Source: Macrostomum lignano
Taxonomy: Eukaryota
Direction: 5' to 3'
NCBI GenBank assembly: GCA_002269645.1
Contig: NIVC01001408.1
Location: forward strand, 1 to 64,000
DNA length: 64,000 nucleotides
Position 1 is the first letter of the stretch; each line of letters begins with the position of its first letter. The notes beneath the pieces are model-generated. The model made no database searches and was not told where the DNA came from. It was given only the letters and a program-made list of their open reading frames with translations. A program made the position numbers and the translations under genes. Below are positions 1-64,000 of the stretch, piece by piece.

Positions 1-1
1 T

Positions 2-142
2 CACATCAAACATGACATCCTTGTATTGTATCAGATGTTTCACGAAGGTTGTCTTTCCTGCATTTGTAGGCCCGCTGACAATCATGCAGCTTCCCTGTCG
101 CAGGCGCACATCATAACAGTTTATCCGCTCACGTGTTTCCAT
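2..142 (-). CDS. Polinton packaging ATPase (A32/FtsK-like), N-terminal part, truncated by the window edge
   Basis: Not in the ORF track. Hand translation from ATG 142 gives METRERINCYDVRLRQGSCMIVSGPTNAGKTTFVKHLIQYKDVMFDV, with Walker A GPTNAGKT, directly downstream of the protease. Confidence 0.85.
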   Translation of the reverse strand, partial: METRERINCYDVRLRQGSCMIVSGPTNAGKTTFVKHLIQYKDVMFDV

Positions 143-168
143 TGCCTGTTAAGCTAAATTCTTGATTT

Positions 169-693
169 TTAAAATCTAATTAAATTTCTTTTTCTTAAGC
201 AACTCTCAAACCTTTGCAGGATTCTTTCATTCAAGTGGCTCTGCTGATTTGCATGGAGGTGCCGCAGAACCCACTCAAACGAGCGCTTGAAACGAAACTT
301 TTGATAGGCAAACAAGAGACAGAACAAACCGCATTTAGCAGAGTTGCAGCTCTGAATTCGATTCACATTGCTACGTAAGTAGAATGGAGAATACCAAAAG
401 GATTTCAGTGCTCTGTGAATGATCTCTAAAGTGCTGGAGTCCCAGCCCAGAGAGTTAAAGAGTTCTATGGAATTCTCCTTATCAGTATAACAAACCACCC
501 AGTGACCGAAGGATGAGCTGTACTGAAGCAGAAAGAAAATAAACTTACATCGAGATAAATTTCTTTTGAGAGTTGCTCACTGAATAAAGTTCAAAGCATA
601 AGATGTTTTATTTATTGAATTCAAGACAATAATTAAACAGTTATTTTGTGGCAAAAAGCTTTTAGCCAGTTTAAGCAGTTGAAAAGCATCCAT
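169..693 (-). pseudogene. Adenain-like cysteine protease of the Polinton, with an in-frame TGA at 577-579
   Basis: ATG 693 is in frame with ORF 169-498. Motifs GHWVVCY (His codon 502-504), ELFNSLG and IQSCNSAKCGLFC (oxyanion Gln and catalytic Cys). One stop at codon 39. Confidence 0.85.
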
Positions 694-716
694 ATTAGCG
701 TTGCGCCAGCGTACTC

Positions 717-1998
717 CTAGGATGGAAAATCTAGCAGAATCTCCCTGTGCTTCGTGACCTCAATCAGTGAGTCATACAGGCACATAACAATCAGAGATAC
801 AGGCTCCTCCAGGGCCTGTCGGAAGCGAATCTCCAGCCGCAAATTTCCCTCCTTCTGCCCGTACCACAGGGCCGCTCCCTCAGGCGTGAGATCGAATGCG
901 AAAGCTGTGTTGCCGTTGGAGAACAACTGGTAGGGGACCCACGGAACCGAGTTGGTAGGGCTGGCTGACTGACAGCTTTTCAGGTAGTGCAAGTACTCTC
1001 TCACGAATGAATTATTCTCAGGTGCAAATGCAGCGTGGCACATGGCTTCACCACCTTTCTTTAGTGCTAGCTGGCTGAGGTTGAAGCTCTGGAACTCGAA
1101 GGGGCTGGAATGGTGATGGCCATTGAAGGCTCGGTGGTTCACGAAGACCAGCATAACGAACTTCGGCAGTTTGCCATGGGTGAATCCTTCAATGTTTTTT
1201 GACTGAATTCCCTGGGGTAGAATAAAGTTTTGCATTTCGGTTCGCTCGATGGGGTAAAGTGCGTTCTGATTGGTAAGTCCCTGTTCATGCGCCAGGCTGA
1301 TGTGAGGCGCCACTTTGACTCGGCGCAGGTTCAGAATGCAGTGGGAGATTTCCATTCGGTAGGCTGTGTTGTTCTCATCTGGGGTTCGGATGGCGAATGC
1401 AGTATCGCTGGGCATCAGCTTGATGTGCAGGTGTAAATTGTTCAGCAGCAGAACAGGACACTGGAAAATGTCGCTGAGCAGTGGTCCCGCATACTCCACC
1501 CAGCGGGACTCCCTGTGTCTCTCGGCATGCCCCTCAGCAGCAGTTTCGGGTTCCAGGAATCCGGCGGGGTAGAACTTTAACTGCTGAGCATCGGATGAGC
1601 TCATGAGAGCTTTTAGGTAGGCATGGTAGGGGTAGAGCTGGTCTCCACCTGATACAATGCTTGTTGATGCTCACGATTACATCTGAGAATGCCGTAGACA
1701 GGACAAAGTTTTCTGGGTGCACCCCACTGTCTCTGCGCTCAGTGACAACTCCATCGGCATTTCGAACCTCCTCCCTCATCAAAGCCCCGCCAAGCCGGAC
1801 TAGGCGACAGCGAATATACAGGAATGAGCTCAGCAGATCAGTGTACTCATCAGCCGATGGATGACAGTCGAATTCAATAGGTGAGTTAGTAGCAATAGAG
1901 TTCACGGGGTGAATATCAACATATGTGGATTTTTCAATGGCAGTCTGCAGCACGGGGGACTTGAACAAATCGAGTCTCGGGTTGAATCCGTAAGCCAT
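717..1998 (-). CDS. Polinton major capsid protein (double jelly-roll, F54H12.2-like), split by one frameshift near 1655
   Basis: N-part 1998-1655 has LDLF..P.LQTAIE..YVDIHP...SPIEF...EYTDL...LYIRCRL. C-part reads SGGDQLYPYHAYLKAL...KLPKFVMLVFVNH.AFNG....PFEF...EGNLRLEIRF...L...V..IVM..YD...EV. Joined length is about 426 aa. Confidence 0.88.
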
Positions 1999-2000
1999 TG

Positions 2001-2411
2001 CTATGAGAGTGAGTCTAGAACACGCTTCACAGTTTCTTTGCCCACTTTTTGGTTTCTTTTGCCTGTTTTCTTGCTTTGAGTTTTAGACCTCCCTTTCTTA
2101 GGTTTATTTCGCCCTGACTGGCTTCTTTTCGGTGATTTCTCCGTCTTACTCTTTTTCTTCTTTTTTGTCTGCTTCTTACTGCCCTGTTTGACTAGTCGCT
2201 GCTTTGGTCTGTTTCTATTGCTTCTGCTGTTGCTGCTGCTACCGCTGGTGGTGGTATGCCCTGGCTTTGATAGCGATATTGACTTTGTGGAAGCTTCTGG
2301 AGGAGGCTGGTAAGTCATAATTCCTGGAAAACTCCCACAGCCATAGAGCGCCGGCTTTTGGCTTCCTGCCAGAGTCCCTGAATACTGACGAATCAGCTGT
2401 TGGTAGTTCAT
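2001..2411 (-). CDS. Small Lys/Arg-rich protein between the capsid genes; putative virion core/DNA-condensing protein (136 aa)
   Basis: Very basic C-terminal half (KKQTKKKKKSK...). Start overlaps the minor capsid stop (ATGA), and its stop lies 2 nt from the MCP ATG. LYGC-G matches the adenain cleavage consensus. Confidence 0.65.
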   Translation of the reverse strand: MNYQQLIRQYSGTLAGSQKPALYGCGSFPGIMTYQPPPEASTKSISLSKPGHTTTSGSSSNSRSNRNRPKQRLVKQGSKKQTKKKKKSKTEKSPKRSQSGRNKPKKGRSKTQSKKTGKRNQKVGKETVKRVLDSLS

Positions 2412-3217
2412 TGTATTAGCCTTTCCCGAATATAAACTGTGAGCAGAACAGGGCTGCTGCTCCGAGCAGTCAGTGAGTAGCCAAAGATGTCACGCAGTTG
2501 AAATCTAATGCCATGTAGAAAATTAGCTTTCTGAATCGGGAAGAATATTGCTTTCTTAAACACTTTGCTCATGTAGCTGCCCCATTCGACATCGGATGAC
2601 ATGCTCACAGTTCGCAGCACGGAGTTCCAGTTACAGTTTGTTCGCTCCACAATGCTGCAGTGCAAGTTGATCAGGTTGGTGGGCGGACAACCGATGCAGC
2701 AGAGTGACACTTGCCGTCCGGGTGGGATCTTCACAGGCTGGTTTCCGAATCCCAGCCACTGCAGAATTTTACTTGATGGAAGGAACAATTCTGCTCGAGC
2801 CGTGTTGTTGAGCACTACCGTTCTCAACTCTTGGATTTCAAACTTTATGCCAATATCTCTAGCGCTGCTTCGCCCCATTAAACCGGACTCATCAGCTTCC
2901 ATTTCAGACTCCCTTTCGCTCATTGCATCGAAGAACAGTGACTCAGAGTTGGCCAGCAGCTCATTCATGCGCTCAACCAGTTCCTCCACTCTAGCAAAGC
3001 GTCCGGGTTGAAGAACCAGGGCCTCATGCTCTCTTCCATCTGAGACAGTGAAGCAGTAAGGCTCGTCAACATTGAACCATGCAGCAGGCAGATGGATTTC
3101 AGCCAGACCTGCCTCATAGTCCACATTTCGATCCAAGTAAATAGGTGAAGGCAGGTGAAAATGAAAGTCACTAGGAGTACCTTCAGCATTTTCGCTACAA
3201 ATGATGATGCTTCTCAT
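2408..3217 (-). CDS. Polinton minor capsid protein (penton-like, single jelly-roll)
   Basis: ATG 3217. Pattern S.NA.GTPSDFHFHLPSPI.L...YEAGLAEIHLP..WFNV...INLHCSIVE...SVLRTV...FFPI......IRFQLRD..G. Position between integrase and MCP. Confidence 0.8.
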   Translation of the reverse strand: MRSIIICSENAEGTPSDFHFHLPSPIYLDRNVDYEAGLAEIHLPAAWFNVDEPYCFTVSDGREHEALVLQPGRFARVEELVERMNELLANSESLFFDAMSERESEMEADESGLMGRSSARDIGIKFEIQELRTVVLNNTARAELFLPSSKILQWLGFGNQPVKIPPGRQVSLCCIGCPPTNLINLHCSIVERTNCNWNSVLRTVSMSSDVEWGSYMSKVFKKAIFFPIQKANFLHGIRFQLRDIFGYSLTARSSSPVLLTVYIRERLIQ

Positions 3218-3247
3218 AGTTGGGAATGGCTGCACAATGTCGGTATC

Positions 3248-4338
3248 TTACACTTTTCTTAAGTCCTTCTCATCCACCCAGTCAGTGGTCTTGTAGCCGG
3301 CCCACTTGACGAGATATCGGATCTTTCCCTTCCACTTCTCAGTCTTCAGAACCTTCTCGATTACATACAGCCGCTGCGAGTCCGGAACAGCTTGCAGCTC
3401 ATGCTCATGGAAGAGGCCTCTAATGTCTTCCCCCTTCATGTCTCGAATCCTGTACATGTAGGGATAATGCTTTGGTGCCCTAAACACTATGGTGTACACC
3501 TCCTCGCTCCAGTTCGCCTTGTATCCCTTCCTGAAGAGTCTGGGTGCATTGGAAATCCGCACATGATCTTTAAATGTGCGGATTTAAACCGGTTTTCACA
3601 GAACTTTGGTTTTCTCAGTTTCTCAACTGTCTCAATCGCTTTCCCATCATAAAGGTTCATCCACACTTCAGTCTCGTTTGCTTTGCTGACATTCATTGGT
3701 GTAGTCTTGATGCTTCTGTGGAAAGTATTGTTATAGGACTTGACCAGTTTAGGCAGCACATCAAGCCATTGTAGAGTGCTGTTGTGAGTAAAGTAACGCC
3801 ACATCTTGCTTTTTAAAGTTCGATTCCATCTTTCAATTATGGCTGCTTTGTGCACACTGCTAGTTGGAAACGCCAGAATCCCCCGGTCTATGCAGAACTG
3901 GCGAAAAATTGCGTTGACAAACTCCTTTCCCTGATCTGTGCGGACAGTGCGCGGCTGCCGCTTTGAGCTCTTCAGCATGCTCTCAAACGCAGATTTCACT
4001 TCTGCCGCGCTCTTAGACTTCAGTGCTCTGGCCATTGCAAATTTAGACAAAACATCAATGCAGGTGAGAATGTATTTATGCCCGCGATTATACTTTGCAA
4101 ATGGAATCATTTCCACCAGATCCATCTCCCACTGATCATCAATGGCTCTCACTATTATTGGCGCCCTTGGAAATCGTACTCTAGCTGGCTTATGCAGAGT
4201 GTGTACTGGCTGCTGACTTAGCCACTGCTCAATGCTCTTGACTCCAATATGCTCGCCTCTTTTTCGCAGTTCAGGTTGCAGTTTTGAAGAACTGCAATAG
4301 CTCGCAGGCTGATTTGGGTTGAAATAAATTTTTTCCAT
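3248..4338 (-). CDS. Polinton retroviral-type (rve, DDE) integrase with C-terminal chromodomain; frameshift near 3565-3575
   Basis: ATG 4338 (MEKIYFNP). DDE residues in WEMDLVEM..YILTCIDVLSK, RTDQGKEF and IIERWNRTLK. Downstream frame reads DHVRIS...KGYKANWSEE...YVIEKVLK...RYLVKWAGYKTTDWV (chromodomain). Confidence 0.92.
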
Positions 4339-4502
4339 TTTCGGAAACAAAGAAACATTTTTTTTAGGTTTTCTTAAGACATTGAAAATGCATAGCGCAT
4401 GTGAAAGCAAGCATATATTTTTTTTCAAACAAAGAGATGGAAAGCAGGTCTGGATAAATAGCTCGTAGCACAGAGTTTGTCTCAATGTCAGAGGGTCTGC
4501 AA

Positions 4503-5267
4503 TCAGTCGAAGCACGGCCTGGGCAGCTTCATGGCATCCAATCTGCGCAGAGCGAATGGCGGCTGCTTGCGTTTCCTGGCGTTCTCAGCGGCGGCTGTTT
4601 GAGCTCGGAACTGGTACCAGACTGGGTCCTCTTGCAGATCAGTGTCCTGCCGAGGAATCGCTCCAGCTGCAGGCTTGGTCAGTTGCAGAGGCGTTGAAGT
4701 GGCAAACGCTGTGTCGATTTGCAGATTGGATGGCATGCCAGCCTCGCCAGCAGCAGCAGCAGCATCGTCCTCCGCCTTCACTACCGGCTTGGTCTCTTCC
4801 GCGTTTTCGCCAGCATCGTCTTCATTTTCGATGCTGTCGGAGGAAGATCCCGACTCCAGCTCGTATGCATCGGAAATCTCACGTGGAGCCGATAGCTGCT
4901 CGTCGATCCAATCCGCGTACTGCCACAGCTTTCGCCACAGCGGCGGTGTCAGCGGCACGGTGTTCCGCTTAAGAAACTCGTCGCAGCAGTCCTCCGGCAA
5001 TCGCTTTAACCAGATAATGCCGTTTTTCACTTCGATGAACTTATCGAAGCCGAGTTTGACAACCTTTGGCTGTTTGTCCAAGGCCGCCTTGACAAGCGAT
5101 CGCTTCAACTCCTTGAGCTTCTCCCACTGACGGATGTTCAAATTGAAGCCGGGGACTCCAGGTTTCAAACTCGCAGTGCTGCCATGTCGGTAAAATTTTC
5201 TGATAGCAATGAACATAACTCCTTCATACTCCTGTATTTGGAGTTTATATCCTTCGCCGATGTCCAT
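4503..5267 (-). CDS. Protein with two tandem PC4/p15-like ssDNA-binding domains and an acidic low-complexity tail (254 aa)
   Basis: Domain 1: DIGEGYKLQIQEYEGVMFIAIRKFY...GFNLNIRQWEKLKE. Domain 2 is weaker: KLGFDKFIEVKNGIIWLKRL...TVPLTPPLWRKLWQYADWIDEQL. TATATAAG lies about 80 nt upstream on the minus strand. Confidence 0.7.
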   Translation of the reverse strand: MDIGEGYKLQIQEYEGVMFIAIRKFYRHGSTASLKPGVPGFNLNIRQWEKLKELKRSLVKAALDKQPKVVKLGFDKFIEVKNGIIWLKRLPEDCCDEFLKRNTVPLTPPLWRKLWQYADWIDEQLSAPREISDAYELESGSSSDSIENEDDAGENAEETKPVVKAEDDAAAAAGEAGMPSNLQIDTAFATSTPLQLTKPAAGAIPRQDTDLQEDPVWYQFRAQTAAAENARKRKQPPFALRRLDAMKLPRPCFD

Positions 5268-5412
5268 GACTTAAAATCTAACAGAATAAACTATCTCGTC
5301 GAAAAAAAATCGTTTTTTCATGAATCAAAGAGATTTTTTGGTCCTTATATAGACTAAACCACTGCAGCAGACATACAGCAATAGAAAAACATAGGCCTAT
5401 GTTCTCTCACTA

Positions 5413-5550
5413 AGGCCCCATGGAATTTCCATGGCTTTCCCTGCGGCAGAGTCCACCAATGCATTTACATAGGCGCTATGTTTACACACTACAGGCCCGT
5501 GGTTTTCCCACGGAAATTCCTGCGGCAGAGTCCACATTTCCCCTACTACT
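5413..5550. repeat. Candidate terminal (TIR) region of the Polinton: two ~45-bp direct repeats, each with a hairpin, then ACTACT
   Basis: CCTGCGGCAGAGTCCAC at 5440-5456 and 5519-5535. Hairpins CCATGG-N5-CCATGG (5418-5434) and CCGTGG-N5-CCACGG (5497-5513). Confidence 0.55.
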
Positions 5551-5587
5551 AATATCAACTGCATATACTGAATTATAATATTTATTA

Positions 5588-5700
5588 TAAAGTGAGCGGA
5601 GCACACACGCACATCACCTCTCTCGATCTTTTCTCTAGTTAGCCTTGGGCGATGCCAAACTTTAACATTTGTACATGCTAGCAGTGCCGCTGCAATTGAG
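5588..5700 (-). pseudogene. THAP zinc-finger domain fragment
   Basis: ...KVWHRPRLTREKIERGDVRVCSAHF matches the C-terminal THAP signature RVCSxHF. No intact N-terminal CxxC half was found. Confidence 0.4.
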
Positions 5701-5819
5701 TATGTCAAATTCGTTATTGAATTAATTATCTCTGGGTACCTTTGTGCTGTGATACACTGAAATTGTGGCGCTTATAATGTAGGCTGATTTATCTGCGTGT
5801 ATAACAGGTTCAAATGTAA

Positions 5820-11128
<5,309 letters not shown>

Positions 11129-11221
11129 TCCTTGTGCTCTTTTACCTTGGGGTTGCGATAGGGGCCTCGCGGCCTATTCGCGGCGCCTGCGCCCCCCGTC
11201 AGTAGTAAGTAAGTAAGTAAG

Positions 11222-11432
11222 TACAGGGTCTAATCTAACAGGTTTTAATCTAACAGGTTCTAATCTAACACAGGTTGTAATCTAACACAGGTTCTAATCT
11301 TACAGGGTCTAATCTAACAGGTTCTAATCTAACACAGATAATAATCTAACAGGTTCTAATCTAACACAGGTTCTAATCTAACAGGTTCTAATCTAACAGG
11401 TTTTAATCTAACAGGTTCTAATCTACCAGGTT
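11222..11432. repeat. Minisatellite, same 15/17-bp unit, right arm
   Basis: The array resumes immediately after the LINE tail. Confidence 0.95.
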
Positions 11433-11789
11433 CTAACTATGACACACCGTGGCACTCGGACCCATGCTGAAGTAAATTTTGTCAATTTACAATTTTAAAT
11501 TTCTTTTAAAACGATCGAGTCACTGACTGAGTCCTCAGTATAGCTCGCACAAGCAACTGCTCTCTTTTTCTCCTGACATTTTACAACTCCCATCGGCAAG
11601 GGTAAACTTACTCGCCACGGTAACAAAGCACTAGCTGGGCGATATCGCTTTGATGTCAGAAACTTCAAAGTTAAAGTTAAAAAGAAGACCTTGCATGGTT
11701 CTTTGATGTACCTGATGGGTGAACTGTCGAGAATCTTCTTTCTTTTAGTAAAATGGTTTTGAAAAAAGCTGAACTGGACTCTCAATGGG

Positions 11790-12695
11790 AGTAATGGTGA
11801 GGGAGACAGTGAGATGTAGTGAGGGAGACAGTGAGATGTGGTGAGGGAGACAGTGAGATGTAGTGAGGGAGACAGTGAGATGTGGTGAGGGAGACAGTGA
11901 GATGTGGTGAGGGAGACAGTGAGATGTGGAGAGGGAGACAGTGAGATGTGGTGAGGGAGACAGTGAGATGTTGAGATGGAGACAGTGAGATGTAGAGAGG
12001 GAGACAGTGAGATGTGGAGAGAGAGATAGTGAGATGTTGAGATGGAGACAGTGAGATGTGAAGCGGGAGACTGCAAGATAAGGAAAGGGAGACTGTGAGA
12101 TGTAGAGAGGGAGACAGTGAGATGTGGTGAGGGAGACAGTGAGATGTGAAGAGGGAGACAGTGAGATGTGGAGAGGGAAACAGTGAGATGTGGTGAGGGA
12201 GACAGTGAGATGTGGTGAGGGAGACAGTGAGATGTTGAGATGGAGACAGTGAGATGTAGAGAGGGAGACAGTGAGATGTGGAGAGAGAGATAGTGAGATG
12301 TTGAGATGGAGACAGTGAGATGTGAAGCGGGAGACTGCAAGATAAGGAAAGGGAGACTGTGAGATGTAGAGAGGGAGACAGTGAGATGTGGTGAGGGAGA
12401 CAGTGAGATGTGGAGAGGGAGACAGTGAGATGTGGAGAGGGAGACAGTGAGATGTGGAGAGGGAGACAGTGAGATGTGGAGAAGGAGACAGTGAGATGTG
12501 GAGAGGGAGACAGTGAGATGTGGAGAGGGAGACAGTGAGATGTGGAGAAGGAGGCAGTGAGATGTGGAGAGAGAGACAGTGAGATGTGGAGCGGGAGACA
12601 GTGAGATGTGAAGAGGGAGACAGTGAGATGTGGAGCGGGAGACAGTGAGATGTGGAGCGGGAGACAGTGAGATGTGAAGAGGGAGACAGTGAGGT
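11790..12695. repeat. Purine-rich 22-bp minisatellite GAGGGAGACAGTGAGATGTGGT
   Basis: About 40 tandem copies with variants. Confidence 0.95.
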
Positions 12696-13464
12696 ATGGA
12701 ACGAGATTGAGACAAGGAAAGAAAAGTTAAAAGTTTTTTGGTGACTTCCAATTTGATTCCAGTAAAACAAGCTTTAACTTTTATCTTTTTCGATTGGCTT
12801 TCTTCCCAAAAAAGAGCTTTTTCGATATCCCATTTTATTACAGGAGATCCCGGATGCAAGAGCCGCTCCACCCTTTCTCTGTCTGCCTTTGAACTCAAGT
12901 CAAGTCGAAACCTTTATTAGGTACTAAATTAACCATAAACCCCACATAAACTCAATTAAAGATAGCAATGAAGAATTTTTAGTTAAAAGACTTTTCTTAG
13001 ATGGTAGAATATGCTGAAAAATAAAATAAATTTATATTTAATCCTGCAGTCACGTCCACAGATACTAAATCTGTATTTATTATCTGTGGTCACGTCCTAT
13101 ATGTATAAATATGTTGCTACTGCAACTTACGATTATTCAGTAGCATATTAGTACATGAGAAAATTTATTAGATAAAAAATGTGGCATCGAAAGTTAGTTT
13201 TAAACGTTGAAAATATTACAAAACCAATAGACTACTTTTAGTAGGCGTACGAGCGTATGCTTGAACAAAAACGAACGATATGCAAAGCAATCAGTGAAAT
13301 TATGAAATCAAAAAGTTCCCGGTTACCGCATCATAAACCTCAGATACTAATAGCTAAGGGGGATTACTTCTAAGGTCTGATTTTTCTTCAAATGCGCATC
13401 TTTTTACTTTTTGCTCCAATTTTGGGGTCGACCAGCCATTTATACTCTTAAAAGCTTGTTTATA

Positions 13465-13552
13465 TCTGAGGAGAGGACAGGAGAGGAGAGATGAGAGGAG
13501 ACGAGAGGAGAGGAGAGGAAAGGAGAGGAGTGAAGTGGAGAGTGGAGAGGAG
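13465..13552. repeat. Degenerate (GAGGA)n repeat
   Basis: Direct reading of the sequence. Confidence 0.8.
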
Positions 13553-13666
13553 ATCAGGATTCAATAGACCTGTGAACAAAAGATCAGAATTCCTAACGCG
13601 TTTTGAAGTGAAATTTGACCTTTGAAATTTGAAATTTCCCCAATTTACTCTGCTCAAACCGCCCAG

Positions 13667-16600
13667 TCACTGGTCCGTCAGCAGCACAACTTTCTGCTTC
13701 CCTAGTCCCGTCCTGCGCTGTCTCAATCGCGAGCAGAAATTCCTCAGCCGATCCAGGGAGGACATGGGCTCCTCGGGCTTCGCCGTCGCCGAAGGTTTAG
13801 GAAATTTAACGCCACTGGCTGCTGGCCGAGCTCCTGATGTCGACGGAACACCCGCAGCGCATGTCGACGAAGAGTGAGCTGGAAAATAAAGATGGGGAAA
13901 AAGAGGGTTTCGGGAAATTCTGGCGCAACGCTGTACGCAAACACTCACTCGCACACACTTTCACACAGGGCACACAGCGGCCCTTTGACTTTCGAATCGT
14001 CAGGAATGTGCACTCTCCGTGCCTTGGCGGCTGGCCTTCATGAGTGTGAATCGTACAACAACTCCCCCGATCAACTTTCGAGCACAAGCCCCAAATGGAT
14101 GTGAACGAGTGGCACGAGAGCTGTTCAGTAAACCAAGAATTACCTAAAGGAAGGACTTCTGGTTGGGGTTTGGATTTCATCATCTGAGTCAGCTGGTGCA
14201 GCTGAGGTTCTTCGGCGGTTTTTGATGCTGCAGACGACGCGTCTCCATGCCGCCGTGTGGCTCTCGGGCTCAGCGCTAGCGAGTTGCAAACGTCGCCGCT
14301 ACAGCCGACCACGCGAACGAGCCGGCCGGATCGGTAGAACTCCTGGTAGGTCCGGGCGGGGCCCGGCTCCCACTGGGTGGCCCGGTCCACTCGGCTCTCG
14401 TCCCAGCGCCGTAGCCGAACGGTTTGAGTTGCTCGCTCCTCGGAGTCGGCCTCTACCTGGATGTTGCGCGAGAACAAAGCCAGCTGAGCTGTTTGCGAGC
14501 AGCTGTCGGCCAAGTCTCGGCGACGTGGCAAATGCGGCGTCTGCGTTGTCGCAACTGTTGCGGTTTTCGGCGTCGCTAATTCACTCGAACTCTTGTCGCC
14601 TTGACAACCAACGCTACTGAGCAACTTTGGCGGCGAATTCAATTCTAAACTGTCGCAGTCGTTGCTTTCCATTGAAGAGAACATCACGCTGCAGACTCGA
14701 ACTTCGTCCTCCGATGTTTGACGTCTTCTTGGTTCCGTTTGGAGAATGGCAACAGAGTCGAGATCGAGTTGCCAGGTAGTGACCGCGTTGCAGAACACAC
14801 CTTTGGTCTCCGAACAGGGCAGCGCAATCTGCAGCACAGGTTCCGAGTAATTTGTGCACTGCTCCCTCGTCAGTAGTAAATCCTGTTGACACACCTTCAT
14901 GCTCGATTGATCCAGTTCGTCAGTTGCTACCAGCGAATTTGATGTCTCAATAACATTCTGTAGGAATTCGTGCCTGCAGGCCTTGGCAAAGCCGAGTTGC
15001 ACTACCAGATGGAAGTCGGTTTGGCATTCGGCGTCCACGCTACTTGCCACCAGAGTGTCGGTTGTCAGCGACCGGCACACCGACGAGCGAAGCGTGCTGT
15101 TGTCGTACGTGAAAAATGACTCAGCCATGACGGAGGCTTCTTCTTCCCCGGCGTCGGCTGTCAGATCGCAGCTGCTGCCGCTGTCGCTGCTGCTTAACGA
15201 GGTGACATCAACGCAGCTGCCGGCGGTGCTGCCGCTCTCGCTGAAGCAGCAGGACGCCGTCAGGCGTTGCATCTCCAATCTTCCAAGGGTGATGGCCGGC
15301 GTCGTCACTTCGTTTGACGAAGCGGCGTCGAGAAACAGCAGCCGGAATCGGCGCGGCGTCGGCGGCGGCGTCGGCGGCTGGTAGTTGGTATAGCGAGCCA
15401 GGGTAGCCGCCACTCGAGGCGCCAGCATCAGCGACTCGGAGTAGCGGCCGCGTTCCACCAGCTCGCTGAAGCTGCTGACCTCGGTGAGATCGCGAAGTGC
15501 CGCTGCGATTTCGTGCCGACCGGACAGCAGATTCGAGCAGCAGTCGTAGAAACTGCGCAGCTCCTCCAGCAGAATCTGCTGAGCTGCTTTGATTGCCGCT
15601 ACCTGTAGAGGAAGGTCGGTAGTTCGGCCAGAGAAAGTCAAGGACGCCGTTACACCCTGTTGTGGCATGTAAGTGGCTGCCTGCCTGCAATCTGGCGCCT
15701 TGATTCGTCCCCCCTCAGAACTAAATAGTAGTCTCTCGTAAGATATTGTCACCGAAATTATGGTCATGCAAAAGTAAAAGAATCATCATGTCAAACATAC
15801 AATAAGCCTCATGCACAGACACTAAAAGATTAATTGGGGAATTGCTAAGATGCCAAGGCTCATAGGATATTTCTGAGATGTTAATTGGCTCATTGGATAT
15901 TTCTAAGATGTTAAGGCTCGGGGGAATCGCTATAATGCTGTGACTCTAAACTAAACGCCTAAACTGACCTGCTGGTTGGCAGCCTCCCGGATAGCCGTCT
16001 CCGTGTCAGTGAGGTGCGCCTCGATATTCCTGGCCAGTTGCAGAGCCGATCTCACCTGGCGCAGCTTGTCACCGCTGAGCCGGGAGAACTCGGCCAATTC
16101 GTCCGCCTTCTGCTGGGCGGCGTCTTTGAACTTGAGCACTGTGTGCTCCGCGTGCTCGCTCGAGAAGGTGCACCCGATGCACACCGGTGTCTGGCAGGAG
16201 GTGCAGAAAAATCGCACCAGCTCGTCGCTGTGCCGTTCGCATCGGAGCTCCATTTGCCGGTCAACGTCTACCAATTCGTGCTCGCTGGTGACGCGCACTC
16301 GCCGATGCCGCTGACGACAAGCGATGCAGAGAAGCTTGCCGCAGTCCAAGCACCTGCTGCTGGCTTGCCGGCTTCGATTGCAGAGGTCGCACAGCTCCGC
16401 GGCGGCTCCGTCGCTCATGGCGGCACTAGTAGAAGCACAAGAAGAAGACGCAGCAGCAGTCTGTTCCTGAGCCAAGCTCACCAGCTCAAGCAGTCGAGTT
16501 CGGACACTGTCAATCGGTAGGCGATCAACTCCGGGAGTGACGTCAGTCAGTCGGTGACAAGTCGGACACTGGATGCTGATCTGGATGCTTCGATAACGCG

Positions 16601-16820
16601 ACGGTCTTGTAGGCGCCGCCGCAGCTGCCAAGGTGTCCAGACAGCAGCGGCAGACGGCGTGCAGGCAAACAAGAAGCCGCGGCTGCTCGAAGTGCAGAAG
16701 GCACTGAGGACAGCGCAGGAAGTCGTCGGATAGCCGAGAAAGCAGCAAGCCAGGATTTGCGGCCGCGATCGACGACGCTGCGCCGAAACTTCTGTTGCAG
16801 GCGCTGTTAGTCTGGGACAT
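13667..16820 (-). CDS. TRIM/RBCC-family protein (RING, two B-boxes, coiled coil, long Ser/Thr-rich tail), 3 exons, ~840 aa
   Basis: Exons 16820-15969, 15602-14144 and 13878-13667 with phase-compatible GT/AG (total 2523 nt). RING CPQC...CLHAVCRCC...CPTC. B-box1 CDLC..CLDC..LC..C..H...H. B-box2 CERH...FC.SC..PVC..C....H..H. Confidence 0.85.
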
Positions 16821-17251
16821 TTTCCCTGGCACTAACACCGCAAACTATTTCCTAGAAATTCCAGCTAAGTAAGCATTTACTGCAGTATATACTGCTGGTC
16901 AAGATTTACGCTGATTTGGGACAATTATAAACAGTTCCACTACGACTTTTGCCTAATCTGTAGGCAGCGCAGTCCTGACTAGAGCTTCATATTTATAGGG
17001 AATGGCGATCTCCCGGACCAGGGAAATGGGACAGTTCGTGGTTGGTTGGACTTTGCGTCTTTCGCTGGCTGCTGCTGCGTGTTTAGTCGAGTCTCTAGAA
17101 TTGGGGGAGATGGAGGACGCAGGGGGGGGGGGAAAGCGAGGCACGGAAATTGGGAATCTGGGAAAGTGGGAGAGTTCCGAATCGGCATCTGAAGAGGAGG
17201 TTTGGGAAGATGTTTTATGGTCTTTGGGGTCCGGCATATTGCATGCAGCAC

Positions 17252-17280
17252 GGTGTGTGTGTGTGTGTGTGTGTGTGCGT
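17252..17280. repeat. (GT)n microsatellite
   Basis: Direct reading. Confidence 0.9.
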
Positions 17281-17589
17281 GTGGCATCCCCTAACCCACC
17301 CGAATCGCTGCACTAACCAGTTTGTAACTTCGGCACACACGCGAATGTACTTTGGCTAAGGTTGAAGCGTATATTAACTTTTTTTCTATGCCATTTTTCA
17401 CCTTCCATCTCGTCCTCTGTTAGACTGAAGCCCAACACCACTACTGCATGCAGGCGTGCGACTCGATGCTTTCCAATCTGCATGCTTGCCACACGCTTGA
17501 AGTAGTAACTCGGCATTGAAGCAATGTCGTCTAATGAATTCACTGCAACCCGTGATGTACGCAGAGCGGATCGAGTGGAAGACAGGAAC

Positions 17590-17876
17590 ACTTGAGAGAC
17601 AGGGGCGCCCAACAAGAGATAGGGGCGCCCAACAAGAGACAGGAGCGCCCACCAAGAGACAGGGGCGCCCACCAAGAGACAGGGGCGCCCACAAAGAGAC
17701 AGGAGCGCCCACCAAGAGACAGGGGCGCCCACCAAGAGACAGGGGCGCCCACCAAGAGACAGGGGCGCCCACAAAGAGACAGGAGCGCCCACCAAGAGAC
17801 AGGGGCGCCCACCAAGAGACAGGGGCGCCCACCAAGAGACAGGGGCGCCCACCAAGAGACAGGGGCGCCCACCAAA
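17590..17876. repeat. 20-bp minisatellite ACCAAGAGACAGGGGCGCCC
   Basis: About 14 tandem copies. Confidence 0.95.
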
Positions 17877-19020
17877 AGATGGGACAAACACCAGCTAAGG
17901 ACACTTCACCTTTGCTTTTTGTCACATTCGTTTTCTTAAAGCTATGCAACTACATGGTATACATTGCAGAGTGCTAAGTACATTGTGAACCGATTAATAG
18001 TTTCGTGACAAAGCAGCTCTCTGCCTCAATCCACATTTCTTATTTAAAGAACAACATAAATATAGTTTTTTATTTCAATATACATGTCATATATGTATAT
18101 AGTGTTGTAAAAGCATTGTAACAACGGCGCGAAAAATTACACGTAATTTATCCGAATAAAATAATCTTTGGAAATTTTATACCTCAAATCAATACCACAA
18201 ATCCTTTTTAAAAAATAGTGGAGTATAACTCAACGCTTATAAATACAGAAAATATGTATGGGCAATCGTGTAGCACTCAGATCAAAATTTGAAGCAAACA
18301 ATAACAAATGTCATAGACGGAAGACTTGTTAGGCTTCAATTATACATACGCTCGTAGGAAGCATTGGGAATTATAGCAAAAAGACCACTGCAAATGTAAA
18401 TAATATCGTGGTAGACAATGTTTTACGAAATTAAGAAATAAAAATTGAAAACGAAAAACAGGTTTTACCGTGGATAGATAACAATTTTTACACGTACGAA
18501 AATGAAGACAATTTAATCTTCATTAAAACAAGTATTTAGCAATCGTATATATAGTCAGGACACTTGGAATAATTATAACTGCAATTAAAATAATTTACAC
18601 CACTCGTTGCTTGAAAGGGCTGCTTACCATTTGTCTTGAACCGAACTAAAGCCGGAATGCTTTGGCGCCAATTTAAAATCGAAGTATAAAAATGTATTTA
18701 CCCTGAGAAAGCGCAGCACAAATATTCTTCGAATAAAAACACTAACATCAGATAATTTATCTCGTCATAACTCATTTTAGCAAGTAGTAGCAACAATTTT
18801 TTTATGTTCGATAACTACTAGAGGGTTAAAAAACATAACATAACATAAAAACATAAGATCCATAACAACTTGTGTAGTTTTAAACAAAAATAAAGCCGTA
18901 AATTTTGGTGCTAATTTAAATTCAAAATTCAAACTGTATGCTAATATATGTAGCGTTACGCTTTTGTGCAACATTTTTCAAAAAATCAGGGACGGTATGT
19001 TTCTTGCTATTAAAATTACA

Positions 19021-22000
19021 TTATCGACAGCCGTAATAGTCGAGATATCTGTAGCTGTTCGCCGCCAGCATGGCGCTCGCCAGCTCCCTGGAGCGTCGAG
19101 TCCGTCGCATTGTCAGATTGGCTATCCTCAGCCGCTGCTGCATCTCCTGCGCTTCTCGGCGCTCCTGCTCGCTTTTTCGACGAAGCCATCTGGTTTAAAA
19201 ATATGAAAAACATCGTTAATTGATCCTATTTAAAAGTTGCGGCTTTGATACCGATCAAATTTGATCTTTTGCGCTCTTAATTGAATATCAATTGGCTCTT
19301 CATGTCTATCGGGTGACCAACATATGATAGTCAGCTGTCTTATAAGTAAACACTCCTGTCTAACAGGTGACACTCCTGTCTAGCAGGTGACACTCCTGTC
19401 TAATAGCTGACACTCCTGTCTAACAGGTGACACTCCTGTCTAACAGGTGACACTCCTGTGTAACAGTTGACACTCCTGTGTAACAGGTGACACTCCTGTG
19501 TAACAGTTGACACTCCTGTGTAACAGGTGACACTCCTGTGTAACAGGTGACACCCCTGTGTAACAGGTGACACTCCTGTGTAACAGGTGACACTCCTGTG
19601 TAACAGGTGACACTCCTGTGTAACAGGTGACACTCCTGTGTAACAGGTGACACTCCTGTGTAACAGGTGACACTCCTGTGTAACAGGTGACACTCCTGTG
19701 TAACAGGTGACACTCCTGTGTAACAGGTGACACTCCTGTGTAACAGGTGACACTCCTGTGTAACAGGTGACACTCCTGTGTAACAGGTGACACTCCTGTG
19801 TAACAGGTGACACTCCTGTCTAACAGGTGACACTCCTGTCTAACAGTTGACACTATCCTGTCTAACAGGTATTAACTACTAGTCCGGACCAGTATGACAA
19901 CTTTTACAACCAGTTGAGTCAATAAATCTGTCTCACCGTCGGTACGCTCGACGCGCTTCTCTGGGCGTGTGACCCCGACTGCTGCTCTGCAGGGCCTCCT
20001 CCTCCTCAGCCTTGGCGTAGACCCTCTCCCTGGCGCTCTGCGACCGCTTGCCGGACAGCCACTGGCCAAAAGTTGGCTGCTGTTCCCGCTTCTCCTCAGC
20101 CTCTTTGTCGCGTTGTTCCTTCTCGGCTTTCTCCCGTTCGGATCTCTGCTGCTCCTCCTGCTTCTGTCGCTTGCGCTTTTCTTCCAGCCAGGCTTCAAAA
20201 CTTTTCTGCGTCTCTGCTCGTTTCTGGCGTTCCTGCTCTTCAGCCTCGGCTTGGCGTTGCTGGCGCTCGAGCTCCCGGCGTTCCTCTCTGCGTTTCTGCT
20301 CATTTTTGGCTTGCAACCACAGCCGGAAGCCGTTGTCGTCGCTAGAAGCGGCCGAACCGTTGGACCGGGGACTCGAAGCTTTGCAAATGTTTGGTAATTA
20401 TTTCTCGAGATCATTTTTGCAGCAAAAGTTAGAGCTTATGATCTGATGTGACATTGACAAGCTTAACTGTCGTCTGAGTTAGTGAGTTCAACATTCATTT
20501 GGACCTTGTGTCCACGAAAATTGGCTGAGGAAGTTGTCGTCCGATTCACGCCATGATTGGTCCAACCCTCAGGTACCACTCTGTGCTGTGGGGGAGGTAT
20601 AGGCTCTCGCGAGAGGAAGCACGACAAGCCTCCGTGAATTTTTGCTTCTCGCGCATAAACCTAAAAATCAATTTAGCTAGCACACGGAATCGAATCCTTT
20701 GATGCCGAGAGTCTCCTTCTGATGCTACCATCTGACCCCACAGCCCTTCAAACCCCTGACTGTTAAGATCTCTAAGCGAAGCAAGTCGTAAACAAAAATG
20801 TCAGTTCCTACCCATAGTCCGACCCTTCCTATTCGTTGTCGAAGGCTTCTCTTGTCCGCTGTCGTCACCAGTTGATTTAGCATTGTTATCATCGTCCATT
20901 TCCCTTGTAGCGGAGTTTCTCTCCACTTCAGGCGAAGCCGATCTCAATGATGAAGCGTCTTCGCAATCCAGGCCGTCCATTTGGACATTAGTCCCGCCAC
21001 CGTAATGGTTGTCAGCAGTCACAGACTGATCGTCGGCTGCATCGCCTTCGGTTAATGGATCAGTATTGTCATTTATGGAGTCCGGATCGAAGTCCCTTGG
21101 CGTTGACGACTCGTCGTTCTGAGTAGTCGGCGGAGGCGACGGCGAAGGAGCTACTTGGACCAGCTGCTCGCTGAATCTGATTCTGGATGGTCGCTTTTCA
21201 GCTGGTGGCGGTGTCGGCTCCCGTTGAAGCTCGGCGTTGAGAGTCTCCAGCCTGGCTACCGTCTCCTCGTAGTCCGCTGGTGGCTCTGTGGTTCATTACA
21301 TAGACTTGCTACACTGATGTCTGACACTTGCTACACTGCTGTCTGACACTTGCTACACTGCTGTCTGACACTTGCTACACTGCTGTCTGACACTTGCTAC
21401 ACTGATGTCTGACACTTGCTAAACTGTTGTCTGACACTTGATACACTGCTGTCATCTGACACTTGCTACACTGATGTCTGACACTTGCTACACTGCTGTC
21501 ATCTGACACTTGCTACACTGATGTCTGACACTTGCTACACTGTTGTCTGACACTTGATACACTGCTGTCATCTGACACTTGCTACACTGTTGTCTGACAC
21601 TTGCTACACTGCTGTCTGACACTTGCTACACTGCTGTCTGACACTTGCTACACTGCTGTCATCTGACACTTGCTACACTGATGTCTGACACTTGCTACAC
21701 TGTTGTCTGACACTTGCTACACTGCTGTCATCTGACACTTGCTACACTGATGTCTGACACTTGCTACACTGTTGTCTGACACTTGATACACTGCTGTCAT
21801 CTGACACTTGCTACACTGTTGTCTGACACTTGCTACACTGATGTCATCTGACACTTACTACACTGCTGTCTGACACTTGCTACACTGATGTCTGACACTT
21901 GCTATATATGGTTGTCATCTGACACTTCTAATATTATCACTATGACACAGGTCAAGCAAGCTGGGCCTGTTTACCTAGTAGCAATTGGTAGTACTGTTGA

Positions 22001-22254
22001 TCTCTCTCATCTAAAAATGAGATATTGTAATTTATACATCAGAATACTTTTCAAAAGCACAGATTAACAATTTAAAACTAGGCTGCATCCCATGATGCAC
22101 AGTACTAATGACTCTAGCATGTGTCTGACCTACCATTCCAATCATTTGGACTGACTTTCTGAAGTCTGTCCAACTCTTCCATAGCAGCTAGCTGGTCATC
22201 TCTTATGGAATAGTCATCAGATGGAGGCTCATGCACTTCTGTGCTGTCTGACAT
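19021..22254 (-). CDS. CCDC181: CCDC181-like coiled-coil protein (~400 aa, at least 4 exons)
   Basis: Predicted exons 22254-22134, 21285-20812, ~20378-19937 (acceptor tentative) and 19189-19021, all phase-compatible. Repeated F..WL..K motifs (GFRLWLQAK, SFEAWLEEK, TFGQWLSGK, AYRRWLRRK), RIRFSEQLV and C-terminal SYRYLDYY resemble CCDC181 as recalled. Confidence 0.65.
19350..19865. repeat. Intronic 20-bp minisatellite TAACAGGTGACACTCCTGTG
   Basis: About 25 near-identical copies with an internal ACAGG/CCTGT inverted repeat and no spacers. Confidence 0.97.
21302..21925. repeat. Intronic 22/25-bp minisatellite TCTGACACTTGCTACACTGCTG(TCA)
   Basis: Tandem array in the first CCDC181-like intron. 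Confidence 0.95.
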
Positions 22255-23405
22255 GAGTGCTTATTATTCTAGCATGCATTTTAATAGGTTATTAAAATTC
22301 AATGTAGGAATATGGAACAAAATTCCATCCAATAGCAAAATAAAAACTGATGGACATTTAACAATTGAAAGTCAATCTTAATTAATTAAAAATGAATAAA
22401 CAATCTGCTCAATTCTTTCTATTGTATAAATATATTATTATTAAAAAAATATTTAATAAAAAAACAAAATCTGATGTACTTTCAAAAAGTTGAATAATAA
22501 AAAATAAAATCTGAAGCCAAAACAAATAGTATTACTTATACGTTTGTAGCCTTCTTTATTAATAAAATCTGGAAACCCTAATGGGTCTTAAGTTAAAGTT
22601 ATTATTTTTTATAATACTATTAGCTGTACCTAAATACGTCTACAATACTTATAACTTTTACTATGTCCAGTCGAAGTCAACATGAATAAAAAAAGAAAGA
22701 AAATAATTGTTCTATATACATGTCTTTTCCCTGTTATATTCTATAAAATCTTCCATGCCACTTCACGATTCGCTTCACTATTTAATTAACTATATCGTAG
22801 AGCTTATCAAAATCAATTGACTTGTCAAGAAAACCAACAAAGACTTGAGCACCTTGAGTCTAAATGAATTAAAAAAACATAAACTAGTAATTAGTTGAAC
22901 CCAATCCGATTAAAAAATCAAGCACATAGCCATAGGTATACCTAGGTTGACGAAAATTGTAATCCTAAAGGTCAAGTTAAAAATAAGAGAAACTGTCTGT
23001 AAGCAGTTTAACAAATATTACCATGGTTACAAAATTAAACTTCTTTTTATCGAGCAAATTCATGTTGTTTCCTACACGCAGAACTAACGTTTTTAATGCA
23101 AGGAACAATTTAAAATCTGTGCCATGCTAATTAACCCTTAATTCGACAAAAATATACAGATTACTTCTAAAAGCGTAAATTTTGGCGGAGGAAGGCTGAT
23201 TCATATTGATTCATATTGTCATTCATTGAGTCAGTTGATTCATATTCATCAACACCGTTGGGAATTTACAACAAAAATATTTATAAAGACAATTTAAATA
23301 CAACTTGAGTCGTCCTTGTTGTTGTTAACAAGTTAGATTAAAGACGATAAAATAATATCTTGAGAACGTGTATACGCAATTATATCGAAATACATGTAAT
23401 ACATA

Positions 23406-23643
23406 CAGGGACTATTACTCGGGACGGGAAATGACAATATTTTTTGGCCGATCTATTAATATCTTAGTCCTCGGAAAGCATCGCTTGGATAGGTTTTTAC
23501 CACCAAAGACACAAATTCACTGGCTACAAGGTAAACCTATATCGCAGTATTGCGCGCTTTTCGAGGATTAAGTTATTATTAATTAATAGATCGGCCTCCA
23601 AATATTGTAGTTTCACGTCCTAAGAGTATTTGAGTAGTCCCTG
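23406..23643. mobile_element. hAT-type MITE (238 bp)
   Basis: Imperfect ~60-bp TIRs (CAGGGACTA...GGCCGATCTATTAAT and its reverse complement). Flanks AATACATA / AATACATG form an 8-bp TSD with 1 mismatch. Confidence 0.7.
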
Positions 23644-23655
23644 AATACATGCATG

Positions 23656-24900
23656 TACGAGGTGATCCCAAAAGTAAGTTTCGGTCAGCTGTTAACAGTG
23701 AGTAATTAGTTATAAAAACGTTAACTTGTCCAGCCACCACTTCAAGTCACTCCACAAATCGGCCGCCAAGCTCAACGCACTTTTCCCAGCGACGACGCAC
23801 CCACGCTTCAAAGGCGGGCCTGCAGCCGGCGATCGCCAGATGTCAGAGAGCTGATGAAGCGCTGTTGTTCACCTGCTCCTCAGATCCGAAACGCTGGCCA
23901 CGAAGGCGATCTATTTCATCTACGGGAACAAAAAAGTACACCGGAGTCAAATCAGGCGAGTAGCGCGGATGGCGGAGAATTTCCCAGTTCCAGGAGTTGA
24001 GCAGTTCTTCAACCCGTCTGGCCCGATGCACCGGGGCGTTTTCGTGATGGAAGATGACGCCTCAGCCGCTTTTTCCTTATCGCTGGTCGCAGTTTCTCCT
24101 GAAGCACCCATCAATAGTACTCAGCATACACCTGGTACCCACAGGCACAGGCCAGTCCAGAATGATCCCGCCAATGTCAAAAAAATGATGTGCATCACCT
24201 TCAATGAGCCTCGCTTGCGTCGCACCTTCTCGGGACTCGCCGATCCTATCGGAAGCCACTGCGCTCACTGTCGCTTCAGCTCTGGGTCCCATTCGTAGAC
24301 CCACGTCTCGTCTCCGTCACTAGTATTCTATCGAGAAATTCGTACGTCGCCTTCACGACGAACCCGACGGAGTCAGTCCCAGGACACCACCGCCCACTCC
24401 TCCATCTGCTCGTCAGTCAGCAGGTGTGGCACCCATTTGGCGAAAAGCTTCTGTAGGCCTAAATTCTCGGTCAGAATGCGGTGCACAGTGCTGTGGGGAA
24501 TGCCGAGGAGTTCCTCCAGCTCACTGCATGTCATTCTGTTGTCTTCACTCACAGCAGCCATCACGCGATCAGCATTGGCATCCGTTGTCGCAGTTCATGG
24601 TCGTCCAGAACGCTCTTTGTCCTCCATGCAGTCCCGTCCTTCTCGGATTTCTCGCACCCACTTCCTGACCGTTTGAATGGATGGTGCAGCTTCTCCAAGG
24701 ACTCTCACGAGTTCTTGGTGAATCTCTGGTGTCGATTTTCCAGACAGCACAGAAAACTTGATGATGCTTCGAACGTCGTAGCGAGAGAACGAGCTCGACA
24801 CGGCCATGGTTGCAAAGGGCTGTGTGCTTGCATGGGCTGCAGTCATGCAGCTCGAGAACAAGCTAGGACTTAGCGACTTATTTAGGAATGGGCCATAGAC
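23656..24900 (-). mobile_element. Decayed mariner (DD34D) transposon
   Basis: HTH region RSIIKF..LSGKS..EIH..L..V.G, ERSGRP, WVPHLLT, GDETWV, HHENAP and YSPDL. One TA-CGAGG terminus at 23656. Stops and frameshifts present; 2nd and 3rd catalytic Asp altered. The other TIR was not found. Confidence 0.9.
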
Positions 24901-25434
24901 AAAAAGGAATGCAACAACGTACATCCTATCTGGTCCACGGCCATGAGCTGGATATCTGGCCAATGAGATAATAAATTACCGATCCTTGGTTCAGGTTGAA
25001 CTAATTACGGAATTGACTAGCAATTATCTTTGACTAAATGAAATTATGAGCTTGTTTAAAACGCGGAATGCGTAGTTTTAGCGACAGGCTTAGCAGGCTG
25101 AAACCGGCAATCATTTAATTGGCCCCAAGCTTTAATCGTTGCTGCGGGCAGGTTAATGCATTTTGTCAGCCCTCAACAGCTAATAGATTAACGGAGGCTG
25201 AGCCATGTGCTACAATTATGAGATATTGAGATATGAGATATGAGATTATGAGATCGTAAAAATATTCTCAAAAAAACTTCAACCCATCTATCATTAACAC
25301 TATTTGATTAAACCCGATTAAGCTAAAACAAATAAAAAAAATCATCCTCAAACCCTAAAAGATACAAACTTTTCAATACATTGGCAAATTCCTTCGCTCA
25401 GAGTCTGCATCGCTTTAGACTGAACCGGCTCTAG

Positions 25435-28332
<2,898 letters not shown>

Positions 28333-29627
28333 TGCGGAAAAAGTATCCGGTCTTTTTGTTAAACATGATTGTCTCCCTGACTTTATAGTTGAATAATCTC
28401 AGTCATTATTGTTGCCCTGTTTAACTTACTTGATTGTTGGCCTGATCAGCTTGATTGTTGGCCTGATCAACTTGATTGTTGCCCTGTTTAACTTACTTGA
28501 CTGTGCTATCGATTAAAATGGAATTTTCGATGGCAGTGTGAAGAAGTCTTAAGGCTAAATTTTTATGCTCCTTAGAAAAATGTAAATAGCAAAAACCAAT
28601 ATCAGAAACCTAATCTTATCACGAATATTTTACCCTTTTGATTGGTTATTTTTTCTGTTTTGTGCGGTCAATGCGCAATTTGCATTGGATGCATTAAACT
28701 GTTTAAAACTGATTTATCTAACAAAAACAGTTTCTTTGTGCATGCAACCCCGCCATCTCACTGACTGATATAAGTTTATATTTTTTTCATTTATAATAAG
28801 TAGTATGTAATAAATGTGACTGATTCTGACTCTTATTAAGAATAATTACCCACATAAAACTAAATAAATTCTGTTCTAAATCCTCAAATAATTGATACTG
28901 TGTTTAACAGTAGGAATACTGAGTTATTATTCCACACGTTGCCACCCACTGAAGGTGTCCGGGGGGGGATGACGAAATGCTTGAGAGACTAGCTGAGGAT
29001 GTTCAGTAGCTGAGGTTTTGCCACTGTGGAGGCTTGATCAGCGAAACTTGAAAAATTCCAATAGGATGACCATAGTCACCTTGTAGCACCTGTTGAATGT
29101 CCAGAAGTTCCGTCTGAGTTGAAGGCCAGTAACCAATGAAGCCAGAGCTGATGCAGACACGTGTGGTCGACGTGCTGATGAAATTTAGAGGCTTGGCAAG
29201 GCTGCACTGAGGCGCAGTGCTGATTGGCGCACAGAGGTGTACTGAATACACTGGCTCTTAGGGGAAAATCCGACTTTCCGGCAGAATCGTTGAATATCTC
29301 GACGGTCCGGAGGGCTGGCGACTTGATTCTTGTTTGAGAAGATACGCAACAGAAAGTTTGCCTGTGTTCTTGAATTTCGTGCGCCTGCGTTGCTCCTTTT
29401 TGAAGCAGCAAAAAAATGTCGGGAAGGATTCCCCCTTGGTAGTTTTACTGTTAACACATCGATTTGTTTGTCTATTCTCTCGTCACATACTATGAATCTA
29501 ACGCTGCTCCTCTGAGTCTGAAACTGTCGAAACCTTTAATATTGACACTCGGTTTCCTTATTTTCTGTTTATCGCTAAGTTAGCAAATCTTCCTAAAGTC
29601 TTACTTAGTCTTTTTTCGAGATGTCAC

Positions 29628-30214
29628 TTGACTTAGCTTGACTTAACTGTAGGGGGTTCAGCGCATCCGGATGCAGCGAGGAGGCGTTGCCGCGCCCATT
29701 TCGCTAATCGCACAGGGTGCCGGTGTCCGCAGCGCGGTCCCCCTCCGGACAGTCCAGGGGATGGATTGTCGCTCGCCCGGTAGCCCTTAGGTAGCGGACG
29801 AGCTGTCAGAGATTCTCGGGCCTGAAAACGTCGGAGAGGTCCGGGTTTGGGCCGAGGTAGGTGAGCCTGTCCTGAATAAAGGTGGGGCATTCACAGATGA
29901 AGTGCTCCGCATTCTTGACACCGGAGAAGCAGAATGGGCATTCCTTGCTGCGGATTTTTCCCTGGAGGTGGCGATGCCTGGAAAAACAGCCATGACCCGA
30001 AAGGGCCATGGTCACCGCCCTGATGTCCCTGCGGTTGAGTACAAGTAGGGCCTTGCGCAGGGCGGAGGAAGGACGGGGGACAGCCGCGCGGGATCGCCGG
30101 CAGTTGGGGCTTTAAGCCCACCTCTCCTTGTGCTTTGAAGCCACCCATTGGTTGATCCGAGTGGGGGCCACGGGCAGGAAACCAGTAAAAGAACCGGTCG
30201 AGCCAGCCTTGGCC
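29628..30214 (-). mobile_element. 587-bp 5'-truncated copy of a related Loa/R1-group LINE
   Basis: 13-bp TSD TTCGAGATGTCAC (29615-29627, 30215-30227). Encodes AKAGS...[10 protein letters not shown]...[18 protein letters not shown], homologous to the C-terminus of ORF2 at 7312-11128. TCAAG/TAAG-like tail. Confidence 0.88.
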
Positions 30215-31546
30215 TTCGAGATGTCACACTTAAAAAATTAACCATCCCAAAGAGAGGGTTCAGCCACGCGATATGGGTTGTTGAGCCAGGCTAAATATTA
30301 ATCATTAGCTTGATGTAGCTGTGAGCAGCTCTCATTAAAAGTTGATCTCGCAGCTGTCATACTCATAGAAAAACACCCCGCTTGTCAGAAAGCCATTATA
30401 ACGGCTAAAGGAATTAAGCGAAGGAGTTCCTCTTTCGACGCTTGAAAGAGCTGCGCTGGTGCCAGAGCATTCAGTCTAAAATTAATTGCATAATTCCTTA
30501 CTGCATGGAAGTTGGACCCATAAGCATAATTTAATTGTTTTGAAAACCGTGTGTGTGCGCGTGTGTGTCTATGAACGGGGCTGCTGGCGTCCCTCTTTGT
30601 GCCGATGTCTGTGGCCGAATTATTAACTAAACTTGCTGTTTTTATGTCTATGTCTCTGGGTAAGACCGAATATATACTGCTGCTAAATAGGAATTCTTAA
30701 CTTTGTTGGCTTAACCTGCCTGACAAAAGCAATATACGAGCTACTACCAGGCAAATAAGCTGCACTTTTCTCATCATCAACAGCTGCTATGTGAAAATCT
30801 ATTCAGCTTTGGCAAGATTGACTTTTACCATAGACTGCATGGGCATGCATTGATGAGAAAACTGCAAACTGCATGTACCCAGTCTGTAGGAGTCTCCAGA
30901 GAGCATACATATAGAGATACAGTGTAAAAAAGATTTAAGGCGGTTCTGTTGAAATGTCTATGGCCAAAAAGAGCCTTAAAGCGTACGATACTCTTCTAAT
31001 CTATGGAATTGTTAGCATCCAAAGTAAACCTGCAGGTCTATAAAATATCGCTATAATCCGCGCACGAATCTAGTCGCCTCTGGAAAAGGAACGTCTGTAT
31101 AGATCGAGACGGATCAATCAATGGAAAATACGGTGAGACGAGTGTGATTGACATATTCTCTCGAAATCTTAACTATTTAAAAAAAATCTTTTCTAAAGCT
31201 ACTGGAGATTTCAAAAATGAATTAGTACATGTTTAACTGACAATTGTACACTCATATTGTTTGGTAAACTAAGCTGAATTTAAATTCGCGCCAAAAGGAG
31301 GGAACATTGTTAAACAAAAAACATACATTGTTTTAAGTGAAAAGTCGGCGTTATCAAACTGTACTCGCATACGAAACTTGTCTCTACGAAATAAGAGTGC
31401 ATTCAAATATGAAATAACAACCAAGTAACGACTGTTTGGTATAACAAAACCACGCTATTTTTATTGCATAAGCAAATATCCACGAATATATTGAGTATGA
31501 TTTTATCGCATAAGAGTTTGACGATTAGAAATTAGCACTATATATA

Positions 31547-32931
<1,385 letters not shown>

Positions 32932-33186
32932 GAGTTTAACTATCAAACTCTGCATTCATAAATTTTTAATGTCGAAGCTGAGCTCAGATATTGTTTCCAG
33001 TGCATGTTTGAGCATTTGTCAATTAAGGGGCATATTCTTGCTTGGTGTCACGACTTTAAACCTTGACCACAAACTATCAATCATACGAGCCGTATACAAT
33101 GCTATATTTAGCATGTAAGTCAACAATAGTCTTGTAATCCGCATTGTTTTATCTACGTGCGAGCATAATTACGCAATCTATCTTTC

Positions 33187-34008
<822 letters not shown>

Positions 34009-34056
34009 TCTATAGCAATAGCTACTTTAGCTACTTTCCAATTCAATCTGTATCAG

Positions 34057-34571
34057 GTTTAATCATTCTATTACCACCGCAGGAATCACTAACTAGCTAC
34101 ATCACGGATGTCGCGGCTGTTGTTCTTGGTGTCCTTGCCATATTAGTCGCTTTTGGTTTAACATTAGCGGACCACGATAGTAAAAAAGAGTGCAACAATG
34201 ATCGCAGCGAAGCTTCGGTAGCCAGGGCCGATTCTGACGACAGCGAAATCAAGCAACCGGGAAGTCAGAATCACCTGATGAGTTCATGTACCTTTAACCG
34301 GGTGCACCTGTACATGAGCAGTCAGTCAAATCAGCCAGTTTGGCTTCGGTGTCTTTCCTGGCTAATGGATTGCGGCGCATTCGTCATTAACGACGCCGAA
34401 AACATTATGCTGCCTATAAACACCGGAAAATATAACGACAAATTCGCTCTGATCTGCCGTCTATGCGGTGGTCACAGTGGCTTGGTTCCGATGGAACAAT
34501 TTGCCAGATTGAGCTGGCGATGCAGACATTGTGCCAGGTTCCAGCGGGCAATGTGCGTGGTCGATGTTTAA
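34057..34571 (+). CDS. Lunapark-like protein exon: TM segment plus C4 zinc ribbon (possible first exon 33099-33114)
   Basis: DKFALICRLCGGHSGLVPMEQFARLSWRCRHC parallels Lunapark NRYALICQQCFSHNGMALKEEFEYIAFRCAYC. Hydrophobic VAAVVLGVLAILVAFGLTL. Confidence 0.6.
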
Positions 34572-35084
34572 ACGGATTGTTTTAGTATGTGTTTTATGAC
34601 CTGTTTTTTTACATTTATGCCAGTTAAGCTATAAGAATTAAGTGTTGCATTCACTCGCTTGTACATGTATGCACTGTATTGGTCTCTTTTCGCGAGGAGA
34701 CATTAACGTCAAAATAAATTTGATTAATTGGTGTAGTATTTAATACGTCGTTAAAATGTACATGTATAGATTGATTTATAATTATACTTTTTTTATTGAA
34801 TTGCAGGTGGCAATTGCATGCCACGGTTCGGCATGGAATCGCATTTCAAAACATTGGGCACGGACCTTAAGACAGTGCATGGCATTACCTTAAGACCATA
34901 ATTTACCTTTAATTATTTCCCTTACCCCAAACCTGAGGCCACGAACCTTCAGATAGGGGCACAAAAGTTAAGACAAGAGCCCCAAAACTTCAGCGGTAGA
35001 GGCACATGCAGTTTAGCCGAGGACATATTGCTACAAATCAATGCAATTCAGATTCAGTGTACATGTATAGTGTATACTCGCGTC

Positions 35085-36035
35085 GATGCATGCATTTTTG
35101 AGACATTATCTGCAGTGTGAGGTGCTTCAGGGAGATACGCTGGCGCCGTTCCGTATATCCTGGTGCTTGACTCGATGCTGCAGACGGCTCTCCCTTCTTT
35201 CTCCCTTCTTCCTTCTTTCCCTCGATCCCTTAGATGGCTTCTGCTGCAGCGACGCGTGGGTCAACGCCAACCGGAGAGGCGGCTCAGCGGGCTTGGCGAT
35301 CTCCCTCTGCTGTCCTCGACCGTTGAGGGTGCCCAGCGCCAGCTGGACCGGCTGTTGAGCGTTGCGGCGAGCTTCGGCGAGCTTCGGCCTGGTGGTCATC
35401 ACGTAGAAGACTGTCGTGCTCTGTGTGCCGGACGACATCACGGCTGCTATTTTCTGCCGAGGCGTAGATGGGCAGGTGATGAGGCTTCCGCGCTGTCAAC
35501 TGTTTGTCTACCTCGGCGGTCTGGTGTTGGACGTTCGCGAGGATCTGCGACGTCGCCGTGGACTTGCCTGGGCTGCCTTCCGCGTTCCGTGAGGCCGGCT
35601 GTCCTGCAGTCCGAGGCCCTGCCTGACCGCCAGAGGGCGGGCGTTCCAGGTGGTGATCGAGACCGTCCGTCCTATTGTACAACGCCGAGACCTGGACGCT
35701 GAAGGATTCGCTCGAACAGCAAGTCGATGCGGCCCGCACGCTGACCTGCTGCGCGCCGCCTTCAAGATCAGCTAAGCGAATCGCCGCACCGGTCTGTCCC
35801 GTCCCAGCGAACTGCTGCGCCGTCGGCGACTACTCCAGCTGGCAGGCCATATTTTCCAAGCTGAGATGTACTGTCCGCAGCCGGTACAGACCGGTGCTGC
35901 TGCTAACGCCGCAGGCACTCTGCCTGCGGGGTCAGGCGCACACTCGGATCGGCTGCCCTAGCTGCTGGCTAATTCCTGCCCCTCCCCCCGGACACTACCG
36001 GCAGTGCAGCCTACGTTCACGCCCAGGCCCCTAGA
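35085..36035 (+). mobile_element. Decayed RTE-group non-LTR retrotransposon RT fragment
   Basis: Frameshifted motifs VLQGDTLAPF, LLSSTVEGAQRQLDRL and LYNAETWTL. Confidence 0.8.
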
Positions 36036-36849
36036 CGCGCCCTGTGACGTTGTCTCGCGCCTGACTGGCTGACAGCGTATTTTGCAGTTGTTGCATGTTT
36101 GTTGTTTATGCATGTAAATAGCTAGATGTACAACATGTTATGTGATACAAAAGTTGGTTTACATATGTACATGTAAGTTTAGATGGTAATGATCGCAAAG
36201 TATTCTAATACGTACATATACATGTAACGATACTATATGCAGCAGAGGCTAGTACTGCAGGTTGCATTATTGTATTAATACTCAATCTGCAACTAAAAAG
36301 GCGTGTGGGCTACATGGTTGCAATCAATAACTCGTAGTTACATAAAAATGTATAAGATTATTTTTTAGAGAGTTGTTGGTCTACATGTACATCGACTAGT
36401 GCACGTAAAGAGCTCCCATCAATCTCATCAATGTTTTACTTTAAATAGTTTCGTACTGTTACCGATAGAAAAATAACACTTACTGTTCTGCTGGGCGTGC
36501 TTCGAAAGAGAGGCAGGTAGTTTTTTTAGTTTCTTTTTATAAAAACTAAACACTGAATAAAACAACAAAACAGCCACAACTTTTGGCATTACTTGGGGCT
36601 CAGGGCCCTACTGCCGCCCCGCCTGATTGGAAATCACTAACCATGAGCTGCAATCCTGCATGCATACTTCAACCTTCTAAAGTTTAGTACAACTTGAAGT
36701 GGTTAGACTGTCGAACAGGCTATTAAAATAATAAAAATAATTTAATTTAATACTTACAAATTGTTTAACTAGAAAAATAGCCTATACTAAATTAAGGCTA
36801 AAACTGTTTGTTTAAACTTTAGATAGCTTGCTTAAATTATTAAAAAAAT

Positions 36850-38040
36850 CAAAAACCTTTTTTGGTCCTTCAAGACACATTTACGACTATGGAAAATTAC
36901 TGCAAACAAAATTACTTGAAAGTAAACGCAAGCAAAACAAAGTTCATGCAGGGCAATACCAGACAAAAAAACGACGCAGAAAGCATTGCTACAAAAATAT
37001 ACTACGACAACCAAGAAATAGAGGAAGTAAATGAATTTAAATACCTGGGAATTATTTTTGAACCAAAAAACAGCTTTAAAAAATGTATTGAACACCAAAC
37101 TAAGCAGGGATATACAGCCATGTTTTCCCTTCTCCATAGGGTAAAGAATACGTCCCTAGACATCACACTCATTCGCAGACTATTTGACGCGCTTGTTACC
37201 CCCGTTATCACTTACGGTTGTGAGCTCTGGGGCCCTCTGGCTACCATGTCTGATACAAAAGCTATTGATAATATTCAGCTGAAATTCTACAAATATCTCC
37301 TCAATCTACCAAAATTTGCTAGCAACAGTGTGATATCATCAGAACTTGAGCTTACTCCAATCTCTCAACGAATCGCTAAAACCTACCTCATCTACTGGCT
37401 GAAGATTAGACACAAAAAACTCTGCCAAACGACTCTAGAAATTTTCTACTCAAACACCAGCCAAAAAAATCCATGGAAAACAAATGTACTAAAGAAACTG
37501 GAAAGTATAGACTTAAAAGCACTAACTGATGATAAACTTTCCCAAAGCTTTAATAACGAGAAATACCTAGTGAAAAAGCACCTCAAGATACACAGAGAAA
37601 GAGAACTTAGCCAAAAGCTAGAGAATCAGCAACATATTAAACTCTACAAAAACGCCTATCTCTACAAAAAAATCTGCAGGCCCGACCTTTCAGATTACTT
37701 TCCATGCACTTTTAGAAACAAAAAATTCTTAACAACCCTCCTAAAACTGAAATGCGAAATTACACCCAACATTTTCTCTCATGAAGCATGTAGACTGTGT
37801 GGAGCGAGAAATGGTTCCGATATCCTACACTACTTGACCGAATGTCCACAAACTGAAAAGATCAGAAAAAAATACTTCCGTCAGCACCTCTTAAATGACA
37901 AGCAAGTACACAAGTTAGGATATGCTACAAATGAAAAAAGAGTCAGAAAAGAGCTCACTGGTGTAGCTAAAATATATGAAGTCATGAATAGCTAAAACAG
38001 TTATGCAAACTGAAACAGACATATCAGCAGTGTAATAAAT
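36850..38040 (+). mobile_element. 5'-truncated AT-rich non-LTR retrotransposon (RTE-X/CR1-group-like); open 377-aa C-terminal ORF2 part at 36862-37995
   Basis: LKVNASKTKFM, VNEFKYLGIIF, LFDALVTPVITYGCELWG and C-terminal CRLC...DILHYLTECP. The YADD core is absent. Confidence 0.85.
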
Positions 38041-39522
38041 CCGCTTTTCTTTTGTTTATTCATTTACTGTCTTTTTAATTTCCTATTTAATTAGCATTTA
38101 ATTAATATTTAATTAGTTTCCTATCTAATACCTATTTAAATCGTCGCTATTCGTTTAACGTAAATTTCTTTCGAAGTTCGTTTTTGTTCATTTTTCGTTC
38201 GTTTTTCACGCTTTGAAATATTGCGCGCTTGCAAAATACTATATCTTTTTACAAAAAACGCTCTTTCAAATACCTTAATAATTTTACAATTATCGTAACT
38301 CGCATCGTAACTCGTGTAAAAATTTAACCTTTTGAACAAATTTAACCTTTTGAACTTAATCGTAATTAAACAACTAATGCTAAAATAACTTAAATACACA
38401 GAAATATACTGGCCAAACAGGCTTCTTGCCTGAGCCAACTTACTACTACTGGTCGAATTATTTCATTACCGCGTGTTAAGTTTTATGTACCCTGTTTGCT
38501 AACTATAACTATTTAATTTATAATCGGACTTTAATTTTAAACTATGTATTTTAAATTTTTACTTACTAAAATTAGCTTAAGTAAAAATGCAGCTGCGCTG
38601 TAGGGGACCATACATGCTCAGTGCAGTGCTGCAGTGCAATAGCTGACAGTGCAAAGACTGACTTAGGCTTGCTTGCTTGCTTTACCTGTAGCTGTAGGAG
38701 GACTTGTAACATTGAGGCCTATCTTAAAATAAGTAATATTGTTAGGTCTAGTTGGCCTGTGGTGTAAATAAAATTTGGTCAATGGAAGCTCTTTAAAAAA
38801 TAAAATAGAAAAAGATTCAAAGGTAGGCCTACTACTATTGCTAAGCTTTAAGTAAGCCTAATATAGGCCTAATTTGCAAAAAATTAAGTTATAAGGTTGA
38901 CAAAGAATAATAATATCTAAAAGAAATAGACACTTTAGTATAAAGGTTAGTAAAGATCTTATAAGTTTGCATAAAACAACAATGCCTAGTTTCTTTCTCT
39001 AGGCCTAACTTTAATTAATAATTTTATATAAAACAATTCATTGCAAGTAGCATTAGTATTATAATGGTTACTTAGGCCTATTTACTTTTTGTGCCTTGTT
39101 TAATAGTTGTAAATGATGACTTGAAAGAATAAAAATATACTAGGCCTAAATGATTGTGAAGTCAATAAGATAATAAGTTAGGCCTATACATCTATCTAGA
39201 TGATAGGCCTAGTAAAAAGTAAAGGAAAAAATAGTATTAACAATTTTCATACATATATTAGTATAGTTTTATATTTACTAGAGTCATAATATAATGATAA
39301 TAATAATATATTTTTTAATGTGAATTTAAAAAACAAAAAATCTGAGGCCTGGCCAGCTGCAATGCAGAGAGTCAACAGACCATGTTGTCCATATTTTCTA
39401 TTTCTATTAAAAATATTGGTAAAACTTATATTTGAATTTTCATAAAAATACAGGCCTATTATTAATCATATTTCAATTAAAAAGCTATCAATATACTACT
39501 AGCAAACAAAAAAGTGCTAATT

Positions 39523-39700
39523 ATCTCTACCTATAAAAATGAAAACTTTGTCTGTCTGTGGACAATTTTGATCGCTATGGACTCCTAAACAGCTCAACCA
39601 AATGACACCAAACTTTATATCCACCTAAACTTATTATGGAGAGTGTCTTAGGCTACCTTAAAATTTCCTAGACTCAAGTCTTCCTACCTAAAAGTACAAA
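39523..39700 (+). mobile_element. Possible 5' end of a non-autonomous Helitron-like element
   Basis: ATCTCTACCTATAAAAATGAAAACTTTGTCTGTCTGT...ACTCCTAAACAGCTCAACCAAATGACACCAAACTTT resembles invertebrate Helitron-N 5' ends as recalled. No 3' end identified. Confidence 0.4.
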
Positions 39701-40729
39701 AAACTGCTCAAAATGTGCAATTTTTTCACTAAATCCTCCATAGCATTGCTCCACTTCTACCAATTCTCTTCAAATTTGACACAGACAATCTTAAACTATT
39801 TTGACACAATCGTGTAAAAATTCTAAATCTCAAAGTTGATCCTAAAAGGTGCTGTGCACTTTTAAAATTAGACTGTTTTTTTTCAGCAAGGCAGCCACCC
39901 CAACCTCTGCCTGCCTGCCTCTTTCCTTATCTGGCAACATGTGGAAAATGGGTTCGAAAATTGACTATCTTTTGACTGCCATAAGTTTGCTCCATGTGAA
40001 GCAATTGACTTCAAACTTGACACAATTCTTCATTGATTCATTCTGTCTCAATGTTAAGTCTCAACTCTGTAACTCAATTAGAACAGAAACTGTAAGCATA
40101 TGAAGTTTGTCTGCTTTTTCTATTGTTTGTGGCACTCAACTCACTCATTCCCCCAGTCCAGACAAAGAATCAGAGATAGGGCTCAATGTACATAGCAAAT
40201 TTATAGTGTTTTAGAATAAATTTTTAACAGCATTCTTTGTACCCCTGCAAGTGGAGAGGCGTGGAGTGGATAAAAGAGAGTTTAGCGAGAGATTCAATTT
40301 CAACCACTGTCCTCTGAATAGACAAGTCTGCAGCAGTTAAAGAAGGATGGCAAATCAAGGCAATGTGGGATGGTTTGTAAAAATATCGTAAAATTAATGA
40401 ATAACTGATTACAATGTAATCCTAAAATAAATTAGTTATACCATGAAAATTTTAACATTAAGATTCGCATACGACTTTAAAATTTAAATGGCCTCCTAAG
40501 AAATGTGTATTTCCATAGTTGTTAGACTGCTGCAGACTGTGGTAGTGGAGCTGGAGATATACAAATTCCTCTCAGGGCTGCTAATTGACCAGAAAGATGA
40601 CGTGATTAAAGCATGAGATATGATAACAACCATGATAGTACTAAGTCCCACAAACTGGCTTTTGAAGCAGGGATTGGCAGATTTTTATCTCAAAGGCCAG
40701 ATAAAGAATCCAGCTCATGGCTATGGGCC

Positions 40730-41455
40730 AGATGAGAGTGAAAAGGAAAAGGAATAGACTTAGAAAAGGAGGAGGGGCGAGAAGGGATAAAAGAAAAGAT
40801 AGAAGATAACAGGAAAGACGTACAAGGTTGAGGAGAGAGCAGAAAATATGGGACAAAAAAGCAAGAGGAGGGGAGAGAGAAGGGAGAGGAAATAGTAGAG
40901 GTGAGAAGATGGAAAGAGAAGAGGGGAGAGAAGAGACAGAGGATCGATGAGAGAGGAGAGTAGAGAAGAGTGCAATGAGAGAACAAAAAGGAGATGAGAG
41001 GATCGAGAGGGGGGATTAGAAAGGATAGAAGAGAGGATATAAGAGGGGGAGAGACGAGTGAGAAGAGAGAAGATAGAGATGAGAGAGAGAGTTGAGAAAG
41101 AAGAGAGGACAAAGGAGAGATGATAGAGTAAAGGGAAGAGGAGGAGAGAGGAAAGAGATGAGATTGTAGAGATGAGTGAGATGAAAGGAAATATGAGAGA
41201 GTAGAATAGAGATGACAGATGAAAGAAGAGAGATCAGAGTGCGGAGAGATGAGAAAAAAGAATAGAGGGGAGAGAGTATAGAAGAGGGAAAAGAAGAGAG
41301 GAGTAAGGAAAGAGAGGAGTCAGAAGAGGGGAAAGGGAAGAGTACACAGTAGAGAGGAGAGTAGAGATAACAGAAGAGAGAGGGGAATAAGAGAGCAAAG
41401 ATGAGAATGAACAGACAATATAAGAGAGGAGAGAGGAGAGTGAGAGAGAGAGAGA

Positions 41456-41537
<82 letters not shown>

Positions 41538-42445
41538 GAAGAGAGAAGAGAAGAGATGAGAAGAAAGAAGAAAGGATCGAGTCCTCCTGAGTAAACAAAG
41601 GGGAAAGAGAGGAGTACAAGGGGAGAAAGGTGAGAGAACATGAGAGTAAAGATGACAGATAAGAGAGGGGAGATGAGAGAGCAGGAACAAGAGTGAACAG
41701 ACAAGAGATGGGAGAGTAGAGAGAAAAGAGGAGAGACAAGAAATAAGGGATGAGAGGTGGAGACAAGGGAGAAATGAGAAGTGAGTTAGGAGAGAGGAGG
41801 GGAAGGGAGAGAATCGAGAGGACAGGGGAAATTGGTGAAAAGGACGAGAGAGAAGAGGAAAGAGGGGAGAGAAGAGAGATAGGATAGGAGAGAGCAGAGA
41901 GATGAGATGAGAGAGAGAGGGGGGAGAGGAGAGAGAGCAGAGAGAAATGAGAAAAAAATAGGAGAGAGAAGATAAAAGAAGAGAAACAAAAGATAAGAGA
42001 GCAAAGACGAGAAAGAAGGGAGGTGAGGGAAGAGACGATAGAAGAGATGAGAGGAGAGAGTGGACAGGGGAAAGGAAAGAGTTGAGAGAAGAGAGGAAAA
42101 AGGAGAAAGTAGAGATAAGGAAAGTGTTGAGAGAGGGTAGAGTAAGGAGTGAGAAGAGAGGTGAGGGAAGAGAGAGCAGAGAGCAGAGGGAAGAGAGAGT
42201 AGAGAGCAGAGAGAAATGAAAAGAGATAAAAAAGAGAAAGGAGATATGAGAGACCAGAGAGAAGAGAAGAGAGGAGAGAGATAAGAATAGAGGGGAGAGG
42301 GAAAGATGAGAGAAGAAATGAGAGAGGAGAGAGGACAGAAGAGTGAAGAAAGAAGAAATAAGAAGAGAAAGAGAGAAGAGACAAGAGAGAAGAGAGGAAA
42401 CAGAAAAGAAGATGGAAGTTTCAGAGGATGCAAGGGACATAGGGA
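40730..42445. repeat. 1.7-kb polypurine (GA-rich) low-complexity tract with pure (GA)n at ~41459-41533
   Basis: Almost exclusively A/G on the plus strand. Confidence 0.95.
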
Positions 42446-43652
42446 GAGGCAGAGTTTGCCTGATATTCTATATAGCACCCTAGCCAACAATATCAATGTT
42501 TGCCTCAAATCCTAATTTTACACGAATGTACACTATTTTATGTTTAACTCAATCCTAACTATTAACAAGTTTTTGTTTGAGTTTGACCTCAGACTTTAGA
42601 ATACATGCTAAAATAATTCTAGGGAATGGAGTTCCTTGGGTTCAAAATTGGCAGGTTTCAATAGCTTGTCTATAAATAAATGGCAGGCGCATTGCCAACC
42701 CTTCACCTTTTTCTCTCTCCCATTTTCTTATTTCCCACCTATTATAACAAAAAAATTTAAAGAACCACCACCTAGCCTTTTTCCTTCCCTTTATTTTCAT
42801 TAAACCCCTACATAGTTTGTTATAAAATTCAACTACTATAAAAACATCTCATATTTCATTTTTATGTTCTTGTAAGACAATTAATATGATTGATAGCTAA
42901 ATAAATGAAAATATGAATGATTTATATTTTTTTATTGTAGATATTGTTATCATAAATATCTAATGCCAAATACTAAAAAAATATATATTGTACTCAAGGT
43001 ACAACTGATACTTATAAACTAAATTAAAGTAGAATGCTACTTTAAGTAAATTTTTATAATTTGGAATTTTATATATTGTTGGTTAGGAAAATTGCTACAT
43101 TGGAAAAGAAGTAGCAAAATTATATTAATTTTCTTTGCACAATATTGATGTGTTATACAACTATAAAGCATATTTAAAAACTTAAGCACCATTTAACAAG
43201 TTTAATATCTTGCCAAATCTATTCAAACTATAAAAGAATGCATTTGGACATGTTTATCTAAGATAACATAAAAAGTATGAGTAAATCTTAGATATTATCT
43301 GACCATTTTGTTACTTGAGGCAACATTTAGTTATGTTTAATGCAACATTGCAACAAATAGGTTGTTTTGCTATATAAAACTAGACTATCAAAAATAAAAA
43401 ACCTTTGAGTTGCTGAATTACATAATTGATATATTGGTCTATATTTTAAAATATTTTAAAATATGTAAATATTTTGCATGTAAATCTTGATTTTCAAATA
43501 CTTCTTCATTTAATACTATTATTACTGCATGATTTATACTTCACTACTGGTATTGACTTACAAGAGTAAATTGATCAGCAGTTTGTGCTGAAGCTGCCAA
43601 TAAACTGTAAACTGTAATTATATAGCTTACCAATACATAACTGCACACAGCT

Positions 43653-46600
43653 ATGCAGCAGGCGCAGCAGCAGAATGCGGGCAGCACAAGCAGCTCAGTT
43701 GCTCGCACAGCCACCCTCATTGAGGCCTGGCATCGCAGCCGAGACCAAGCCGGTTACAACCCTGTGCCAACCCTGCTGGAAATCTGTTCCCTATTAGAGC
43801 AGGAGACTGAGAATTATTTCCATTTGGATCCAGATCCGTTTGACGAGCGCAGCCCCGCGAAAGCTAATCCCAACAGCACCCTGGCCGCGATGTACAAAGT
43901 ATTGTTTCGCTGGGATGAAGTCTTTGTTCGCTATGCTTTTCGCTATATACTTATGGACAAGCCTAATTGCGAGAATGTTAAAGAGTTAACTATAGTTGCT
44001 ATGCGATTTCTAATTACCGCTATGCAATCGATTGACACGTTTCACGCCTTCACCGAGAATGAAGAAGTGATTGACTATTTATATCTGCTAGCTGATAACG
44101 CTCCATTGCCGGCTAGTTGCTATGCTGCAAATCTGTTAGGCTTTGCTCTGGACTCTTCGGACATTGTCTTCCGCTATCGGGCTCACAATACCCGACTCAT
44201 TCCCGTGCTACTGCGTCGGCTAATTGCGCTCAAAGACGAAATGCTATCTGTTAATGCTCAGCATTCACTTCACGGATGTAAGTATTGAATTGATGTAAAA
44301 AATCACTTTGGTTGTGATTGAATTTTACCTACTAAAATTTTTTTTTTAACAGTCGTGCTTTAAAATCTTAGTTTTTCTCGACTGCAGCGATAGTTATTTT
44401 CGCTACATATCAACTAGAAGATCTAGTCACTAGTTAGATGAATAATTGCTTTAATAAGCTATTTTCGCTACATATCGGCTAGTCAATAACGTAACTAGTT
44501 GTCTATTATTGCCTTACAAAGTTTTTTACGCAACATATCGGCTGGTCGATCGAGTTACTAGTTAATTGTGTATTTTTGCTTTACAAAGTTATTTACGCTA
44601 CATATCGGCTAGTTATTCTGTGCTTGTTATAATCTTGTTATAATTAATTTTATTTAACGTGCTAAATATTATAAAATGAAACATTTATAATTAACTCAGC
44701 CTCGAGTGCGGCATCTCTGCAACTCATTGACGGCGACTGTTCAAATAGCAGTACTCGCGATGTACTTGCTGGCAGTATCGGGACCTACAGTCTGCATCCG
44801 CTAACTATAGAGATGCAGCAGCGTCTCTACCTCACCTATCTAGTGCCAATGGCCGAATACCAAGAGGTCCTAGCTCCGATGCTCGAGTGTCAGGCTGTAC
44901 AATTGATATTCGACTACATTGATCCTGGACTTACTAAGGATATAAGATTGACATTTAACGCTCTGCGACTACTGTGCGCTATGCTGTGCCATAAGAAATT
45001 CTCTGTCGAGTTTCTACTGCAAGGCGGAGTTCAACGACTGTTGAGAGTTAGACGACCTTCAGTGTCCTCTACTGCAGTCTCTGTAGCCTTCTACTATTTG
45101 GCCTACTTTGAGGACTCCATGGAAAGGGTGAGTTGTTTCTAATATAAAAATGAGTCACAGAAAGTCATTCAATTTTCATGTTGAGTCAGCTCGTGTAATA
45201 CCGATAGGTCATAGGTCGTAAAAAATTAATAGTGAGTCATAGGGATAGCTCATCTAATAGTGCAGGATGCAATTGATAGTTCATCAATATCAATGTCATG
45301 CATTAGCGATGGGCCATCAAAGGTCATAAAAATCGATAGTTGGGTCATAGAATGTCGTGTATGGTTTCAATTTGTCAATCTTGGAATCTATGGAAGACAC
45401 ACCTGAAAGGTCATGAGACATCAGTTGTGTCAGGTGTCACAACGCCAAATACATTTCAGCTTTGCAGTCTGCCAGAAGATTTAGTGGCCAATTTAGTCGA
45501 GTACGGCCTATGGCTGCTGGAGTGCTCCCATAACACTGGTCGTTGCTATGCTACGATGTTCTTCTCTCACGCCTTTGGCTTTAAACTGATTTTGGATTAT
45601 TTTGACAAGCAGGACGGTTTGAGAAAGCTGTACAATGTGGTGAGTTTCTGTAGCTTGTTGTTTAATGAGAATTATATTTCACCGACTTGGGATCTGGATT
45701 GTACTCGTAGGACTTGGGATCTGGATTGTAGGATTTGGGATCTGGATTGTAGGAATTGGGATCTGGATTGTAGGAATTGGGATCTGGATTGTAGGATTTG
45801 GGATCTGGATTGTAGGAATTGGGATCTGGATTGTAGGAATTGGGATCTGGATTGTAGGAATTGGGATCTGGATTGTAGGAATTGGGATCTGGATTGTAGG
45901 ACTTGGGATCTGGATTGTAGGAATTGGGATCTGGATTTTAAGGAATTGGGATCCGGGTTGTAGGAATTGGGATCTGGATTGTAGGACTTGGGATCTGGAT
46001 TGTAGGAATTGGGATCTGGATTTTAAGGAATTGGGATCCGGGTTGTAGGAATTGGGATCTGGATTGTAGGACTTGGGATCTGGGTTGTAGGAATTGGGAT
46101 CCGGATTGTAGGAATTGGGATCTGGATTGTAGAACTTGGGATCTGGATTGTAAGGAATTGGGATCCGTAATTAAGGATGTGGGATTTGAACTTTCTGGAC
46201 TCGGTATCTGGATACGAGGACTTGAAATCTGAGTTGTTGGACTTGGGTATTGCGATTTTAGGATTTATTATGTTGGATTAGGGGATTTAGGATTTGAGTT
46301 TCGGTCTGATTTTAGGAGTTTTCCTAACTTAAAAATGGACTAACTTTATAATCTTGGATCTAGAGGAATTTGCCTTCGCTTATTTAGAATATCATTTAGT
46401 CCTTATTATGACGTAGGGATTAGAAATAATGTTTATGCAATGTTTATGCAAGCAACATAAGCTTGAATCAAACAGTGATATAGGAAGTCTCAATAAAAAA
46501 TAAATCCAAGCAATGCGTTCTCGTACACGGTTATAATTGTCTTAAGAGCGAGCGGGGCTGTTCTTTGATCAATAAAAAATTAACAGTAGAAAATATATCA

Positions 46601-49600
46601 GAAGCGGAAGGACAGCGTTAGTCATTCACGTTTCGTTTTGGTTTTTCGAAAATTGAATGTAAAAATAAAAATCGCGTCGACCGAAGAAAAGTTGGAAGTG
46701 CCGACAGGTTTCCAATGAAAAAAAATGTCTGATCAAATAAACAAAGGAGACGCGTTGGTTGTTTGTTCGGCATTGATCAAATTCTGCCAGTTTGCTGTTG
46801 TCGGCAGAGTCGGTCTACAACGCCTCGAATCGTGTGGATAATAATATCTCGTTGGTATCTTTTGCAAAGCAGATTTGCTAGCGAGTTGCCAGTTATGCCT
46901 GCCGCTTCAGTAGTTGCGGATCCGGGCCTGTTAGCTGCTGTTGGCACGTTGAAATTGTTGCTATCGCCGAAACCGCCTCGGAAAGTGATGGTAGCTTGAG
47001 TTGCTGGACGAGATTCTGCCGATTGGCGAGTGTCTTTGCTTAGAAGTTCGTCCTCATCGTCAACTGTGTCGGATTCGATTGCGTAATGCAGCTCCTCAGC
47101 GTTCCAGGCGGTTTTCTTGACGCAGATAGGAACAGCCGGGGCGCTGAGGTTGCTGTCTTTGGCGCTGCAGCAGCTTAGCGATGTAAACTGATCGCTGCTA
47201 GTTGCTTGCTGTTGTGTGCTCACGTACTGCGGCCGTTTTGGCTGTTGTTTCTGTTGCTGTTGCTGTTGCTTCGAGTTCTGTTGCTGCTGTCGCGTTTCCC
47301 GAGCAAATGAAGCGATGCGACCCAGGCTGCCATTGATTCTGTCAATTAAATCGATTGAAGTCTCCGATGAACTGAACGATGCTGCATTATCCTTCATCGT
47401 TTTGAGCTCTCTAGATGGTGGAGTAGCTATATACATTGTTGACGCCGAAGATACCGTTGCTATGGGAGCAGCCAAACTGTCGGAATCGTCAAATCTGACT
47501 CGATATTGGCTTCGCTGGCTGTTTGATCGTCGACAACTTTTGAACTTGTCCGTCTCGTATGCTGTTGTCGCGATTTGGTTGTTACTGCCAGTTTCTCCGC
47601 AATCCACGTCTAATTGCACTGTTTCAGTTGATGATCTTTGATTCAAACTGAGATGTTGATTTAAGTCCACTAATAATCTACCGTTGCTGTCCATGATTCT
47701 AAGGCTGATTCCAATTGAGCCAACATCTGCTGGCAGCATGGCCACGTGCTGACTGAGGTCATTCGACATCCTTGCTCTTGTTGGTCTTTTGATTGACAGC
47801 ACCTGATTGCAATGATGATGATAGTAGTGATCTGACTTGATATAGTAAGTTATTTAGCCTTCGGCTTCAATTCCATTCCAATTAAGAAACAGCTTTCAAT
47901 CGTATTTGCTTCATCTTGGTAATAAAAAGATTTTCTTTTAGCTTTCTGTCAATTGTCTATGACCAAAAGTGGTTCGCATATCTAGCTTTTACTGAGATAT
48001 GAGCTGAAGTAACTACTGCGTTCTCAGTAGGTTTATAGCTGCTCACCTTGTCAAGTGGGTCTATAGCTACTCACCTTTGTGTCCATCAGTGGGTCCACAG
48101 CTACTCAGCTTTGTGTCCTACAGTGGGTCCACAGCTACTCACCTTTGTGTCCTTCAGTGGGTCCACAACTACTCACCTTTGTATCCTTCAGTGGGTCCAC
48201 AGCTACTCACCTTTGTATCCTTCAGTGGGTCCACAGCTACTCACCTTTGTGTCCTTCAGTGGGTCCACAGCTACTCACCTTTGTGTCCTACAGTAGGTCC
48301 ACAGCTACTCACCTTTGTGTACTTCAGTGGGTCCACAGCTACTCACCTTTGTGTCCATCAGTGAGTCCAAAACTACTCACCTTTGTGTCCTACAGTAGGT
48401 CCACAGCTACTCACCTTTGTGTCCTTCAGTGGGTCCACAGCTACTCACCTTTGTGTCCTACAGTGGGTCCACAGCTACTCACCTTTGTGTCCTACAGTGG
48501 GTCCATAGCTACTCACCTTTGTGTCCTACAGTGGGTCCACAGCTACTCACCTTTGTGTCCTTCAGTGGGTCCACGGCTACTCACCTTTGTGTCCTTCAGT
48601 GGGTCCACAGCTACTCACCTTTGTGTCCATCAGTGGGTCCACAGTTTCTCACCTTTGTGTCCTTCAGTGGGTCCGCAGCTACTCACCTTTGTATCCTTCA
48701 GTGGGTCCACAGCTACTTCACCTTTGTGTCTTTGCGGTCCTTTAGTTACTTTTCAGTTTGTGGTACTTTTAGCGTATGGATAGTGGAATGTCAAATCTGT
48801 CAATAACCAACTTAACATTCCAGATGGCAACTCAAGTGATCTTCACCGGCACAGACGATGAAGTGGCCCTACTACCAGAGGACGCACTGTTCACATGTCG
48901 TCAGATTGTGAAGCTAGTTACTGGCGCTTTGAGGCGCTACTTTGAGCTGCACCTGCTGTACAAATCCGAATCTCTTAGCCAAGAGCAGCAGCAGTCGCAT
49001 CAGGCACTGATGCTGCAGCATCCGCTTTCGCTAAGTCTGATGGAGCACGGACCGCAGCGTACGCTCAAATATACGGCTGAGCAGGTTTGTAAAGCCTTCT
49101 ACTTTTCTGAGACAGCTGTGTTTGAAAGTCGATTCTTAGAAAAATTACCCTGCAATTCCCTTTGCAGTGAATGTATCCTCATTAGAGTTCCGCATAATTT
49201 CCTCATCAAGCAATGATTAACCCTAAGAAATACGTTGTAGTTAATTCTTCGAGAAAAATTCTCCACCCTGGCAGTACCGTAGTGACTTTTAATTCCTCTA
49301 GAAAAATACCCCACCACGCTGTAGTGACTGCTAATTCCCCTAAAAAATTCTGCTACCTCGCTGTAGTGACTGTTACTCCTCTAGAAAAATACCCCACCCG
49401 GTATATTGACAGGTAATTCCTCTAAAAAATACCCTACCCCACTAGTAACTGTAAATTCCTATAGAAAAATACTCCTAATACCCCTAGTGAATGTTAATTC
49501 CCATAGAAAAATACCCCTAGTGACAGGTAAATCATATAGAAATATACCCCTAGTGGCGGTAAATTCCTATAGAAAAATACCCCTAATACCCCTAGTGACT

Positions 49601-52600
49601 TAATTCCTATAGAAAAATACCCCCTAATACCCCTAGTGACTGTTAATTCCTATAGAAAAATACCCCCCTAATACGCCTAGTGACAGTTAATTCCTATAGA
49701 AAAATACCCCCTAATACCCCTAGTGACTGTTGATTCCCCTAGAAAGTTTTTCCTTAATTACCCTTATTCCCCAACAGGTATCGGAAGCGTGCACAGTGCT
49801 GCTACACCTGGCCCAGCCCGACCTGACCTGGCTACCAGTTGACTCTCTGGACCGTCTGAACGGCTTGAACTTCCTACTACGCTTAGTAGCCTTGTCGGCA
49901 TTCGAATGGGGCCCACACAGTGGCCGGCCGGAGACCATACAGCACTCCCTAGCAGTGGTGCTTGTGTGCTGCTGCGTTGCCAAGCAGATGCGCCAGATGC
50001 TGGTGAAATTCAGCATCACGGCCGATTACAAAGCCGACGGTATTCAACTGCTTCTCACCCTGGCCGACAATGAGGAGTTTCTCGATCCTGAAGTGCAGAA
50101 ACTGTCATTGGCTATATTGAATCTGTGCGTTAGTAGGCCTCTAGATAGCGAACTAATGCAACAGCAGCATCAGCCGTTGCAGCATCATCGCGATGAAGCA
50201 TCGGATTTTGTTGCCGCTAACATTTTGGAGACACCTAGTAGCAATCAGCAGCAGCCATCTGTTACTAAACTGACTGGCTCGGCTGTGAAAAGGCGGGCTG
50301 TGAGTTTCCTGTTGACTTCGTATTTAAACAAAAAGCTAGCGCATTTAAGAATATCGTCACTGATGTCAACAATAAAGTCTATAGAAATGTCTATGAGTCA
50401 GAAATAATGTCTGAGTTGGGGTCAATAATGACGCCTATAAGCAGATTAGGAGTAAGGTCTGAGAATCCAGGGATGGTGTCAGAATGAGGTCAGGAATGAG
50501 ATTAGAAATGAATGAGGTCAGGAATGAGATTAGAAATGAATGAGGTCAGGAATGAGATTAGAAATGAATGAGGTCAGGAATGAGATTAGAAATGAATGAG
50601 GTCAGGAATGAGATTAGAAATGAATGAGGTCAGGAATGAGATTAGAAATGAATGAGGTCAGGAATGAGATTAGAAATGAATGAGGTCAGGAATGAGATTA
50701 GAAATGAATGAGGTCAGGAATGAGATCAGAAATGAATGAGGTCAGGAATGAGATCAGAAATGAAATCAGGAATGAGATTAGAAATGAAATCAGGAATGAG
50801 ATCAGCAGTAATGTCAGCAATAAGGTTAGGAAATTGGTCAGAAATGAGTTCAGGAATGTCCGAATGAGGTCAGAAATGAGGTCAGAAATGAGGTCGGAAA
50901 TGAGTTCAGAAATGAGGTCAAGAATGAGGTCAGAAATCAGTTCAGGAATGAGGCCAGTAATGATGTCAGGGATGAGGTCAGAAATAGGGTCAGGAATTAA
51001 GTCAGAAATAAAGACAAGCTATTAGGTCATTGAAAGGGTAAATTACAGAAGTGATTGCGTGAGCACTGCAATAAGGTCAGGAATATTGCTTGAAGCGTTT
51101 CCAAGAAAAGTTCTGCATGTATATTTATTAAATTGCATTTAGGATCGCCAGCCAATCACTGCGGTGGTGTGTACACCCCAGCAACAGCAGCAGCAGCAGC
51201 AGTGCACCAAAGAGCAATACGTCCAGCAGGTGTGGCGCGCAGTGCGCTCTTGCAACGGTATAATGAGCCTGCTCAGATTATTAGAAACTCGAACTCCATT
51301 AACGGATGCAGATTGTATCCGAGCGCTAGCCTGCCGATGCTTATTAGGCTTATCTCGCGACGATAAGATTAGCCAAATGCTGGCTAAACTGCAACTATTT
51401 AGCAAAGGTCACCTGCAGTTGCTGATGAAGGAACCTGTGCTGCCAGACAAGCTCCGCGATCACGCTAAATTTGTTCGGTCGGCTAGTAAATTAATTGAAC
51501 GCGTGTCTGGCGGTCAGGCTCACAAGCAGATCAATGGCATTGGGGTTAACAGTAGCGACACTGGAGCCGGATCCGTGAACCACGGTGCCAATGGTAGTGC
51601 TGGATTATCTGGTCCAACCGCCAATCACTCGGTGCTGGGCTCGGGCGGATTAGCCAACGTCGGCATCGGTGGCGGCGTTGTTTCCGGCGTGGTCGAAGGC
51701 GTTGGTAGCGGCGCCACAAACGGCGTCGTGTCTGGCGGCTCCGGCGTGTCGATGGAGTGGCTGCGTCGGGCGGAGATTGTCGCTAACACCCGGATCACGT
51801 GGGACGGCAAGGAGCTGCTGCACCTCATGTACAATCACCTGCTGAGCAAAGGACTCTCCGAGTCTGCCGCTGTGCTGCAACGCGAAGCCGGCCTTCGTGT
51901 GGCCGGTGACAAGCCGGCTGCCATAGCAACTAATATCTACCACTCGGCTGGCATGGTTCCACCGACGCCGTCAACGCCAGCTAGTTCCGCAGCGGTTGCT
52001 AAGCAACAACAACAGCAGAAGCAGCAACTATTGGCCTCGTCTGCTGCTTCCACTCTGACTAATAATGAGAAATCGGATTTGTCTTCTTCAATGTCAACTT
52101 TAGGTGGTCAGACTCTGCTGATGTCGCCAAATAATAATTTTAATAGTATCGATTCAGCCAGTCCTAGCCTACCGTTGAAGGTTAATATTGTTCGTAATAG
52201 TTGTGTACGAACTGGTGTGCAGGCTGTTTGCTCAATGCCCCAGCAGCAACCGGCTCAGCAACCGCAGCAACCACAGCCATTGTCTCTGCAACAGACTACA
52301 AGTTTAGGTCGCGATCGACCGTCGCAGTACAATCTCTATTTGCAGGTAAGTTTTTGCTTAAAATATACAATCTTACTTAAGCATACAAGCTAACTTGAAC
52401 TAATGATGTACATAGCTGTGACTGTGGTGAATCAAAAAGGATCACTAAGTGACTGAAATGATAGAAAAGTGACTGATGATACTAGAGTGAGTGGACTGGT
52501 TGAAAAGCGACTAAGATTATCAGAGTGATAAGATGATCCAGAAGTGACTGAGATGATCCAAGAGTGACTGAGATGATCCAAGAGTGACTGAGATGATCCA

Positions 52601-55600
52601 AGAGTGACTAAGATGATCCAAGAGTGACTGAGATGATCCAGAAGTGACTGAGATGATCCAGAAGTGACTGAGATGATCCAAGAGTGACTGAGATGATCCA
52701 AGAGTGACTGAGATGATCCAAGAGTGACTAAGATGATCCAAGAGTGACTGAGATGATCCAGAAGTGACTGAGATGATCCAGAAGTGACTGAGATGATCCA
52801 AGAGTGAGTGAGATGACCCAAGAGTGACTGAGATGATCCAAGAGTGACTGAGATGATCCAAGAGTGACTGAGATGATCCAAGAGTTACTGAGATGATCCA
52901 GAAGTGACTGAGATGATCCAAGAGTGACTGAGATGATCCAAGAGTGACTGAGATGATCCAAGAGTGAGTGAGATGATCCAAGAGTGACTGAGATGATCCA
53001 GAAGTGACTGAGATGACCCAAGAGTGACTGAGATGATCCAAGAGTGACTGAGATGATCCAAGAGTGACTGAGATGATCCAGAAGTGACTGAGATGACCCA
53101 AGAGTGACTGAGATGATCCAAGAGTGACTGAGATGATCCAGAAGTGACTGAGATGATCCAAGAGTGACTGAGATGATCCAAGAGTGACTGAGATGATCCA
53201 AGAGTGACTGAGATGATCCAAGAGTGACTGAGATGATCCAAGAGTGACTGAGATGATCCAAGAGTGACTAAGATGATCCAAGAGTGACTGAGATGACCCA
53301 AGAGTGACTGAGATGATCCAAGAGTGACTGAGATGATCCAAGAGTGACTGAGATGATCCAAGAGTGACTGAGAATGAATCAATTTAAAAGTGACCAGTTA
53401 TACTGTCTGTTGTTTTTGTCTCCAACTAAACCCGCGCATCAACTTGACCTCAATTGACCCAGCCTTCGAAGCCCAGCCAGCCAGTCGGTGAGCAGCAGTC
53501 TCTGGAGCGCATCATCTCCGAGTACTTGTTGCAGCAGCACGCTCAGTGCCCCAATCCTGTAAGCACTTGTCCGGCATTCTCCCTGCTGGAGCCGCATCGC
53601 TGCTCAGCCCCAGGACTCGTTCGCACGCGATGCGACCAGCCAATGCGGCGCAGCGAATGCGCACGAAGTCCTACGGCCAGTGGCGCGCTAATCCGAGAGA
53701 CATTGGGCGCGAAAATCGGCGCTATCTTTATAGTCGGTTAGTAGATTCATTTATGTACTTGCCGCGAAAAACTTTATAACTGGGCCAGATAAAAGATTGT
53801 CTGATATGTATCGAAAAATCAATAATTAGCAGTCAATGACGATCCGATATGTATCGAAAAATCATTAGGCAGAAGTTAATGACGATCCGATATGTATCGA
53901 AATAATAAATGACCTGAAGTCAGTTACCATCCGACATGTATCGAAATAATCAATAATTAGAAGTTAATGACAATCCGATATGTATCGAAATAATCAATAA
54001 CTAGAAGTTGACAACAATCCGATATGTATCGAAAATAAAGATTTAATACTACGCTCATATTGGCAGTTTTAAACCGGTGCGAACATTCCGCGATCCGGAA
54101 GAGGACTCGCCCTACAGCTGCTGCCGTTTGCTTACTAAGCGCGGCCGTCTTCTGATTGGCTCGGCTGGCGGTCGAGTAAAATGCGTCGATCACATCAACG
54201 GCCAAGAGCTGTGCTGCTGGACAACTAATAACAATGCCACACCGCCCAGCTGCATCAATGTGAACCAATCCGAGACTCTCATGGCCGTGTGCGCTACCTG
54301 GGGCAATCCGGCCTCCCGTCTATTCGCCTATCCAAACGAATCTGTCTCAGTTGAAGAATACGATATCGAACGATTCCACGTCATGGACTTCGAAGACGAA
54401 GCTTTCGTTGAATTCGATCCGTGCAGCTTGTCGCGCGTTTTAACTACTAAAAATAACGCCGCCTGCATCTACGATGTGGAATCGAAGACTAGGATCGCTG
54501 CACTTTATGATCAGGTTTGGGTCTTCTAATTGGATTTTGTTTTTCGCGTCACATATCGGTAGTTTTATCAATTCATACCCGTATGATCGGTTGGACAGTG
54601 GCATCTCCCTGATTTTTTCTTCTTCCTTTTATTTTTCTCTTCTCTGTCCCGGGAGAGGTGCTCTCTTCTTTCCCTCTCGCCTTTGCACTCCTCGCCCTGA
54701 TTCCTCTCCCCCCGTCTCTTCTTCCCTCTCACCTTTGCACTCCTCGCCCTGATTCCTCTCCCACCGTCTCTTCTTCCCTCTCACACTCCTATTGTTTCCC
54801 TATCCCTGTTCCCTCTCCCACTCTGTCTAACATCTTTCTGCCTCTTCCTGCCTCCCTCTCCCTGTCTGTCTCTCTCTGCCTCCCTCTCCCTGTCTGTCTC
54901 TCCCTGTCTCCATCTTCCTGTATGTCTCCCTGTCTGCCTCTCCCTGCCTCCCTCTCCTTGTCTGCCTCTCCCTGCCTCCCTCGCCCTGCCTCCCTCTCCC
55001 TGTCTGCCTCTCCCTGCCTCCCTCTCCCTGTCTGCCTCTCCCTGCCTCCCTCTCTCTCTCTGTCTGCCTCTCCCTGCTTCCCTCTCCCTGCCTCTTCCTG
55101 CCTCCCTCTCCCTGCCTCCCTCTCCCTGCCTCTTCCTGCCTCCCTCTCCCTGCCTCTTCCTGCCTCCCTCTCCCTGCCTCCCTCTCCCTGCCTCCCTCTC
55201 CCTGCCTCCCTCTCCCTGCCTCCCTCTCCCTGCCTCCCTCTCCCTGCCTCCCTCTCCCTGTCTGCCTCTTCCTGCCTCCCTCTCCCTGCCTCCCTCTTCT
55301 TGCCTCCCTCTCCCTGCCTCCCTCTCCTGTCTGCCTTTTCCTGTCTGCTTCTCCCCGTCTGCCTCTCCCTGCCTTCTCCCTGTCTCCGTCTCCCTCTCTG
55401 TCTCTCTCTGTCTCCCTCTCCCCTGTCAATCTCTCCTCGCTGTCTCCTTCTCCGTCTCCGTCTTCCTCTCCCCCCCCTCGGATCTCCATGCCTTCCTTTC
55501 TATCTTTCCATCTCCCTCTCTCCTTTCTCCTTTCCTCCCCTCCGCCTTCTCTCTTCCCCCCTTCTCATCTCTATGAAGCAAACATTGAACGGAATAAATC

Positions 55601-57790
55601 AATCATTGTGTTGTTATATATCCCTAACACCTGTTCTCTTCTCAAATTTCCAGGAATCTTCTAACGATTACCTTCGCAACCGAGCCGTGTTTAATGCCGA
55701 CGGCAATCTCGTCCTTAACGACGGTGTATTGTGGGACGTGCGCGATTCCACACGTTCCGTGCACAAGTTCGACAAGTTTCAAAACCTCATCTCGGGCGTG
55801 TTTCATCCGAATTGTTTAGAAATTATCATCAGCAGCGAAGTGTGGGATTTGAGATCGTTTAGACTGCTCAATACCGTGCCGTCTCTGGAACAGATGGAGA
55901 TTCAATTCACCGCTTGCGGGGACGCCATATTCGGGGCCAGCTTCCTTTGGGATGATGATGAGGTTTGTTTATTTTTAAGCGCTTTCTTTGTTTTTTGAAT
56001 GTTTTCGGTTGCGATTTTCTATCATGCTACTTTACTCACGTCATCTATAAGTAGTAGGATAACATAACTTTTTTCATATGTACTCGTATTTTTGCGCTTA
56101 ATTTATATTTTTCAATTTTTGCTAACCTGTATCGCGCTTTTTAGTTATTCCAATTACTTATATATTAAATTAAGTAGTTAGAATTAAGTTTTACAGTTAA
56201 TACCATATAATTTTATTTTTCAGCAACAAATTTTTATTTATTAACGTATTGTTAGTTTTATTGTAAATTTTGATAGCAATTAGCAATTGGACTACTTATA
56301 TGCTGCTTTGACAATTATTATTGTTTTATTTTGCCCTCAGTTGCGCATGCCCGACCAGCTCAATTCGTCGCTATGGACCATATTTCGCACGTTGGACGCT
56401 CGAGACTACAGTTTAATCGCGTCTGTAGATTTGAAGCGTCGGATTCGTTCGATATCGATCGATGCTAACACCGACTATATGGCCGTTTGCGAATGCACCG
56501 CCACTGATGACGTGTTGAACGAGGAGCAGTCTCTTGTGCGCCTGTACCAGATCGGCAAGCGCAAGGAGGACGAGGAGGAGCGCGGAGTCGACGAGGACAC
56601 CGAGGACGAGAACGACCAGGCTATGCCCAACGATGAGACCATGGACGATGACGATGATGACGATGAAGATGACGACAATGACGATGACGACGATGGCGAA
56701 GTGAGATTATGATTATGATGATGTTGTTGATGGTGATGATGGTGATGATCATAATAATGATAATGATGATGATAGTGATGACAATAATAATAATGATGGT
56801 GATGATGATGATAGTGATGGTGATGATGATGATAGTGATGGTGATGATGATGATAGTGATGGTGATGATGACGATAGTGATGGTGATAATGATGATAGTG
56901 ATGGTGATGATGATGATAGTGATGGTGATGATGATGATAGTGATGGTGATGATGACGATAGTGATGGTGATGATGATGATAGTGATGGTGATGATGATGA
57001 TAGTGATGGTGATGATGATGATAGTGATGGTGATGATGATGATGATAGTGATGGTGATGATGATGATAGTGATGATGATGATGATGATAGTGATGATGTG
57101 GATGATGATAATAATGATGGTGATGATGATAATGATGATGATAATGGTGTTGATGATGATAGTGATGATGTGGATGATGATAATAATGATGGTGATGATG
57201 ATAATGATGATGATAATGGTGATGATGATGATAGTGATGGTGATGATGATGATAGTGATGGTGATGATGATGATAGTGATGATGATGATGATGATAGTGA
57301 TGATGTGGATGATGATAATAATGATGGTGATGATGATAATGATGATGATAATGGTGTTGATGATGATAGTGATGGTGATGATGATGATAATTGTGTTGAT
57401 AACGATAAAGTGAACAACCGGCCATCCAATCGAAACAAACCCAAGGTAAACGCCCGCGACCTGGCCCACATGCTGGAGCTGGCCGGCGAAATTGCCGACC
57501 TCGAGGAGGAAGCCGGCGACACTTCAGACGCCTCAGAGGCCTCCGACGACGACAACGAGGACGATGAAGAAGAAGACGATGACGATTTCGAAATAGAAGA
57601 CGATGATGGAGACGATGCTGACGATGACGATGATGACGAAGATGATGACGCTCCCGATGGTGAAGCACCGGCTGCTGAAGGCGGAGGTGCCGCTGGTCGC
57701 CGGCGAGCACCATCGGGTTCGTCGTCGTCGTCGTCTGGCTCTTCATCTGCTGCTCCGCCGCCGGCCCGACGGCCCAGGAGGACACTTTGA
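43653..57790 (+). CDS. DCAF1: DCAF1/VprBP (DDB1- and CUL4-associated factor 1), 11 exons
   Basis: Exons 43653-44277, 44700-45127, 45460-45639, 48824-49084, 49778-50299, 51143-52345, 53463-53736 (1-nt shift at 53608-53611), 54067-54514, 55654-55962, 56341-56700, and a final exon ending 57790 (start uncertain). Motifs: DPDPFDERSP, EYQEVL...LCHKKF, LECSH..GRCYATMFF, LisH KELLHLMYNHLLSKGLSESAAVLQREA, EYLLQQHAQCPNPVSTCPAFSL, WD40 with HKFDKF..SEVWDLRSF, acidic tail. Confidence 0.95.
45686..46165. repeat. 21-bp minisatellite GGAATTGGGATCTGGATTGTA
   Basis: About 22 copies in DCAF1 intron 3. Confidence 0.95.
46777..47802 (-). CDS. Nested antisense ORF/exon (341 codons, unknown function) inside DCAF1 intron 3
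   Basis: Non-repetitive 1-kb open frame with protein-like composition (polyQ, Ser-rich). Begins right after a CAG acceptor (47805-47803); first ATG at codon 11. Confidence 0.6.
   Translation of the reverse strand: MLSIKRPTRARMSNDLSQHVAMLPADVGSIGISLRIMDSNGRLLVDLNQHLSLNQRSSTETVQLDVDCGETGSNNQIATTAYETDKFKSCRRSNSQRSQYRVRFDDSDSLAAPIATVSSASTMYIATPPSRELKTMKDNAASFSSSETSIDLIDRINGSLGRIASFARETRQQQQNSKQQQQQQKQQPKRPQYVSTQQQATSSDQFTSLSCCSAKDSNLSAPAVPICVKKTAWNAEELHYAIESDTVDDEDELLSKDTRQSAESRPATQATITFRGGFGDSNNFNVPTAANRPGSATTEAAGITGNSLANLLCKRYQRDIIIHTIRGVVDRLCRQQQTGRI
48044..48730. repeat. 34-bp minisatellite CAGTGGGTCCACAGCTACTCACCTTTGTGTCCTT
   Basis: About 20 copies. Confidence 0.95.
49200..49745. repeat. 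Degenerate ~43-bp minisatellite (TAGAAAAATACCCCTAATACCCCTAGTGACTGTTAATTCCTA)
   Basis: DCAF1 intron 4. Confidence 0.85.
50483..51020. repeat. 28-bp minisatellite AATGAGGTCAGGAATGAGATTAGAAATG, decaying into 12-bp units
   Basis: DCAF1 intron 5. Confidence 0.9.
52533..53372. repeat. 20/21-bp minisatellite AGTGACTGAGATGATCCAAG
   Basis: DCAF1 intron 6, about 41 copies. Confidence 0.97.
53800..54036. repeat. Degenerate ~44-bp repeat with core ATCCGATATGTATCGAAA
   Basis: DCAF1 intron 7, 5-6 copies. Confidence 0.85.
54650..55570. repeat. Polypyrimidine repeat (CTCCCTCTCCCTGC-like)
   Basis: DCAF1 intron 8. Confidence 0.9.
56705..57390. repeat. (GAT/GGT/AAT/AGT)n trinucleotide tract, either intronic or coding poly-Asp
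   Basis: The GAT frame is open from 56705 to the DCAF1 stop at 57790. Confidence 0.9.
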
Positions 57791-58089
57791 AAAACTAATT
57801 GCGTCTATTATAGCTCTTGTGGTAATTGCTTTAGTAGTTTCTTCTCCTGGTGCGTGCGGTTTGAGCTACAGATTTATTCTTATATCTACGTGTATTTTAG
57901 CGGATTAACCAGTATGATAAGGAAACACTTTGCCGCCAGGTTTCTTGTTATTTAAGAAAGCTGAGAGAAGAATCCAGAAAAACTTGAAGGTAGGCGACCT
58001 AAAAACCTCTTATAGGGCACCAAGGATTCCCCGATTATCCTCAGCCGGTATTGCCCGATTCGGTACGAACTCTTCCCCAGGACAACAGG

Positions 58090-58700
58090 TGTGAGGTTTG
58101 GTGGTTATCGGGTGTGTGATTTGATGCTTATCAGGTGTGTGATTTGATGCTTATCAGGTGTGTGATTTGATGCTTATCAGGTGTGTGATTTGATGCTTAT
58201 CAGGTGTGTGATTTGATGCTTATCAGGTGTGTGATTTGATGCTTATCAGGTGTGTGATTTGATGCTTATCAGGTGTGTGATTTGATGCTTATCAGGTGTG
58301 TGATTTGATGCTTATCAGGTGTGTGATTTGATGCTTATCAGGTGTGTGATTTGATGCTTATCAGGTGTGTGATTTGATGCTTATCAGGTGTGTGATTTGA
58401 TGCTTATCAGGTGTGTGATTTGATGCTTATCAGGTGTGTGATTTGATGCTTATCAGGTGTGTGATTTGATGCTTATCAGGTGTGTGATTTGATGCTTATC
58501 AGGTGTGTGATTTGATGCTTATCAGGTGTGTGATTTGATGCTTATCAGGTGTGTGATTTGATGCTTATCAGGTGTGTGATTTGATGCTTATCAGGTGTGT
58601 GATGATGCTTATCAAGTGTGAGGTTTGGTGATTATCAGGTGTGAGGTTTGGTGACTATCAGGTGTGAGGTTTGGCGATTATCAGGTGTGAAGTTTGGTGA
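58090..58700. repeat. 23-bp minisatellite GATTTGATGCTTATCAGGTGTGT
   Basis: About 21 perfect copies, grading into the GAGGTTTGGTGATT variant at both ends. Confidence 0.97.
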
Positions 58701-59871
58701 TTATCAGCCAGAGAGCCAGAGACAGAATAAGCAAGGAGACAACCAGAGGAGCCAGCATATGGACCAAGGGAGCAGGTGGAAACTAAAGGAAATCTTACCA
58801 ACAAGACAACCAACATATGCTTGTTTGAGAGCCCGCAACGTCTTGACACCAGCCTAACTACTGACATTTTCGGAACGGAAACTACTAACAGTAGTGTAAA
58901 AGCAAATTGCATTATAGACTAAACTACGCCCTACCATTCTGATGGGCAGAGCTTCTCGTGAGCCTCGTTTTTTGGAAGCCACCTTTCAGTGTTTATATCA
59001 ACCGCAAGAGCCCATAAAGTTGTGCAAGGAATCAGCGCTTTATCAATCTAATTATTGAATTGCTTAACAACACTACATTAAAACCCTGTTTTAATCCCAC
59101 AGTCTGCTCTGACTCTGTCTGACAAGATTTTTTTGTTGCTAACAGAATGTATTTATTAATATAATATTGCTTTAAATTTGTTTTTTTTTCACTACTTCTT
59201 AAAGTAGTAGTATACGGTTTTTTGAGTGGGTGCAACTTTGATTAAAGCACAAGAAATTGATTATAACATTGAAATTGTGCTTTCCTGTCATCTTATTCTT
59301 ATCCCTCTGCGCTCTTGACTGAGCAAATATCATTACTAAGTATTGAGCCAATACTCTTTCCGGCAATCTAATAGTTGATTAATAGGTGCTTGAACTGTAT
59401 TGTATTATATAGGCTAGTTTAATATAACACAGAATTGGCCAATTCAGTTGAAAAAAATTTTTTTTCTCCTAGTAATGCTTCTATTTCTTTCTGGGTGAAG
59501 GGTCTCGCTGACTTTTTCATTCGCTGTTGAAGCTGCATAAACAATAAGCTTACTATAAGTAGCTTGAACGCGTATTTTTCGTCTATATTTAAATATTTCC
59601 GTAGTTAATTTATTGCATTTTGTGTCTGAACTCTTTATTGTGCGCCCTTCTGTGACCCTTTCCTGACAACAACTATTTGACGTGCAAAAACTTCAGAAGC
59701 TTGAAAACTTCCTCCAGCTTGAACCGAATATTTTGTCAAAAAACATATAAGTAAACTGCAACCCGTGTCCAAAATGGATTAATAAAAATCTAGGCTGTTC
59801 CAAATTCTTTTTATTTCTGTCATTTTTTAGGTTTTGTAGGTTTTGTATCATTTTCTAAAATTGTGACTAAT

Positions 59872-61945
59872 TTTAGGTGTGAGGTTTGGTGACTTTTCTG
59901 AAGTGTGTGGTTTGATGCTTATCAGGTGTGAGGTTTGGTGATTATCAGGTGTGAGGTTTGGTGTGATTATCAGGTGTGAGGTTCGGTGATTATCAGGTGT
60001 GAGGTTTGGTGATTATCAGGTGTGGGGTTTGATGATGATCAGGTGTGAGGTTTGGTGATTATCAGGTGTGAGGTTTGGTGTGATTATCAGGTGTGAGGTT
60101 TGGTGTGATTATCAGGTGAGGTTCGGTGATTATCAGGTGTGAGGTTTGGTGTGATTATCAGGTGTGAGGTTTGGTGTGATTATCAGGTGTGAGGTTCGGT
60201 GATTATCAGGTGTGAGGTTTGGTGTGATTATCAGGTGTGAGGTTCGGTGATTATCAGGTGTGAGGTTTGGTGATTATCAGGTGTGAGGTTTGGTGATTAT
60301 CAGGTGTGAGGTTTGGTGATTATCAGGTGTGAGGTTTGGTGTGATTATCAGGTGTGAGGTTCGGTGATTATCAGGTGTGAGGTTTGGTGATTATCAGGTG
60401 TGAGGTTTGGTGTGATTATCAGGTGAGGTTCGGTGATTATCAGGTGTGAGGTTTGGTGTGATTATCAGGTGTGAGGTTTGGTGTGATTATCAGGTGTGAG
60501 GTTCGGTGATTATCAGGTGTGAGGTTTGGTGTGATTATCAGGTGTGAGGTTCGGTGATTATCAGGTGTGAGGTTTGGTGATTATCAGGTGTGAGGTTTGG
60601 TGATTATCAGGTGTGAGGTTTGGTGATTATCAGGTGTGAGGTTTGGTGTGATTATCAGGTGTGAGGTTCGGTGATTATCAGGTGTGAGGTTTGGTGATTA
60701 TCAGGTGTGAGGTTTGGTGATTATCAGGTGTGAGGTTTGATGCTTATCAGGTGTGAGGTTTGGTGTGATTATCAGGTGTGAGGTTTGGTGTGATTATCAG
60801 GTGTGAGGTTCGGTGATTATCAGGTGTGAAGTTTGGTGTGATTATCAGGTGTGAGGTTCGGTGATTATCAGGTGTGAGGTTTGGTGATTATCAGGTGTGA
60901 GGTTTGGTGATTATCAGTTGGGAGGTTTGGTGATTATCAGGTGGGAGGTTTGGTGATTATCAGGTGTGAGGTTTGGTGATTATTAGGTGTGAGGTTTCGT
61001 GATTATCAGGTGTGAGTTTTGACGATTATCAGGTGAGGTTTGATGCTTATCAGGTGTGAGGTTTGGTGATTATCAGGTGTGAGGTTTGGTGTGATTATCA
61101 GGTGTGAGGTTCGGTGATTATCAGGTGTGAGGTTTGGTGATTATCAGGTGTGAGGTTTGGTGATTATCAGGTGTGAGGTTTGGTGATTATTAGGTGTGAG
61201 GTTTCGTGATTATCAGGTGTGAGTTTTGACGATTATCAGGTGAGGTTTGATGCTTATCAGGTGTGAGGTTTGGTGATTATCAGGTGTGAGGTTTGGTGTG
61301 ATTATCAGGTGTGAGGTTCGGTGATTATCAGGTGTGAGGTTTGGTGATTATCAGGTGTGAGGTTTGGTGATTATCAGGTGTGAGGTTTGGTGATTATTAG
61401 GTGTGAGGTTTCGTGATTATCAGGTGTGAGTTTTGACGATTATCAGGTGAGGTTTGATGCTTATCAGGTGTGAGGTTTGGTGATTATCAGGTGTGAGGTT
61501 TGGTGTGATTATCAGGTGTGAGGTTCGGTGATTATCAGGTGTTAGGTTTGGTGATTATCAGGTGTGAGGTTTGGTGATTATCAGGTGTGAGGTTTGGTGA
61601 TTATCAGGTGTGAGGTTTGGTGATTATCAGGTGTGAGGTTTGGTGATTATCAGGTGTGAGGTTTGGTGACTATCAGGTGTGAGGTTTGGTGATTATCAGG
61701 TGTGAGGTTTGGTGACTATCAGGTGTGAGGTTTGGTGATTATCAGGTGTGAGGTTTGGTTATTATCAGGTGTGAGGTTTGGTGACTATTCTGAAGTGTGT
61801 GATTTGATGCTTATCAGGTGTGAGGTTTGGTGATTATCAGGTGTGAGGTTTGGTGATTATCAGGTGTGAGGTTTGGTGATTATCAGGTGTGGGGTTTGGT
61901 GATTATCAGGTGTGAGGTTTGGTTATTATCAGGTGTGAGGTTTGG
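59872..61945. repeat. 23/25-bp minisatellite GATTATCAGGTGTGAGGTTTGGT(GT) with higher-order repeats
   Basis: About 2.1-kb array sharing the TTATCAGGTGTG core with the 58.1-58.7 kb array. Confidence 0.97.
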
Positions 61946-62116
61946 GGACAGTTAGTTTAAGGACGTATTTAATTAAGTTTTTATGCGATAGCTTCGTAGG
62001 CTAGAATTTTCAGGATTATACTTTTATTGACAGGTAGATTAGTTAACTATTATCATGCATTCAGTTTCACGGTTAATGCATGTGTCGATGCATTTTGGCC
62101 TCGATTCGAGAATAAT

Positions 62117-62776
62117 ATGCTATATTCGATTGTAATAATACTCACCTGCTATATTGTTTTGGCAGGCAGTCAGTGCCAGTCGAACTACTATTTCAATGTA
62201 AACACCCAATCATGCGAAAGGTGTCCAACAGAATGTACATCTTCTACCATAGACCAATCAGCAATGACACCGTTTTGGCAGACAAAATGCGCCAAATTTC
62301 ACCTTGATGGCGACTGTTATCGACGACCAAACGCTGTCAAATCTACCGCGAGAACGCAATCTCTTACTGTGACTACAATATCGCCTGAAGCTACTGAATT
62401 ATCGGAAATAAATAAAGTAACAGTGGCTACTCTCTCTGTTACGGTTCCTCTGATTGGTATTTGTGTCATAGTTGCTGTTGTTTTAGTCTACAGATTTAGG
62501 TCGAAAGTGAAGTTAAATTGCCTCACGGAATTTCGTCAAAATGATGACATGGCACCAAGTGCGACGATCGATGCTAAAATGAATAACGCTTCAGTCGAGA
62601 CAAGCGAACTGCTACGTGATTCGGCACCAGCTGTAGAAGTCGAAGCGACACCTGCAGAGTATCCAGAGAAGCCAATTCCTCCTCGTTGTGATCCTCTCCT
62701 GCCCACTGCACCTTCTTCAACTACTTTGAGTAGTCAGCCTACAGTCACTTCTCCGCCTGTTGAGACTGTAACTTGA
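62117..62776 (+). CDS. Intronless type I membrane protein with a single TNFR-type (BCMA/TACI-like) cysteine-rich domain, 219 aa
   Basis: Signal MLYSIVIILTCYIVLAGS. CRD CQSNYYFNVNTQSCERCPTEC...C...C. Ser/Thr stalk. TM VTVATLSVTVPLIGICVIVAVVLVY followed by RFRSK. Pro-rich tail with PAEYPE and PVET. Confidence 0.7.
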   Translation: MLYSIVIILTCYIVLAGSQCQSNYYFNVNTQSCERCPTECTSSTIDQSAMTPFWQTKCAKFHLDGDCYRRPNAVKSTARTQSLTVTTISPEATELSEINKVTVATLSVTVPLIGICVIVAVVLVYRFRSKVKLNCLTEFRQNDDMAPSATIDAKMNNASVETSELLRDSAPAVEVEATPAEYPEKPIPPRCDPLLPTAPSSTTLSSQPTVTSPPVETVT

Positions 62777-63110
62777 GCAACTGAGGGACAACAAATCAAT
62801 GCGTTTGGTAATAGATCAGACTCTAAAGGATTTTGACAAGCAGCCAAGATAAGATTAAACAACATCTGATTCAAGGAAGCATCTATGCTCGCTTCGCTTC
62901 TGATTACTTTTCAGAGTTCAATAGATGCGATTTTTTTTTCCTTTACGAACGTAACCAATAATAAATCAATAATAACTAAACACGTCATCGCACGGATTGG
63001 TTTCTGTATAGTCACTCTAGTAAAGCTTTGGCCACTAGAAAGATATTTAATGAATAATTATTTACTTTTTTAGATAAAATCTGATTGAAAAGTAATTAAA
63101 ATTAGATCCA

Positions 63111-63275
63111 TCCGGGTTTGAGCCGAGTTAGGTGAGCCTGTCCGGAGTATAGGCAGGCCTTTCAAATATGATGTGCTCCACATTCTTAACACCTGGAAAG
63201 CAGAATGGATTTTCCTCACTGCGGATTATTCTCTGGAGGTATCAATGCCTGTCAAAATAGCCATCTCTTTGCCCC
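63111..63275 (-). mobile_element. Heavily decayed 3' fragment of the same Loa/R1-group LINE family as 29628-30214
   Basis: Clear nucleotide similarity to 29850-30005. Translates to YFDRH*YLQRIIRSEENPFCFPGVKNVEHIIFERP..DRLT*LGSNPD. Confidence 0.75.
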
Positions 63276-64000
63276 AGACTCGCTGATTGCACAGCCTCAT
63301 TAAGCACAGTAGCTGATGACAGCAACTCGACGTCACACACAGCCGAGGCAGCTGCCAAACTGTGTAGAAATTTTGGAAAGAAAAATGTTCCAGCGCTATT
63401 CCATTCTGCCCGAGTTGAATCCCCATTATATACAGACGTGGCTTTGCTTGTGACTATTCAGTTTGTAAATAACATATGTACTGTATAAATATGTTGAATA
63501 AATAACACTTTTATATTATAATAATTATAATTATTACGTTTTGTTGTTTTTTATGTACAATATAAATTTTTTTAAAATAAATTCAAATATCTCTCTTTAA
63601 AGTTTCTTTAGTGTTTTGTTACAAATATGATACAAATACAGTTGTGTTCATTAGAACCTGCTGGACTATGCTTTTTTAATGGGATACCTTCACAACGTCA
63701 AAATCTCTAACAAAGGAGTTCACAACGGTCGAAATTCACAAACTTGTTATAAAAAGGCAAAAAGCTAACTTATTATAGCTTTCAAAATATCTGCAGAGTA
63801 CTATATATTGGATTAAGTTCATTGTAACCTAGTTTACTCTGTCCCTCCCTCTGTCTAATTTCAGATCCAGACAATTGAAGATAATTTAAACGGAAATTGA
63901 AAAAAACAGCGGTATTTGAAGCAAACTTAAAACACGAGACCAAAACAATGGCGGCTACGGACGCCTCTCTATTCTTGGCGTTAGGTATTATAATTAGCTA

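Follow-up and report, generated by a model that had tools for sequence, protein, structure and literature searches.

A Maverick/Polinton-type element end with a terminal PC4-domain gene in Macrostomum lignano

Gene content and end of the element

The window analyzed here is a stretch of 64,000 nucleotides from Macrostomum lignano contig NIVC01001408.1 (assembly GCA_002269645.1), and its positions 1 to 5550 hold seven minus-strand ORFs that lie behind an element end at 5550 (Table 1). Read from that end, they are a PC4-domain ORF, an integrase with a chromodomain, a minor capsid gene, a basic ORF, the major capsid gene, a C5 protease, and the start of an ATPase. Pfam matches and ORF coordinates confirm the order and the single coding strand that an earlier, sequence-only reading had proposed. 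That reading also described a full virion module; the gene set holds, but "full" goes too far, as the window edge truncates the ATPase and no homology was detected between the basic ORF and the ORFs at its position in relatives. Intergenic distances are 164 nt between the terminal ORF and the integrase, 30 nt between the integrase and the minor capsid gene, 2 nt between the basic ORF and the major capsid gene, 23 nt between the latter and the protease, and 26 nt between protease and ATPase, while the minor capsid stop and the basic ORF's ATG overlap by 4 nt at 2411. The gaps are as tight as the term operon-like spacing implied; as a special trait, however, this was rejected, since related locus L020 spaces the same five genes, minor capsid to ATPase, by 4 to 41 nt.

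Table 1. Coordinates of the features at positions 1 to 5550 and in the adjoining flank
Feature	Positions	Strand	Basis or remark
Packaging ATPase, first 47 residues (Walker A), cut by window edge	1..142	-	Pfam P-loop families
Adenovirus-type (C5) maturation protease	169..693	-	Pfam Peptidase_C5 1e-5; in-frame stop 577-579
Double jelly-roll major capsid protein	717..1998	-	Homologs, AF2, Foldseek; frame broken near 1660
Basic ORF, 136 aa, 26% Lys+Arg, PW position	2001..2411	-	Composition, position
Putative minor capsid protein (penton), 269 aa, open	2408..3217	-	Family profile, Atlas, position
Retroviral-type integrase with C-terminal chromodomain	3248..4338	-	Pfam rve, Chromo; frame broken near 3560-3590
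Terminal accessory ORF, 254 aa	4503..5267	-	Pfam PC4; profile matches human PC4 structures
TATA-like box, ~80 nt upstream of terminal ORF (putative promoter)	5345..5351	-	Sole TATATAA on the element's coding strand
Probable terminal inverted repeat (TIR) region	5397..5542	-	
Element terminus, 5'-AGTAGTAG, (AGT)2 Maverick end motif	5543..5550	-	Sequence; motif published in PMC8097293
Candidate 6-bp target-site duplication, single copy	5551..5556	+	Adjoins element end

Maverick ends carry an (AGT)2 or (AG)3 motif, and the element has the former. Its 19-nt terminal pattern is found at a single place in the window against 0.01 expected, though the terminal 8-mer by itself occurs six times. Two 60-nt subterminal direct repeats (5397-5456 and 5476-5535) are 75% alike, and depth is raised in the bin 5405-5597. 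The subterminal region is called a probable TIR because its partner lies outside the window.

The integrase matches Pfam rve at 8.7e-17 and Chromo at 1.7e-3, the latter under its cut-off. Its DDE residues are intact (D73, D135, and E169, with spacings of 61 and 33), and its frame break precedes the chromodomain. In related loci, the two pieces correspond to single ORFs.

For the major capsid protein, 16 homologs were found, the nearest being unbroken 427-aa proteins at 78% identity. An AF2 model of a 317-aa piece reached a pLDDT of 86.4, and Foldseek returned 69 PDB matches for it at E up to 0.001, all of them double jelly-roll capsid entries among the matches listed, including capsids of PBCV-1, iridovirus, virophage, and adenovirus. 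The model also matched an adintovirus capsid, at 2.7e-8. TM-scores reached only 0.32 to 0.40, the model being partial, and a 16-row profile found no match among PDB sequences. As modeled, this piece folds like double jelly-roll capsids, in agreement with the jelly roll expected for this ORF. A jelly roll was likewise expected for the minor capsid ORF. There, 44 relatives were found at E up to 0.001, and a 45-row profile, 8 rows of which were chosen by gene position, matched the PBCV-1 capsid chain P1v1 at 2.8e-4 and an EhV-201 "Penton protein" at 1.2. We take P1v1 to be a penton variant. In Atlas the minor capsid protein scored 0.97, with matches including a Sputnik V18/19 cluster, at a recognition of 2293, just below the mark. 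Its sequence by itself had no PDB or Pfam match, and the 45 rows had none among Pfam capsid families. By these profile comparisons, the evidence leans toward a single jelly-roll penton.

When compared with the ORFs that occupy its position in 11 relatives, the basic ORF showed no homology (probability 1.2; no HMM match). Among the rows listed, 7 of its 12 differing places are at third codon positions. It is likely a DNA-condensing core protein. In the protease alignment a His-Trp pair is invariant in 9 of 9 rows, and one expected catalytic position differs from all 8 relatives. By tblastn, the ATPase start has matches in 9 of 80 loci, including ORFs that Pfam calls Pox_A32.

The identification of the element as a Polinton/Maverick, already made by the sequence-only reading, is well supported because it combines the double jelly-roll fold, the link to the penton family, the intact DDE residues, the published gene order and end motif, and relatives with DNA_pol_B_2, a domain present on contigs of 3 of the 17 related loci scanned. 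The gene order recurs in loci L020, L027, L028, and L060, and the order integrase-minor capsid-PW-major capsid-protease is published for vertebrate Mavericks, whole elements of which span 12.7 to 24.6 kb according to the same partly covered source (PMC8097293). The longest contigs carrying major capsid, minor capsid, and PC4 homologs each measure 14,411 nt, about whole-element size, and are taken as one by assumption.

The pPolB gene is absent within the window, and loose ends reveal other records sharing the subterminal sequence, as might be expected of a polymerase-less derivative that has retained its integrase and virion genes and relies on the pPolB of a different family. Yet the window ends inside the ATPase, and the homologs' 14.4-kb contigs have room for pPolB, so that such a derivative is very unlikely.

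In a quick capsid tree, the element's lineage is long-branched, with the stem that joins it to a clade of five rows measuring 1.44 changes per column. It is a further such lineage among Polintons and shows signs of having inserted recently. IMG/VR scans returned no loci for queries A2, A1, and the PC4 ORF of locus L034 and one locus for A5.

Related copies and the three breaks

Several sequencing runs bear on how young the element is. The four longest pieces from run X2 differ from the window at 38 places over 4979 nt, and related records are about 1% diverged from the element and deeper than its flank. In DNA run X15, element pieces have depths of 1312 to 2856, values that are not a copy number, against 211 for a contig whose match to the flank begins exactly at 5551 and which then runs into non-element sequence. 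This contig is likely an empty site, although it could instead represent a single allele or a duplicated flank. In two runs presumed to be RNA, contigs cover the element but not the flank bin, a pattern also expected from multi-copy element DNA, and no splice joints were found in them. The host species likely has several young copies, of which the element is one; the proposal of a recently active lineage is thus supported indirectly, by the related records, their depth, and the flank contig.

As the sequence-only reading noted, lesions are few, namely, one stop (protease) and two frame breaks (major capsid and integrase). At each of the three, records that span the site disagree with the window in three or more of four runs, and the breaks seem private to this copy. 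The same disagreement would arise if the breaks were assembly errors and the genomic copy intact. We consider that improbable: the window shows dozens of single-letter differences with a third-position bias (18 of 32 in-ORF differing places, P = 0.006, among the 40 of 122 rows listed), as in a distinct real copy, and the integrase break sits inside a 12-nt inverted repeat, which is more like a repair scar.

The terminal PC4-domain protein and its possible roles

The gene arrangement apart from the PC4 ORF is textbook Polinton, and this ORF is the sole feature of the element out of the ordinary. Its product comprises a PC4 domain at residues 3 to 53, a second conserved beta/alpha block at about 65 to 127, a variable acidic linker (16 of 70 residues acidic), and a conserved C-terminal helical tail. 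Pfam matches PC4 at 3.6e-6, above the cut-off, and a profile matches human PC4 structures at an E value of 2e-4. One PC4 domain is shown by these matches. The second repeat that had been read into this protein was not recovered: residues 62 to 130 gave no Pfam match at E up to 10, the two halves compared by hhalign had a probability of 0.18, under the best of 100 shuffles, and the second block gave no signal against canonical PC4 repeats by profile or pairwise shuffles. A complex prediction of the two halves scored 0.27 against a mark of 0.34. The AF2 model, built from a 4-row alignment, is of low confidence (pLDDT of 45.7) and gives the second block three strands and two helices; it had no Foldseek match at E up to 0.001 and no VIA-align Z of 5 or more. 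The best Atlas match, a 134-aa PC4 cluster at 0.88, is a lead only.

How common such a gene is among Polintons bears on its origin. A PC4 ORF was found in 1 of 81 related loci, which are mostly short, with 18 being 6 kb or more; this places it outside the core replication genes. Its absence from the other 80 could also mean that a host gene fragment was caught by chance and is functionless for the element, an extremely unlikely origin given that the ORF is open in three diverged relatives at 56 to 60% identity, where the N- and C-terminal blocks are conserved and the linker between them varies (two further cluster members were found), and that a distant lineage likewise carries one. In that lineage, the Polinton-like contig L034, the PC4 ORF (Pfam 2.1e-6) lies beside major capsid and protease genes. 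The ORF in two distant lineages makes a concrete candidate for a Polinton single-stranded DNA (ssDNA)-binding protein, of which none was found in the papers searched. No report of PC4 in Polintons was found in the literature searched, a scope that leaves aside the supplements of bioRxiv preprints and of most subscription papers. The sole paper found with both "Polinton" and "PC4" uses the latter as a cluster label, and a clam genome paper lists PC4 among gene families without mention of Polintons.

PC4 is a general transcription cofactor, and the best structural relatives of the terminal protein are human PC4. Its gene is also the first behind the TATA-like box, its linker is acidic, and TBP and TFIIB homologs occur in 4 and 1, respectively, of 17 related loci. 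The protein may tentatively be seen as a Pol II coactivator, acting to raise transcription from a promoter at the end of the element itself, and not as a replication factor, although neither TBP nor TFIIB was seen within the 5.5 kb and the phage T5 PC4 homolog is a replication factor, as outlined in the part of PMC7549692 used here. According to the same portion, PC4 folds bind melted DNA independently of sequence. Viruses with pPolB often encode unusual non-OB ssDNA-binding proteins (PMC4889955). A function in replication, by ssDNA binding or end melting, is quite possible for the terminal protein.

Taken together, we hold it highly probable that the locus is the 5.5-kb end of an integrated Maverick/Polinton, likely young and multi-copy, with three genes damaged and a PC4 protein predicted to bind single-stranded or melted DNA. 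From knowledge of the family, the DDE integrase would insert linear DNA, with the chromodomain likely tethering it to chromatin, and a protein-primed polymerase, expected beyond the left edge, would start at the ends of the excised linear form and replicate it by strand displacement. The PC4 protein would bind single-stranded or melted DNA that arises during this copying. A shell assembled from pentons and trimers of the major capsid protein would be filled by the ATPase, the basic protein would condense the DNA, and the protease would mature the particle. This copy is unable to make whole integrase, major capsid, or protease and therefore would depend on sister copies. With its young copies and apparent empty site, the host is one in which natural particles or free linear DNA could be sought.

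A broader proposal is that distant Polinton lineages repeatedly recruited a PC4-fold ssDNA-binding or end-melting factor in the role of the adenovirus DBP, here as a two-repeat single chain, in a family still transposing and polymorphic. We rate this proposal as rather doubtful; if a recruited PC4 and an active polymorphic family did prove true, Polinton replication and particle formation would become directly testable.

Comparison with known systems

Vertebrate Mavericks, as covered by the available portion of Barreat and Katzourakis (2021, PMC8097293), share with the element the module integrase-minor capsid-PW-major capsid-protease, the (AGT)2 end, and accessory ORFs between end and core. 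Most of their copies are degraded, and the window copy is likewise broken. In contrast, their ATPase usually belongs to an opposite-strand pPolB module, whereas here it comes after the protease with no change of strand; the ORF in the PW position has diverged from PW beyond recognition; and the accessory gene encodes a PC4 domain, while the vertebrate Maverick supplement searched does not contain the term PC4.

Polintoviruses and adintoviruses (Krupovic 2014, PMC4028283; Starrett 2021, PMC8502044; each covered in part) share with the element a double jelly-roll major capsid, an adenovirus-like protease, and a retroviral-type integrase, and probably also a penton and a packaging ATPase. "PC4" occurs 0 times in the main texts of PMC4028283 and PMC8502044. 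The Alpha and Beta classes of adintoviruses are defined by the type of OTU-PolB (PMC8502044), a gene outside the window, and none of the adintovirus genes PLA2X, GasderminX, and Oncoid was recognized within the 5.5 kb of the element.

Of the metagenomic Polinton-like loci L020 and L034, the former has minor capsid, basic, major capsid, protease, and A32 ATPase genes on one strand with tight spacing, an arrangement like that of the element. The major capsids of L020 and L034 are only about 30% identical to that of the element and far apart from it in the quick tree, and L034 differs further in having its PC4 ORF on the opposite strand, with the canonical domain in the protein's C-terminal half. 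In the PC4-like family (PC4/Sub1, PUR, Whirly, and the phage T5 factor), as treated in the covered part of PMC7549692, type I proteins have two repeats in a single chain and type II proteins are homodimeric. The element's protein shares one canonical PC4 domain with this family and differs from it in its additional acidic linker and C-terminal tail.

Gene content and lesions of the element

The element ends at position 5550 with AGTAGTAG, and behind this end, within window 1-5550, lie seven minus-strand open reading frames (ORFs). ORF calls and a Pfam search that took in 10 open pieces from the element bear out the shared strand and order claimed by the sequence-only reading. Both capsid genes and the basic ORF had zero Pfam matches in that search.

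Features of the element and its surroundings (window positions)
Feature	Position	Strand	Basis or remark
ATPase, first 47 codons	1-142	-	P-loop families in Pfam
Protease ORF	169-693	-	Pfam Peptidase_C5
Major capsid ORF	717-1998	-	Predicted fold; Pfam none
Basic ORF	2001-2411	-	Composition, position; Pfam none
Minor capsid ORF	2408-3217	-	Family profile; Pfam none
Integrase-chromo ORF	3248-4338	-	Pfam rve; Chromo below cut-off
Terminal PC4-domain ORF	4503-5267	-	Pfam PC4
Break 1, stop codon	577-579	-	Within protease ORF
Break 2, frame break	near 1660	-	Within major capsid ORF
Break 3, frame break	near 3560-3590	-	Within integrase ORF
ACAGGTTCTAATCTAAC satellite	5804-7081, 11223-11436		Both sides of retrotransposon
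Non-LTR retrotransposon, three frames	7082-11222	+	Endonuclease 2.5e-22, RT 1.1e-30, RNase H 7e-13
TRIM-like host gene piece	15951-16844	-	RING + B-box
ALK/LTK glycine-rich-like ORF	26716-27267	+	2.5e-4, under cut-off
383-aa ORF	36844-37995	+	No Pfam match
Multi-exon host gene	43641-57800	+	Introns full of minisatellite

The few lesions expected, one stop and two frameshifts, were found, and whole integrase, major capsid, and protease genes are absent from the window copy. The integrase break coincides with a 12-nt perfect inverted repeat (3553-3585). Integrase residues D73, D135, and E169 are retained, as is the protease His-Trp in nine of nine rows. One expected catalytic position of the protease differs from all eight relatives; the difference may be typical of the family or may be a fourth lesion. 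A splice-acceptor-like AG stands 2 to 3 nt ahead of the ATG of the ATPase (143-160), major capsid (1999-2010), and terminal ORF (5268-5290) on the minus strand, and that of the major capsid belongs to the upstream stop codon. Splicing of a single long transcript would account for these AG ends, but they may be due to chance.

The available portions of PMC4028283 and 10.1101/2023.08.22.554363 ascribe integration, protein-primed replication, and a virion assembly kit to the Polinton family. The present element would insert by its DDE integrase and replicate via protein-primed strand displacement, and its genes would supply the assembly kit. As of PMC8097293, in the text available, no vertebrate Maverick particles had been observed.

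Copies, insertion site, and surroundings

The element stretch is present in 20 of 24 listed sequencing runs (one organism, seven studies), and four runs were compared in detail with the window. DNA run X15 contains a 1,174-nt contig that matches window 5551-5790 with zero differences and carries at least 80 more letters of non-element sequence on the element side. Because this contig leaves the window match at 5551, the element end is fixed at 5550. An empty site is the simplest reading of the contig; a duplicate of the flank would give the same picture. Depth in X15 is 1312-2856 for element pieces, 97 for one divergent piece, and 211 for the flank contig; since depth does not measure copy number, by the tool's own caution, these values are taken to mean no more than "several copies."

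Differences from the window number 38 in 4,979 nt for the four longest pieces of run X2 and 36 in about 4,050 nt for eight pieces of run X1. At all three breaks, covering records depart from the window in at least three of the four runs, and thus the breaks appear private to the window copy or to the assembly. A codon-position count, resting on 40 of 122 difference rows, placed 32 of the 40 inside ORFs, with 18 at third, 11 at first, and 3 at second positions (p 0.006), a third-position excess as expected if the copies diverged under selection. The longest contig is 14,411 nt for each of P0003 (major capsid), P0021 (minor capsid), and P0066 (PC4 homolog); if these contigs are one, all three genes occur together in a relative as long as a whole element. 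Our verdict is that the window element is a new and probably young member of a well-known class.

Records in X15 and X1 share subterminal positions 5417-5452, diverge, and then reach another ACT-repeat end; they probably belong to a family, sister or non-autonomous, whose ends are related to those of the element. In X2, one record has window 5440-5521 linked to 343 other letters and may represent the other terminal inverted repeat. Beyond the element, the non-LTR retrotransposon, which ends in a short TAAG-type repeat, looks like an insertion into the ACAGGTTCTAATCTAAC array. The TRIM-like gene piece is the chief reason to regard the host as an animal. We take the multi-exon host gene to be DCAF1/VprBP-like (three exon pieces had no Pfam match at 0.001), and the 383-aa ORF is presumably a retroelement remnant.

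The terminal PC4 gene

The PC4 accessory gene is the one part of the element worth biochemical attention. Two PC4 domains had been claimed for it; the first, at residues 3-53, is solid, whereas four sequence tests gave no signal for a second repeat. The second block is PC4-like to the eye, with a weak predicted model of three strands and two helices. Three relatives (56-60% identity, among 1,001 candidates) conserve residues 1-127 and a C-terminal block, and the acidic linker between is variable.

When a profile of the first repeat was searched against 81 loci, one further PC4 ORF was found, in the metagenomic Polinton-like locus L034 (2317-2835, minus strand) beside protease and major capsid genes; because the loci are mostly short, with 18 of the 81 at 6 kb or more, this frequency of 1 in 81 is a floor. 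L034 sits in a distant part of the capsid tree, and the first half of its PC4 ORF may be a degenerate repeat, with no statistical support. The nearest cluster in the Atlas (0.88, a lead only) is a PC4 family of 134 aa that occurs most often in molluscs. The open literature searched (texts and supplement files of Polinton papers, with subscription papers, Repbase, and preprint supplements not covered) held no report of PC4 in Polintons, and the term had zero occurrences in the text of each Polinton paper searched.

We tentatively favor a PC4 protein that would bind displaced or melted DNA, because proteins with the PC4 fold bind melted DNA and need no ATP to unwind duplexes (PMC7549692, available text) and unusual SSBs are frequent in viruses with a protein-primed polymerase (PMC4889955, available text). 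Close behind, and also only a possible role, is Pol II coactivation, to which TBP in 4 of 17 related loci, TFIIB in 1 of 17, and a TATA-like box upstream of the terminal ORF would point.

Capsid genes and gene order among relatives

Of 549 candidates, 16 are homologs of the 317-aa major capsid piece, and the closest are unbroken 427-aa proteins with 78% identity. For fold prediction, the piece was aligned with 15 of the 16 homologs and 64 of 68 full-length locus matches, leaving out one fragment and four near-duplicates; these 80 rows yielded a model with a pLDDT of 86.4. Foldseek returned 69 PDB matches at E <= 0.001, and the rows listed are all capsid entries (PBCV-1, iridovirus, EhV-201, Sputnik, mavirus, ASFV, faustovirus, and adenovirus); among viral models, an adintovirus capsid matches at 2.7e-8. 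Structure prediction thus upholds the jelly-roll proposed for this ORF. TM-scores are only 0.32-0.40 because about 110 residues are absent from the piece.

The minor capsid, with 44 relatives, is likely a jelly-roll. A profile of 45 rows, made up of the window protein, 36 of these relatives, and 8 locus ORFs picked by position, matches PBCV-1 chain P1v1, which we take to be a penton protein, at 2.8e-4 and the EhV-201 penton at 1.2; in the Atlas, a Sputnik V18/19 cluster scores 0.97, and recognition falls slightly short of the mark. The basic ORF is 26% Lys+Arg, and basic ORFs at the same position in relatives are 19-29%, with no homology detected between them.

The relatives compared are metagenomic loci that carry a related major capsid, namely the 80 best among 192 matches. 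Among these 80, tblastn matched the integrase core in 17, the protease in 8, the ATPase start in 9, the minor capsid in 3, and the terminal and basic ORFs in none. The 17 longer loci have 166 ORFs, and a Pfam search covering 138 of them detected DNA_pol_B_2 in 3 of the 17. TBP homologs occur in the Polinton-like loci L052, L031, L066, and L067, with TFIIB also in L052; L040 has a BIR/RING gene, and L031 has KilA-N and PLA2-like genes. A quick tree places the window capsid together with proteins P0002-P0005 (stem 1.44, support 100), remote from all other rows.

L027, L028, and L060 also have their genes in the order integrase, minor capsid, basic, major capsid, protease, and in L020 the order runs on into an A32 ATPase, with gaps of 4 to 41 nt. 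Vertebrate Mavericks, in the available text of Barreat and Katzourakis (PMC8097293), have the identical five-gene module, an (AGT)2 end, and flanking accessory regions. The gene order and tight spacing of the element are therefore the norm, and the five-gene module and (AGT)2 end are common to it and to the vertebrate Mavericks described there.
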